Source of the DNA: Mobula birostris
Lineage: Eukaryota
NCBI RefSeq assembly: GCF_030028105.1
Contig: NC_092372.1
Span: 49,914,034 to 49,978,033 of the forward strand
Length of the DNA: 64,000 nt
Reading direction: 5' to 3'
Shown here: positions 1-64,000 of the stretch, piece after piece
How positions within the stretch are numbered: the first letter of the stretch is position 1
Layout of the letters: every line of letters starts with the position of its first letter
Notes under the pieces: generated by a model
What the model saw: the letters and a program-made list of their open reading frames with translations, nothing else
The model's database searches: none
Told to the model about the DNA's origin: nothing
Translations under genes and position numbers: made by a program

Positions 1-669
1 AACCTGTGGTTGACCACCTCCAAAAACTCTCACTTATGATACTTCCCACATGCTATATGCGCCATAGCAAATCCACCTGTCACTCCAACTGATATATGTG
101 GTCTGACAGGAGCTTTAGACAAACTTCCCTCCATTCAGGGGATTCTAATCTATTTTGATTGGTGAAGGGATAAGAAATCTTTCAAGGAAGTACCAAAATA
201 CCCTTGATGCAGTTATTTTGTCCTCCAAGTAACCTCTCCTGGAATACAGCATGGATTAGAGAACTTGTTCTGAAAGGCTACTGCCAGGTATGATATCAAC
301 ATGGCCTGTTCATTGAAACTGGCTGAAAGCAATTAAAACCTCAGTGCTGGGGATCTTGGCCTGGAAGAAGTACCATCAGTGCTGTTTCCACAGAATCCAC
401 TGGCAGGGTCAGTGAATCAATGTCATTATTTCCATTCCAATCTAAATTATGTAAAATCGTTATCCAAATTTCATTTTGTTTTATTTACAGATGGTGTAAT
501 CTGAACTAACGTTCTTCCAACTGGCTTCTCAAGACAAATAAGTGCATCAAGGAGTATGCCAAAGAAATCATTAAGCTTTCATTTGGCTTACGCCACAAAA
601 TGAAGATACTCAAGACTAAATCACAGAGTAAACAAAAATTCAGTGAAGGAAGAGGAAAAGATACTTTAC

Positions 670-804
670 CTTTGTGAAGGTTACAGGGATACTGGCATCC
701 ACTTGGATATGGTCAGCAAGCTCAGTGAATTGTTGCTGTTGCTTCTGTAATGTTTCCAATAAACAAGTAATCTCCTGTTTAGCCATCACTACCCGACAAT
801 CATC
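670..804 (-). CDS. TRIM23: TRIM23 exon 7 (DDCRVVMAKQEITCLLETLQKQQQQFTELADHIQVDASIPVTFTK); gene continues beyond the left edge
   Basis: 135-nt exon, tag|...|gtaaag, translation matches TRIM23. Confidence 0.96.
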
Positions 805-1699
805 CTAGTCAGGACAGTAAAAGGAATCGAGTCATCCTGAGTTCACTTTTGTTGGAAGAAGTTAGCCCAACATTTGTCAAGGTAAACATGGAGGAATCCA
901 TTAATTGCAGGACATGCAGAATGTCATAAGTTAATCATGCTGAGTCAACATGGCCTTGATGTAACGGAAATCACATTTCACAAATCTGCTAGAATTCTTT
1001 AAGGGTGCAACAGTAAATAATGGAGAATCTGTAGATGTAATGCGTTTGGATTAACAGAAAGCATTCAAAACAATGTCACAAAGCATTATCACACATCAGC
1101 ACATGGTTGTGTGCGGGTAATATATTGGTGTGGGTAGCAGTGTAACTGATGGAAAGTAAATTTGGAGTAAATAGTTACATCTGATCTGGCAATCGATAAG
1201 TAGTGGGCTATACGGGGATCAGTGCTGGGTCTTCAAATCTTTACAATTTATATTGATAACTTGGAGTGAAGGGGCTAAATATAATATAGCCAAATCTGCA
1301 TGTGATACAAAAATAGATGGGTTAACAAGTGAGGAGAAAACAAAGCAGCAGCAAAGGGACATACAGGTAGATGGGTACAGTGAGTGGACAAGAAGTTGAC
1401 AAATGTGGGAAAATAGTTCAATGTGCGAAAATAGTCAAGATAGCATTGGTGAAGCACAGCAATGCTTTGTGGGAAGCTTACAAAACTTCTAAATGTACTT
1501 CCTCTGAACTACTCTCACTGCAATCTGCAGCCTGTAATTTCACTTTAAGCAACGCACATTTGAAGTGTCTTAACAAACTAGCAATTTTATCATCTTCTGA
1601 AGGACGCCATGGCCTTAACTCTCAGGAATGCAAGTACAGCACTTTTAAACGGACAAAAGTACATTGCCACGGCCAGAAGGGAGGGAGGAGACCAAGAGT

Positions 1700-4600
1700 G
1701 CAAGCCAGACTAAAATGTTGGGGTGTCAAATTTCCTCTAACCAGCAGCTTGCTAGCAAATGAGGGATTGCTGCAATGTCTGCTTCACAGAGACATCATTC
1801 ACTCTGGACAAGTCGGTTATGTCGGTAAGACCCGAGGGCTTCTCGATTCACCAGATGGACCAGACTGCTGATTTGAAAACAGCAAAAGATGGGGGTCTGT
1901 GTGTCATGATGAACTCTTTGTCGTGCTCAAGCGTAGCCTTGTCTCAATCTTGTTCCCCTAACATGGAACATCTAATGATTAAGTGTTGTCCTTATTCTAC
2001 TTTATAAGAGAGTTCTCCTCTGTAAATTTACATGCCGCCAAAGGCCGATATTGTGAGCACCATAAGTATTGAGTGCCTCGATCAGCAAACAAGACACAAC
2101 CTACGCCGATGCCTTTTAAATCATTCTTGGGGATTTCAGTCAGACTTGTTTGAAGAGCTCCTTGTCCAATTATAATCAACACATCACCTGCCGCAGGAAG
2201 TGTCCCAACAATCTCGACCACTATTCAACTACGATTAGGAATACCTACCGTTCCATCACTAGAATGGGGTACCTGACCAACTGCTTGTCCTCTTTCTACC
2301 TGTATACAAGCAGAGACTAAAGCCCAAGGCCCAGAGATAAGGACAACAAAGAGGTGGTCACAGGAAGCAGAGAAGCAGCTACACGATTGCTGCGAGTCAA
2401 TGGACTGGGCAGTGTTCAAGGACTCAGAGGATCTAAACAAATATGCCACGGTTGTCATGGGACTTTATAAAAACAGTCGTAGATGATTATGTCCCCACAA
2501 AATCATTTGGAGTATTCCCCAAGCAGGAGATCCACAATCTGCTGAGGGCCAGATAAGTGGTGTTCAGGTGTGGCGACAAGTAAACTACAAGAGGTCAAGG
2601 TATGACCTCTGGAAAATAATCTCACATGCAAAGTAGCAATTCTGGACCAAACTTGAATCATTGAAGTATACTCAACAGCCGTGGCAGGACTTGAATGCCA
2701 TCACTTCCTACAGAGTGAAACTAAGCGACACAGGTAACAAGGTTTCACTCCCAAATGGGTTCAATGACTTTTATGCTCGCTTTGAAAATCAAATCATGGA
2801 GGTACTTTCATGAACTTCCACAGCCCCGTGATTTCAGTCTCTGGGGCTAACGCAAGACCATTCTTCAGGAAGATGAACCCAAGGAATGCATTTGGCAATA
2901 CTAAAGATATGTGCTGATCAACTGGCTAGAGTGTTCACTGATAACTTTCACCTCTTACTTCGTCAGTCTGATGTACCACCTGTGTCAAGTGGGCTTCAAT
3001 TATACCTGAGTGCCTAAGAACAACCTAGTAAGCTGCCTCCATGACTATTGTCCACAATACATCCATTGCAATTAAGTGCTTTAAGAGGTTGGTGATGAAA
3101 CATGATCAACTCCTGCCAGAGAATCAACTTGGATCTGCTCCAATATGGGAACAGCAGATGCCATTTCATTGGCTCTTCACTCAACCCTGGAACCTCTGCA
3201 CAGTGAAGACACACACATCAGGATGCTCTTCAGCGACTACAGTTCAGCATTCAATCCTATCTTCTGCTCAAAGCTAATCAATAAGCTCCAAAGCCGAGGC
3301 CTCAAAACATCCTTGTGCAGCTGGATCCTTGATTCCCTCACTTGCAGACCCCAGTCAGTTTCGTCATGGCAACACCCCCTTCACAATTACCAACAGCATA
3401 GGTGCACAAGACTGTAGTTAACACTCTGCTCTTCTCGCTTTACACTTACTGCTGTGAAGCTAAGCACAGCTCCAATGCCATACTTAAGTTTGCTGGCAAA
3501 ACTATTGTCATTGTCCGAATCAAAGGTGGCGACAAATCAGCATAAAGGACGGAGAATGAAAATCTGGCTGAGTGGTGCCACCACAACACCCTCCCACTCA
3601 ATGTCAGCAAGACCAAGGAACTGATTATTGACTACAGCAAGAGGAAACTGGAGGTCCATGAGCCAGTCCTCATCAGTGGATCAGGGCCAACAACTTTAAA
3701 TTCCTGTGTTCTCATTTCAGAGGATTTGTACGGGGTCCAGCACACAACTGCCATTACAAAGAAAGCACGGCAGTGTCTCTACTTTCTTAGAAGTTTGTGA
3801 ATTTTCAGCATGTCATCTAAAACTTTGACAAACTTCTATTGATCTACAGAGGAGAGTACATTGACTGGTTGTATCACGGCCTGCTATGGAAACACTAATG
3901 TCCTGAATAGAAAAGCCTACAAAATGTAGTGGATACAGCCCAGTCCATCACAGGTAAAGCCCTCCTCACCATCAAGCGCTGTCGCAATGAAAAGCATCCA
4001 TTATCAAGCTCTCCATAGCCATCCAAGCTATGCACTCTTCTTGTTGCTGCCATCAGGCAGAGGTACAGAAGCTTATGGACCCATACCACCAGATTCAGGA
4101 ACAGTTATTACCCCCTCAGCCATCACATTCTTGAACCATAGAAAAGTACAGCAGAGAAATAGACTCTTCAGCCCAATCATTCCTTGTTGAAACCATTTAA
4201 ACTGCCTACTCTCATTGACCTGCTCTGGGACCACAGCCCTCCATACCCCTACCATCCAAGTAGCTATCAAAAGTTCTCTTAAATGTTGAAATTGATGTCG
4301 CATGCACCACTTGTGCTGGCAGTTGGTTCAACACTCTCATGACCCTCTGAATGAAGAAGTTTCCCCTCATATTCACCTTAAACTTCTCACCTTTCACCCT
4401 TAGGCCATGATTTCTGGTTGTAGTCCCACCCAGCCTTAGTGGAAAAAGCCTGCTTGCATTTAACCTATCAAATCCCCTCATAATTCTGTATACCTCTATC
4501 AAATCTCCTCTCAATCTTCTATGTTCTAAGGAATAAAGTCCCAACCTATTCAACCTTTCCTTATAACTCAGGTCCTCCAGACCCGGCAACATCCATATAA

Positions 4601-5322
4601 ATTTTCTCTGTACTCCTTCAACCTTGTTTACATCTTTCCTGTAGGTAGGTGACCAAAACTGCACACAATCCTCCAAATTAGGCCTCGCCAATGTCTTACA
4701 CAACTTCAACATAACATCACATCTCCTGTACTCAGTACTTTGATTTATGAAGGCCAATATGCCAAAAGCTTCCTTTACAATCCTGTCTACCTGTGACACC
4801 ACTTTCAAAGAATTATGGACTTGTATTCCCAGATCCCTTTACTCTACCACACTTATCAGTGCCCTACCGTTCACTGAATAAGACTACCCTGGTTGGTCCA
4901 ACCAAAGTGCAACACCTTGCTCTTGACTGCATTAAATTCCATTTGCCACATTTCAGCTGACCCAGATCCTTCAGCGAGCCATGGTAACCTTCCTCACTGT
5001 CCACTACTCCCCCAACCATGGTGTCTTCCACTTCAACCTAAGAGGATAACCCAAGACTGAACTGTTCCAATAATCCATTGATTCACTTTCAAGGACACGT
5101 CATCTCATGTTCTCGAAATTTATTATTATTATTCTTTTTTTCTTTTCTATTTGCTGTTTGTTGTTTTTTGCACCTTGGCTGTTTGTCCACCTTGTTATGT
5201 GCGGTCTTTCACTGATTCTATTGTGTTTCTTTCTATTTACTGTGAACACCTACAAGAAAATAAATCTCGGGGTTGTACATGGTGAAACACACACACTTTG
5301 ATAATAAACTTACTTTGAACTT
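1700..5322 (+). mobile_element. Old Rex1/Babar-like LINE (APE and RT remnants, 3' UTR), interrupted by a CR1 at ~4140-5030
   Basis: [36 protein letters not shown] motifs; 3' end ATAAACTTACTTTGAACTT. Confidence 0.75.
4140..5030 (-). mobile_element. CR1 LINE 3' fragment
   Basis: ORF 4212..4808 RPNLEDCVQFWSP...LYSLEHRRLRGDLIEVY. Confidence 0.88.
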
Positions 5323-5771
5323 AAGAAAATATTAGGTTACCTTTGGAAGGAAGAATCAAAAATGATTTTTAAATTATTTGAACTCTGAGTAGAAAAAGTC
5401 AGCATGTAGGTATAGCAAGTAATTAAGGTGGCTTTACAACAGTGCATGGAGTTTCAATATTGAAGCACCTTTACTGGACACTGGTGAGGCTGTACAGATA
5501 TTTCAGTACCAGGACCCACAGATCCCTTTTGTATTGCACCACTGTGTTTCAAACTGTAACTATTGTAGAAGACCAAACTATTTTAACAGGATTGGCTGAT
5601 AAAAACCCTGATCACTATAACATAATATCTCTCTACTTTAGTTTTCTGGAGTAGTACCATGGAATCCTTGACATCAGAACAACAATTGGTCACTCTGCAA
5701 CAGAGCCTTGATTGAGTTCTGAAGTCCACAAGCAGACCAGGATATTCTGACTTGTAGTGCTTCCAAGCAGC

Positions 5772-6090
5772 GGAGGCACAGTGGCAGACAGAGCTGCTAC
5801 CTCAATGCCAGTGCTTCAGATTCAATCGGGAGCACCTGAATTGCCATTATGGAGAACACATGTCTGTGTTGTTACTGTATGGGTTTTCTCGAAGACCATC
5901 AGCATCCAACATCTCAAAGACATACAGGTTGGTACTTTAACTGGCCACTGTAAATTACTCCTAGTGTGCAAGTGAGTGGAGGAATCTGTGAGGGAGTTGA
6001 GGAGAATAAAATGGGATGATATCAATAAGTACCCAATGAATGGCATAGACTTGTTCTGCCAAAGGGTCTGTACCCATGCTGTATGACTTA
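5772..6090 (+). mobile_element. tRNA-derived SINE-like repeat (similar copy ~15070-15360)
   Basis: GGCACAGTGGC A-box-like start, TTCAATC B-box-like motif, CR1-like 3' end. Confidence 0.5.
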
Positions 6091-6299
6091 AGATAATTGC
6101 TGGAATTCATAACTTTTGAAAAGCTGAATTTCTAGTCAGTATTAATATGGAAGGTTGACAATTCCTCCTTTTCCTACCTTCTCCGTGGGGGGTGGGGGTG
6201 AATGTAATATTTACCAAATTGGCATGAGAGAAAAAAAAAAGAGTACTATCCAAAAGGTCAACAGAATCCTGAGAATACTAAAGGGCAAGGACCCCAGGT

Positions 6300-6548
6300 T
6301 GCAACAAAACAATAAAACATCCAATGAACAGCAGTTCTGTGGTCAAAAACACCTTGTTAATGAGAGAGGCCAGAGGAGAATGGCCTGACTGGTTCAAGCC
6401 GACAGGAAGGTGACAGTAACTCAAATAGCCACACATTACAACAGTGGCATGCAGAAGAGCATTTCTAAGCACACAACACGTTGAAACATAAAGTGGATAG
6501 GCTACACTGGCTTCCACTCCTGTACCTAATAAAATAGCCACTAAGTAT
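6300..6548 (+). mobile_element. Tc1-like transposase fragment with right end
   Basis: Reads KTSNEQQFCGQKHLVNERGQRRMA*LVQADRKVTVTQI; ends CCTAATAAAATAGCCACTAAGTATA. Confidence 0.6.
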
Positions 6549-6691
6549 ACATTCTGTCGTTTAAATTAAACATAACTCCAGTTCAATATTAAATAGTTTT
6601 CTTCCAGAGAGTCTGTGTCCATAAGAGGATGAAAAGGTAAACACTCTATGTCTTATTATATAATAATAATACACTGAAACTCACTTGACCG

Positions 6692-8400
6692 TAAGACCAT
6701 AAGATATAGGAGCAAAGTAAGGCCATTTGGCCCATCAAGTCTGCTCTGCCATTTCATCATGGCTGATCCAATTTTCCCCTCAGCCCCAATCTCCTGCTTT
6801 CTCCCTGTATCCCTTCTTGACCTGACCAATCATGAATGTTTCAACCTCAGCCTTAAATACACATAAAGACTTGACCTCCACAGCCACCTGTGGCAACAAA
6901 TTCCATAGATTCACCACTCTCTGGCTAAAGAAGTTCCTCATCTATGCTCCATAAGGACACCCCTCTATTTTGAGACTGTGTCCTCTGGTCTTAAGACTCT
7001 CTCACCATAGGAAACATCCTCTCCACATCCACTCTATCAAGGCCTTTTACCATTTGATAGGTTTCAATAAGACCACCCCTCATTCTTCTGAATTCTAGTC
7101 AGTATAGGCCCTGAGTCATCAAACACTCTTCATATGACAAGCCTTTCAATCCTGGAATCATTTTCATGAACCTCCTTTGAACCCTCGCCAGTGTCAGCAT
7201 ATCCTTTCTTAGATAAGGGGCCGAAAACTGCTCACAATTCTCTGAGTGAGACTTCACCAGTGCCTTATAAAGCCTCAACATTACATCCTTGCTTTTATAT
7301 TCTAGTCCACTTGAAATCAATGCCAACATTACATTTGCCTTCCTTACCATAGAACCTGCAAATTAACTTTTAGAGAATCCTGCACAAGGACTCCCAAATT
7401 TTTGAATTTTCTTACCATTTAGAAAATAGTCAACTTCCCACTAATTTTTGCTCAATTATATGCCCTTTCTTTGGCTTTTATATTGGTGGTGACTTTGTTA
7501 GCCACAGTTGTCTCTTCTTGCCTTCTTCCTCTTTGGAATCTATAGATCCTGTGCTTTCCAAATTGCTTCCAGAAATTCCAGCCATTGCTGCTCTGCCATT
7601 ATCCCAGTGCTCTTTTCCGATCAATTTTGGTCAACTCCTCTCTCATGCCTCTGTAATTCCCTTCACTCCACTGTCACACTGATATATCTGACTTTTGCTT
7701 CTCCTTCTTAAATGTCAGGGTGAATTCGATCACATTACAATCACTTTTCCCCAAGGGTTCTTTTACCTAAAACTCGAATCAATTCCTGTTCATTGCACAT
7801 CACCAAATCCAGAACAGATGATCCCCTCATGGGCTCAACCACTACCTGCTCTAAAATACAAATCGTAGGCATTCTAGAAAATCCCCCTCTTGGAATCCAG
7901 AACCAACCTGATTTTCCCAATCTACCTGCATTTTGAAATTTCCTATAACTACTGCAACACTGCCCCTTTGGCACGCCCTTTCTATCACCCATTGTAATTT
8001 GTAGACCACATCCTTACTACTGTTTGGGGGTCTGTATATAACTCCCATCTCTGTGTTTTTACCCTTGCAGTTCCCTAGCTCTGCCCACAACGGTTCAACA
8101 CCTTCTAGCCCTATGTCATCTCTTTCTAATTTGATTTCATTTTTTTACCAATAGGGCACCACTAACTACCTGTCCTTTCGATACAGCGTGTATCTTTGGA
8201 CGTTAAGCTCCCAGCTATAATCTTCTTTCAACCATGATTCAGTGATGCTTACATCATCATACATGCCAATCTGCAACTGTGCTACAAGTTCATCTTATTC
8301 TGTATACTGTGTGCATTCAAATCTAACACCTTCAGTCCTGTATTCACCCTTCTTCATCTTGTCCACCTTTTACATTGCACCTCATCCTGTTGATTGCAAT
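6692..8400 (-). mobile_element. CR1 LINE fragment with internal deletion (APE part joined to 3' end)
   Basis: ORFs 7099..7350 and 7851..8090 (VIYRPPNS, GNFKMQVDW). Confidence 0.85.
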
Positions 8401-8639
8401 TCTAAGTATACTCGAGATTGTTAGAAAACAGAAGAACCGGGAGCGGGGGGCGGGGGGACGTAAATAGGAAAGGGGGAAATGAGTCAAAGATTAGGTCAGC
8501 TCAGAAAGACAGAGCAGAATTAATGGGCTATGGGATCAATGCCCCTAATATTTATTATTTTCTTATGTAACCATCAGATCCACAATTTTCTCAGAAGCAG
8601 TAAATGCAAGGAGTGGTAAAAAAAAGTGAATAACAGGAT

Positions 8640-10110
8640 AGGGTGGTTAAGGCAGCACATGGCGTATTGGCCTTCATTAGTTGAGTTCAAACACTGTGTG
8701 GTAATGTTGCAGCTCTTTAAAACTAATTAGACCACACTTGGAGTATTGTGTTCAATTCTAGTTGCATCTGGAAAGGTGTGGAAGCCTTAAAGAGGGTGCA
8801 CAGCAGATTGATCAGGATGCTGCCTGGATTAGAGAGTATGTCTTAGGCAGAAGTTTAGCAAGCTGGAGCTCTTTGGAGTGAAGAAGGATGAGGGGTGACT
8901 TGATAAAGGTGTATAAGAATGGTCAAAGCACAGATGGAGTGGACAGCCACAGCCTTTTTCCCTAGGGCAAAAATGGCTAATACAAAAGGGCATAATTTCA
9001 AGGTGATTAGAGAAAAGTATATGAGGGGAAAATGTCAGAGGTAGGTTTAAAAAAAAGTAATAAATGTATGGTATGCATTGTCATAATGTGGAGGTAGATA
9101 CAGTGGTATGCAGAAGTTTGGGCAACCCGGTCAAAATTTCTGTTACTGTGAATAGTTAAGTGAGTAGAAGATGAACTGATCTCCAGAAGTCATAAAGTTA
9201 AAGATGAAACATTCTTTTCAATGTTTTAAGCAAGATTGGTGTATTATTTTTGTTTTGTACAATTTTAGAGTGAGAAAAAGGAAAGGAGCACCTGCAAAAG
9301 TTTGGGCACCCCAAGAGATTTGAGCTCTCAGATAACTTTTACCAAGGTCTCAGACCTTAATTAGCTTGTTAGGGCTATGGCTTGTCACAGTCATCATTAG
9401 GAAAGGCCAGGTGATGCAAATTTCAAAGCTTTATAAATACCCTGACTCCTCAAACCTTGCCCCAACAATCAGCAGCCATGGGCTCCTCTAAGCAGCTGCC
9501 TAGTGCTCTGAAAATTAAAATAAATGATGCCCACAAAGCAGAAGGCTATAAGAAGATAGCGAAGCGTTTTCAGGTAGCTGTTTCCTCAGTTCCTAATGTA
9601 ATTAAGTAATGGCAGTTAACAGGAACGGTGGAGCTCAAGTTGAGGTCTGGAAGACCAAGAAAACTTTCCACGAGAACTGCTCATAGGATTGCTAGAAAGG
9701 CAAATCAAAACCCCGTTTGACTGCAAAAGACCTTCAGGAAGATTTAGCAGAGTCTGGAGTGGTGGTGCACTGTTGCTTCGGGCCCTTTCCCTTTTTGGTA
9801 TTTTGAAACTGTAAAAGACGGAAATAAAAAAGTAATCTTGCTTTAAATATTAAAGAAGTGTGTCATCTTTAACCTTATGCCTTTTGGAAATCAGGTCATC
9901 TTTTACTCGCTTAGCTGTCCACAGTAACAGAAATTTTGACCGGGGTGCCCAAACTTTTGCATGCCACTGTACATTAGGAAGATGCATGACTCTTAGATAA
10001 GCACGTGGATGAAAGAAAAATGGAGGGCTACGTTGGGGGAAGCATTAGATTAATCCTGGAGTAGGTAAATGGCTGGCACAAGATCATGGGTCAAAAGGCC
10101 TGTACTGTTC
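8640..10110 (+). mobile_element. CR1 3' fragment split by the Tc1 insertion
   Basis: RPHLEYCVQF-like sequence before 9100 and CR1 3' UTR after 9970. Confidence 0.75.
9101..9969 (+). mobile_element. Tc1/mariner element, internally deleted, long IR-DR type ends
   Basis: TA-CAGTGG...CCACTG-TA; long inverted ends with repeated AAGTTTGGGCAC; broken transposase N-terminus from 9478 (MGSSKQL...GYKKIAKRF...SGRPRK); inserted in a CR1. Confidence 0.9.
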
Positions 10111-10298
10111 TACGTATCTGTTAGTCCTTCATAAAGATTATTCAGGAGACAATTCCAACTTGTAATCTATTTGTTAAAAAAGTGAGCTGACCCTCCTGCA
10201 AGACTACAATACTTCGGCAAATGAAAGTCTTAGATTAAATTTATTATTGTGTTCTGATTAAGTAACACAAAATGTTGCTTCATAGTTTTACCACCTAC

Positions 10299-10514
10299 CT
10301 GCTGTAGTGTTTTTTCACAGTGGAGACAAGCTGTTGAAACCTGAGACAGCAAAATTGTCATGTCCTCTTGTTGTCGTCTTAGCCATATCAACTTCTCTCG
10401 CACATGTGCATCAACTACACTTAATGCCATTTCCTCCTGTCGACACAGTGTTTCATGCAATTCTGCGAAGTATGCACGAACACAGGATCGTGCATTCTCA
10501 GCAGTACCTGGAAC
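10299..10514 (-). CDS. TRIM23: TRIM23 exon 6, coiled coil (VPGTAENARSC...LHETLCRQEEMALSVVDAHVREKL...CEKTLQQ)
   Basis: 216-nt exon, tag|...|gtaggt. Confidence 0.97.
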
Positions 10515-11369
10515 CTACAAAAGGGCAAACAGGGTTACACCATTATTGAGGCCCTTATTCATTACAAAAATATTGCAGAATCTAATGTGGGATATGCTCA
10601 TTATTACAGGTATTGTTGGTATCATTAACAACTGCCAGTTGACAAATATAAATTTTAGAGGTAGCAAGCAAACTTCACTCTAGTAACTTGTATTTCTGTA
10701 ATTTAAAAGAGAAGCAATTTTTATATCATTCTCTTTTCCCCATTATCTCGAATTTTTTTTTTTGCATTATTTCCCAACTTAAGTTTATTAACCACTCCAG
10801 ATGCCCTTGCAAAACCTGGAAAATTAACAAAGTCTTCTACCATTATTAAGCAACACAGCAAATCAACATTTAAAAATCTGTCACTTTTACTTAAATCCTT
10901 AAATTGTGCTTATTCATTCTGGTAATGTTAAGACAGTTAACTAAATCCAATCTTTATTAATAATAGAAGAATGATATGCAAGCAGGCAAGTAGGATCAGA
11001 TTATTAGACAAGAGTCGACGAAACAATTGCCAACCTTTCACAATAAATATCCATTAACGTGATGAGTTGTCAATAAAGAAAGATATAATTGCTTTTATTA
11101 TTTGCAGTAATATTACTTTGTGTTGTGTGTGAATTACGTACTGTGCTGTGTACCTTGGTCTGGAAGAATGTTGTTTCATTGGGCGATAAACATGTATATG
11201 ACTAAATGACGATAAACTTGAAGTTGGATATGACAATATTTAATAGCACTAAAATGAAGCAATGGAAAATATTTATGGCAATAGTGCTGTGGTAAATCTA
11301 TAAAGAAATCCATCGTACTTAAACAATAGGCAAGAACACTAAATCCCTTAAAAGATGCGTGAGACTTAC

Positions 11370-11552
11370 ATGTTCAGTGTGAGCCATTCCAATTCGGTTT
11401 TCTACTATTTGTTCTCCTCCTTCAACTTTATGAATAATCTCACCTAGTTTTCTGGAATAGTCAGAGATTTCCTCTGTAAAAGTGCGAATGCAGTGTGCCA
11501 TATCCAAAATGGATGCACGAATTTGATCTGCTTCTGTTTCTAAGAGTATATT
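11370..11552 (-). CDS. TRIM23: TRIM23 exon 5 (NILLETEADQIRASILDMAHCIRTFTEEISDYSRKL...MAHTEH)
   Basis: 183-nt exon, cag|...|gtaagt, inside ORF 11319..11672. Confidence 0.97.
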
Positions 11553-13549
11553 CTGTGATTTAGAAAAAATTAAAACATGGATTACAAAGATAGTATCACT
11601 AAGCAATAGTTCTTCACTTCTACTTAAAGTTCTTAATACAAACTCCCACCAATAATTATTTTTCAATTGCACAAAGCCAAATAGTATTTTTCTAGATTAT
11701 TCGGTTTAAACCAATTTCTTAGCAGCAGCAACAGGTGGATTAATTTTTCAGTAAGATTACTACAGTTACTGTATGCCATAGTTTGGTCAAAATATGCCCA
11801 AGGTTGTTGAGCAACTTTTAAAATAGTACCTCAGCATTACCAGCAGCAAAGATTCAACTGGCTCAGTTCCTAACAAATGACAAGAATTACTTTATATATT
11901 TACATCATCAGTGACACTGGTTTCCAAAAAAAAATCTTGAATAAATTATCATATATAGGAACTAATTCAAAGCTTAGGGATAAGATTTTCAGTTACAAAT
12001 GCTGCGAACACATTAAATTATCAAATTCAACAATTAGTCACGAACTTCCTAAATCATTTCCAGAACAATATCAGTTGCTTATCAAGTCAATTACACACAT
12101 TTTCTGCTTCCATATAAATGGAAGTAGCAGGCAATTTAGTGATTAGCAGGGAAGTGGCAACTGATTTGTGATGAAAACCAGAAATCAAACTGTGCTATCA
12201 GGAGATTCTGGGATCAAACTTAAGTCTGGAAAGAAAGCAACCAAAACAATGCATGTCTGAGGCGAAAGCCATAAGAACATCAAAAATAACAACAGAAGCA
12301 GACCATTTGGCCCTTCAAACTGGCTCTGCTATTCAGCATCATAGCTGACCTTGTACATCAACTCTATTCATCTGCATTATTCACAGATATCTTGATTATT
12401 CAACCATTCAAAATTCAATCTGTTTTCAGTGCAACCAATGAGTCTCCTCGATGCTCCCAAAACAGATTTCCAAAGATCCATTACCCTCTTAAGTCCTAAA
12501 GTCCTTGGTTTTTGACTCATTTTTCATATGCTCTGCTAAATTCTGAATTCTGTAAGTCTCAATGATGAGATCACCTCTTATCCTTCCAAGCACGAGAAAA
12601 TAGAGCCAAACCTATTAACTTTTATCCTCATAGACAAACCCAATATTCCTGGAACCAGTCTAGTGAATTTTCAATGCATTCCTTTTATTACCAATGTCTC
12701 CCTCTTTAGTTAGGAGATCAAAACTGTATGTTGTTTTTTCCAGATTATGGTCTCAGTAAGATCCTATATAGTAAGGCATCTTAATTCTTCTACACCATTT
12801 ACCGTCCTAATTGTCTCCTCAACTGTACATTATCTTTCTGTCACTTATGCACAAGGAAGTCCAGGTCCCTTTGAACATCAAAAGTGCCCCTCTACAAGAA
12901 ATTAGGATGATCTGCACTTGTGATTGTGGAAAACAGACACACCCAGGTGAAGCGGGGAAAAAAAAGGTTCTTGGAGAATAGTAAAAGTTTGAAATTAGCT
13001 ACTGGAGGCTGGTACATGGTTATTTTGTTGAGCAAGTTTATGATGTGAAGTAGAGAAATTTATAACACAGATACAGTACTTATAATGGCATTTAACTATG
13101 TAGTGACCCAAAATTCCTTGGAAATTAGTGCAATGGTATTTTTAGGAAGAATATTAAATTTTAAAAATTGATTTTGAATTAGAGAAAATAATGCAGAAAA
13201 GGGTTGAATAGTCGAATGTCATTAATAAAGAGCATATCAGGCCTCAGGAGCTCTTTGTCACCCAAGTTAGACACAAATTACGTTCTACTATCTTACTGAA
13301 GAGAAAGAATCAAGTAATCACTCTTCTAAGATTTTTAAAAAATATAGCAATCATGTTAAGCTTGAAAAGAAACAATATTTCGCTAGTCTCACACTGTATT
13401 CAGTGCTTAAACATTCCCATTTTTAATCCATACATCCTGTACAAAAACTACCTTATATGTTAATTTATTACTTCCACTCTAAATATTATGATGCAAGACA
13501 AGATTTAAAAATATAGAATATATACTCAACACATTAAAACTATAAATAC

Positions 13550-13828
13550 CTTGTGTCCTTGATGCTTGGCATATTCCTTGCATACACAGCACATCAAGGG
13601 ACTTGATTGACATCCTTCTTCTAAACAAACAAATTCAATTGCATGCACTTGGTGTTGAGAGCACATGGTTTTCTCATGTGGTTTGTCAGCCAGAGGTACT
13701 CTTCGATGCTTGGCCAACGTCCGTGTGGAGTGTGTTAATTGGGAGCAGTCCGCACAAAGATGAGTTGCACACACAGTACAATACATGGATGCATCGTGGT
13801 TTTCATCTTCATCACAGCGGATAATATG
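13550..13828 (-). CDS. TRIM23: TRIM23 exon 4, B-box region (HIIRCDEDENH...CKEYAKHQGHK)
   Basis: 279-nt exon inside ORF 13526..13834; Cys/His B-box pattern matching TRIM23; aag|...|gtattt. Confidence 0.97.
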
Positions 13829-14694
13829 CTTCATAAATATTTAAGCATAGAAAGTAAAATGTTAACTTGTGTATAATCAAGTAGCAAACATTTTTTCCTG
13901 TCCAATTTAAACTAGTTTTCTGCACAAACTATACGACAAAAAAAGGTACACCAAAGGCATATAATCATTCCAGTAATATTATAAAGTAGAATAAACTCTA
14001 CATTGTGTACATTATGAAGCAACATACTTTAAATTACTTTGCAGAATGCACCATATTTATATATCGTTAATTATAATGACCAACGTTTACTGCCCTAGCA
14101 AAATACATACTTCAAGTTCTTTGCTTGAGGCCCTGCTCTACTTGAAGTTTTATGTTTTTGTTCAAGCCCTGATAATAGAAGGAAGCCTTAAAACACCCAC
14201 ACTTCTCCATCCACACTCCTTCACAAACCCACACCTAAAACAAGTTCATATAAACAATACACAAATATGTAAAAATCAAAACTGCAGATACTGAACATCT
14301 AAAATACAAACAGAAAATGCCTGAAAGATTTAGGTGGTCAGGATGCCTGTGGGAAGAATAACAGACAATATACAATTACACTTGGTATCATTTGTCATCA
14401 AAAGCTGAAATGAATTGTCCTTCCATTTACAGTATTTCCTTTGTTAAATTACCCACGCTTAAATATATCGCTTTGCAAATTTCTCAAAATAGCTGTAATT
14501 TTCTCTGAAGGACATGTCCAATTCCCTTTTGATACTTTCAAGCAATTTCAAAACAGCAATTATTTTTTCTCTTCTAGTCTGCCTTTGGTATTTTAACCAT
14601 TATCTTAAATTTGTGCCCGATTACCGATCCTTCCACTGACATATCACATGCATCCAGCACATCCACAGTTACTATGATATTAATAGCTACATAC

Positions 14695-14816
14695 CTCTCC
14701 TGACACTGCCAGAACCTCATCAGAAGCTCCATGGGGACTGACAGTGCCATTCTGCAACCGTTCTAGGAGTTCCAGTAAAGCAAAGTTTTTCTTTAGACCC
14801 CAGATGCCTGAATCAC
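14695..14816 (-). CDS. TRIM23: TRIM23 exon 3 (GDSGIWGLKKNFALLELLERLQNG...SGE)
   Basis: cag|...|gtatgt, 122 nt, frame continuous with exons 2 and 4. Confidence 0.96.
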
Positions 14817-16085
14817 CTGTCAGGTTAATTCATAATTATGTTTTTGGAATTATGTTATTTTCATAATTATGTTATTTTCAGTTTTCCAATGATAGTAATT
14901 TTTCATATTTTTTCCCAATCAAATACAATATCTAGGATTAAAATATTTCTTAACTCATTCAAACACTTTTGGATAGGCCTAAGCATTGCAATCTTTCCTA
15001 CATTCAGAATTTTGTGTATGCATATTAATATTCAATGAAGTCATAGATCCAAGTCTGAGGCGGGTAGATAAGGCATGGCACACCTAGCAACACTGCTACC
15101 TCAAAGCTCCAGCAACCAAGCTTCAAACTACTTCTAGTGCTATTTGTGTAGAGATTGCATGTCCTCCTGTGACTCTGTGGGTTTTCTCTAAGTGCTTTGG
15201 TCATCTCCCATATTGACTAGTGTAATTGCCAGTATGCAACTAGAGTAATCTGGTGGAAGGAGGAGGATTTAGAAAGAATAAAGACTAGTATAAAATCCCT
15301 TAATAGTCAGTGTGGATTTGGAAATCTAAAGGGTTGCTTTCCATGTTGTAAGACTCCATAACAGGTCCTAACAAAGTTCTAAACTTTATTTGGCTTAATA
15401 AAATTTTCAGCTTGTCCATACAAACTCAACAAAATTTAATCACAAAATTTACTTCAAGCTTCCGTGGTTAACTGATGTTTTTATAATGTACAAAGGAACC
15501 TCAGAATATTCAAAAGTTGCTATAACAGTCAGGTATAATCATTGTAAATCACCTACGTAAAGTAGAAAATGTACCAACCAACTTGTGGTTGGGATGTCAA
15601 TCCCCATTTGCAAGATGACATGAACAGATGATTCATGTTATAACGTTGGTTGAGGATCTAGCATAGTGGGGAGGGGGAAGCAGGTATGTAAACGGCACTC
15701 AATGTTATGGAAGTAGAAATTAATATGCAACCTTCTTCTCCCATTAAATAACTGCCACTTACTGGGCAAAATACAATTTTCAAGTGTGTTACAGAAAGTA
15801 CATTTTTTTTCTTGCCAATGTCCATTATGCCAAAGTTCTTTTATAACATTGTTGCACAGGTGTAAAATGATCTAGCGACAGCCTTACAAAGCACAGATTA
15901 CACTAAGGTAATTAAGGTATTATGGTAATTAACATTATAATAGGGAAATAAAATGCAAATTAAAATTAGTAATTTGTAAAGAAATACATAAAATTGACCC
16001 TATTTTAAAATGCAATAGAAGTAATGCAAATTGCAGGATTGATTAAGAAATTCAAATCACTAGAACCATAAATTCCTGGACTAAC

Positions 16086-16248
16086 CTAGTTCAGTCACCT
16101 GTCGGTCAAATGGACAACGTACTGCTCTTCCCTGAAGTGGAAGGCGGGTGAGACAATCATGGCAGACTGTATGACCACAAAGGAGTAAACGAGGTACTTT
16201 GTCACCTTGCAGACTGAAAACATCTTCACAAACTCCACATTCTAAAAC
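16086..16248 (-). CDS. TRIM23: TRIM23 exon 2, RING finger (VLECGVCEDVFSLQGDKVPRLLLCGHTVCHDCLTRLPLQGRAVRCPFDRQVTEL)
   Basis: AG/GT bounded 163-nt exon; translation near-identical to the remembered human TRIM23 RING domain. Confidence 0.97.
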
Positions 16249-16511
16249 CTAAAAATTAAGAGTCTCAAAGAGGTTATGCAACATAGGACAGTGTTAAACA
16301 ATATAAAGATTTCACACATTTCATTCCTGAAATATAGCAGCGGATTTGGGGGTTTGAGAGTGGGGGAAAGAAAGCATCATACCACTTACAGGGGCAAAGC
16401 AATGAAATTGATTGCTTGGAGTTTGTGGAATGGACCATATTCAAAGATTCATGTTCGGATCTGAATGATTTTGCCATAGCAATCACCAACTTCATCAAGT
16501 CCAGTGTACAT

Positions 16512-18150
16512 ATGATATAGGAGCAAAATTAGGTCATTCAGCTCATTGAGTCTGCTCCACCATTCCATCATGGCTGATCCCGGATCCCAATCAACCCCAA
16601 ACACCCGCCTACTCGCCATATCCTTTGATGCCCTGACCGATCAGAAAACTATCAACTTACATCTTAAATATACCCACGGACTTGGCCTCCAACGGAGTCT
16701 GTGGCGGAGCATTCCACAGATTCACCACTCTGTGGCTAAAAGAAAAATCCTCCTTACCTCTGTTCCAAAAGGTCACCCCTCAATTTTGAGGCTGTGCCTC
16801 TAGTTTTGGATACCCTCCACCCTATCTAGTCCTTTCAACATTAGTTAGGTTTCAATGAGATCCCCACACATTCTTCTAAGTTCTAGTGATTACAGGGCCA
16901 AAGCTACCAAACACTCCTTTCATTCCCAGAAACATCCCTGTGAACCTCCTTTCCAATGACAACTCATCCTTTCTGAGATATGGGGCCAAATACTCCAAGT
17001 GCAGCCTGACTAGTGTCTTCTAAGCCCTCAGCATTATCTCCTTGTTTTTATATTTCCCAACACTGTATTCCACCTGCCACTTTTTCACCCATTCTTCCAA
17101 TTTGTCTAAGTCCTGCTGCAATCACATTGCTTACTCGGCACTACCTACCCCTCCATCTGTCTTCGTATCATCCACAAACTTTGCCACAAAGCCATCAATT
17201 CCATTATCCAAATCACTGATAAACAATGAGAAAAACAGTAGTCCCAATACTAACCCAAGGAACACCACTAGTCACTGGCAGCCAACCAGAAAAGGCCACC
17301 TTTATTCCCCCTCACTGCCTCTTGCCTGTCAGCCATTCCTCTATCGATGCCAGTATCTTTTCTGTAACACCATAGGATTTTATCTTGTTAAGCAGCCTCA
17401 CGTGTGGCACTTTATCAAATGCCTTTTGAAAATCCAAGTAAACAGCATCCACTGCCTTTCCTTTGTCCACCCTGCTCGTTACTTCCTCGAAGAACTCTAA
17501 AACAGATTTGTCAGACAAGATTTACCTTTACAGAAACCATGTTGACTTTGATTTAGTTTGTCATTAGTCTCCAAGTACCTCGAAACCTCATCCTTAATCT
17601 TTCCCAACCACCAAGGTTAGGCTAACTGGCCTATAATTTCCTTTCTTTTGCCTTCCTCTCTTCTTGAAGAGTGGAGTAGCATTTGCAATCTGTCAGTCCT
17701 CCGTGACCATGCAATAATCAAGCGATTAGAAACTTAGAAACATAGAAAACCCACAGCACAATACAGGCCCTTCAGCCCACAAAGCTATGCCAAACATGTC
17801 CTTACCTTAGAAATTACCTGGGGTTACCATAGCCCTCTATTTTTCTAAGCTCCATGTACCTATCCAGGAATCTCTTAAAAGACTCTATCGTACTCTTGAA
17901 AGATCCGTTACATCTTCAGCAACCTCTCTCAGGAGTCTGGGATATAGTCACCTGGACCAGATGGACATATCTACCTTAAGAGTTTGCCTAGCACTTTTTC
18001 CTTTGTAATAGCAAAGGCACCCACTCATCATCCCTGACACTAACAGACCTTTGACACACTGCTTGTGTCTTCCACAGTGAAGACTGATGAAAAGTACTTA
18101 TTAAGTTCATCTGCCATTTCTTTGTCCTCCATTACTACCTCACCAGCATC
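16512..18150 (-). mobile_element. CR1 LINE, deleted copy of the 32.4-35.2 kb family
   Basis: ORF 17312..17518 VDAVYLDFQKAFDKVPH; strong similarity to 33500-35230. Confidence 0.87.
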
Positions 18151-18977
18151 CCAAACTAGAAATCATAGATGAACCAGAACATTCTGCTGGGAGCAAGATC
18201 TGTGGCGTTCATGACCGGCGATTCAGAACCCTACCAGTGGAGAACAGAACATTATGACAAGGAATACGCCTGTCAACGCACAATATCTGTGCTAAATACA
18301 ATACCAAATTAAACTATCTCTTCTGCATACAAATTTCTCTACCTTTACATTTCCTGCATATTCACTTGCCTTTCTAAAAGCTCTGACAGTTCACCCAGGC
18401 ACCCAAGAATCTCTGCAATAAGCTTGCCCCACGCATTTCCTTTAAACCTTCCTCCTCTTATCTTAATACTTGTCCTCATGTATTTGACATTTTTTCCCAG
18501 GGAAAAATAATCTGATTGTTCACCCTATTTATGCCTTTCATAATTTAATTAACTTCCATCAGGTCTCCTCTTCAGCTCTGACATAACAGAGAAAACAACC
18601 CAACTTTGCCCATCCTCTCCTGACAGTTCACACCCTCAAATCCAGGCAGCATCCAAATAAACCTCTTGTGCATCCTTTCCAAAGCCTCATGTTCTTCCAG
18701 TAATGGAGCAACCAGAATCGCACACAATATTCCAGATGGGGCCTACCCAAAGTTTTGTATTTCTGCAGCCCAACTTCCTTACTCTTACTCAGTGGTCTGA
18801 TCAATGCACACCATATGCCTTCTTTACCACCCTATCCACTATAGGAATCAATTGACCCAAGAGAGTGGGGTGAGGAAAGGGAGAGGTGTCCCTCTTTATA
18901 CATGCATGTCTGCTCTTAATTATGCTGTTAGGATCCAACCTCAATTTTAACCGCATGGCCCAAACTTGGACGTTGCT

Positions 18978-20800
18978 ATAGTCATAGTCATACTTTATTA
19001 ATCCCGGGGGAAATTGGTTTTCGTTACAGTTGCTCCATAAATAATAAATAGTAATAGAACCATAAATAGTTAAATAGTAATATGTAAATTATGCCAGTAA
19101 ATTATGAAATAAGTCCAGGACCAGCCTATTGGCTCAGGATGTCTGATCCTCCAAGTAAAGTTTGATGACCACAGGCAGGAATGACTTCCTATGACATTCA
19201 GTGCTGCATCTCGGTGGAATGAGTCTCTGGCTGAATGTACTCCTGTGCCCACCCAGTACATTACGTTGTGGATGGGAGACATTGACCAAGATGGCATGCA
19301 ATTTAGACAGCATCCTCTTTTCAGACACCACTGTCAGAGAGTCCAGTTCCATCCCCACAACATCACTGGCCTTACGAATGAGTTTGTTGATTCTGTTGGT
19401 GTCTGCCACCCTCAGCCTGCTGCCCCAGCACACAACAGCAAACATGATAGCACTGGCCACCACAGACTCGTAGAACATCCTCAGCATCGTCCGGCAGATG
19501 TTAAAGGACCTCCGTCTCCTCAGGAAATAGAGACGGCTCTGACCCTTCTTGTAGACAGCCTCAGTGTTCTTTGGCCAGTCCAGTTTATTGTCAATTCATA
19601 TCCCCAGGTATTTGTAATCCTCCACCATGTCCACACTGACCCCCTGGAAGGAAACAGGGGTCACTGGTACCTTAGCTCTCCTCAGGTCTACCACCAGCTC
19701 CTTAGTCTTTTTCACATTAAGCTGCAGGTAATTCTGCTCACACCATGTGACAAAGTTTCCTACCGTAGCCCTGTACTCAGCCTCATCTCCCTTGCTGATG
19801 CATCCAACTATGGCAGAGTCATCCGAAAACTTCTGAAGATGACAAGACTCTGTGCAGTAGTTGAAGTCCGAGGTGTAAATGGTGAAGAGAAAGGGAGACA
19901 AGCTAGTCCCCTGTGGAGCCCCAGTGCTGCTGCTCACTCTGTCGGACACACAGTGTTACAAGCACACGTACTGTGGTCTGCCAGTCAGGTAATCAAGAAT
20001 CCATGACACCAGGGAAGCATCCACCTGCATCGCTGTCAGCTTCTCCCCCAGTAGAGCAGGGCGGATGGTGTTGAACGCACTGGAGAAGTCAAAAAACATG
20101 ACCCTCAGGGTGCTCGCTGGCTTGTCCAGGTGGGCATAGACACGGTTCAGCAGGAGGACGATGGCATCCTCAACTCCTAGTCGGGGCTGGTAGGCGAACT
20201 GGAGGGGATCTAAGCGTGGCCTGACCATAGGCCGGAGCAGCTCCAGAACAAGTCTCTCCAGGGTCTTCATGATGTGGGAGGTCAATGCCACCGGTCTGCA
20301 GTCATTGAGGCCACTGGGGCACAGTGTCTTCAGCACAGGGACCAGGCAGGACGTCTTCCACAATACAGGAACCCTCCGGAGCCTCAGGCTCAGGTTGAAT
20401 ACATGGCAAAGTACTCCACATAGCTGAGGGGCACAGGCTTTGAGCACTCTGGTACTGACACTATCCGGTCCTGCAGCCTTGCTTGGGTTGAGACGTTTCA
20501 GCTGTCTTCTCACCTGTAGAGCTGTGAAGCCCACCGTGGTGGTTTCGTGTGGGGAAGGGGTATAGTCATGAGAGCAGGGTGGGGGACTGTGAGGAGGGGC
20601 AGGAGGGGAGAGTGGAATATGTGTTGGTCGGGGGCCGACAACAGATGACTGATGTGGGGGATAGACAGGGGCCACACTGTCAAATCTGTTAAAGAACAGG
20701 TTAAGTTCATCGGCCCTGTCCACACTGCCTTCCGCTCCTCTGTTGCTAGTTTGCCAGAACCCAGTGATGGTCCTCATCCCCCTCCATACCTTCCCTACCA
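18978..20800 (-). mobile_element. Young Rex1/Babar-like LINE, 5'-truncated (RT domain)
   Basis: ORFs 19956..20828, 19596..19949, 19134..19487 with LDPLQFAY, FFDFSSAFNTI, GAPQG, KFSDDS, YKYLG; (ATGACT)n tail after a polyA-signal-like AATAAA. Confidence 0.9.
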
Positions 20801-21850
20801 CATGGAGATCATGAGTAGGATGGTCCAAAAGGTCCCTTTTTCTTCACCTGAGCAGCTTGTTAAATGGGTTACAGTTAGGAACAGTGTGTGGTCCAGTTAT
20901 GACCCACAAAAGGCCATTATGAGAGTGAAGAGGCAATTCCATGTGAAGTTAGTTTGGATGCATGACAGCTGTGGCAGCATTGGCATGCCATTACTTCCTA
21001 TAAGAACCTAACAGCATAAACGGCAGTGAGACTTCACTCCCCAATGAGCTCAGTACTTTTATGCACACTTTGAAAGGAAAAACAACGCCTTGCCTGGATG
21101 AATCCCCACAGCATTTGGTGACCTTGTGATCTGATTTGGTGACCTTGTGATTTGGAGGCTGATGTCAGAGCATCCTTCAAGAGAGTGAACTCTCACAAGA
21201 CTTCAGGCCCTGAAGGTGAACTCAGCAGGATGTTGTAAACACAAGAAATTCTGCAGATGCTGGAAATCCAAAGCAACATTCACAAATGCATGGTGGAGAG
21301 CATTTTGACTGGTTGCATTACAACCTGGCATGGCGCTTCCAGTGCACGGAATCACAAGAAGTTGCAGAGGGTTATGGACTATCGCCCTACAACGGAGAAC
21401 ATCTTCAAAAGGCAGTGCCTCAAGAAGGCAACACTCATCATTAAAGACCTTTGGCATTAGAGAAATACCCTCTTCACGTGATTGCCATCAGGGAACTGGT
21501 ACAGGAGACTCTGAAGACCCACACTCAACACTTTAAAGACAGCTTCTTTCCCTCTGCTACAAGATTTCTGAACAGTCCATGAACCCTGCATTGTTACAAA
21601 AATAAGTTGTGTAAAAGGCATAAACTAATTTTGCCTATTTGCAGTTGCAACAAAACAACAAATTTCACAACCTATGCAATGATAATAAATCTGATTCTGA
21701 CCAATATACGTTTGTTTTCAATCAGTATTAGTCTTGATAGTGAATGGCCATTTAAAAATGCATGATGATCTGGTCTGATCTTCAACCCCATTTGCATACA
21801 CGTAATCTGCTTACTTTTTAAATTTTAATTTTGAATAGGATTGAAATATA

Positions 21851-22529
21851 CCGTGGATTCCAGTTACTTGTGCCATCAGTTGGGGGAAGCCTCTGATTTT
21901 GAACAACTCTTAAAGAACAAAAACCTAATCGAGAAAATAGCTGGGATTCTCTGTTTATTTGGAACACTATGCCTCTTAACTGGTACAAGTTGCTGAACAG
22001 CTGCTAACTAGCATCAGACATGTCCACTTGTGTGCCCATTAGACATTACATTGTGCTTAGAGTGAGCAGTTTTAAATAGCATCAGCTGCATATTCTTGTG
22101 TTAAGCTATCTATTTGGGTTGACAGATGCCGATTCAAAAAGCAGTGATTTAAAGATCATTTTGTTTTTTTATTTTGACTTTAAAAAATTTCAGACCCTTG
22201 TCAAGTTGCAACGAAAACATTTGACACTAGCTGAATAAATTACCCTAGCTGCCTGCGCTGATTTTGTTCATTTACAGTCAATCAATACACTCCCTTGATA
22301 ACTATTCAGAGCTAATACACAGGTTTATAGTACTGTAGAAGTACCGATAGTGTTCTAATTTGTTCTGTATTTCACTTAAATATTTAACGTGCTACTCAGT
22401 TAAATAGTAGTTTATATTCTTTATACCTTTTTAACTATTTCCATGAAATTTTGGCTAAGTGGGGCAGCCACTTAATTGAGCCAAAATATACTAGTCCCGA
22501 TGAGTCCCAATTAACTAGAATCTACCATG
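21851..22529. mobile_element. Degraded non-autonomous Tc1/mariner (pogo/Tigger-like) element
   Basis: TA-CCGTGGATTCCAGTTA... and ...TTAACTAGAATCTACCATG-TA are imperfect TIRs. Confidence 0.55.
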
Positions 22530-23879
22530 TATGTAGAGTAAGTGCACTATTTTAAAACAAAAGCCAAAGCTTTTAAACATAGTAGATAAGTTAATTAAAT
22601 TCAAATTGGATAAAATCAACCATTTGGACAAATATATCGGCATGTTTTACTCAGAGGAAGTTTTAAAAATTAGAAAGAATAGACTATTTAGCCCTTCACC
22701 AAAACACCACTTTCTTGCACTTACTCTTGGTCCTTTGATAGCCTTTCCCAGACATTATCTCTTCTCTCCAATCCCAATGGGCAAAAAATACAAAAGCCTG
22801 AAAAGTACATACCACCATACGCAAGAACAACCTCTGCTCTGGTGTTGTAAGACTCTTGAATGGTTCCCTATTACAAGATGGAGCCCTGATCTCACAATCT
22901 ATCTCATTATGATTCCACACTGCATTGCACTTTCTCTAGAACTGTTGCACTTTATTCTGCATTCTGTTATTATTTTACCTTGTATCAGCTCAATGTAATG
23001 AATTGTTATGTATTAATATTGTACAAGAAAAGCTTTTCATTGTACCTTGGTACATGTGACAATATTAAACTAATTCTAATATGCTCACCAATTAAGTAAC
23101 TCAACCTCTTTAGAAAATTCCAAGGATTCACTACATTGTGGTGAAGCACTTACCACCCATCTCAGTCCTAAAGACGACACGGGACAAAAAGATTTTTGAG
23201 AGATGTGGAGATAGATAGGGAAGGCACAAAGAAAACCTTGGCAGGATGCCAGAGGAAGGACCCTTTGGGGGTTTGGGAGGGGGAGAGATGTGGGGAAGGA
23301 GGGGTTGGTGTTTGAAAATGGGAAGCAAAGAGAGTGCTATGATGAAGTGCTTTGAAAGGTTGGTGATGAGAAATGGTCCAGAAGAGTTATATGGAAACTA
23401 TTATTACCATTTTTCTTAACAACTAATACCATTACTTAGCCTAATAGATTAGAATTACCACAGTACATAATTATCTATTTAACTGTCTAATTTTTCTTTT
23501 ATATCATCTCAATGTGTACTTAAGAATGTATAAATAATTATAGTTTTATACATATAAAAAAATGGAAAAGGTTATATGTGTGAAAAAAGTACATGATATT
23601 TGTGAATTCCTTATCCAAATAAAATAAAATTTAAATAAATAAATAAAGAGGGGGGAAAAAAAAGAAATTTTTTAAGACTGAGATGGATATTTGCAGCAAA
23701 TAATGGATTGAAAAATGAGGACTAAAGGGATGGAAATAGTTATGCTGCATTATAGAATTCCACAATATTGTACAACATGTTGTTTCTTTAAATATTGAAA
23801 TGTCATTGTACTTGAGAGGAAGATCAGAGAATTTTTTTTCAAAAGTAGTAAAATTTTGAGATACAAAAAAAAAGAAAGA

Positions 23880-25238
23880 AAGGTTGGTGATGAAACATCA
23901 ATTCCTGCCTAAGAATTGCTTTAATCTGTCCACTGTCAAAACAGGCCAACAGCAGGTACCATTTCATTGGCTCTTCCCTCAACCTTGGAACATCTGGACA
24001 TGTAGATGTATACATAAGGATGCTCTTCATTGGCTAAAACTCAGCATTCAATACTGTCATGTCTTTGAAACTAAGCAATAAGCTTCAAGACCTTGGCCAC
24101 AAGGAGCAATTGGATCCTCAGTTTCCTAACTTGCAGACCCCAGTCAGTTCAGATTGGCAACATCTCCACAATCTCCATCAGCACAGGTGCACCACAAGGT
24201 TGTGTGCTTAGCCCCCTGCTCCACTCACTTTATACTTATGACTGTGAAGTTATGTACAGCTCCAATGTCATATGTAAGTTTGCTGACAATACCACTGTCA
24301 TAGGCCAAATCAAAGGTGGTGACAAATCAGCATTTAGAAGACAGATTGAAAATCTGGCTGAGTGGTGCCACAACAAAAACCTCTCACTCAATTTCAGCAT
24401 GACCATGAGCTGCTTATTGACTTCAAGAGAAGGAAACCAAAGGTCCATGAGCCAGTCTTCACTGGGGGATCAGAGGTGAAGAGGGTCAGCAACTTTAAAT
24501 TCCCCAGTGATGTCATTTCAGAGGATCTGTTCAAGATCCAGCACACGTTCCATTATGAAGAAAGCATAACATCACCTCTTTCTTAAAACTTTGTGATTTG
24601 ACGTGATATCTAAATCATTGAAAAACTTCTAAAGATGTCTGGTGGAGAGTATATTGACTAGTTGCATCATGGCCCATTGTGAAAACACCAATGCCCTACA
24701 ACAGAAAGTCCTACAAAAAGTAGTGGACATGTCCCAGTTCATCACCAGTAAATCCCTCCCCACCACTGAGCACATTGACACAGAGCACTGTTGCAGGAAA
24801 GCAGCACCCATCGTCAAAGATACCTACCGTCCAGGCCGCAGTCTCTTCTCACTGTTGCCATCAGGAAGGAGGAGACTCAGGTCTCACAGGTTCAGGAGCA
24901 GTTATTACTCCTCCACCGTAAGGCTTTTGAACCAGATAACCCACTCCAATCTTCAGGGAACTGGTCCCGCAACCAATGGACTAACTTTCAAGAGGGCTTC
25001 CTCTCATGTTCTCCATATTTATTGCTTATTTATTATTATAGTTCATTTTTTCATTCTTTTTGTATTTGCGCAGTTTACTCTCTTTTGCACATTTGTGATT
25101 TGTCCGTCCTGTTGGGTGCAGTCTTTTAGTGTTTCTAATTGTGCTGCTTGTATTTACTGTGAATGCCTGCAAGAAAGTGAATCTCAGGATTGTATATAGT
25201 GACAAATGTACTTTGATAACAAATTTACTTTGAATTTT
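23880..25238 (+). mobile_element. Old Rex1/Babar-like LINE 3' half
   Basis: [20 protein letters not shown] motifs; homologous to 3087-4135 and 5030-5322. Confidence 0.8.
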
Positions 25239-25439
25239 CGGGATAAAAGTAGGCTAGGTGAAAAATGGAATTGGGGAGCGGGGCATCTAGGGCAAAAAGG
25301 TAGAGGAGGCTGCACCGAGATGAGGGGAGGGCGAGAGGTGCATGTGGTGGTGGTGGGGTGGAAATTAGAAATGGAGAAGAGAGTAGTTGCTCCTTAGGAG
25401 TGAACAGGTCGTGTCTGGGGGCAGCTGATCAGAGGCCCA

Positions 25440-25945
25440 GACACTCCCCTACTCTTCCCTCAGCTCCACCGACGGTCCGGATAACACACCCCTACCGAAC
25501 ACCCAAACCTTCACCAAACAGCATAGACACACCCGCCCCTCACCCCCACCGAACGGCACACGCTCGTCACCCTTCCCCACCTTCACCGAAGAGCCGGCTG
25601 TTGTCCGCGGGCCCCGGGAACCCATCTCAGGCCCGGAGAGCGCCTGGCTCGCCGCCGCCGCCGCCATTACCGACGATACCAACCCTGGCACCTTCCTATT
25701 CACAAGGGGTGACGAGATTCAATATCTCGAGTCCACTTCGACATATGTCCATTAGCAATAATCAATAATTTCAGAAGACAATATTATTAGATATACAGCA
25801 TATTAACAAGCCCTATTATTAAATCCTCTTAAAATAATATGCGATAACCTTGATTGTCTTATATTGACACCCGCTAACTTAATGGTTTTGTCCACAATAC
25901 ACTCTGGATCACAAGCGGAATAAAAACTGCGCATGCTCAGATGTC
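25440..25945 (-). promoter_or_regulatory. TRIM23 CpG-rich promoter/first-exon region with NRF1-like site TGCGCATGCTCA (25928-25939) and YY1-like GCCGCCAT at the ATG
   Basis: Local CpG enrichment in an otherwise CpG-poor window; motif matches by eye. Confidence 0.6.
25581..25667 (-). CDS. TRIM23: TRIM23 coding exon 1 (MAAAAASQALSGPEMGSRGPRTTAGSSVK)
   Basis: ATG at 25667 in a GC/CpG-rich island; 87 nt, phase-0 donor AAG|GTGGGG; ends in VK like human exon 1 (..TAVVK) and joins in frame to exon 2 VLECGVC. Confidence 0.85.
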
Positions 25946-26310
25946 CACCCTGCCTTGTAGTGTTGGCATTTCAATTAAAAATCTGTTGAAAACCATAATG
26001 TTCATACATTAAATGTGTTGAAAAGATGTACAATTAATATTAGTGATGTTATAAAAAAAAGCTTGAATTACATGCAGGAACAGCTTACTTAAAAATATGT
26101 ACAAGTAGTGGAAGCTTGTAAAAAAACCAAGATAAAAAATCAGAATAAGGTTTATCATCATTAACTTATAAGATGTGAAATGGGTTGTTTTGCGGCAGTA
26201 GTACATTACAAAGACATACAAATTAGAAAAATACATAAATAGTGCAAAGAACAACGAGGCTTCATAGGGCATTCAGAAATCTGAAGGCAAAGAGGTAGAA
26301 GCTGCTCCTA

Positions 26311-26560
26311 AGCAACACACACAAGTTGCTGGAGGAACTCAGCAGGCCAGGCAGCATCTTTGCAAAAGAGTAAACAATCGACGTTTCAGGCTGATACCCC
26401 TCACCACAACTGGAAAGGAAGGGGAGAAGTCAGAATAAGGTGATGGTGATAGGTGAAAGCTGGGAAGTTGATTGGTGAAAGACATAAGGGGGAATCTGAT
26501 TGGAGAGGTCAGAAGACCATGGAAGAAAGGGAAGGGGGAGGAGCACCAGAGGGATGTAAG
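26311..26560 (-). mobile_element. Older Penelope pLTR copy (further degraded copies at ~21240, 54680, 55800, 57600, 61590)
   Basis: GCAACACAC...GCTGGAGGAACTCAGCAGGCCAGGCAGCATC is the reverse complement of the pLTR end at 27490-27541. Confidence 0.75.
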
Positions 26561-26656
26561 AAGAGAATACTTGAGTGTGTTAAGATAGAATTAATGTTAG
26601 CAATTTCTAAATTAGCCTGAATTAGCCTACCATCGAGGACCTCTTCCGAAGGCGAT

Positions 26657-27541
26657 AGGCAGAGAAAGCACATCTAAGCACATCTTTCTCTCTCCACCCC
26701 TCTCCGCTTTCCGCAGGGATCGGTCCCTCTGCGGCTCCCTGGTCCACATGTCCCTCCCCACGGATCTCCCACCCGGCACTTATCCCTGTAAGCGCAAGTG
26801 CTACACCTGTCCCTACACCTCCTCTCTTGCCACCATTCAGGGCCCCAAACAGTCCTTCCAAGGGAGGCAACACTTGTAAGTCTGTTGGGGTCATCTATTG
26901 CATCCGGTGCTCCCAGTGCGGCCTCCTCTACATCAGTGAAACCCAACGCAGATTGGGGGACCGCTTCGTCGAGCACCTCCGCTCCGTCTGCCACAACAGA
27001 CAGGATCTCCCAGTAGCCCACTTCAACTCTGCTTCCCATTCCCATTCAGGTATGTCCATACATGGCTTCCTCTATTGCCATGATGAGGCCAAACTCAGGT
27101 TGGAGGAGCAACACCTCATATACCGTCTAGGTAGCCTCCAGCCCTTTGGTATGAACATAGAATTCTCCAACTTCCAGTAATTCCCTCCCCCCCAACTTCC
27201 TCTATCCCTATGTCACTCTGTCCCCTCCCCCAGCTGCCTATCACCTCCCTCATGGTTCCGCCTCCTTCTACTACCCATTGTGTTTTCCCCTATTCTTTCT
27301 TCACCTTTCCTGCCTATCACCTCCCTGCTTCCCCTCCCCCACCCCCTTATCTTTCCCCTTACTGGTTTTTCACCTGGAACCTACCGGCCTTCTCCTTCCC
27401 ACCCTCCCCCCACCTTCTTTATAGGGCCTCTGCCCTTTCCCCCTACAGTCCTGACGACGGGTTCCGGCCTGAAACGTTGACCGATCTTTTCCATGGATGC
27501 TGCCCGACCTGCTGAGTTCCTCCAGCGTGTTGTGAGTATTG
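26657..27541 (+). mobile_element. 5'-truncated Penelope-like retroelement: GIY-YIG endonuclease C-terminus plus pseudo-LTR
   Basis: ORF 26827..27180 GVIYCIRCSQCGLLYISETQRRLGDRFVEH...EEQHLIYRLGSLQPFGMN is a GIY-YIG signature; flanked by a 14-bp duplication CTTCCGAAGGCGAT (26643-26656, 27542-27555). Confidence 0.9.
27446..27483 (+). ncRNA. Putative minimal type I hammerhead ribozyme in the Penelope pLTR
   Basis: CAGTC-CTGACGA-C-GGGT TCCG GCCT-GAAAC-GTT-GACCG: conserved core boxes, stem I GTC/GAC, stem II, palindromic AACGTT helix III. Confidence 0.65.
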
Positions 27542-28267
27542 CTTCCGAAGGCGATGCCTCATAAAGGCGGGATCCATCATTAAGGATCCCCACTCAGGAC
27601 ATGCTCTCTTTTCATTACTACCATCAGAGACAAAGTATAGGAGCCTGAAGACACACAGTCACGTCTTAGGAACAACTTCCCCTCATCCATCAGATTTCTG
27701 AAAGATCAATGAACACCACCTTATTATTTTTGCACTACTTATTTAATTTATATTTCTTATTGTTATTTATAGTTTATTTTATCTATTGCACTGTATTGCT
27801 GCCACAAAACAATAAATTTTGCAACACAGGTCAGTGATAATAAACCTGATTCTGAAAAAGAAACAAGCCTGCCAAGACAGACGCAAGTGAAAACTATGAT
27901 TAACTTTTAACTTTTACAATATCAGAACAGCAGTGAAATTTACAACATAATAATGATTGAAGACAACATAAAATTAAGCTTGAGAGCCAAAATAGCATGT
28001 CTACTCAGAAGCTATATAGGTTGCCTCCTTTGGCAATCCTTTGGGGCAAAGTCCAGACAGGTTTACGAGAAAGATCCTGGAATGGCTGTTAACATGAGGA
28101 GTGTTTGATAGCTTTGGGCCTTCTATTTAATAGCAGAGAATATATACAATATACAACCAAAAATTCTTACTCTCCGCAGACATCAGTGAAGTAGAAGAAT
28201 GGCCCCAAAGAATGAATAACAGGAAAAACACGAGAACCCCTAATCCCCCCTCCCACGCACAAGCAGC

Positions 28268-28403
28268 NNNNNNNNNNNNNNNNNNNNNNNNNNNNNNNNN
28301 NNNNNNNNNNNNNNNNNNNNNNNNNNNNNNNNNNNNNNNNNNNNNNNNNNNNNNNNNNNNNNNNNNNNNNNNNNNNNNNNNNNNNNNNNNNNNNNNNNNN
28401 NNN
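28268..28403. other. Assembly gap (136 N)
   Basis: Run of n. Confidence 1.
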
Positions 28404-30787
28404 CCTCCACATTCCAGCTGAAAGCATCAACACCCCCCCGCCCACCATGCAAGCAACATCAACGCTCCCAAAGAGAGACCATGATCTACAGTTCATTGAA
28501 AACTACTGTTCACCCAACAATTCGAAATGCCACAAGCTCTCTCTCTCACTATCAAGGAAGACAGAGGTGATACTCCTTCCGCAGCGAGAGGGAGGGCGAA
28601 CAGCTCACTGTTTCAATGTTACAGTCTGCAGCACCACTTTTTTTTTTATGAGATCCCCAACTCATAGTTAGGGGAGAGCGAGGGGGAGAGAGAGATCACC
28701 CAAGTGCAAAGGCCTCCAAAAGCTGCACCTGCTGTCTCGATGTTCCGATCTCTCACAAACACTTCAGTTGGCAACACTGGCGAGGAATCGGGTCTACAGG
28801 GCTACGCCCCGAAGGCCTACATCTTCCAGGCTGCTCCTAGAGATATCGAATGTTTTTTTTTACCCCTGCAAATTCTTAACTCCACCCACAAAGATTCCAC
28901 ATCCTCAGACCCTATGTCACCTCTTTCTAAAGTTGTAATTCCATCCCTTACCAGTCGAGCCACACCACTGCCTATGCCTTCCTGACTGTCCTTTCTATAT
29001 AAAGTATACCCTTTGATGTTAAAATTCCAACTATGACCTGATCAACAAGCTCCAAGAACAGGAACCCACCAAGTTTGAATGCAGCTGTCGATCGCTGACT
29101 CCAATGGGACCCACCTTCCTTGAAAAGGAAAGAAGAGGCATTAGAGAGACAAAGAATTTAAACTGTTTCATAAAAAGGCTGGGAGCAGTCACCCTCTGCC
29201 ACCATTTTTAACTCCCACCTCCCCTTGTTGACATTTCTGAACGGTCAATAAACCCATGAACACTGCATCATTATTTCTGTTCTCTTTTTACACCACTTAT
29301 TTAATCTACATATATCTTTCCTATGGTTACTTGGTGGAGTTTAGAAGAATGGGGGTTGTGGGAATCCCGTTAAATATTGGAAAGACCAGATACAGTGGAC
29401 ATGGAGAGGACGTTTCTATTAGTGGGAAGGTCTAAGACCAGAGGGCACAGCCTCAGAAAAGGAGTATGTTCCTTTAGAACAGAGATGAGGAAGAATTTCT
29501 TAAGGCAGAAGGTGGTGAATCTGTGGAATTCATTGCCAAGACCAAGGTGGAGGCCAAGTCGGTGGGTATATTTAATTTTTGTAAGGGTGTCAAAGGTTAC
29601 ATGGAGAAGGCAGGAGAATTGGGTTGATGAGGATAATAAATTATCCATAATGAAATGGCAGAGCAGACTCGATGGGCCAAATGGCCCGATTCTGCTCCTA
29701 TATCTTGTGGTCTTACGATAGAATATAATGTGTTTCCACTTCTACCTCACTTTTTTAAATATACAGTATTTCTGTTTTTGCACATTTTTAAAATAATCTA
29801 TTCAATATACGTAATTGATTTACTTTTTTATTTATTATGATTTTATTTTATTTATTTTTTCTCTCTTTCTGCTAGATTATGTATTGTATTGAACTGCAGG
29901 CGCTAAGTTAATAAATTTCACGTCACATGCCGGTGATAATAAACCGGAATCTGATTTTGATTCTGATTCCGTTTCCCCAAGTGGCTGATCAGGCCAATTT
30001 GGGATCCACAGACCCTTGTATTGATGGGGCAGTTGGTGGCTGACAAGACAGGTAAATTGTGAGGTGGTGGAGGCTTTCTGTTGTTCACACACAGCTTTAG
30101 TGCATTTCCAGTGCAAGGAAGTTCATGAGCACATCCTCAAATCTTTTTCTCTGTCCAACTGTTAATCTATTCCCACAACAATATCTTGAATAGAGTTTTG
30201 GGAATCTGGTGTCTGGCATGTGAATGATATGGCCTGTCAAATTTAGCCGTCGAAGAGTAATTTGTGCTTCAGTGCTGGGGTTAAGTTTAGCGTTAGAAGC
30301 TTATGGAGATTTGGCATGTCATCAAATGCACTCACAAAATTCTACAGATACATTGCTGAAAGAATCCTGGCTGGCTGCGCGGTGGCCTGGCACAGCAGTT
30401 CCAATGCACAGGAAAGCAAGAGGCTGTGAATTATGGACACAATCCAATCCATTGCAGGCACACTCCTCCCCAACACTGACAGAATCTATAGGAGGCAATG
30501 CCTCAAGAAGGCAGCATCTATCATCAAGAGCCATACCCTCTTCTCACTGCTACCATCAGGCTGGATATACATACGTGTGAAATCTCACATCACCAAGTTC
30601 AGTATTCGAGATATTGACCAATGATAACCCTAACCCCATTTTAACAATGATATATTACGGACCTCTTCCACTGTCGTGGACTTGTTTCTGATGGCATCTC
30701 ACGTTTTTGCACTTGTTTTAGTGCAGTCATTTTCCCCCTCTTTACTGTATAATATATATTTTATAAATATAATATATATTTTTTTGT

Positions 30788-31325
30788 ATTTCCTGAGGAG
30801 ACTGAGGTCCTTTAACATCTGCCAGACGATGCTGAGGATGTTCTACGAGTCTGTGGTGGCCAGTGCTATCATGTTTGCTATTGTTTGCTGGGGCAGCAGG
30901 CTGAGGGTAGCAGACACCAACAGAATCAACAAACTCATTTGAAAGGCCAGTGAGGATGGAACTGGACTCTCTGACGGTGGTGTCTGAAAAGAGGATGCTG
31001 TCCAAGTTGCATGCCATCTTGGTCAATGTCTCCCATCCACTACATAATGTACTGGTTGGGCACAGGAGTACATTCAACCAGAGACTCATTACACGGAGAT
31101 GCAACACAGAGCATCATCGTGTGATTCCTGCCTGTGCCATCAAACTTTACAACTCCTCCCTTGGAGGGTCAGACATCCTGAGCCAATAAGCTGGTCCTGG
31201 ACTTACTTCCTGGCATAATTTTACATATTACTATTTAACTATTTATGGTTTTATTACTATTTATTATTTATGGTGCAACTGTAACAAAAACCAATTTCCC
31301 CCGGGATCAATAAAGTATGACCATG
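30788..31325 (+). mobile_element. 3' fragment of the same Rex1/Babar-like family
   Basis: Near-identical reverse complement of ~18985-19530. Confidence 0.88.
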
Positions 31326-31505
31326 CAACACACATCAAAGTTGCTGGTGAACGCAGCAGGCCAGGCAGCATCTCTAGGAAGAGGTGCAGTCGACGTTTCA
31401 GCACCTCTTCCTAGAGATGCTGCCTGGCCTGCTGCGTTCACCAGCAACTTCTATGTGTGTTGCTTGAATTTCCAGCATCTGCAGAATTCCTGTTGTTTGC
31501 GTTTT
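31326..31505. mobile_element. Fold-back mini-insertion of the Penelope pLTR (63-bp inverted arms plus ~40-nt tail)
   Basis: Arms 31325-31387 and 31401-31463 with 2 mismatches; flanking 15-bp duplication TAAAGTATGACCATG (31311-31325, 31506-31520). Confidence 0.85.
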
Positions 31506-32413
31506 TAAAGTATGACCATGACTATGTTTGTACTTACGTACCTGTAGTGAAGCTGCTGCAAGCAAGTTTTTCAATGTTCCTCACTGTACTTGTGTACGTG
31601 ACAATAACCCCTCCTTGACTTGGGATATTGATCTAAGAGCCACTTAACCTTCTGGTGAATTTGGAGAAATTTGTGGAAAAGGGCATTTGTGATATTTTTC
31701 AGTGCCTTGACATAACTGCTGTAGAAGCATTTCAGAGAAAAGAGATTACTACTTCTCAAGCTGCTTCACAAAATGTTACCAAATAAAATTTGATAAGGAG
31801 ATAAGAAGGTTGTTTAAAAGCATGGGTTTTAAGGAGTCTTTTCTGATAAGATTATACATAAAAATAGTTACAAACAATAAATTACCAAGCACACCTGTAG
31901 CTTTGAACCCTAGCAACCTCAATTTTTTTTCTCCTAGTTAACTATTATAATGAAGTGATGACAATCATGTATCAAACAAAATTTTACTCATACTGTACCA
32001 AATCATTTTATTAAATAGCAGATTCCCTTGCTGGCATAGTAAGAGTAGTAAGCTAGATAGTCCCTCGAAATTCAAGTGCACCTCATGTATTGACCTGCTC
32101 AGATACTTCTCTTAGTTGAGAAATACTTGCTGCAGTTGTAGCCCCGCAGTTTGTGAATGGAAGCATTATGAAAGAGCCGACAAAGAGCATTCTGAACGTT
32201 TGGAATTCTTTATGCCAGAGACTCCTGGATAACAAAGTTCTGAAATAAAAAATTCTCATTTGGGAAGCCAACTGTGATGGGGAACAGGCAAGAAAGCAAA
32301 GTTGAAGTCCATTATTAAGGACGAGGTTTCAGGGTACTTGGAGACTAATGATAATGACACAGAGGCAAAATCATTATTGATCCTTATGAATTTTGCCTCC
32401 GTGTCATTATCAT

Positions 32414-35231
32414 GACTGAAGATGCTGTGTATAAATGTGTGTAGCATTCAGAATAAGGTGGACAAACCCTTGCCGCAATTAGAGATTGGTCAGTATGACC
32501 TTGTGAGCATCACTGAGTCGTGGCTGAAAGAAGGTCATAGTTGGAAGTTTAACATCAAAGGATATACTTTGTATAGAAAGGACTGTCAGGCAGGCATAGG
32601 CAGTGGTGTGGCTCTGTTGGTAAGAGATAGAATTACAGCTTTAGAAAGAGGTGACATAGGGTCAGAGAATGTCGAATCTTTGTGGGTGGAGTTAAGAAAC
32701 TGCAAGGGTAGAAAAAACATTATGGAAATCATATATAGGCCTCCAAATAGTAGCCAAGATGTGGGGTTGAGATTGCAAAGAGATCTGGAAAGGGCATGTA
32801 ATAAGGGTGATGTCACAATTGTAATGGGGGACTTCAATATGCAAGGGGATTGGGAAAATCAGGTTGGTGTCAGATCACAAGAGAGGGAATTTGTTGAATG
32901 CCTACAAGATGGCTTTTAGAGCAGCTTGTGCTTGAGCCTGCTCGGGGAAAGGCTATCTTAGACTGGATGTTGTGCAGTAACCCGGATCTTATTAAGGAGC
33001 TTAATGTAAAGGAACCCTTAGGAGGCAGTGATTATAATATGATTGAATTCATACTGCAATTTGAGAGGGAGTAGCATATGTATATATGCATATCAGTATC
33101 GCAATGGAATAATGAGAGAGGAGCTTGCCCAGCTGGATTGGAGGGGATTACTAGTGGAGATGTCGGCAGAACAGAGCTGGTTGAAGTTTCTGGGAATAGT
33201 TCTCAAGGCACAGGGCAGATATGTACCATAGATGAAGAAGCACCCAAATGGCAGTACTAGGCAACCGTAGCTGATAAAGGAAGTAAAGGACTGCATAAAA
33301 GTCAAGGAAAGGGCATATAAGGTAGCAAAAGTAAGTGGGGAGTTGGATGATTCAGAAGTTTTTAAAATCCAACAAAGGGCAAATGAAAAAGCTATAAGAA
33401 GGGAAAAGATGAAATATGAGGGTGAAGTATCCAGCAATATAAAGCAGGATACTTAAAGTTTTTTTCTCAGTTGTATAAAGAATAAATGGGAGGTGAGAGT
33501 TAATATTGGACCACCAGAAAATGATGCTGGTAAGGTAGTAATGGGGGACAAAGAAATGGCAGATGAATTTAATAACTTGCTTCGGTCTTTACTATGGAAG
33601 ACACTAGTTGTATGCCAGAGATCCGTGAGTGTCAGGGAGCAGGAGTGAGTGCCATTGCTATTACAAAGGAAAAAGGTCTTAAGGTGGATAAGTCACCTGG
33701 ACCAGATGGACTACAGCCCAGATTCCTGAGAGAGGTTGCAGAAGAGATAACGGATGCATTGGTCATGTTCTTTCAAGAATAACTTGATTCTGGCATGGTC
33801 CTGGAGGACTGGAAGACTGCAAATGTCACTCCACTCTTTAAGAAGCGAAGAAGACAAAAGAGAGGAAATTATAGGCCAGTTAGTCTAACCTCAATGGTTG
33901 GGAAAGTGTTAGAGTCCATTATTAAGTACGAGGTTTCGGGGTACTTGGAGACTGATAATAAAATAAGTCAAAGCCAGCATGGCTTCTGTAAAGGGAAATC
34001 TTGCCTGACAAATCTGTTAGAGTGCTTCGAGGAAGTAACATGCAGGGTGGACAAAGGAGAAGAGGTGGATGTCATTTACTTGGATTTTCAGAAGGCATTT
34101 ATTAAAGTGCCACACATGAGGTTGCTTAGCAAGATAAAATCCTATGGCATGAAAGGAAAGATACTGGCATGGATAGAGGAATGGCTGACAGGCAGGAGGC
34201 AGTGAGTGGGAATAAAGGGAGCCTTTTCTGGTTGGCTGCCAGTGACTAGCGGTGTTCCTCAGGGGTCAGTATTGGGACTGTTGGGACTGCTACTTTTCAC
34301 ATTGTTTGTCAGTGGTTTAGATGATGGAATTAATGGCTTTGTGACAAAGTTTGCATTTGATATAAAGATAGGTGGAGGGGTAGGTAGTGCTGAGGAAGCA
34401 ATGTGATTACAGCAGGACTTGGACAAATTGGAAGAATGGGCAAAAAAGTGGCAGATGGAATACAGAGTTGGGAAATGTATGATAATGCATTTCAATAAAA
34501 AGAACAGTAGTGCAGACTATTATCTAAATGGGGAGAAAATTCAAACATCAGAGGTGCAAAGGGGCTTAGGATTCCTCATGCAAAACTCTTGGAAGGTTAA
34601 TTCACAGGTTGAGTTTGTGGTAAAGAAGGCAAATGCAAAGTTGGCAATTATTTCAAGGGGAATAGAACATAAAAACAAGGAGATAATGCTGAAGCTTTAA
34701 AAGACACTAGTCAGGCTGTACTTGGAGTATTGTCAACAGTTTTGGGCCCCTTATCTTAGAAAGGATGTATTGTGATTGAAAAGAGTCCAGAGGAGGTTTA
34801 TGAGGATGATTCCAGTAATGAAGAGGTTAACAAATGAGGAGTGTTTGGCAGCTTTGGGCCTGCATTCACTGAAATTTAGAAGAATGAGCAGATGGATGTG
34901 GAGAGGATGTTTCATCTGATGGGGGTATCCAGAACTCAAGGGCACAGACTCAAAATTGAGGAGCAACCTTTTAGAGCAGAAGTAAGAAGGAATTTTTTTT
35001 TAGCTAAAGAGTAGTGAATGTGTGGAATGCTCTGTCACAGATTGTGGTGGAGGCCACGTCCATGGGTATATTTAAAGTGGAATTTGATAGATTCCTCATT
35101 GGTCAGGGCATCAAGGGATGTGTTGAGAGGGCAGGTGTATGGGGTTGAATGGGATCTGGGATCAGCCATGATGAAATGGCGGAGCTGATTTGATGGGTAG
35201 ACGGTTTGATTCTGCTCCTATGTCTTGTGGT
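32414..35231 (+). mobile_element. CR1 LINE with near-complete but inactivated ORF2 (APE endonuclease and RT)
   Basis: ITESWL, MGDFN, KSPGPDG, NYRPVSLTS, QHGF, YLDFQKAF, GVPQGSVLG; 3' end TTCTGCTCCTATGTCTTGTGGT. Confidence 0.92.
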
Positions 35232-36754
35232 ATACCATCAAACAAAACAGCTGAACTCTGGGGCCAAGGTGCAAAACACAGTATCAATATTTGTACATAG
35301 CACAAGGCACATATAGCACATACAAGCACATTAAAAAATATAATCTAAGTCCGAGTCCATGAGTGTTGCAGCAGTTTGCTGTCGAACACAATATAACTTG
35401 TCTTCTGCCAAGCAAACACTGGGGGCTGCACCGACTCTAGCATAGACACCACGCCACATTGCCTCCGACAGTCCAGTGGAGCGCCCGATTCTGACGCCTC
35501 TCCCTGGGTGGCTGCAAATGGGCGACACAGCAGCTTGAGGGCCAGTCCTCACCATGACCAAGGCCGTGCAGCTCCCCTGGTCACCACTCTGTCACTCGCC
35601 AATAAACCAATGAATCCGACTTGCGGCATTCCACACTACCAATATCCAAAAGGATCTTGCAAACTCAGGAAAAGCACCTAGGATGATCACTCGCTGTAAG
35701 GCTGCACACCACCTTGGCACATTAACACTCCTCTGTCACAAGAAGCGTCACGGTCCGCATCACTGTCTGCTTCAGTCTCTCCACCAACAAGCAACTCACT
35801 GGTGGGGTAGACTTCAGTACTTTAAGTTGTTAATGTCCAGCAAAGTCTTGCGATTGTAGAATATATATTAAAAAAATACATTACACCTTTGGTTGACCCC
35901 ATAGAAGCTGTTGTGTCTGAGCATGTGGTCAACTTACTGGAAGTCCGAATCCTTTTATCCTTAGTAACCTTTATTGACTTAATGGCTTTTTTTAAAATGG
36001 GAAAGGGTTCATGTTTTAAAAGTAACACTAGTAAGGATCTCTGCTTATTTAATAAATGCTTTGATGTATGAATTAAGTTTGGTTTGGTACATGACTCTCA
36101 TCATCTTACAAAATGCTGATAAAATTATTCATAATTACATACAGAATTCCTCCCATGTGTTTTAACAAAAATTGTGCTCTTGTCTGGACTATGTGCTGAA
36201 TTTAGATTTTGAGAAGTAAAGCCATATAAAGCACATTGGGTATGTTCAATTCTGATAAACAAAAGAGTAGATATGATCTTTAGTTATATTGTGTGTTATG
36301 TCCCAGTCTTATCCAAATCAAATAAAATAATCTGATTTGTACAATCCAGATAAGTGTTACCAGATTGGCAATTTTTACCTTGGCATTCTTTCAAAACATT
36401 GCTGAGCGACGCAATAGAAACCATTGGAATTCATTGATGAAATGGGAGAATCTGTATCCAATGGTAGTCACCGAGTACTATTTATCACAGAAGATATCAA
36501 GAATACCAAAGTGCATCATGTGTTTCTTCAAGACCTGAACTTTCTCACTCCTCACACTCCCCCTCCTCATAACGAGTGGGCCACCAACAATCTTGATAAA
36601 TGGGTGCTGCTATGTCTTTACTGCACTTGGACTTTTGTTCTAAAGTCTTTCCTGAGATCACTTTGTCACCTTTATTATTCTTTGATTCTGATTATATTCT
36701 GATTCAGTCTTACCTGACTTGGAGCCCATTACTCACCATAGCTACATGTAGCAA

Positions 36755-36893
36755 ACTGGGTCCTGACGAAGGGTCTCGGCCTGAAACGTCGACTGCACCT
36801 CTTCCTACAGATGCTGCCTGGCCTGCTGCGTTCACCAGCAACTTTGATGTGTGTTGCTTGAATTTCCAGCATCTGCAGAATTCCTGTTGTTTT
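36755..36893 (+). mobile_element. Short Penelope pLTR/tail copy (hammerhead plus 3' tail)
   Basis: Near-identical to 31401-31500 and similar to the 27446-27541 end of the GIY-YIG element. Confidence 0.8.
36758..36794 (+). ncRNA. Putative minimal type I hammerhead ribozyme in a short Penelope-derived copy
   Basis: GGGTC-CTGACGA-A-GGGT CTCG GCCT-GAAAC-GTC-GACT: intact core, GUC cleavage triplet, stems I and II. Confidence 0.7.
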
Positions 36894-38844
36894 TGTTTCT
36901 TTTGCATCATAGTAACCATCAAAAAGCATTAGGAGTAATGCAACTCATAGCACATAAATAATTTAAATAGTGATATTATTACCAGCTAATGCTCCTTTAG
37001 AATGTTGCTGAAAGTAGTTTTTTTAAAGTTTTGAAAATCATTGTATTGCAAACAAGGGAGGTGTGTTTTGAAGTCTTGCATGTAAACTATACTTCCAGGT
37101 CACACACCTACCTGGAGAAATGCCACTAATGTTCCTGCAAAAGCCTCCAAATACACTGGGGATACATGGCAAATGGATTGTTTTATTGTTGTCTTGTTTT
37201 GTTCCATTGCTGCTGTTTATGTTGTCGTGTTGGACATTGTGGCACCGGAATGAGTGGCATCACTCGCCAGCTGCCCCCAGCACATCATTGGGTGTGTCGG
37301 TTGTCTATGCAAATGAGGTATTTCACTGTATGTTTTGATGTACATGTGATAGACAAATGTGAATCTAAATTCCTTAACCACTTCCTCTGGCAGCTCATTT
37401 CAGGGATTAAAAAATGTTACCTCTCAGGTCTCATTTAAAATTCTCCCCTCATATCTATACCTTAAGGTACCTTAAAATTGTTATGGCCAGGGATGGTAAT
37501 GAGGGTAAGCTCCCACTGCCCATTAAATGCTCCCAATGGTAGCAACTCAGATAGCCTCTGACAACCAAGTCCAACTCCTGGCCTTCATGTGTGGCCAGTG
37601 GAACTGTTTCTACTGACAGGAGAAGGGGCAAAGGTGGATTACCGACACCTTAAAACTTTGGGGAGGTAGATCTTGTCAGCTGTGGTTGACAGCTCATCTA
37701 GAAGGAAAACTCTGATCTCAAAACTCCTTTATCTCAAATACTCATTTAGGCGGAAGGCTTCGCGTGTAAACCCTGAGGAAAAATCCAGAGCTGGAGTCCC
37801 TAAGGCAGTCCTATGTTGACTGGCAACTCCTGTGATGCTGCTGGTGCCAAACTATATTGGTCTCTGCTGTTCCTTTGGGTTCATCAGATGGATGGAGAGG
37901 GGAGCTTGCTACATGGGCAACAGCTTGCTCTCCATATCGTACTGCACAGGCTTGTGTATCTAGACAACCAGGATGCAACATCCATGGTTGACCCTGACCA
38001 GCTGAGGTCCCTGATATTTGTTTCAGTGTCTGCTGGTTTTGGACTCCCCAATCCTGGAGGAAAGACTGACTATGCACCTTATGCATTCCCCTCATAAAGT
38101 TATAAAGTTCTGTGAGGTCATCTTCATTCTCCTGCATGTCAAGGAATAAAGATCCAGTGTGGCCAGTGTCTTTCTATAACTCAGACCCTCTAGTCCAGGT
38201 AGCATACTCATAAATCTCTTTTGCACCCTCTCCAGATGGACAATGACTTTCCTGTAACAGGATGGCCAAAGCTGTACAGAATACTCCAGGTGTGGCCTCA
38301 CCAACAACTTATATAACTACAACATAATGTCCCTATTCCTCAACTCGATACCCTAATTGATGAAGGCCAGCATGTTTCCTTCACCACCCTATCTACTTGC
38401 TTGGCTGCTTTCAGCCAACTGTGCACTCATCACCAAACTCTGGACCTGGGGAGTCAGCGACTCCCTCTGTAACTGGATCCTTGGCTACCCGACCAAGAGA
38501 CCACAATCAGTAAGGACGGACAGCAACATCTCACCACAATCATTCAAAACACTGGTGCACGATAAGGTTGTGTCCTCAGCCCTCCCACTCTACTCCTTGT
38601 ACTCTTTGACTGCATGGCCTAATTTTGTTGTACTTCCATCTACAGGTTCTGGAATGGTGTGACTATAGTGGCTGTACCTCAAATGACAATGAGTTGGAGT
38701 ACAGGAAGGAGATAGACAGCTTAGTAACATGGTGTCATAACAAGCTTTCTCTCAATATCAGCAAGACAAAAAAAAACTGGTCATTGATTCAGGAAGTACA
38801 GTGGTGTAAATGCTTCCGTCTATATCAATGGTGTTGAGCTGAGA

Positions 38845-39760
38845 GACCATAAGACATTGGAGCAGAATTAGGCCATCTGGCCCATCAAGTCTGCTCTGCC
38901 ATTTAATCATGGCTGATCCTTTTATTCCTATCTCCTCCTCAACCCCACCCAGTTCCCGGCCTTCTCCCCCAAACTTTTGATGCCATATTCAATCAAGAAC
39001 CCATCAATCTCTGTCTTAAATACACCCAATGACGTGGCCTCTACAGCTGCACGTGGCAATAAATTCCACAAATTCACCACCCTTTGGCTAAAGAAATTTC
39101 TCTGTATCTTTGTTTTGAAAGGGCGCCGCCTATTCTGAGGCTATGCCCTCTTGTCCTAGACTCTCCCATCAGGGGAAACATTTTTTCCAGATCTACTCTG
39201 TCTAGGCCTTCCAATATTTGAAAGCTTTCAATGAGATCCCTGCTCATCCTTCTGAATTCTAGCGAGTACAGATCCAGAGCCATCAAATGTTCCTGGTATC
39301 ATAAACCTTTCATTCCCTGGAATCATCCTTGCAAACTTCCTCTGGACCCTCTCCAATGCCAGCACATCTTTTCTAAGTTGAGGGGCCCAAAACTGTTCAC
39401 AGTACTCAAGGTGAGGCCTCACCAGTGTCTTATAAAGCCTCAGCATCACATTCTTGCTCTTATATTCTAGACCTCTTGAAATGAATGCTAACATTGTATT
39501 TACCTTACTGACTCAACCTCCAAGTTAACCTTCGGGATGTGCTGCACAAGGACTCCCAGGTCTCTCTGCATCTCAGATTCCTGGATTTTCTCCTCGTTTA
39601 GAAAATAGTCGGCACATTTATTTCTACTACCAAAGTGCATGCCCATGCATTTTCCAACATTGTATTTCATTTGCCACTTTCTTGCTCATTCTCCTAATCT
39701 GTCTAAGTCCTTCTGCTTCCTACCTGTTTCCTCAACACTACCTGCCCCTCCATCAATTTT
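38845..39760 (-). mobile_element. CR1 3' fragment
   Basis: ORF 39228..39494 RPHLEYCEQFWAP. Confidence 0.87.
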
Positions 39761-41157
39761 TATTGATACACCAGAGAAAGCATTCTATTTGAATGTTGTC
39801 ATGACCTCTGTGGGCCAGTGCACCCATATTTATTAAATGTTGTCTTACCTGGAGTTGTTAAGCCCTTGTGCTTTCTATTTAACCTTGTCAAGGTTATTTT
39901 GACTCTCACGGGATTTCTGCGTACTGTGATTGTTTAAAGTGGGCTCCCAAATAGAACTTATCGCGGGGGCCTTGTGGTTCAAGAATGATTTGTCTCGCTG
40001 TGTCGCTTGGCTGAGCCACTGATGCTCTGTTGGAATGACTGTGAATAAACTCTTGTTTCTGTCTCTACATGGGAGTCTGTCCTTCCTCTGTATCTGGGTT
40101 CAGTCATTTGTCAGCTCTCACCATGACAGAATGTATAACAGCTCAGTCCAGCAACTGCTCTGCGCGTAACCGCGATAAACTGTAGAAAGTTGAAGTCGCA
40201 GATCAGTTTAAGATTTTTAAATAAAGTTTTTTTGGGTTCATTGGGATGGTTTTGGGGATAATGATGTGAGTTAGGCTTTAGGGACAGGGATGTGGGGGAA
40301 TTAGAGGAGCTAGAATTTAGGCTGGAGTCTTAAGTCTTCACTTTGCGTTTAAAGGCCAGCGACACTGTTGTGGGACATCTGCTGACTGGGTCAAGGTGTC
40401 TGGTCGGATATCAGGCCGGCAGACCGGTGTGGACCAGGGCTGTTAGCCCCACCTCCCACTCCCCCCCCCACCCGACCCCACGTTAGTGTCTGGTCAATGG
40501 GTTCTGGAGTCAGAGTTCATGCAGGCAGAGGGAGTGAGTTCTGATAACCCTGAGTTCCCAAATTGGCGAACTTGTGTTCTGGGTCCCATCGTCAGTGAGT
40601 CTGGATTTTAAGACATTGTTCATTGATCCGTGTGTCTTGGGATGCCAAGGGTTGAACTGGGAGCCCGGAAGTTGAGGCCTGTTGGCCGGAGCCAAGTCTG
40701 CAAACCTCTGCGAGTCCACTGGGGAAGCCAAAACCTGAATCTACTGAAAGCTGGAGGCCTGTCCTGGGGTGCAAGGACTTGGTGATTGTGTGTCTGGGAG
40801 GGAAGAATGGGCCTTGTTTTTCTGTTGTTATTTTGTTGTGTATTGCTTTGTTGTGTTCTGTGTTGTTCTGCTGAGCATTGTGGGTATGCTATGTTGGTGC
40901 CAGAATATGTGGCAACACTTGCAGCCTGCCCCCAGCACACCCTTGGCTGTGTTGGTTGTTAATGCAAACAACGCATTTCACAGTATGTTTTGATGTAAGC
41001 TTAATAAATAAACTTGACTCTTGACAGTTGTGGGCACAGCACAACACATCATAGAAATCTGCCCTCCCACAATGGACTCCTTCTGCACATCTCAGTACCT
41101 CAGTAAAGCAGCCATTACAATTAAGAATCTCACCCACCCCGGACAGTCCCTCGATGT

Positions 41158-41855
41158 CAATGTTCCTTCTAATTTGTAATGACCAACGTGCACAAAAATC
41201 TTGTGCTGTGCAACTTTTTGCCCAGTGACAACAACATGTGCGCACTGAATTTTATATATAGAGGTATTCATTTCAACAACGAAAAAAACACCATCAATAA
41301 GAACTTTGATTTCATCTGGGTTTGATCATTTTCACTCTCATTCATCTGCACTCTCACAAAACATATGTTGCAGCATGTAGCGATGCAAATTCTTCAGCAA
41401 TTTTTGCATCATGACAATACGTGCAGGTAACACCAGTTTCTGTATTGTACATAAATATTTCTCATAACTGCACATTCCTGACCTCATGAGCTTCTGGTGT
41501 AGCAGTTCCTACTGTTTCATTAACCATTCCATTTTGAATGAACTTGCAGTTCTTTTGCACTTCACACTCTTTGCTTCTTTGGAATTCGACATAGTGAATC
41601 AATAATTTCTTCAATAAATACACTATAAATAAACCAGTTCTAAAATCTACAGACCAATCATTGCAAAATCCACATTGTCAACACCATCTACACCAGAAAC
41701 TGGAAAAAATGTGATTGTGAATGATTGTGAAAATATACTTAACATGCCAATGAGGTAGAAGGTAACAACATTTAGCACACAGTTTAAATTCCTTGGTGCA
41801 CTAGTAGCAAAAGATGTGTGTGTGCACACATGCACACATCTTAGAGGGAATATTT
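41158..41855 (-). mobile_element. hAT-like DNA transposon remnant
   Basis: TIRs CAATGTTCCTTCTAA / TTAGAGGGAATATTT; minus strand reads SFKMEWL...YNTETGVTCTYCH, a zinc-finger-like transposase N-terminus; interrupts a LINE 3' remnant. Confidence 0.55.
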
Positions 41856-43927
41856 CTCATCTTCCCTCTTCCATTGGGACTGAAAGCACATACCACCAGC
41901 CTCTACCCTGCTGTTATAAGACTATTAATTGATTACATAGCACAATACGATGGATTCTTGACCTCACAAATCTATCTCGTTATGATCTGCACCTTATTTT
42001 CTACCTGCACTATGCTTTCTCTGCAGCTGTTACACTTTATTCTGCATTGTTTACTGCTTTATGTTGCTCTACCTCAATGCATTGTGTAATGATTTCATCT
42101 GTATGCCAGTATACAAGACAAACTTTCTATTGTCTCTCAGTTCGTTTGTTATGTGCCATGTTGTATGATGTAGGTGATCATGCTCTTTCCATGACCATGA
42201 TTGGTTGTTGGTAAATTTTTCTACAGAAGGGTTTTGCCATTGCATTCTGAATCCACCAAACTAATATCAACTTTCCCTCTCAGGTACCTCTGTTCGGTGC
42301 CTTGCCATTCACTGTATAGGTTTGAATGTCCAAAATTTTTCACCTCATACTTAAGTAAATTAAAATCCATTTGCCATTTTTTAGCCTATCTCCCCATGTA
42401 ATCACACTTTCTACTGCAGCAAGTAAGTTTTTCATTGCACCTGTGCATTTCATGCCAGAGAGTGGCAATTCATCGCAACCAGATCTCTACAGATTCATCC
42501 ATTACTTATATTATAATTGTTCCACTTTGTAAAATCTAAATTTTGTGTTTCTGCTTGTACTTTATTCTGTTGTTGTTTTACCTTGGACTACCTCAATGCA
42601 TTGTGTGATGATTATATCTGAGAATAGTAAACAAGACACACTTTCTTTACCTGATACATGTGACAATAATATACCAATTCAAAGATCTCATTGCAATTCA
42701 TTGTAAAATGCTTCACTGTTAACAAGACCCTCATAACTTATTATCATCAGCAAACTTACTAATTGTGCTGTGTACATTCACATCAAAATCACTTACCTGA
42801 ATAATGAGTAACAACAATAAATAATGAATAACAACACTGACCGCTGGGGCACCCCCAAAAGTCACAGGCCTCCAGTGAGAGAATCAATTGTCAACCATCA
42901 CCTTCCACGTCCTATCATTGATCCCATTCTAAATCCACCTCACTAGCTCCCCCTGAATCTCATGTGACCCAATCTTCTAGATCAGCCTGCCATGTGAAAC
43001 CTTGTCAGAGGCCTGACCAAAGTCCATATAGTCAACATCCAATACTCTACATTCATCTATCCCCTTAGATACGCCTTTGAAAAACTCCAAAGTATTAATT
43101 AGATATGACCTCCCATGCACAAAACCTTTCTGACTATTCCTGATCAGGCATTGACTCTTCATGTTGTCAAAACCTCCCTCCTACTAACTGTTGGGATCCC
43201 TAGACCATGTCCACTCAAAGTGGAGAAGCAGCATTCAAGATTACACTGAGAATGTCTATGCATCCAGATTATCAGAAGTTCCATGATAATGCAGAATCAT
43301 ACACCAGCTCATAAATTGCCCTCTGCCCCATCAGTGCAAAGTCTTTCTGTCCCGCATTAGGATCATCATTCAATTCAACTGGCATGGAAGAAGTCATCCA
43401 CACGTACTCCCAGGGATTCAACTAAGAATAAATGCAAGTTTAGAAAAAGTATAATAAAATCTAAAAGGCATAAGAGACTGCAGACATTGGAAATCTGGAG
43501 CAACATACCATGACACTGACAGAACTCACTGGGTCAGGCAGCATCAGAGGAGAGAAATGGCCAGTCGACAGTTCAAGCCAAAAACTTTCATCTGGAGTAG
43601 AGAGATAGAGATGAGAATAGCCGGTATAAAAGATGGAACAAGAGCTGCTTGGCAGATTAGGGAGGGATGAGAATGGGAATAATTTCAGAAGCTGGAAGGT
43701 GATAGGTGGAAGTGATAAAGAGTCTAAAAACGTGGAATCTGATAGGCGATGATAGTAGATCATGGAATTAAGGGAGGTAGGTGGAGAGTGGAACCAATGG
43801 GAAGAGTGTGTGGGTGATGGGCAGGTTGGATCAAGAGGATAGATAGAGAAAAGAAAAATCGTTGTGGGGGAGGTGGGTTGGTTGTTTGAGAAATTGTTTG
43901 AAGTAGCTATAGGAGTCATTGGGTTTG

Positions 43928-45330
43928 CAGACATCCCACCCTGCAAAAACTCATTTCAGGGAGGTAGCATCCCCACCCCCCGCAACCCCATATCCACCCC
44001 CTCCCCCGGCCGACCTCCAAGGGTGTATGTAATACTTTGATTAGTGATTTTGTCGAATCTGTAAACCAAGTTGGGTATATGCAGAAAATGTGACATTAAA
44101 ATATGTACTTATATTATCATGTTTATTCTATTACAACTTTAAGCAAGTCTATGGGGAGTTTGGCCTCTTCACATAAGACATCAGTAGCGTAGCTCCTTAG
44201 CAGCCAGCCAGCCAGTTTAAATAACATTAGCTATGCTAATGAACGAATGACACCTGTTAAACTCACCTCAACATGTTTTTTACATTTTAACCCACCATGG
44301 ACAATAGAAAAGTCACTGTTGCAAACAGTGCAGCGAGCAACACTGTCATTATTTTTGAGGTTGACTGTAAAGCCCGACCACAGAGAAGACTGATAGGTCT
44401 ACTTAGCAGGGGTCCCCAACCTTTTTTGCACCGCGGACTGGCCGACCGGAGCGGGGGAGGTGTTAATCACGACCGGAATATAGGTGATAGGTCACTATAA
44501 GTCACTTATAAGTGGCTAATACACTCAATTTCGTTTCTAAAAGGGCTTATCTAACGAATTTAATATTAAACACACAGCGCATATTTTCCTCACATGTATA
44601 TAGTGGTAAGTCAATTATAAGTCAATAGCATCATAACATTTTAAGTAACATTTGGATATTAAACACACAGCACAGATTTTCCTCATATAAAATCATGGCA
44701 ACACACCAATATTGCTGAATCAGTAGGAGCCCTGGGCTTGTTTTCCTGCAATAAGGCAGTCCCATCGAGGGGTAATGGGAGACAGCGATACTCGAAGGGG
44801 GTTCCTTATGTCCAGTCTATTCCGCAATTTTGTTTTCATTGCATTCATTGCAGAAAACCCCGCTTCGCAGAGATACATTGGAAATGGAAGCAACGTTTTC
44901 AGTGCTTTCGTGGCTATCTCAGGATATTCAGCCTTGACTTTGATCCAGAATGCTGGCAGATATGTTATGTCAAGCATACTTTTCAGCCCACCATCATTTG
45001 CAAGATCGAGAAGTTGATCTTCTCACGCTGACATGGGATGACGCGTGCGTAATGACCTCGCGTGCGTTCAAGTTCAATAGTAGGCGTGACAGGGAATGAG
45101 GAAAGGTGCAGCTGACTCATATCGCCAAATCATATCTTTCCCTCGCGGCCCGGTGGTTGGGGACCACTCTTAGCATGAAGGGAGGGCAATCAGGATGCTC
45201 ACACTCCCTCTCCCTCTCTTTCTCAAAAAAAAATCGATTTCTGAGATATTGTATATAATTTCCGGGCGTCAGGGAGCTGCTATCAATATGCGGGAGATTC
45301 CCGGAACTTCCAGGAGAGGTGGGATCTCTG
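43928..45330. mobile_element. Non-autonomous DNA transposon with TIRs CAGACATCCCACC / GGTGGGATCTCTG
   Basis: 13-bp TIR with 1 mismatch; GGTTTG duplicated on both flanks; removing it restores the Penelope sequence. Confidence 0.7.
44407..45168 (-). mobile_element. hAT (Charlie/Buster-like) internally deleted element
   Basis: TIRs CAGGGGTCCCCAACC / GGTTGGGGACCACT; ORF 44720..44977 FWIKVKAEYPEIATKALKTLLPFP.YLCEAGFSAM..KTKLRNRL is a hAT dimerization domain. Confidence 0.88.
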
Positions 45331-45859
45331 GGTTTGTAGAAGTTGTTGATGGATAATGTCTCCTGAGATGGAGGTAGAGAGAGGTCAAGAAAGAGGAGAG
45401 AGGTGTAGGAAATCGACCTATGAATTTGAGAGCAAGGTGGAAGCTGGGATCGAAGTTGATGAGCGCCATGTTTGTGTTATGGCTATGATATTCCAGTACT
45501 CAAAGCTAATCTAAGCTCTGAGTTCATCTGCCTTAACAGTCAAGACCCTTAGCAATGTAACATATGTAACAGTAGAGTCGGAGGAGGTTTTGAAGATTAA
45601 TTGCTTCATTCAGCTTCCAAAAAGACAGGAACGGCTGGGGCAGAAGCAAATATTCTGGCTACACCTTTGGTTTGGAGAAAATGGGAGGAGGCAAAAGAGG
45701 AATTAAAACTCATACAATGTATTTGCAGAAAAAACTACTTATGAATACAGATAAAATCTTTAAAAAACATTCAATAAGATGTGATTGGGACATGGGGCTG
45801 CTGTTGAATTTCCCTCTAGTAGTCACAGTTTATCATTGTTTGTGTTTTGAAATCTGTTG

Positions 45860-46240
45860 TATCGCAGTTCCCTCTTTGTCCACTGTCGGGGCCCGTAAAG
45901 CAGTTCGCGCATGCGGGTTGGGAGCGGTGAAGATGGACGTGAATCAGCCGAAGCAGGAGCATCTGCTCGCCCTGAAAGGTAACGTGTGACGCCGGGGCTG
46001 TAGCGATGAAAATCAACGGCGGGAGCTTGGGGTCGGGGCGGGGTGTTCAAGCAGCGGCCAAGCGAAGCAGGCGAGCTTAGTACTGGTCATTCAGTAGCTC
46101 TGCGAACCAATCTTTACTGTGATTTTTGGCCCCATTAATCAGCCGGTGTTCGGGGTTGGGGTCTGTTTCCCTGGCCGATCTGGGGACAGGAGCACAACAA
46201 CCAGACGTGTTCGCAGGTAAGCCCCGCGCACAGTTCTCAT
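45860..46240 (+). promoter_or_regulatory. TRAPPC13/SHLD3 CpG-island promoter with NRF1-like CGCGCATGCG (45906-45915)
   Basis: CpG-rich stretch around exon 1; motif match by eye. Confidence 0.65.
45933..45978 (+). CDS. TRAPPC13: TRAPPC13 coding exon 1 (MDVNQPKQEHLLALK)
   Basis: AAGATGG start in a CpG-rich island, 46 nt, donor G|GTAACG; matches human MEVNPPKQEHLLALK. Confidence 0.95.
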
Positions 46241-48713
46241 GAATGGCTCAAGGCAGAAAATAGGTGGTTCAATGAATTTTCCTGCAAATGTTCAAGATCT
46301 TCGCAACTTCCGTTTAAATGCTGAGTTCCTGTCAGTTGTACTATGTATTAAATCTGAAATAAGATGCGTTAGCGACCTTTGCCCTTCAATTCGAATAAAA
46401 GTCCATTCAGTCCCACGGGCGTTTATTAACCTAATTCACGTGGATAGGGAAATCAGGTAACTTGTTTGGTAAGGGAAATTCACTCTGGCGAAGGATCCTG
46501 TCGGTAAACTTTGCTTCTACAGTTAGTTACAATTTTAACTGGGACTTGTAAAGTCCAGGCAACACCCTCGTAAATATTTTATGCACTTATTCTAATTTAA
46601 TAACATTTTTCCTATAATGGGGCTGTGATCTATGTGGTTGGACCAGGATGGGCTATTGTGATGTTCACTCCTACCAATCTGAAGCTCTCAACTCTGTCAA
46701 TCTTTGCACCATTGATGTAAATAGGAGCATGTGCACAGATGCTTTTCCTGAAGTCCATGACCATCTCCTTTGTTAATATTGAGGGAAAAATTGTTTTCTT
46801 GATACCATGTTATAAAGCTTTATTTACTACTTGCATTCCAATTCATTGTTATTTGAGATACAGCCCGCAACGTTGGTATCTGCAAATTTGTTTACTTGGA
46901 GTTAGTGCAGAAACTAGCCACACAGCCTTGTGTGTATAGGGAGTAAATTAAGAAGCTGAGGATGCAGTATTGTGGGGCACTAGTGTTGAAAAAAATCATA
47001 GCAGAGGTGTTGCAGCTTACCCTCAGTAATACCTTTGGAGGTATTAAACCCATTTTTCTAATATTCTTATATGTTTTAGCTGCATTCATTGATACATCAT
47101 TCAGAATTTATGGAACTTGAAGTTTATTATTCCTCAGAATGATTATGTACTAAGTCTCCCACTTCCTTGCTTCACTTGCAAAACACAATTCTTTTTCTTC
47201 CGAAATAAATTTGTCAACTTTTCTTTTGTTATTCTTGTTATCCACTACAAATTTCACTTTGCATAGTTCTTTTTGCAAGTGTTAATGAGTTTTTTATTCC
47301 ATTGATCTCACAGTGCCATGATTTTATAAATAGTCTTTAGTTTTCTTTCATATTTCACCCCCTTTTTTGGCTGTGGTTTTTAGTAAGCCCAAGCACCATT
47401 CCCCTTTTTGAAGTATTTAATCATCCTAAATTATTTTTGCAGCAGTCTATCTTTCATTTGCAGTTATAATTAGTCAGTTCGATGTCATGTTTGTTTTCTT
47501 ATGTTTGAAAATAGTTATAACCAATGCTTATAAAATCTTCGTTTTTTTCTCTCTTTAAACTCAAATTTACCATAAATTCTCTTATTGTGGGATTAGTAAC
47601 TTTTTTTACTCATTGCTAATAGAGCTTGGCCTCTCAGTTTTACAACATACTTCCCCAGAAATCAATCTTTAATCTATACAGGAAATTGAGTAAGTTTCTG
47701 ACTGTGCTACTATGACCCTCATTATGAAAAATAAAAGAACTTCTCTTTTACCCTATGCATCTCTAATCTTCAAATACTGTAGTACAGATTATCACGTCAT
47801 TACAGCCATTGGTTCTGTGGATGCTCCCAGTGCAATTTAACGTTTTTATTTCTAACCTTTAAAAGTTAATGCTGCTTTTCTCTTGTAAAATGTTTTCAAT
47901 AAGGCTATCCTTGTCCTCCCAGATTTCCTGTTCAAGTTCTTTGAAAGGCTGGAATATTTACTTCCTTAGCATGAATAGTTTTTAGCCATGACTCTTTGTT
48001 GGCTATATTTTGCACTGAGAGCCATGGTGAGAATTAGTAGAGGCTTGTGGATATGGAGATCTTTCCTGTTAGCGTCAGTTTTCTTTGCTCAATACAAGTG
48101 GCAACATTGAACCACTGATCTGCATCTACAAATAGCAGTATTTTTAAAATTAATGATAGCTTGATGCATAGTATATTGTACTAACATTTATTCATGACAA
48201 AATTTAAAGTATTTTAAACCAATGAATTACTTTAAAAATCTAGTCATGCTTGTTCTGCTGACAGTGCAGCAGTGGGATAATTGGGCAGTTGATCCTTTTC
48301 CCTTCTACCTGCCTACAAAAATATATTAAATAATATCGTACACAATCGGTGTCTGGTTACAAAGATCCAGAAGTCTAGAATTTGCATGCATTTAGAATGA
48401 GTTCATGATTGTGTGTGAACCAAAATGTGCCATTGTTTTTGAGGAATATTTTGAAATTTGCTGTTTTTAGTTTAAGCTTTGCTGACAAAATTCAAAGACA
48501 TTTATTTCTGCAGGGTAGCGCTTCCTGAAGGGGATTGACTGATGCATCTCAATTTTATACTTCTGCATGAAGCACTTTTATCTTCTAACCTGTGTAAAAT
48601 ATGTGAAGGAATTGTGCTGTGATTTAAAAGTTACGGAAATACAAGGAGAAAAATCTTCACGGGCCAAAAATTCAACATGGGAAACCTAGTTGGTACTCAG
48701 AGTCATCGTTAAT

Positions 48714-49448
48714 ATGGAGTTAGTAGTACATTATCGAACTAATCAAGACTGCTCAGAGCTGTCACAAATCGCAGAAAGATTGCTGGAAGACTTCCCTCAG
48801 AGATCACTACCAAGATTCACACCGTGGTTTCCAAACAATCTACAAAGTTTACCATTGAAGCCTCAAAAACGTCCACCAATTGTTTCAAAAGAAGAGACAA
48901 AGATAAATGATAAATATTTGGTTGAGAGAGAATTCAAAGCAAAAGCTCCAAATTATGATTGTATGGATAGTCTTCTAGAGTTTTCCACAAATTTGCAAAG
49001 GGAGACTCCTGTGATTGAGGTGGCTGCAGTGGAATTTTTTTCAGGAATTGGTTCACAATGTGGAATTACAACTAATGAATACAGGTCCTGGAGTATTGCA
49101 ACACACAGCAGACAATGGAGAAAGAATACTTCTACAATCAGTCAAAATTTTCAGATAATCAAGGAAAAGTACCAGTTGCACTCTTTTCAAAGGGTAAAAT
49201 GGGTTATTGATCAATCCAATTGTGGTTCCCAGAAACTACAAGAAGTCTGGGTAAAACTGGGCAGTGTTATTAAATATGGTCAGCTTCCTGGTTGCAATGC
49301 TAAAATACATGTACATCACGGTCAAATATGGATTTTCTGTGACCTTCTGTGCTGTGAATATGTTGGTAATCTGATTAAACAAGTATTAAATCTTACGGGA
49401 AAAATCAACTTACTTGTACGTGGACATGGTATTATTTATAAGTTATAG
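48714..49448 (+). CDS. SHLD3: Shieldin complex subunit 3, single coding exon nested in TRAPPC13 intron 1 (244 aa)
   Basis: Intact ORF with strong Kozak AATATGG; N-terminus MELVVHYR...EDFPQRSLPRFTPWFP...LPLKPQKRPP matches the human SHLD3 REV7-binding region (FIPWFP, PLRPKRSPP), followed by YDC..LLEF; position matches the known nesting in TRAPPC13. Confidence 0.93.
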   Translation: MELVVHYRTNQDCSELSQIAERLLEDFPQRSLPRFTPWFPNNLQSLPLKPQKRPPIVSKEETKINDKYLVEREFKAKAPNYDCMDSLLEFSTNLQRETPVIEVAAVEFFSGIGSQCGITTNEYRSWSIATHSRQWRKNTSTISQNFQIIKEKYQLHSFQRVKWVIDQSNCGSQKLQEVWVKLGSVIKYGQLPGCNAKIHVHHGQIWIFCDLLCCEYVGNLIKQVLNLTGKINLLVRGHGIIYKL

Positions 49449-51097
49449 TTAAATGTTATTTTAAAAACAAACTGCATTTGATATATATGAATTCCACGAT
49501 ACTGTCTGTGGGCTTTAAACCTAAACTTGCATATAATGCTGTAAATTTGTATGTAATACTGTAAATATGTATTTGCATGTAATGCTGATTAAATAATCAA
49601 ACTGTCTTAATTTTGGAGAGATCATTATTTTGGGTGCCAGGTGTTGCTCCTCTATCCTCAGAGAAAACAGTTGCTCAAATCTCATTCCAGCAGTAGTAAG
49701 GGAAATTTTATTGTGATTGGAGTGATTTTATCTTCAGAGATATTAAACTATTCAGTAAATGTAAAATATTCTGAGGCACTATAGAAAGACGAATAATAGA
49801 ATTTTGTTCAATACTATAGCAATATTGAATCCTCAAGCAATATCACCAAAACCAGATAACAGGTGATTAGCAAATTGCAATTTGGATTGTGCTGTGTGCG
49901 CATTGACCACTATTTCTTGTACCATAACAGTTTAAGATACTTAATTAGCTTTAAGTGGCCAAGGTTGTTCTGGCATGCCAAGAGTTATATAATTCTTTTT
50001 CTCTATTTATAAAGGGGGTCTTTTTCCTGTTTTGCAGAATTCTGTGAGGCTAGTTGATTTTAATTAGAATTAGCTATTTTATAAGACTTTAACATTTTTA
50101 GAAGAAAAGTGTGCTTATTAGTGTTTGTATTTTATGGATGTGTTTTATTGAGGCTCTGCATAAAGTTATATTGTCAGTATAATGCTGTGATTCTCAGGAA
50201 TGGAAGGTTAGATTTTGCTAGTGATTGTGAAGTTGGACATTTGAATTGATATGGTGGTTATAGTGCTACAGTTGGCTTCATCTTCAGAGCAGAACTGAGG
50301 AAGAAAAGGCAAAAGCTTTTGTCTTCTGATTATTATCTTCTGATCTTTGCTGGGAGAGTATTAGTTTGAGCACAAGATCAAGCTTGATTATAGTCAGTCT
50401 CCATAATTGATTTGATTGTTGATATTTGTGTATGCTCACTTTTGATCAGTTGGAAGTATTTGGATGACATAGCCTTGCTGATGCTGTGTTAACATTCCAG
50501 CATGAGAGAAAAGATGTGGCACAGTGGAAGTAAAAGATGTTGCAAACAATCTGAATAAGTGTATATTGTCTTCACCTCTTCAATAGAAAATATTCCAATT
50601 GTGATGCTGACATTACAATCAGGAGCTACACCAGTGAGGATTCTACTTTATATAGTATTAAGAAATTACAAAAATGGGATTGAAGAAGAACAATTTTGAT
50701 CAGAAAATAGCAATTATTTAACAGATTATCTTAACTCTGTCCTTCGTGGACCAGGCTATAATCTAATGGAATCTGTGGCTATTATTAGCTAAAAATTGCC
50801 CTATCAACTTGGCAAGTTTAATATGAATCTCAGATAGCCAAAGAAACAGTTTGTCCTTATGATAGAAGCTAATTCTGGTGCTATGTCTTAATGAAAAATG
50901 TGTTAGCACAGTAATGTATTTCATTTTTAGTACAATATTTTCAGTTGAGAAGGGAGGGGCATAATTGTTGGAAGTGAGTCGAGACTGCAAAACTGAATAA
51001 ACCCATCCAACTCTTCTGTCGCTAAGAAAATGACATGAACAAAAGCTTGGTACTTGCAAATACAATGAAAATAAATGTTCTTAAAAATATCTAGCAT

Positions 51098-51564
51098 TTG
51101 TCACTATTTTTCATACCAGTTTGATATTCATTTGTTAAATTTCAAATGTGTTTTCAATCTCTACATTTCTGGAATCTACTGTATAATGTTACTTTTAATC
51201 TATGGATGCTATTTTTAAATTTATAAATGCTTTATAGTATATGATTTACAATTTCTGTGTCAGTGGACAATTAACCAACTTGCCCAAAAGTCAATGAGCC
51301 ATCACAATTTTGAGCAACACACATCAAAGTTGTCACTATTTTTCATACCAGTTTGATATTCATTTGTTAAATTTCAAATGTGTTTTCAATCTCCATATTT
51401 CTGGAATCTACTGTATAATGTTACTTTTAATCTATGGATGCTATTTTTAAATTTATAAATGCTTTATAGTATATGATTTACAATTTCTGTGTCAGTGGAC
51501 AATTAACCAACTTGCCCAAAAGTCAATGAGCCGTCACAATTTTGAGCAACACACATCAAAGTTG
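51098..51564. repeat. Direct tandem duplication, period ~232 bp
   Basis: TTGTCACTATTTTTCATACC... starts at 51098 and 51330; copies differ at only a few positions. Confidence 0.93.
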
Positions 51565-51690
51565 CTGGTGAACGCAGCAGGCCAGGCAGCATCTCTAAGA
51601 AGAGGTACATCTGATGTTTCAGGCTGAGACCCTTTGTCTTGATGTGTGTTGCTTGAATTTCCAGCATCTGCAGAATTCCTGTTGTTTGCA
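51547..51690. mobile_element. Second fold-back mini-insertion of the Penelope pLTR
   Basis: Inverted pLTR starting GCAACACACATC, then a forward end plus tail; flanking 13-bp duplication TCACAATTTTGAG (51534-51546, 51691-51703). Confidence 0.85.
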
Positions 51691-51969
51691 TCACAATTTT
51701 GAGTCCACTTTGCATCCTTAGGCTAAATGAGAGTATTTTTTATTAGGATTATGTATTAGGACTAAAAGAAGTTGCATTTTGAGTATTTGCACACAGCAAA
51801 ATATCAGGCCTTATGCATTTGTATATGGGAAAATTATTTGTTCTTTTTCAGAGTTGAATCATGTATAAAAATGACCATGGAGAAGGACAATGAAACTTTG
51901 TCCTTTTCATCTAGGAACACATTGGTGTATCCTGCTGTTTTTAAAAAAAAAAAAAAAAAATGTTTTATT

Positions 51970-52612
51970 AGACCATAAGCTATAGGAACAGAATTAGGCC
52001 ATTTCACCAATCGAGTCTGCTTCACCATTTCATCACGGCTGATCTGTTTTTCCTCTCAGGCCTATCCTCTTGCTTTTCCCTCTATCCATTCATGCCCTGA
52101 CCAATCAATAATCTATCAATCTCTACCTTAAATACATGTAAAGACTTGGCTTCCACAGCCAAGTGAATTCTACAGATTCACCATTCTGGCTAAAGAAATA
52201 TCTCATCATCTCTGTTCTAAAAGGACACTCCTCTATTCTGAGGCTGTGTCCTTTGGTCCTAGGCTCTCCCACCATAGGAAACATCCTTTCCACATCCTTT
52301 CTATTGAGGCCTTTTAACATTTGATTATGTTTCAGTTAAGTCAGGTCTCATTCTTCTGAATTCCAGTGAATACCAGGCCCAGAGCCATCAAACACTCTTC
52401 ATATGACAAGCCATTTAATCCTGTACTCATTTTTGTGAACTTCCTTTGAACCCTCTCCAGTTTCAGCATATCCTTTCTAAGATTGGGGCCCAAAACAGCT
52501 CACAATACTCTAAGTGAGACCCCACCGGTGCTTTATAAAGACTCAACATTACATTCTTATTTTTATGATGTCCTCTTGAAATTAATATTAGCATTGCATT
52601 TGCCTTTCTCAT
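51970..52612 (-). mobile_element. CR1 3' fragment
   Basis: Homologous to 6692-7350. Confidence 0.82.
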
Positions 52613-53703
52613 AATGAGTCACAATGAAAATGATTTGAAAATTCTAACAAGCCTATTCAGATTTACACAATTTGGGTTTACAGATTTAAGTGCGCAGCTC
52701 TCATGCAAAACCCTGTCTTCCTTATTTTGTGCTGCAATATGAAACCATGGCCCTGTCTCCTCCACCACCACTTTCCACCATCGCGTTCTTTCCTTTCCTC
52801 CAAACACCAAAGCTGCCCCTAAGTTCTGCAATAATGACTCTTGATTGGACAATATTGGCAGATTTACTTTCATTCTTAATTAAAGTTTTAAATTACTTTC
52901 ATTATTTACTTAATTTCAATAAATAAGAGATGTGGATGTTACTTCAAATAGATCGGTTATTTGACCAACCTTGTCCATGTATCTAAGCTAATGTATGCAA
53001 AATGGGAAATTTAACAATCAGTTCTTGTACCTTAATGTATTCCGGATGATAATTGCTCACTACTGTCTGAGTGATCTTTGTCACTATCCATTGAACCAGG
53101 ATTAATGGTGATGAGCAAGTAGAAAATTTATCTTCAGGGATGATCTACCTATTAATGAAAGTGAAAAAGGAGCTGAGCATTGTACATAACATTTCCTAGA
53201 AAAGGTTCTTGTGAACTGTAGCAAGACAAACAATATTTGGGCGATGCAGTAAATTTAGGGAAAAAAAGATCATGTTCTGTAACAAAACTAAGCAGTGCAA
53301 GATAATGTCTTGTTAGGCATCATTCCCGGTCACTCAGTTCCCATACTGTGAAAGAAATAGTCAAGCTGCTTACTCTTAATTTCTGTCTTTTAATAGTTAC
53401 TCATTGGATCGATATCACAGCAGTCAAATGATATAGCAATTTCTAGTAAATTAATTTTGGTTTCAAATATTAATGGATATGAAGATATGAAGAGAAAGCT
53501 GGTTCATATATTTGAATACGATTATTTAATTGAAAATCATGGCTCAGATGTGATGGAAAGGATGGCTTCCTCTGTAGCTAACTCAGCTAAAGTTGAGCAG
53601 TTTTCTTTGTGTCAATATAAATTGCTCTTTGCATTTCATGAGTTATAATTTCTTTTTAACAGGTATTTTAGCGCTCTATAATATTTTTCCTCATTTATTA
53701 TAG

Positions 53704-53772
53704 TGATGAGATTAACGAAACCAACATTGTTTACCAACTTGCCAGTGACATGCGAAGATAGAGATCTTCCAG
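53704..53772 (+). CDS. TRAPPC13: TRAPPC13 exon 2 ([23 protein letters not shown])
   Basis: tag|...|gtaagt, 69 nt, frame continuous. Confidence 0.96.
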
Positions 53773-55420
53773 GTAAGTCAGACTAACTTATGGTGATGGT
53801 GCTCTATCACTTTATATGCTTTAAGAATGTACACTTGCCATCAATAGGCATAATGTATATCTGAATGTAAGCTGTTGTCTAGTAAGAGATTATCTCTAGG
53901 TTTCTGGAGATAGATCCTATGAAATGCATGTGTTTTGTGTGCACAAAACTCAACTGCCTCTGAGAACAAGTATCAAGATCATTGCTGATCTAAGCTAAAT
54001 AAATTGACTTGGAGTTTCTGATCTCCAAGGTTATTAAAGTCTCCTTATGCAAATGCTGATTAAAAAAAATATGCAACATCACATTTTGAATCCACAACAC
54101 TGAGAATATACCAAGTAGCAAGTGATGCTTGTAATATTTTCAGTTTGGAGCATTTTGAACCTTTCTGTACAGAAAAGTGTGCCATTAAAGTGCTGGAACT
54201 TGCTTCTGTACTTTAGTATTGAAGCACAGCCATTCGTAGGTACTAAACTCTATCAGGTTTCTAGTATGGGATAGTTATGCAGGAATGTTTTTATTTGCTA
54301 CAGTGTAGTTGATTCTTCATGATATGTGTTCCTATCGCAAAGCTTTATTTCATTGTAATAAACCATCCTTGATGTTAGAAGTTAGAGATTGTGATTATTT
54401 GACATTGGCAATAAATGGTAATAGAAATCCTAGAAGCAAACTTCATAATAAACATAATTATCAACTAAACTACATTGCTATCTTCTGAAATAGACAGCTA
54501 TTGGGACAAACCATAGCATATTGACATAATCATTGTAGTTAGAATGCACTTGGTTGTAGCAGCATGTTACTCCTGGAAGTGTATATAATGCAGATCAGAG
54601 ACATCATACTGAAGTGAGTTAACTGCATATGCCCCTAGGTTTGATGAAGATCTAGAAAAAAGTTAAATCTCTGCTGAGATGAGAAAATCTGCAGATGCTG
54701 GCAATCCAAGCAACACACACAAAAAATGCTGGAGGAACTCAGCAGACCAGGCAGCATCTATGGAAAAGAGTAAACAGTCTATATTTCAACTAGACCCTTT
54801 GTCAAGATTGAAACCTCTACTGATACTCTGCAAGGACAGCCCCGTCCTTGGTCCCTTCTAACTGTGTAAAGCTTAAATTATCCAGAATTATTGGTACAAA
54901 ATTGTTCTCAGATTATTTAAAAAATGTATGTTCATAAACCAATTCATTCTGACATTTAGCCAGCATTTCAGTATACCATAGGAGCCATAATTGGGCCCAT
55001 TATGTCCATATCTGAAAGCAGGGATACCATAAAATAGGTACTGGTCTACTGTAGTTAGTCAATTGTTGATTGTGCTATTGTTGACATCAGATGCTTTAAT
55101 CAAAACATTTTGGCAATAAGTTTATTCTTAATGTTTATATTAATTCAGGAACAAGTTTTGTTTCATGTACAAAGGTTATAGATAGTAGAGTAGTGGGTTA
55201 CACAGGGAAATACATTCTTGTACAGAAAAGAGATTGTTATTCCATGCAACCCGGTAAGTTAAAATCAAAAGTGGCCCCATTGGTAAACATTGAACAAACA
55301 GTGATCAAGCACATGCATTAAACAATAAGGAATATTAAAGTTGTGATTTTTCTTTTCTTTATAGTTCTTTATGAGTGAAGAGCTAAATATTTATTACTAA
55401 TGGTCCAATTTTTGCAACAG

Positions 55421-55520
55421 GGGATCTTTTTAGCCAGCTAATGAAGGATGATCCTTCCACAGTTAAAGGAGCAGAGACTTTTATGTTGGGTGAGATGTTG
55501 ACTCTTCCTCAGAACTTTGG
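55421..55520 (+). CDS. TRAPPC13: TRAPPC13 exon 3 ([33 protein letters not shown])
   Basis: cag|...|gtaaga, 100 nt. Confidence 0.96.
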
Positions 55521-57370
55521 GTAAGATTGCCTTAATTATTAATGCTGTTTGTTGTTAAGGTTTTACTTACATTTCTCTTTTTTTCTGGATCATTTACACC
55601 CCACATGCCAATTAGAAAAGAACCAAAAGGAGTATTGTGGAATGGTCCTTTTAGTACAGAATTAAAATGCTGTGGAAATATTTAGTGCACTCATCCAAAA
55701 GAGTCATGGGTCTTCTGTTCTGTTTTGGATTAAAGGATTTTTTTTTCTTCAGTTAATCCACTGGAATTCTGTACCATTTATTAATCCAAATGAAAATGAT
55801 TACAAATGCTGGTAATTGGAAATTACAGCAGACAATGTTGGAAAAGCCCAGTAGGTCAAATAGCATCTGTGAAAAGAGGAATAGAGCTAATACTTCAGGA
55901 TGATGACCTTTCATCAGAATTAGGCAAAGTTAGAGATGACCAAGCTTGAGTAAAAGGAGGAGAGAAAAGATTTATGTGCGATAGGATGGAAGGCCTTAAA
56001 GAAAAAAAATACTTAGTGATGTATAATGAAAGAAGCATTTTAACTGAAAATGTGGTTAATAATTTGATTAACCATCTTATCATCAATGGAGAAGAATCCT
56101 TGTTTTTTTTTAAAAAAAAGACCTTTTCGCAGAATCTGTATGGAAGATTTTATTATCCAAAACAGAAACTGGGTAAATGGAATGTTCATTTCAGGAACTG
56201 GGTGAGTAGAATCTCTATCAAGGTAGCTGTGGGAGTTGGTGTGCTTACTTTCACATCAGGTCATTCACTTGACCACTGAACTTGAGATAGTAAGATTGTG
56301 AAGAAGGTGGGAAGAATCTGAAATGGAATGTTTCACATATCTTGGAACATGATTAGCATAGCTTAGCCTCCATTGGTTCTCACATCAACACTTATTATTT
56401 TGAAGAGCAAAATGGAGGAACATTGAAGTTATTCAATGAGATACCAGTTATGACTATTGGAGAATGGTGGTAGTACAGGAATTAGACAGCTATTCAAAAA
56501 GCAAAGGGTCCCTGTGGTCTTGGTTGGGCATGGAAGTGCAGAGAGACTAGGTATCTATGGTGATAATAAATTAATAAGGAATGAAACTGGAAGGGTAAAG
56601 TATATGATATAAGAATGTAGGAAATAAAGTCTCCTTGCATGTGCTTCGCCATTTGATAAGATCATGGCTGATTTGTATTTTAGAATCATTTCTCTTAAAG
56701 TCCAAAAATCTACCAATATACTCAGTGACTGAAGCATTTTGAGGGTTCCAAAAATTCTGTACTCTCTGAAGATATCTCATTTGTCTTGCATGGCTAACCC
56801 ACTCCCCTCTCCATTTTTAATTTCTCAAGCCCCGAATAAAATTGCTGTTATTGTAGCTGTGTGGAAAGAGAGTGGGGGGGGGGGGGGAAAAATAGTAAAC
56901 CGATAAATTTTATGGACAAGCACAGGCTGAAATAGTGGGCTTATCAAAGTGTTTCTATTTGTAGATTGTGAGAAGATCTGTGTGATCATTATGAAGAGTT
57001 TTCTAACCAGTCTGAAATTTGAATTTGTCCCTTTATCTTTTGCCACATTTTCATGTGAAGCAAAGTTCCATACAATTTTGTAACAGTTAATACTTGTATC
57101 TTAATACTTCCTGTCCATTTGTTTATTCGTGCTGTCTCAGTTGAAAAGCCTTTGTTTTTCCATTCTGGGTGTTGTAGATCAGTCTCTACAAATTTCATTT
57201 TATAATTGATTTGTCCTACTTGCTGTGAGAGGAATATTTAATTTTTAAATAAAATACTTCTTTTGTAAAGCTGCAATAATAACCCCTGTTATGTATGTTT
57301 TAATGTAAATTGGTTTGCTGTTACTTTTATCGTTGTGCAAAAATAATTTGACATTGTTTTTTTTTTGTAG

Positions 57371-57455
57371 GAATATTTTTTTAGGAGAAACATTTTCAAG
57401 CTATATCAGTGTACATAATGACAGTGTGCAAGTTGTTAAGGATATTTTAATTAAG
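57371..57455 (+). CDS. TRAPPC13: TRAPPC13 exon 4 ([29 protein letters not shown])
   Basis: poly-T tag|...|gtgagg, 85 nt. Confidence 0.96.
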
Positions 57456-59580
57456 GTGAGGAAATCAGCTGTATTCTGTATGTGATTTGCGTACGGACAT
57501 GATTTAGCAACTTAGAGATCAATACACACACTATTTGGTTTTCCCATTAGATATATTGTGTGCTTGCTGGTAAACACATTTATTTGACACTGACGCATCA
57601 GTAAATGCTGGAAATCTTCGCAATGCACAAAATGCTGCTGGAACTCAGCAGGTCAAGTAGTAACTGTGAGGGAAATAAGCAGTCGACATTTCAGGCTGAG
57701 ACTCCTCATAGGACTGGAAATGACAGAGTCAGAAGCCAGAATAAGAAGGTGGGGAAGAGGGAGAGGAATGCAAATCATCAGGTACAATATAGTGTGATTT
57801 GGTAAATAAATGGAATTGATCTTTGAGGAACATATTTGGATTACTTGAGAATTGCCTGCAAGAGATTTAGATGCAGTTGTAGAATGATGGACTTGCTGTT
57901 TTTTTTTTGAAAAAGTTTTATTTACTGTCCGTCATTAATTGGAATTGGTTTATTGTCATATGTACTGAGGAACAGTGAAAAACTTGTGTATTGTTCATAC
58001 AGATCAATTAATTACACAATGCATTGAGATAGTACAAGATAAAACAATAACAGAATGCAGCTTAAAGTGTTACAGCTACAGAGAAAGTGTAGGTAGACAA
58101 TAAAATGTAAGGTCATAATGAGGTAGATTTTGAGGTCAAGAATCCATCTTATCATATTAGGGAAACCGTTCAACTGTCTGATTACAGTGGGGGATAAGCT
58201 GTCCTTGAGCTTTGTAAAAAGTGCTTTCTGGCTTCTGTATCTTCTGTCTGCTGGAAGAGGGGAGATGAGAGGTTATCCAGAGCGGGTGAAGTCCTTGATT
58301 ATGCTGGCTACTTTACTGAGGTAGTGAAAACTATAGACAGTGCCCGCAGAGGGGAGGCTGGTTTCCATGATGTGCTCTCGGTAGTTTCTTGTGGTCACAT
58401 GTGGAGCAGTTGTAATACCAAGCTGTGATGCATCCAGATGAGATGCTTTTTATGGTGCATTGTATAAAAATTGGTAAGAGCTAATGGGAACATGCTAAAC
58501 TTCTTAGCCTCCTGAGTGGTTGGTGAGCTTTCTTGCCCATGATGTCAACATGGTGGACCAGGACAGGTTATGGTGATGTTCACTCTGAGGAACTTGAGCC
58601 TCTCAATCCTCTTGATCTTAACACTGTTATAGGCAGGAGCATGCGCATTGCTCCTTGAGCCAATGACCTGCTCCGCTGTTTGCCCTTGAGAATGTGGTTG
58701 ATGAGTGTCCTTTTTTAAAAACCACTCCAAGTGATGTCTTGAAGCAAATAATGACTTCAAAGGTAAATAATGCTTCTGGCTTCTCTTGGTGTCCACTCAT
58801 TGGAATCTCCATGGATTTGCTATCCTGAGTGCTGTTATTGGAGGAAAGCTGATTCATTCAGTGCATGAGGTGGTGTTAGTTAACTATTAAAGCTCATGCG
58901 TGGTGCCTCATAGGATCTAGAGGTAATACCAATGACTTCCTCATGTTGTTTTCTGCTTCAGTTGGCTCTGTCCTGCAGTTAGTACAGGACATACTTGGGC
59001 AGTGATAGAAGAGTCTGGGATGCTGGTTGAAAGGTATGATTCTATTAATCTATTGCACTACCCCAGATGCTTATGAAGCAGAGGTTGCAGGCTTGACTGG
59101 ACTGGATAGGCCTTTGCCGTATTCAGACGATAGCCTCTCCTGTTTGTTGTGATTTGATACAACGGAGGGGTTTACTAGGCCACTTTAGAGGGCAGTTCAG
59201 AGTCAATTACGTCGTAGCAGAAATTAACCAGACCAGGTAAGAATCTATAGGTAGTATTTTAATTTCCCTTCTCTAAAAGATATTGGATCAAAGCATGCTA
59301 GACTAAGCCTGCTGCTCAGGTTTAGCACCTCTGGTCACTTTGACCCAAGTGTGGGGAAAAATTTTGGCTGCAAACCCATGTCTCCAATTCATGGTGGAAA
59401 AATGCTTCATAATTTCTGTTTCTGTGATGTTGCCATGAATATTTGGATATCATTTTCTCAGATATTTGTGATTGTGCATTGATTTTGCAGGTCAAAATAC
59501 TGCTTGTTTTTTTGATTAAACAATACTTCTTCGATTAAACAATACTTGTTCAATCTATCATTAAGCCATTTTTCTTCTAG

Positions 59581-59708
59581 GCTGACCTTCAGACTAGCTC
59601 TCAGCGTTTAAACCTGTCAGCCTCTAATGCTGCAGTGGCTGAACTTAAGCCTGATCGTTGCATTGATGATGTAATTCATCATGAAGTAAAGGAAATTGGA
59701 ACACACAT
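59581..59708 (+). CDS. TRAPPC13: TRAPPC13 exon 5 ([42 protein letters not shown])
   Basis: ctag|...|gtaagt, 128 nt. Confidence 0.96.
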
Positions 59709-62700
59709 GTAAGTTTTAATTTTTCATTTTAATGAGGGTCTGAAATATGTTTGCCTGAGAATAACAATGTAAAACTAGGGCCACAGAAAGACTCTAGTGA
59801 TAGTAAAAGAACTGTGAAGTTATGCAAAACCTCAAATAAACAGCTACATCTGGTCCCGGAGCAGAAGGATGTTCCAGGGATTTGCAGTGTGTCATCATTT
59901 CAGAGTTTTGTGTGCTATCAGTAATTAAAATTATTATGACGGTCATGAGTTTTTAATCTTGTAATGCTATTTTATTAAGAGATTACTTGTGATTAATTGT
60001 AATACTTTGGTCAAAAATTGCATTCTTTCCAAGCAAGTACAATTTTCATGTCAGAAATATATTACTCAATTGTTGGTTTGAAAAAAGAGGGTTAAAAATT
60101 AAATATTAGAATTTTTAAAAATTTACTTAAATACTCATAAATTTTACAGTCTAACTGAATATTTAGACACAAACCTATAGCATAGGATTAATACACAACT
60201 ATTATGCCTTTGACCTAAGTTGAACTGTGTAGAAGTGGAAAATGTAGCATAAAAACTGGGCCTGTAAATATTTTAGGAGTGAGCTGAAGAAATCAGAAAT
60301 CTGAACACGTTATTCTCATTTCCCGTAGCCGTCTGTAAGTTGTTTTATGCAGAGTAGTGAATGGTCATTTCCCATTTTACTCCATTTGCTATGGAGCCAA
60401 TGAAACTGGAGTAAGAGTGGGAATACATTATATGCTGCCCTCCAAAACTTGTTTTCTCTCCCTTTGACTGCATTTAAAAAAAAGTTACAATGTTTAGACT
60501 GAGATTCAATAGGATGGAAATAAAACAATAAAACTAAACAATTTCTTTAGTAACTAACGAATTTAGAATTGGTGTGAAGATTATCAGACTAAACACACAT
60601 CACTGTGCCCTTTGAGTTAGAAATCAATTTTTAAGAAATTTGATCCATGGAAAGGTAATACATAGAATCTAAACTCATTGTTACTTTTGTTTTCAGGTTA
60701 TTATATAATTGACCAATTTTGCTGACCTAAGTAGTAAAATTGCAATATATGCTACTTAGAAATCTATTGGACTGTCTCTTTTTCTGCTAATTTGTGTTGA
60801 CGTGCTTTTCAAAACTTCAAATCCTCAGCATCTTAGTCTAATTGCCTAATTTGAGTTTGCTTCATGAGCCTTGTTCTTGAACTTAGCCAGTGTTATGGCA
60901 GGCATCTGCATTATTTTAAAATGCTGACAATAGTTTAGTTTGTTGATGCACAGCTTATATGGAAATCTCAAGTTGCTGACAATGATTGAGCCTTCCTCAG
61001 TAGAATGCATTGATTGCTGATTTCAGCAGCATAATAAAACAAAATAGTTTGGAATTGTATTAACTAAATTATTTGCAATCTAGTATCACTATGTAATGTC
61101 CGGAAAAATCTTGTGGAAAGTTTTAATGTCTGAGTGTTGTTATTCATTTAAAAAAACACATATGCAACTATCCTAATGCCATCAGAGAGTACTTTTTTTT
61201 GCAAATGTAAATTAGTTTTCCTATTATAGTTTCATAGTAAAAATATTTCAGTTTAAGGAATGTCTTAAAATTGCTTTCATAGTTAACCTTAATCTTTTTA
61301 ATCTGTTTGAAACTATTTAAAGCTCTTTATAATATCGGAAATTTTTACACTTGCCTTTTCTTCCTGGACTGGTGTGATAATTTATATGATTGGGCAGTTT
61401 GATTACAAATGGCTGGCATGGATCTTTTGAACTGACACATGACCTAATGGATGTGCTAAAGGGATTGCTAAGTTATTGTGGGAAGCACCTTTGAATTTAG
61501 TGGTTAGTTCAGTTACTTTGGAGCTGAATGAAAGTCCTGTGCTAATAAGCAAGAATATGAGAAAAGTCAAGATAATCAAAAAAACACGAGATTCTGCAGA
61601 TGCTGGAAATCCAGATCAACACACAAAAAATGCTGGAGGAACTTAGCAGGCCAGGCAACATCCATGGAAATGAAATAAACATCCAATGTTTTGGCCAAGA
61701 TCCTTCATCAGGTCTCAATATAATCTACTTCCTTTTGTTCCCTAACTCTCACTATAGCAATTATTCATCAAATAGCAAATTATTAATCAGCCTTTAGTGG
61801 TAAATTGTATTAATAACTTTACTTATTTTTAACTGAGCACTGAAATTTGATTTCAAAGTTTACAGCAGGTTAAATATAAACTGGGGAGGGGGTGGAACAA
61901 TGACAAATGGAATTTAATCCCAACAACTGCGGGTTTTGCATTTTGGGAAATCAAATAGGGTTAGGATTATAGTAATCATTGTTGAGAAACAGAAGGACCT
62001 TGGGATACAAGTCCACAGTTCTCTGAAAGTGGCAACAAGGTGGATAGTTGCTTTTATCATAGAATATATTGCATCCATGAAAGACTTGGGATGTCACATT
62101 ACAAGTTGACAATACATTTGTTAGGTTGCACTTGGAATATTGTGGCCAGTCTGATCACCACATAGTAATGATTATGCTGGAAATCGTGCAGGGATTCAAC
62201 AGGATGTTGCTTGGGTTGGAGAGTTTTATCTACAGGGTGATATTGGATGTACTACTTCTTTAAAGTGAAGGGGGCTGAGGGTGACCTGAGAGAGGAATAT
62301 AATTTTGAGACACTCAAAATTATGCGAGGCATATATAGGGTAGATGGTAAGAATTTCATGATGGACTTGTCTGAAATGAAAGCGTAGCTTATGGGGAGAA
62401 AGGGCAAGAGGAAAGTTTATTCTCCACACAGAGTGGCTGATGTCTGGAATGTATTCCAAAGAAGCGGAGGAGGCAGAAACAATTATGCCTCTAGAAGCAT
62501 CTAGGCTAACACTTGAGTATCCAAGACATAGAAGCTTAATATGGGCAAATAGAATTGGTATAGGTGGGCAAAGGTCAGTGTGGTTGTGGTGGGCTGAACA
62601 CTTTTTTTTGTACAGGCTCTAAATTTACCTTGAGATACGTTTACAAAGGCAATTTAATACTTTTCCTGTTCTTTTCTACATTTTTAAGATAATAAACCTT

Positions 62701-63006
62701 GTGTCCCTGATTAAACTTTTTGGCCCAATCCCTTTAAACTAGAGATCTGTCTGAGTCTTTTTGTTATGCTTTAACCAAAAGGCATATGTGATTCTTTCGT
62801 GCCTTGGAGACAGAGACTTAAAGTAGTATTGACATTTAAAACTGAGGGACAAGGAACCTCTGCTAATTGCATTGATTAGTACCATGAAGAACTTCATATT
62901 AATTGTAGTCTTAATTGTTTGGCTTAAATTATTAAACCAATTTTATTAATTGTATATTGCATGCCATACATTTTATTGGTTTTACTTTTTGACTTTTCCT
63001 TTGCAG

Positions 63007-63079
63007 CTTAGTCTGTGCAGTTAGCTATACAACACAAGCTGGAGAGAAGATGTACTTTCGAAAATTCTTCAAATTTCAG
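63007..63079 (+). CDS. TRAPPC13: TRAPPC13 exon 6 ([25 protein letters not shown]); gene continues beyond the right edge
   Basis: cag|...|gtagta, 73 nt. Confidence 0.96.
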
Positions 63080-63110
63080 GTAGTAATTGGGATTGGAATT
63101 GGTTTATTGG

Positions 63111-63260
63111 CTCACCTTGCCCCTTAAGAATTCCGTGGACTTGATCTGAGATGTCCCTAACGCTGGCACCTGGGAGACAATATAATGTATATTGTCTCCC
63201 ATGTGCCAGGGTCAGGGACATCTCAGAATGAGCCACGGCATTCCGAAGAGGGAAGGTGAG
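63111..63260. repeat. Inverted repeat (~74-bp arms, 3-nt loop) at a CR1 5' junction
   Basis: ...GGGAGACAATATA atg TATATTGTCTCCC...; about 12 differences by manual alignment. Confidence 0.85.
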
Positions 63261-64000
63261 CAGCCAGAAATCATGGTACACATTGGTACCAATGACATGG
63301 GTGGGAAAAGGGGTGATATCCTGAAAAATGAATATAGGGAATTAGAAATGAAGCTAAAAAGTAGGATCTCAAACATAATAATCTGTGGTTTGCTGCCTGT
63401 GCTAAGTACCAATGAGGGTAATAATGCGTCTGTAGATGAATGTGTGGCAGAAGAATTGGTGCAGGGAGCAGTGTTTCAGATTTGTGGATCATTGGGATCT
63501 TTTCTGGGAAGGTATGACCTGTACCAAAGAGGTATGTGTCACTTGAACATGAGGGGAACCAATGTCCTTGCAGGCAGGTTCCCTAAAGCTATCGGAGAGG
63601 GGTTATGCTATGTTGGCAGGGGGATGAGAACCAGAGTGATAGGTCAGATAATTGAACAGTTGGGCAGTTGGTGTAAAGTTAGATGCAATATATAGAGAGG
63701 CTGAGGAAGGATAAATGAAGTCAGTTGGATGGATTGAAATGTGTTTACTTTGTGAGAACTAAGAGCATGGATCAGTACATGCAGATGTGATGTTGCCATT
63801 AGAGGCTGGCTGTCACAAGGGCAGGAATGATTACTGGATGTTCTGGGGTTTAAGTGTTTCAAAAAGGACAGGGAAGGAAGTAAAGGGGGGGGGGAAGTGG
63901 CATTGCTAGCAAGAGATGCTGTCTACTGAGTCAGTGCAGGTGGAAGTCAGAAATAGGAAGTGAACAATCACTTTAATAGTATTCTGTAGGCCACCAAATA
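63188..64000 (+). mobile_element. CR1 LINE 5' part (ORF1 SGNH esterase-like remnant and start of APE)
   Basis: CLPGA.VRDIS, VHIGTND, HLNMRGTNVLA motifs. Confidence 0.78.

What the first reader, a model, noticed from the sequence alone, without database searches (positions are those of the whole stretch)
36758..36794. Minimal hammerhead ribozyme carried by the most abundant short repeat in the window
Seen: GGGTC-CTGACGA-A-GGGT(CTCG)GCCT-GAAAC-GTC-GACT has both hammerhead core boxes (CUGANGA, GAAA), stem I (GTC/GAC), a 4-bp stem II, a GUC triplet and a palindromic ACGT where helix III should be. The same motif lies in the pLTR of the GIY-YIG element (27446-27483). Decayed versions occur at ~26376, 43562, 51614, 54780, 55890, 57680 and 61685. 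Known: Penelope-like elements carry minimal type I hammerheads thought to cleave as dimers via palindromic helix III. Inference: this ubiquitous 'ctgcagatgctgg...gcagcatc' repeat is a ribozyme-bearing Penelope terminus spreading as non-autonomous, retrozyme-like copies, about 10 in 64 kb.
Basis: partly seen in the sequence, partly recalled or inferred. Interest (0 to 1): 0.75.

Follow-up and report, generated by a model that had tools for sequence, protein, structure and literature searches.

The report
Minimal hammerhead in Penelope retroelement tail
The 37 bases are a minimal hammerhead-ribozyme motif at the tail end of a Penelope-like jumping gene scattered through this likely ray genome; such motifs are already described and would cut RNA only in pairs, and the short copies are likely truncated insertions rather than a new self-spreading element.

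Summary
36760-36793 fits the published minimal type I hammerhead (min-HHR) consensus of Penelope-like elements (PLEs), and 2 of 300 shuffled windows gave even one such motif. The repeat occurs at 10 loci in 64 kb, but only 2 of 10 keep an intact motif.

One copy ends a 5'-truncated PLE with a CX3CxxC linker, a GIY-YIG-type endonuclease and a 14-bp target duplication. Two others are head-to-head inverted insertions with 15- and 13-bp duplications and a ~36-40-bp tail on one end only, a known PLE signature.

52,731 contigs of one DNA run lie on the repeat. They show two 3' ends and only rare, variable tandem joints, so "retrozyme-like" is not supported. Covariation was not shown and cleavage is untested. 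The monomer is predicted to fold into an inactive hairpin.

This scan has reported the same kind of motif in other cartilaginous-fish windows (unchecked notes). Verdict: new member of a kind described in 2014; low interest.

The parts
36760..36793 (+). Minimal type I hammerhead motif: stem I GUC/GAC, CUGACGA + bulged A, 4-pair stem II, GAAA, ACGU palindrome, GUC triplet; predicted cut after 36790
   Evidence: sequence; descriptor scan; fits consensus in PMC4209133 Fig. S3 except the G.U closing pair of stem II
36760..36898 (+). Whole short insertion: PLE 3' terminus (pLTR piece) from the hammerhead to the end of the tail; no target duplication found
   Evidence: public contigs pile up on 36760-36892 and drop to depth 4-30 outside
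36859..36898 (+). Optional ~36-40-bp tail between the two 3' ends of the family
   Evidence: loose ends at 36856/36858 and 36885/36892; tail-less ends at 27541, 26311, 31326, 51547
26657..27541 (+). 5'-truncated Neptune/Nematis-type PLE: CX3CxxC linker, one frameshift, GIY-YIG-type endonuclease, pyrimidine-rich 3' region, hammerhead, tail-less end; by my reading of the flanks inserted in a LINE fragment
   Evidence: 14-bp target duplication 26643-26656 / 27542-27555
27448..27481 (+). Second intact min-HHR (bulged C, GUU triplet)
31326..31505 (.). Head-to-head inverted insertion of the 36760 subfamily: minus piece 31326-31401 (tail-less, lacks CUGANGA), plus piece 31401-31505 (with tail); 15-bp duplication 31311-31325 / 31506-31520
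51547..51690 (.). Head-to-head inverted insertion of the same subfamily: minus piece 51547-51638 (tail-less, starts inside the core), plus piece 51639-51690 (with tail); 13-bp duplication 51534-51546 / 51691-51703
26311..26500 (-). Decayed copy, core broken, tail-less; extends roughly 85-100 nt upstream along the PLE 3' region
43460..45704 (-). Old PLE copy: decayed hammerhead at ~43556-43602; RT remnant at 45321-45704 separated by an inserted sequence; no endonuclease detected
   Evidence: (tblastn E 7e-6)
54682..54807 (-). Decayed copy with tail, starts at the hammerhead
55800..56354 (-). Oldest copy (55-67% identity to others): decayed hammerhead at ~55878-55925, weak RT-thumb remnant at 56163-56354
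   Evidence: E 0.006; E 0.0018
57605..57760 (-). Decayed copy, 1-nt deletion in the core, extends ~55 nt upstream
61568..61713 (-). Decayed copy with tail, starts at the hammerhead
21237..21278 (-). Tail-only fragment

Best explanation
36760-36898 is the 3' end of a Penelope-like retroelement, likely of the Neptune clade, and carries a minimal hammerhead motif that would cut RNA only when two motifs pair; the short copies are likely 5'-truncated insertions made by the parent element's enzymes. Shown here: the motif; its place just after a GIY-YIG-type ORF in one copy; target duplications of 13-15 bp; two alternative 3' ends about 36-40 bp apart; head-to-head inverted insertions with a tail on one end; very high abundance. 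Inferred from published PLE work: the endonuclease nicks target DNA, reverse transcription starts at one of two internal sites (giving tailed or tail-less ends) and usually stops early; priming from both nicked strands would explain the inverted pairs. The ribozyme is predicted to matter only in transcripts of tandem or full-length parent copies, where two ACGU palindromes form helix III, probably with protein help. A lone copy like 36760, likely lying between two divergent genes, is predicted to fold into an inactive hairpin and to decay neutrally.
For: Motif matches the published min-HHR consensus, and near-identical layouts are listed there, e.g. a coral Neptune PLE with 3-bp helix I, CUGACGA-A and CGUC. 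Chance: 2 of 300 shuffles with one hit. The 26657-27541 copy matches a ray protein holding PLE RT + CX3CxxC + GIY-YIG (P0002; 66% and 84% over two frames, E 9e-72; GIY-YIG Pfam match on P0002-P0005 at E 3e-4 to 2e-3, below the curated cut-off). Duplications of 14, 15 and 13 bp; 0 of 300 random spans had a flanking repeat >=12 bp. Two 3' ends with heterogeneous flanks, agreement 0.37-0.48, match the 30-40-bp PLE tail (PMC8557442) and the two RT start sites (PMC11167929). 5' ends vary: 5 of 10 copies start within the first ~22 nt of the motif; 5 of 10 extend upstream, two of them to RT remnants. 8 of 10 motifs are broken or cut short. No copy starts at the predicted cut site, in line with uncleaved RNA being the template. 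A competing GACG/CGUY helix that buries the core has pairing probability 0.77-0.98 in monomers.
Against: No ORF-linked copy of the young 36760 subfamily (4 segments at 3 loci, 90-96% identical) is in the window; the ORF-bearing copy is only 64-73% identical to them. Half of the copies start at the hammerhead's 5' edge, which a dedicated short family would also give. The 36760 copy has no target duplication. Covariation is not above shuffles (278 of 500 as high, 9 sequences). Nearest-neighbour energies do not favour the swapped dimer (-10.3 versus -30.9 kcal/mol for the best dimer fold), though that model ignores core contacts. No cleavage evidence of any kind; no whole genome was held.
Confidence: 0.65

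Rival explanations
1. The young 36760 subfamily is a dedicated ~140-170-nt non-autonomous PLE derivative (SINE-like solo pLTR) with a fixed 5' end at or just upstream of the hammerhead, copied in trans by a Neptune protein, dispersed rather than tandem.
For: None of its three loci here extends upstream of the motif. 5 of 10 copies overall start at the motif's 5' edge. Sequence before 36760 in public contigs has low agreement, 0.35-0.44. Non-autonomous PLE derivatives sharing 3' ends are described (PMC8557442).
Against: The same loose ends give a pyrimidine-rich consensus ending in CA or CAGTTA, like the PLE 3' region, so many copies run further upstream. Two of the three loci start inside the core, and at different places. 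The contig data cannot separate mixed subfamilies from unique flanks.
Confidence: 0.25
2. One reading: a non-LTR retrozyme, i.e. tandem hammerhead units processed into circular RNA and re-inserted.
For: Retrozymes derived from PLE pLTRs are reported in vertebrates, including one chondrichthyan (bioRxiv 10.64898/2026.07.22.740005). A few head-to-tail joints exist, e.g. 36878 back to 36760 in one contig of each of 4 runs.
Against: No tandem array of this unit in the window. The 5 'goes back' joints among 15 shown (24 not shown) have 0-3 contigs per run, depth 3.9-40 against millions on the repeat, at five different positions, which looks like PLE partial tandems. Sequence after the 3' end is heterogeneous. 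The motif is minimal rather than the canonical type of retrozymes.
Confidence: 0.05
3. The motif is a chance or non-functional look-alike, not a ribozyme descendant.
For: No Rfam hammerhead hit; fold z-score 0.00; no covariation.
Against: Descriptor hits are rare in shuffles. The motif sits where PLE hammerheads sit. Core letters persist in copies 55-80% identical. Pairing is 81% in register versus 19-51% when slid, though the structure was derived from one of these copies.
Confidence: 0.03
4. Inserted copies cleave host transcripts in pairs, so sense-strand intact copies are selected against in introns.
For: All 5 hammerhead-bearing segments inside TRAPPC13 are antisense (post hoc; p 0.031 one-sided, 0.0625 two-sided). 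The two intact motifs are on one strand and have complementary swapped stems.
Against: They are 9,312 bp apart and likely intergenic. Antisense bias could also come from the AG-ending pyrimidine tract acting as a splice acceptor. Published min-HHR activity is low or protein-dependent.
Confidence: 0.05

Closest known systems
Minimal hammerheads (min-HHR) in pLTRs of metazoan Penelope-like elements (Cervera & De la Pena 2014, PMC4209133)
   Same: CUGANGA plus one extra base, short helix I, GAAA, palindromic 15.2-16.2 with no loop 3, NUH triplet, U-rich upstream flank, mostly single dispersed motifs tied to truncated PLEs.
   Different: G.U instead of G-C at the base of helix II (several motifs in their Fig. 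S3 also show G.U). No cartilaginous fish among the motifs listed in Fig. S3 as I read it. Density here, about 31 intact motifs per Mb (95% interval 4-113, from 2 motifs in one window), may exceed their totals of ~4,000 for coelacanth and ~9,000 for Xenopus.
Neptune (or Nematis) clade EN+ PLEs (features from PMC8557442)
   Same: C-terminal GIY-YIG-type endonuclease with two cysteines in the core, CX2-5CxxC linker, 5' truncation, inverted 5' pieces, 30-40-bp tail on one end.
   Different: Only a truncated, frameshifted copy is in the window; no RT tree was built, so Neptune versus Nematis is not tested.
Poseidon element of Anolis (PAc; PMC11167929)
   Same: Two RT start sites defining an optional tail; hammerhead about 100 nt upstream of the 3' ends; insertions that include the uncleaved motif.
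   Different: Poseidon lacks the CX2-5CxxC linker. One duplication here is not AT-rich (43% AT; the others 67% and 69%). Protein-assisted cleavage was shown for PAc and is untested here.
Non-LTR retrozymes of animals (PMC7229834; bioRxiv 10.64898/2026.07.22.740005)
   Same: Short, non-coding, type I hammerhead, related to PLE pLTRs.
   Different: Not in tandem arrays, motif minimal rather than canonical, no circular RNA evidence, PLE-type ends and duplications.

Membership tests
PLE min-HHR | Core boxes CUGANGA and GAAA with NUH triplet | tested here: met
   36763-69, 36783-86, 36788-90
PLE min-HHR | Extra base between 9 and 10.1 | tested here: met
   A36770; C27458 in the second motif
PLE min-HHR | Palindromic 15.2-16.2, no helix III loop | tested here: met
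   ACGU in both intact motifs
PLE min-HHR | Helix I and II pairing; G10.1-C11.1 usual | tested here: met
   Helix I 3 Watson-Crick + 1 wobble; helix II 4 pairs but closed by G.U, a variant present in the published alignment
PLE min-HHR | Covariation in stems across the family | tested here: inconclusive
   278 of 500 shuffles as high with 9 decayed copies; one search listed no differences within about 29 bases of the repeat's ends, which covers the core
PLE min-HHR | Location in the terminal repeat of a PLE | tested here: met
   27448 motif starts about 270 nt after the endonuclease stop in a duplication-flanked copy; the 36760 copy is 73% identical to that terminus
PLE min-HHR | Self-cleavage as a dimer | not testable with these tools
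   needs in vitro assay
Neptune/Nematis-type EN+ PLE | C-terminal GIY-YIG endonuclease downstream of a PLE RT | tested here: met
   Window EN piece is 84% identical to P0002, which has RT motifs upstream; Pfam GIY-YIG below cut-off on P0002-P0005 and absent on the window's own ORF
Neptune/Nematis-type EN+ PLE | CX2-5CxxC linker motif | tested here: met
   CX3CxxC in the frame from 26658
Neptune/Nematis-type EN+ PLE | Optional 30-40-bp tail and inverted 5' pieces | tested here: met
Neptune clade specifically | RT phylogeny | not tested
   no reference RT set was fetched; Neptune is inferred from the linker and from Neptune and Poseidon being the clades found in vertebrates
Non-LTR retrozyme | Tandem head-to-tail units each with a hammerhead | tested here: not met
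   no array in the window; only rare, variable joints in 4 public runs, 15 of 39 joint rows shown
Non-LTR retrozyme | Canonical type I hammerhead (6-bp helix I, loop 1-2 contact) | tested here: not met
   3-4-pair helix I, minimal layout (definition). The 2026 preprint also admits minimal motifs
Non-LTR retrozyme | Monomeric circular RNA | not testable with these tools
   only contigs were available, no raw RNA reads

The most novel reading that the evidence does not exclude
Ray genomes hold on the order of 10^4-10^5 intact minimal hammerheads on a dedicated short PLE-derived family, and these cut host pre-mRNAs often enough to be purged from the sense strand of introns. Comparing orientation of intact versus core-broken copies would then be a genome-scale in vivo test of whether PLE hammerheads cleave at all, a question the papers read leave open.
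Probability: 0.06. Interest if true: 0.55.

Novelty: new member of a known kind. Interest (0 to 1): 0.17.

Why it matters
The finding is correct but ordinary: PLE terminal repeats are reported to carry such hammerheads across animals, and most genomic copies are single truncated pieces. Its value is as test material. The role of PLE hammerheads is still unsettled (PMC8557442; in PMC11167929 cleavage was not needed for insertion in vitro and no cleaved ends were seen in RNA-seq). A family at roughly one copy per 6 kb, with young and old subfamilies and clean tail and inversion signatures, would give high statistical power for orientation, 5'-end and covariation tests.

Tried and rejected
Rfam: no hammerhead family hit; my reading is that its models do not cover the helix-III-less form.

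More copies with flanks: no whole genome held. Motif scans found nothing in viral contigs, GTDB genomes or the first metagenome scan. The second metagenome scan gave 2 loci, L001 and L002, with only a 24-25-nt match and no hammerhead; both were rejected as chance and left out of all counts.

Expression: no RNA holder listed on record. Two runs guessed to be RNA had 6,104 and 5,900 contigs on the repeat and no cover of the unique flanks; this is no evidence either way for this locus.

Core conservation from contig variants was rejected, because listed differences begin at 36788 and end at 36863, so the core is not covered. At 36788, 36790 and 36791 transitions of about 7-10% in run X1 fit CpG decay.

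Insertion shared by organisms A and B: contigs cover flank plus 24-25 nt of the element, below the 31-nt bridging rule, so suggestive only.

The covariance model R1 re-found its 9 training copies and nothing new below E 0.1; it is circular.

A shared spliced leader upstream of copies that start at the motif was rejected: they share no upstream sequence. A 12-bp palindrome at 36741-36752 and a possible 6-nt inverted stub at 36751-36756 were seen but are too short to call.

Literature searches listed no paper describing this ray family itself. Lunse et al. (PMC5785218) is not held and was not read; the bioRxiv supplements naming the chondrichthyan retrozyme families, and supplement file 1 of PMC4209133, could not be seen and may cover it.

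Full report
Observation. A descriptor for this layout finds 2 motifs in the window, at 27451 and 36763. Of 300 local dinucleotide shuffles, 2 gave one hit and none gave two. Rfam reports no hammerhead, and the fold energy is no better than shuffles (z 0.00), so the case rests on motif layout and context, not on stability.

The repeat. BLAST and nhmmer place the family at 10 loci (11 segments at E<1e-6, 10 of them seeds; shuffled windows reached at most 6.7 bits), plus two short fragments. Pairwise identity spans 55-96%, with a young group at 36761, 31324/31402 and 51545 of 90-96%. Only 2 of 10 loci keep an intact motif. On 9 aligned copies, 81% of stem cells pair versus 19-51% in slid registers, but covariation is not above shuffles (278 of 500 as high).

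Link to Penelope-like elements. The copy ending at 27541 is the 3' end of an 885-bp insertion flanked by a 14-bp duplication. Its 5' part encodes, across one frameshift, a CX3CxxC linker and an endonuclease piece 66% and 84% identical to protein P0002, which has PLE-type RT motifs upstream. Pfam GIY-YIG scores on these homologs are below the curated cut-off, and the window's own frame has no Pfam hit. The linker marks Neptune or Nematis (PMC8557442, passages); Neptune is my inference. Two older copies have weak RT remnants upstream on the same strand. The host is a cartilaginous fish, likely a ray: the closest named relatives of both the endonuclease piece and the SHLD3 protein are batoid proteins at 84%.

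Ends and junctions. Insertions 31326-31505 and 51547-51690 each consist of two head-to-head pieces between exact duplications of 15 and 13 bp; no random span of 300 had a flanking repeat of 12 bp or more. In both, one outer end stops at the equivalent of 36856-36859 and the other runs about 36-40 bp further. Public contigs show the same two 3' ends, at 36856/36858 and 36885/36892, followed by heterogeneous sequence (24 loose-end rows shown, 782 not). This is the described PLE tail present on only one end (also PMC3846280, passages), explained for the anole element by two internal RT start sites (PMC11167929, parts 1-2 of 4). The 36760 copy has the tail, starts at stem I and has no detectable duplication.

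Abundance and arrangement. 52,731 contigs of run X1 and 88,889 of run X5 (another organism label) lie on the 321-bp stretch, almost all within 36760-36892. These figures are not copy numbers. Extrapolating from this one window gives 156 loci per Mb (75-287) and 31 intact motifs per Mb (4-113). Head-to-tail joints exist but are rare, at low depth and at varied positions (5 of 15 rows shown; 24 rows not shown; X5 counts incomplete). No tandem array of the unit is in the window. PLE expansion in whale shark introns is already reported (10.1101/443036, passages).

Likely working. In the parent element, two motifs on one transcript would pair their ACGU palindromes to make helix III and cut after the NUH triplet. 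This dimer model is from PMC4209133 (main text parts 1-2 of 4 and supplement file 2 parts 1-2 of 3) and a review (PMC6765202, passages); reported activity is low, and protein-assisted in the anole element. In the monomer, a helix between GACG in the core and the 3' CGUY is predicted at probability 0.77-0.98, and the swapped dimer is energetically unfavoured in a model that ignores core contacts. No window copy starts at the cut site and many include the whole motif, in line with uncleaved RNA being copied. The 36760 copy lies between two CpG islands (25400-25800 and 45800-46300) that likely start a minus-strand RING/B-box TRIM gene and the plus-strand TRAPPC13/SHLD3 locus (the name TRIM23 is recalled from human synteny). 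It is therefore likely intergenic and without a partner motif nearer than 9.3 kb.

Against my reading. The young subfamily has no ORF-linked copy here, and 5 of 10 copies start at the motif's 5' edge, so a dedicated short non-autonomous family is not excluded (0.25). All 5 motif-bearing segments inside TRAPPC13 are antisense; this is post hoc, small (two-sided p 0.0625) and has a splice-site alternative.

Comparison and verdict. It works like, and passes the sequence tests for, the min-HHR of metazoan PLE pLTRs; cleavage and covariation remain open. It fails the tandem-array test for non-LTR retrozymes (PMC7229834, passages; bioRxiv 10.64898/2026.07.22.740005, parts 1-3 of 5, which reports retrozymes in one chondrichthyan; its supplements were not visible). 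My searches listed no paper on this ray family itself, but Lunse et al. was not available. Earlier notes of this scan describe the same kind of motif in other cartilaginous-fish windows (unchecked); sequence and place look-ups found nothing. New member of a known kind; interest 0.17.

Noticed in passing
window 48690-49448 (+), 55387-63124 (+), 45800-46300: SHLD3 ORF (84% to a sawfish protein) lies after a probable first exon and before four TRAPPC13_N-matching exons, so it is likely nested in TRAPPC13's first intron.
   Followed up: partly
window 13529-16248 (-), CpG island 25400-25800: RING and B-box exons of a TRIM gene on the minus strand; its probable start is ~20 kb from the TRAPPC13 start, with the gap filled by repeats.
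   Followed up: partly
window 51098-51561: 232-bp tandem duplication (98-99% identical) that includes the target duplication and 20 nt of the tail-less end of the 51547 insertion; post-insertion duplication or assembly artefact.
   Followed up: no
window 51545-61713: All 5 hammerhead-bearing segments inside TRAPPC13 are antisense to the gene; no hammerhead-bearing copy in 1-25700.
   Followed up: partly
window ~44000-45320: An inserted sequence, by eye like a hAT/Charlie DNA transposon remnant (label recalled), interrupts the RT remnant of the old PLE copy ending near 43460.
   Followed up: no
window 43460-45704 and 55800-56354 (-): Both old copies go from an RT-thumb remnant to the terminal repeat within ~250-400 bp of PLE-like sequence with no endonuclease detected; possibly internally deleted derivatives.
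   Followed up: partly
window 63145-63227: Near-perfect ~38-bp-arm hairpin that hits several miRNA models far below their thresholds; probably a small inverted-repeat element.
   Followed up: no
window 27430-27447, 26410-26450 (-), 57712-57750 (-): A pyrimidine tract ending in AG sits right before stem I, like a splice acceptor; in Drosophila virilis Penelope the intron ends at helix I (PMC4209133).
   Followed up: no
proteins P0002, P0003, P0006 (Hypanus sabinus): Several annotated stingray gene models (named protein kinase domain 1C, mucin-2, ABHD14A) match this PLE's endonuclease piece; likely annotation artefacts from PLE sequence.
   Followed up: no
joint 36859/36892: A recurrent opposite-strand joint between the two 3' end positions (5 contigs in X1, 9 in X5), i.e. 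tail-to-tail or tail-inverted copies.
   Followed up: no
window 36741-36752: 12-bp perfect palindrome 8 bp upstream of the insertion.
   Followed up: no
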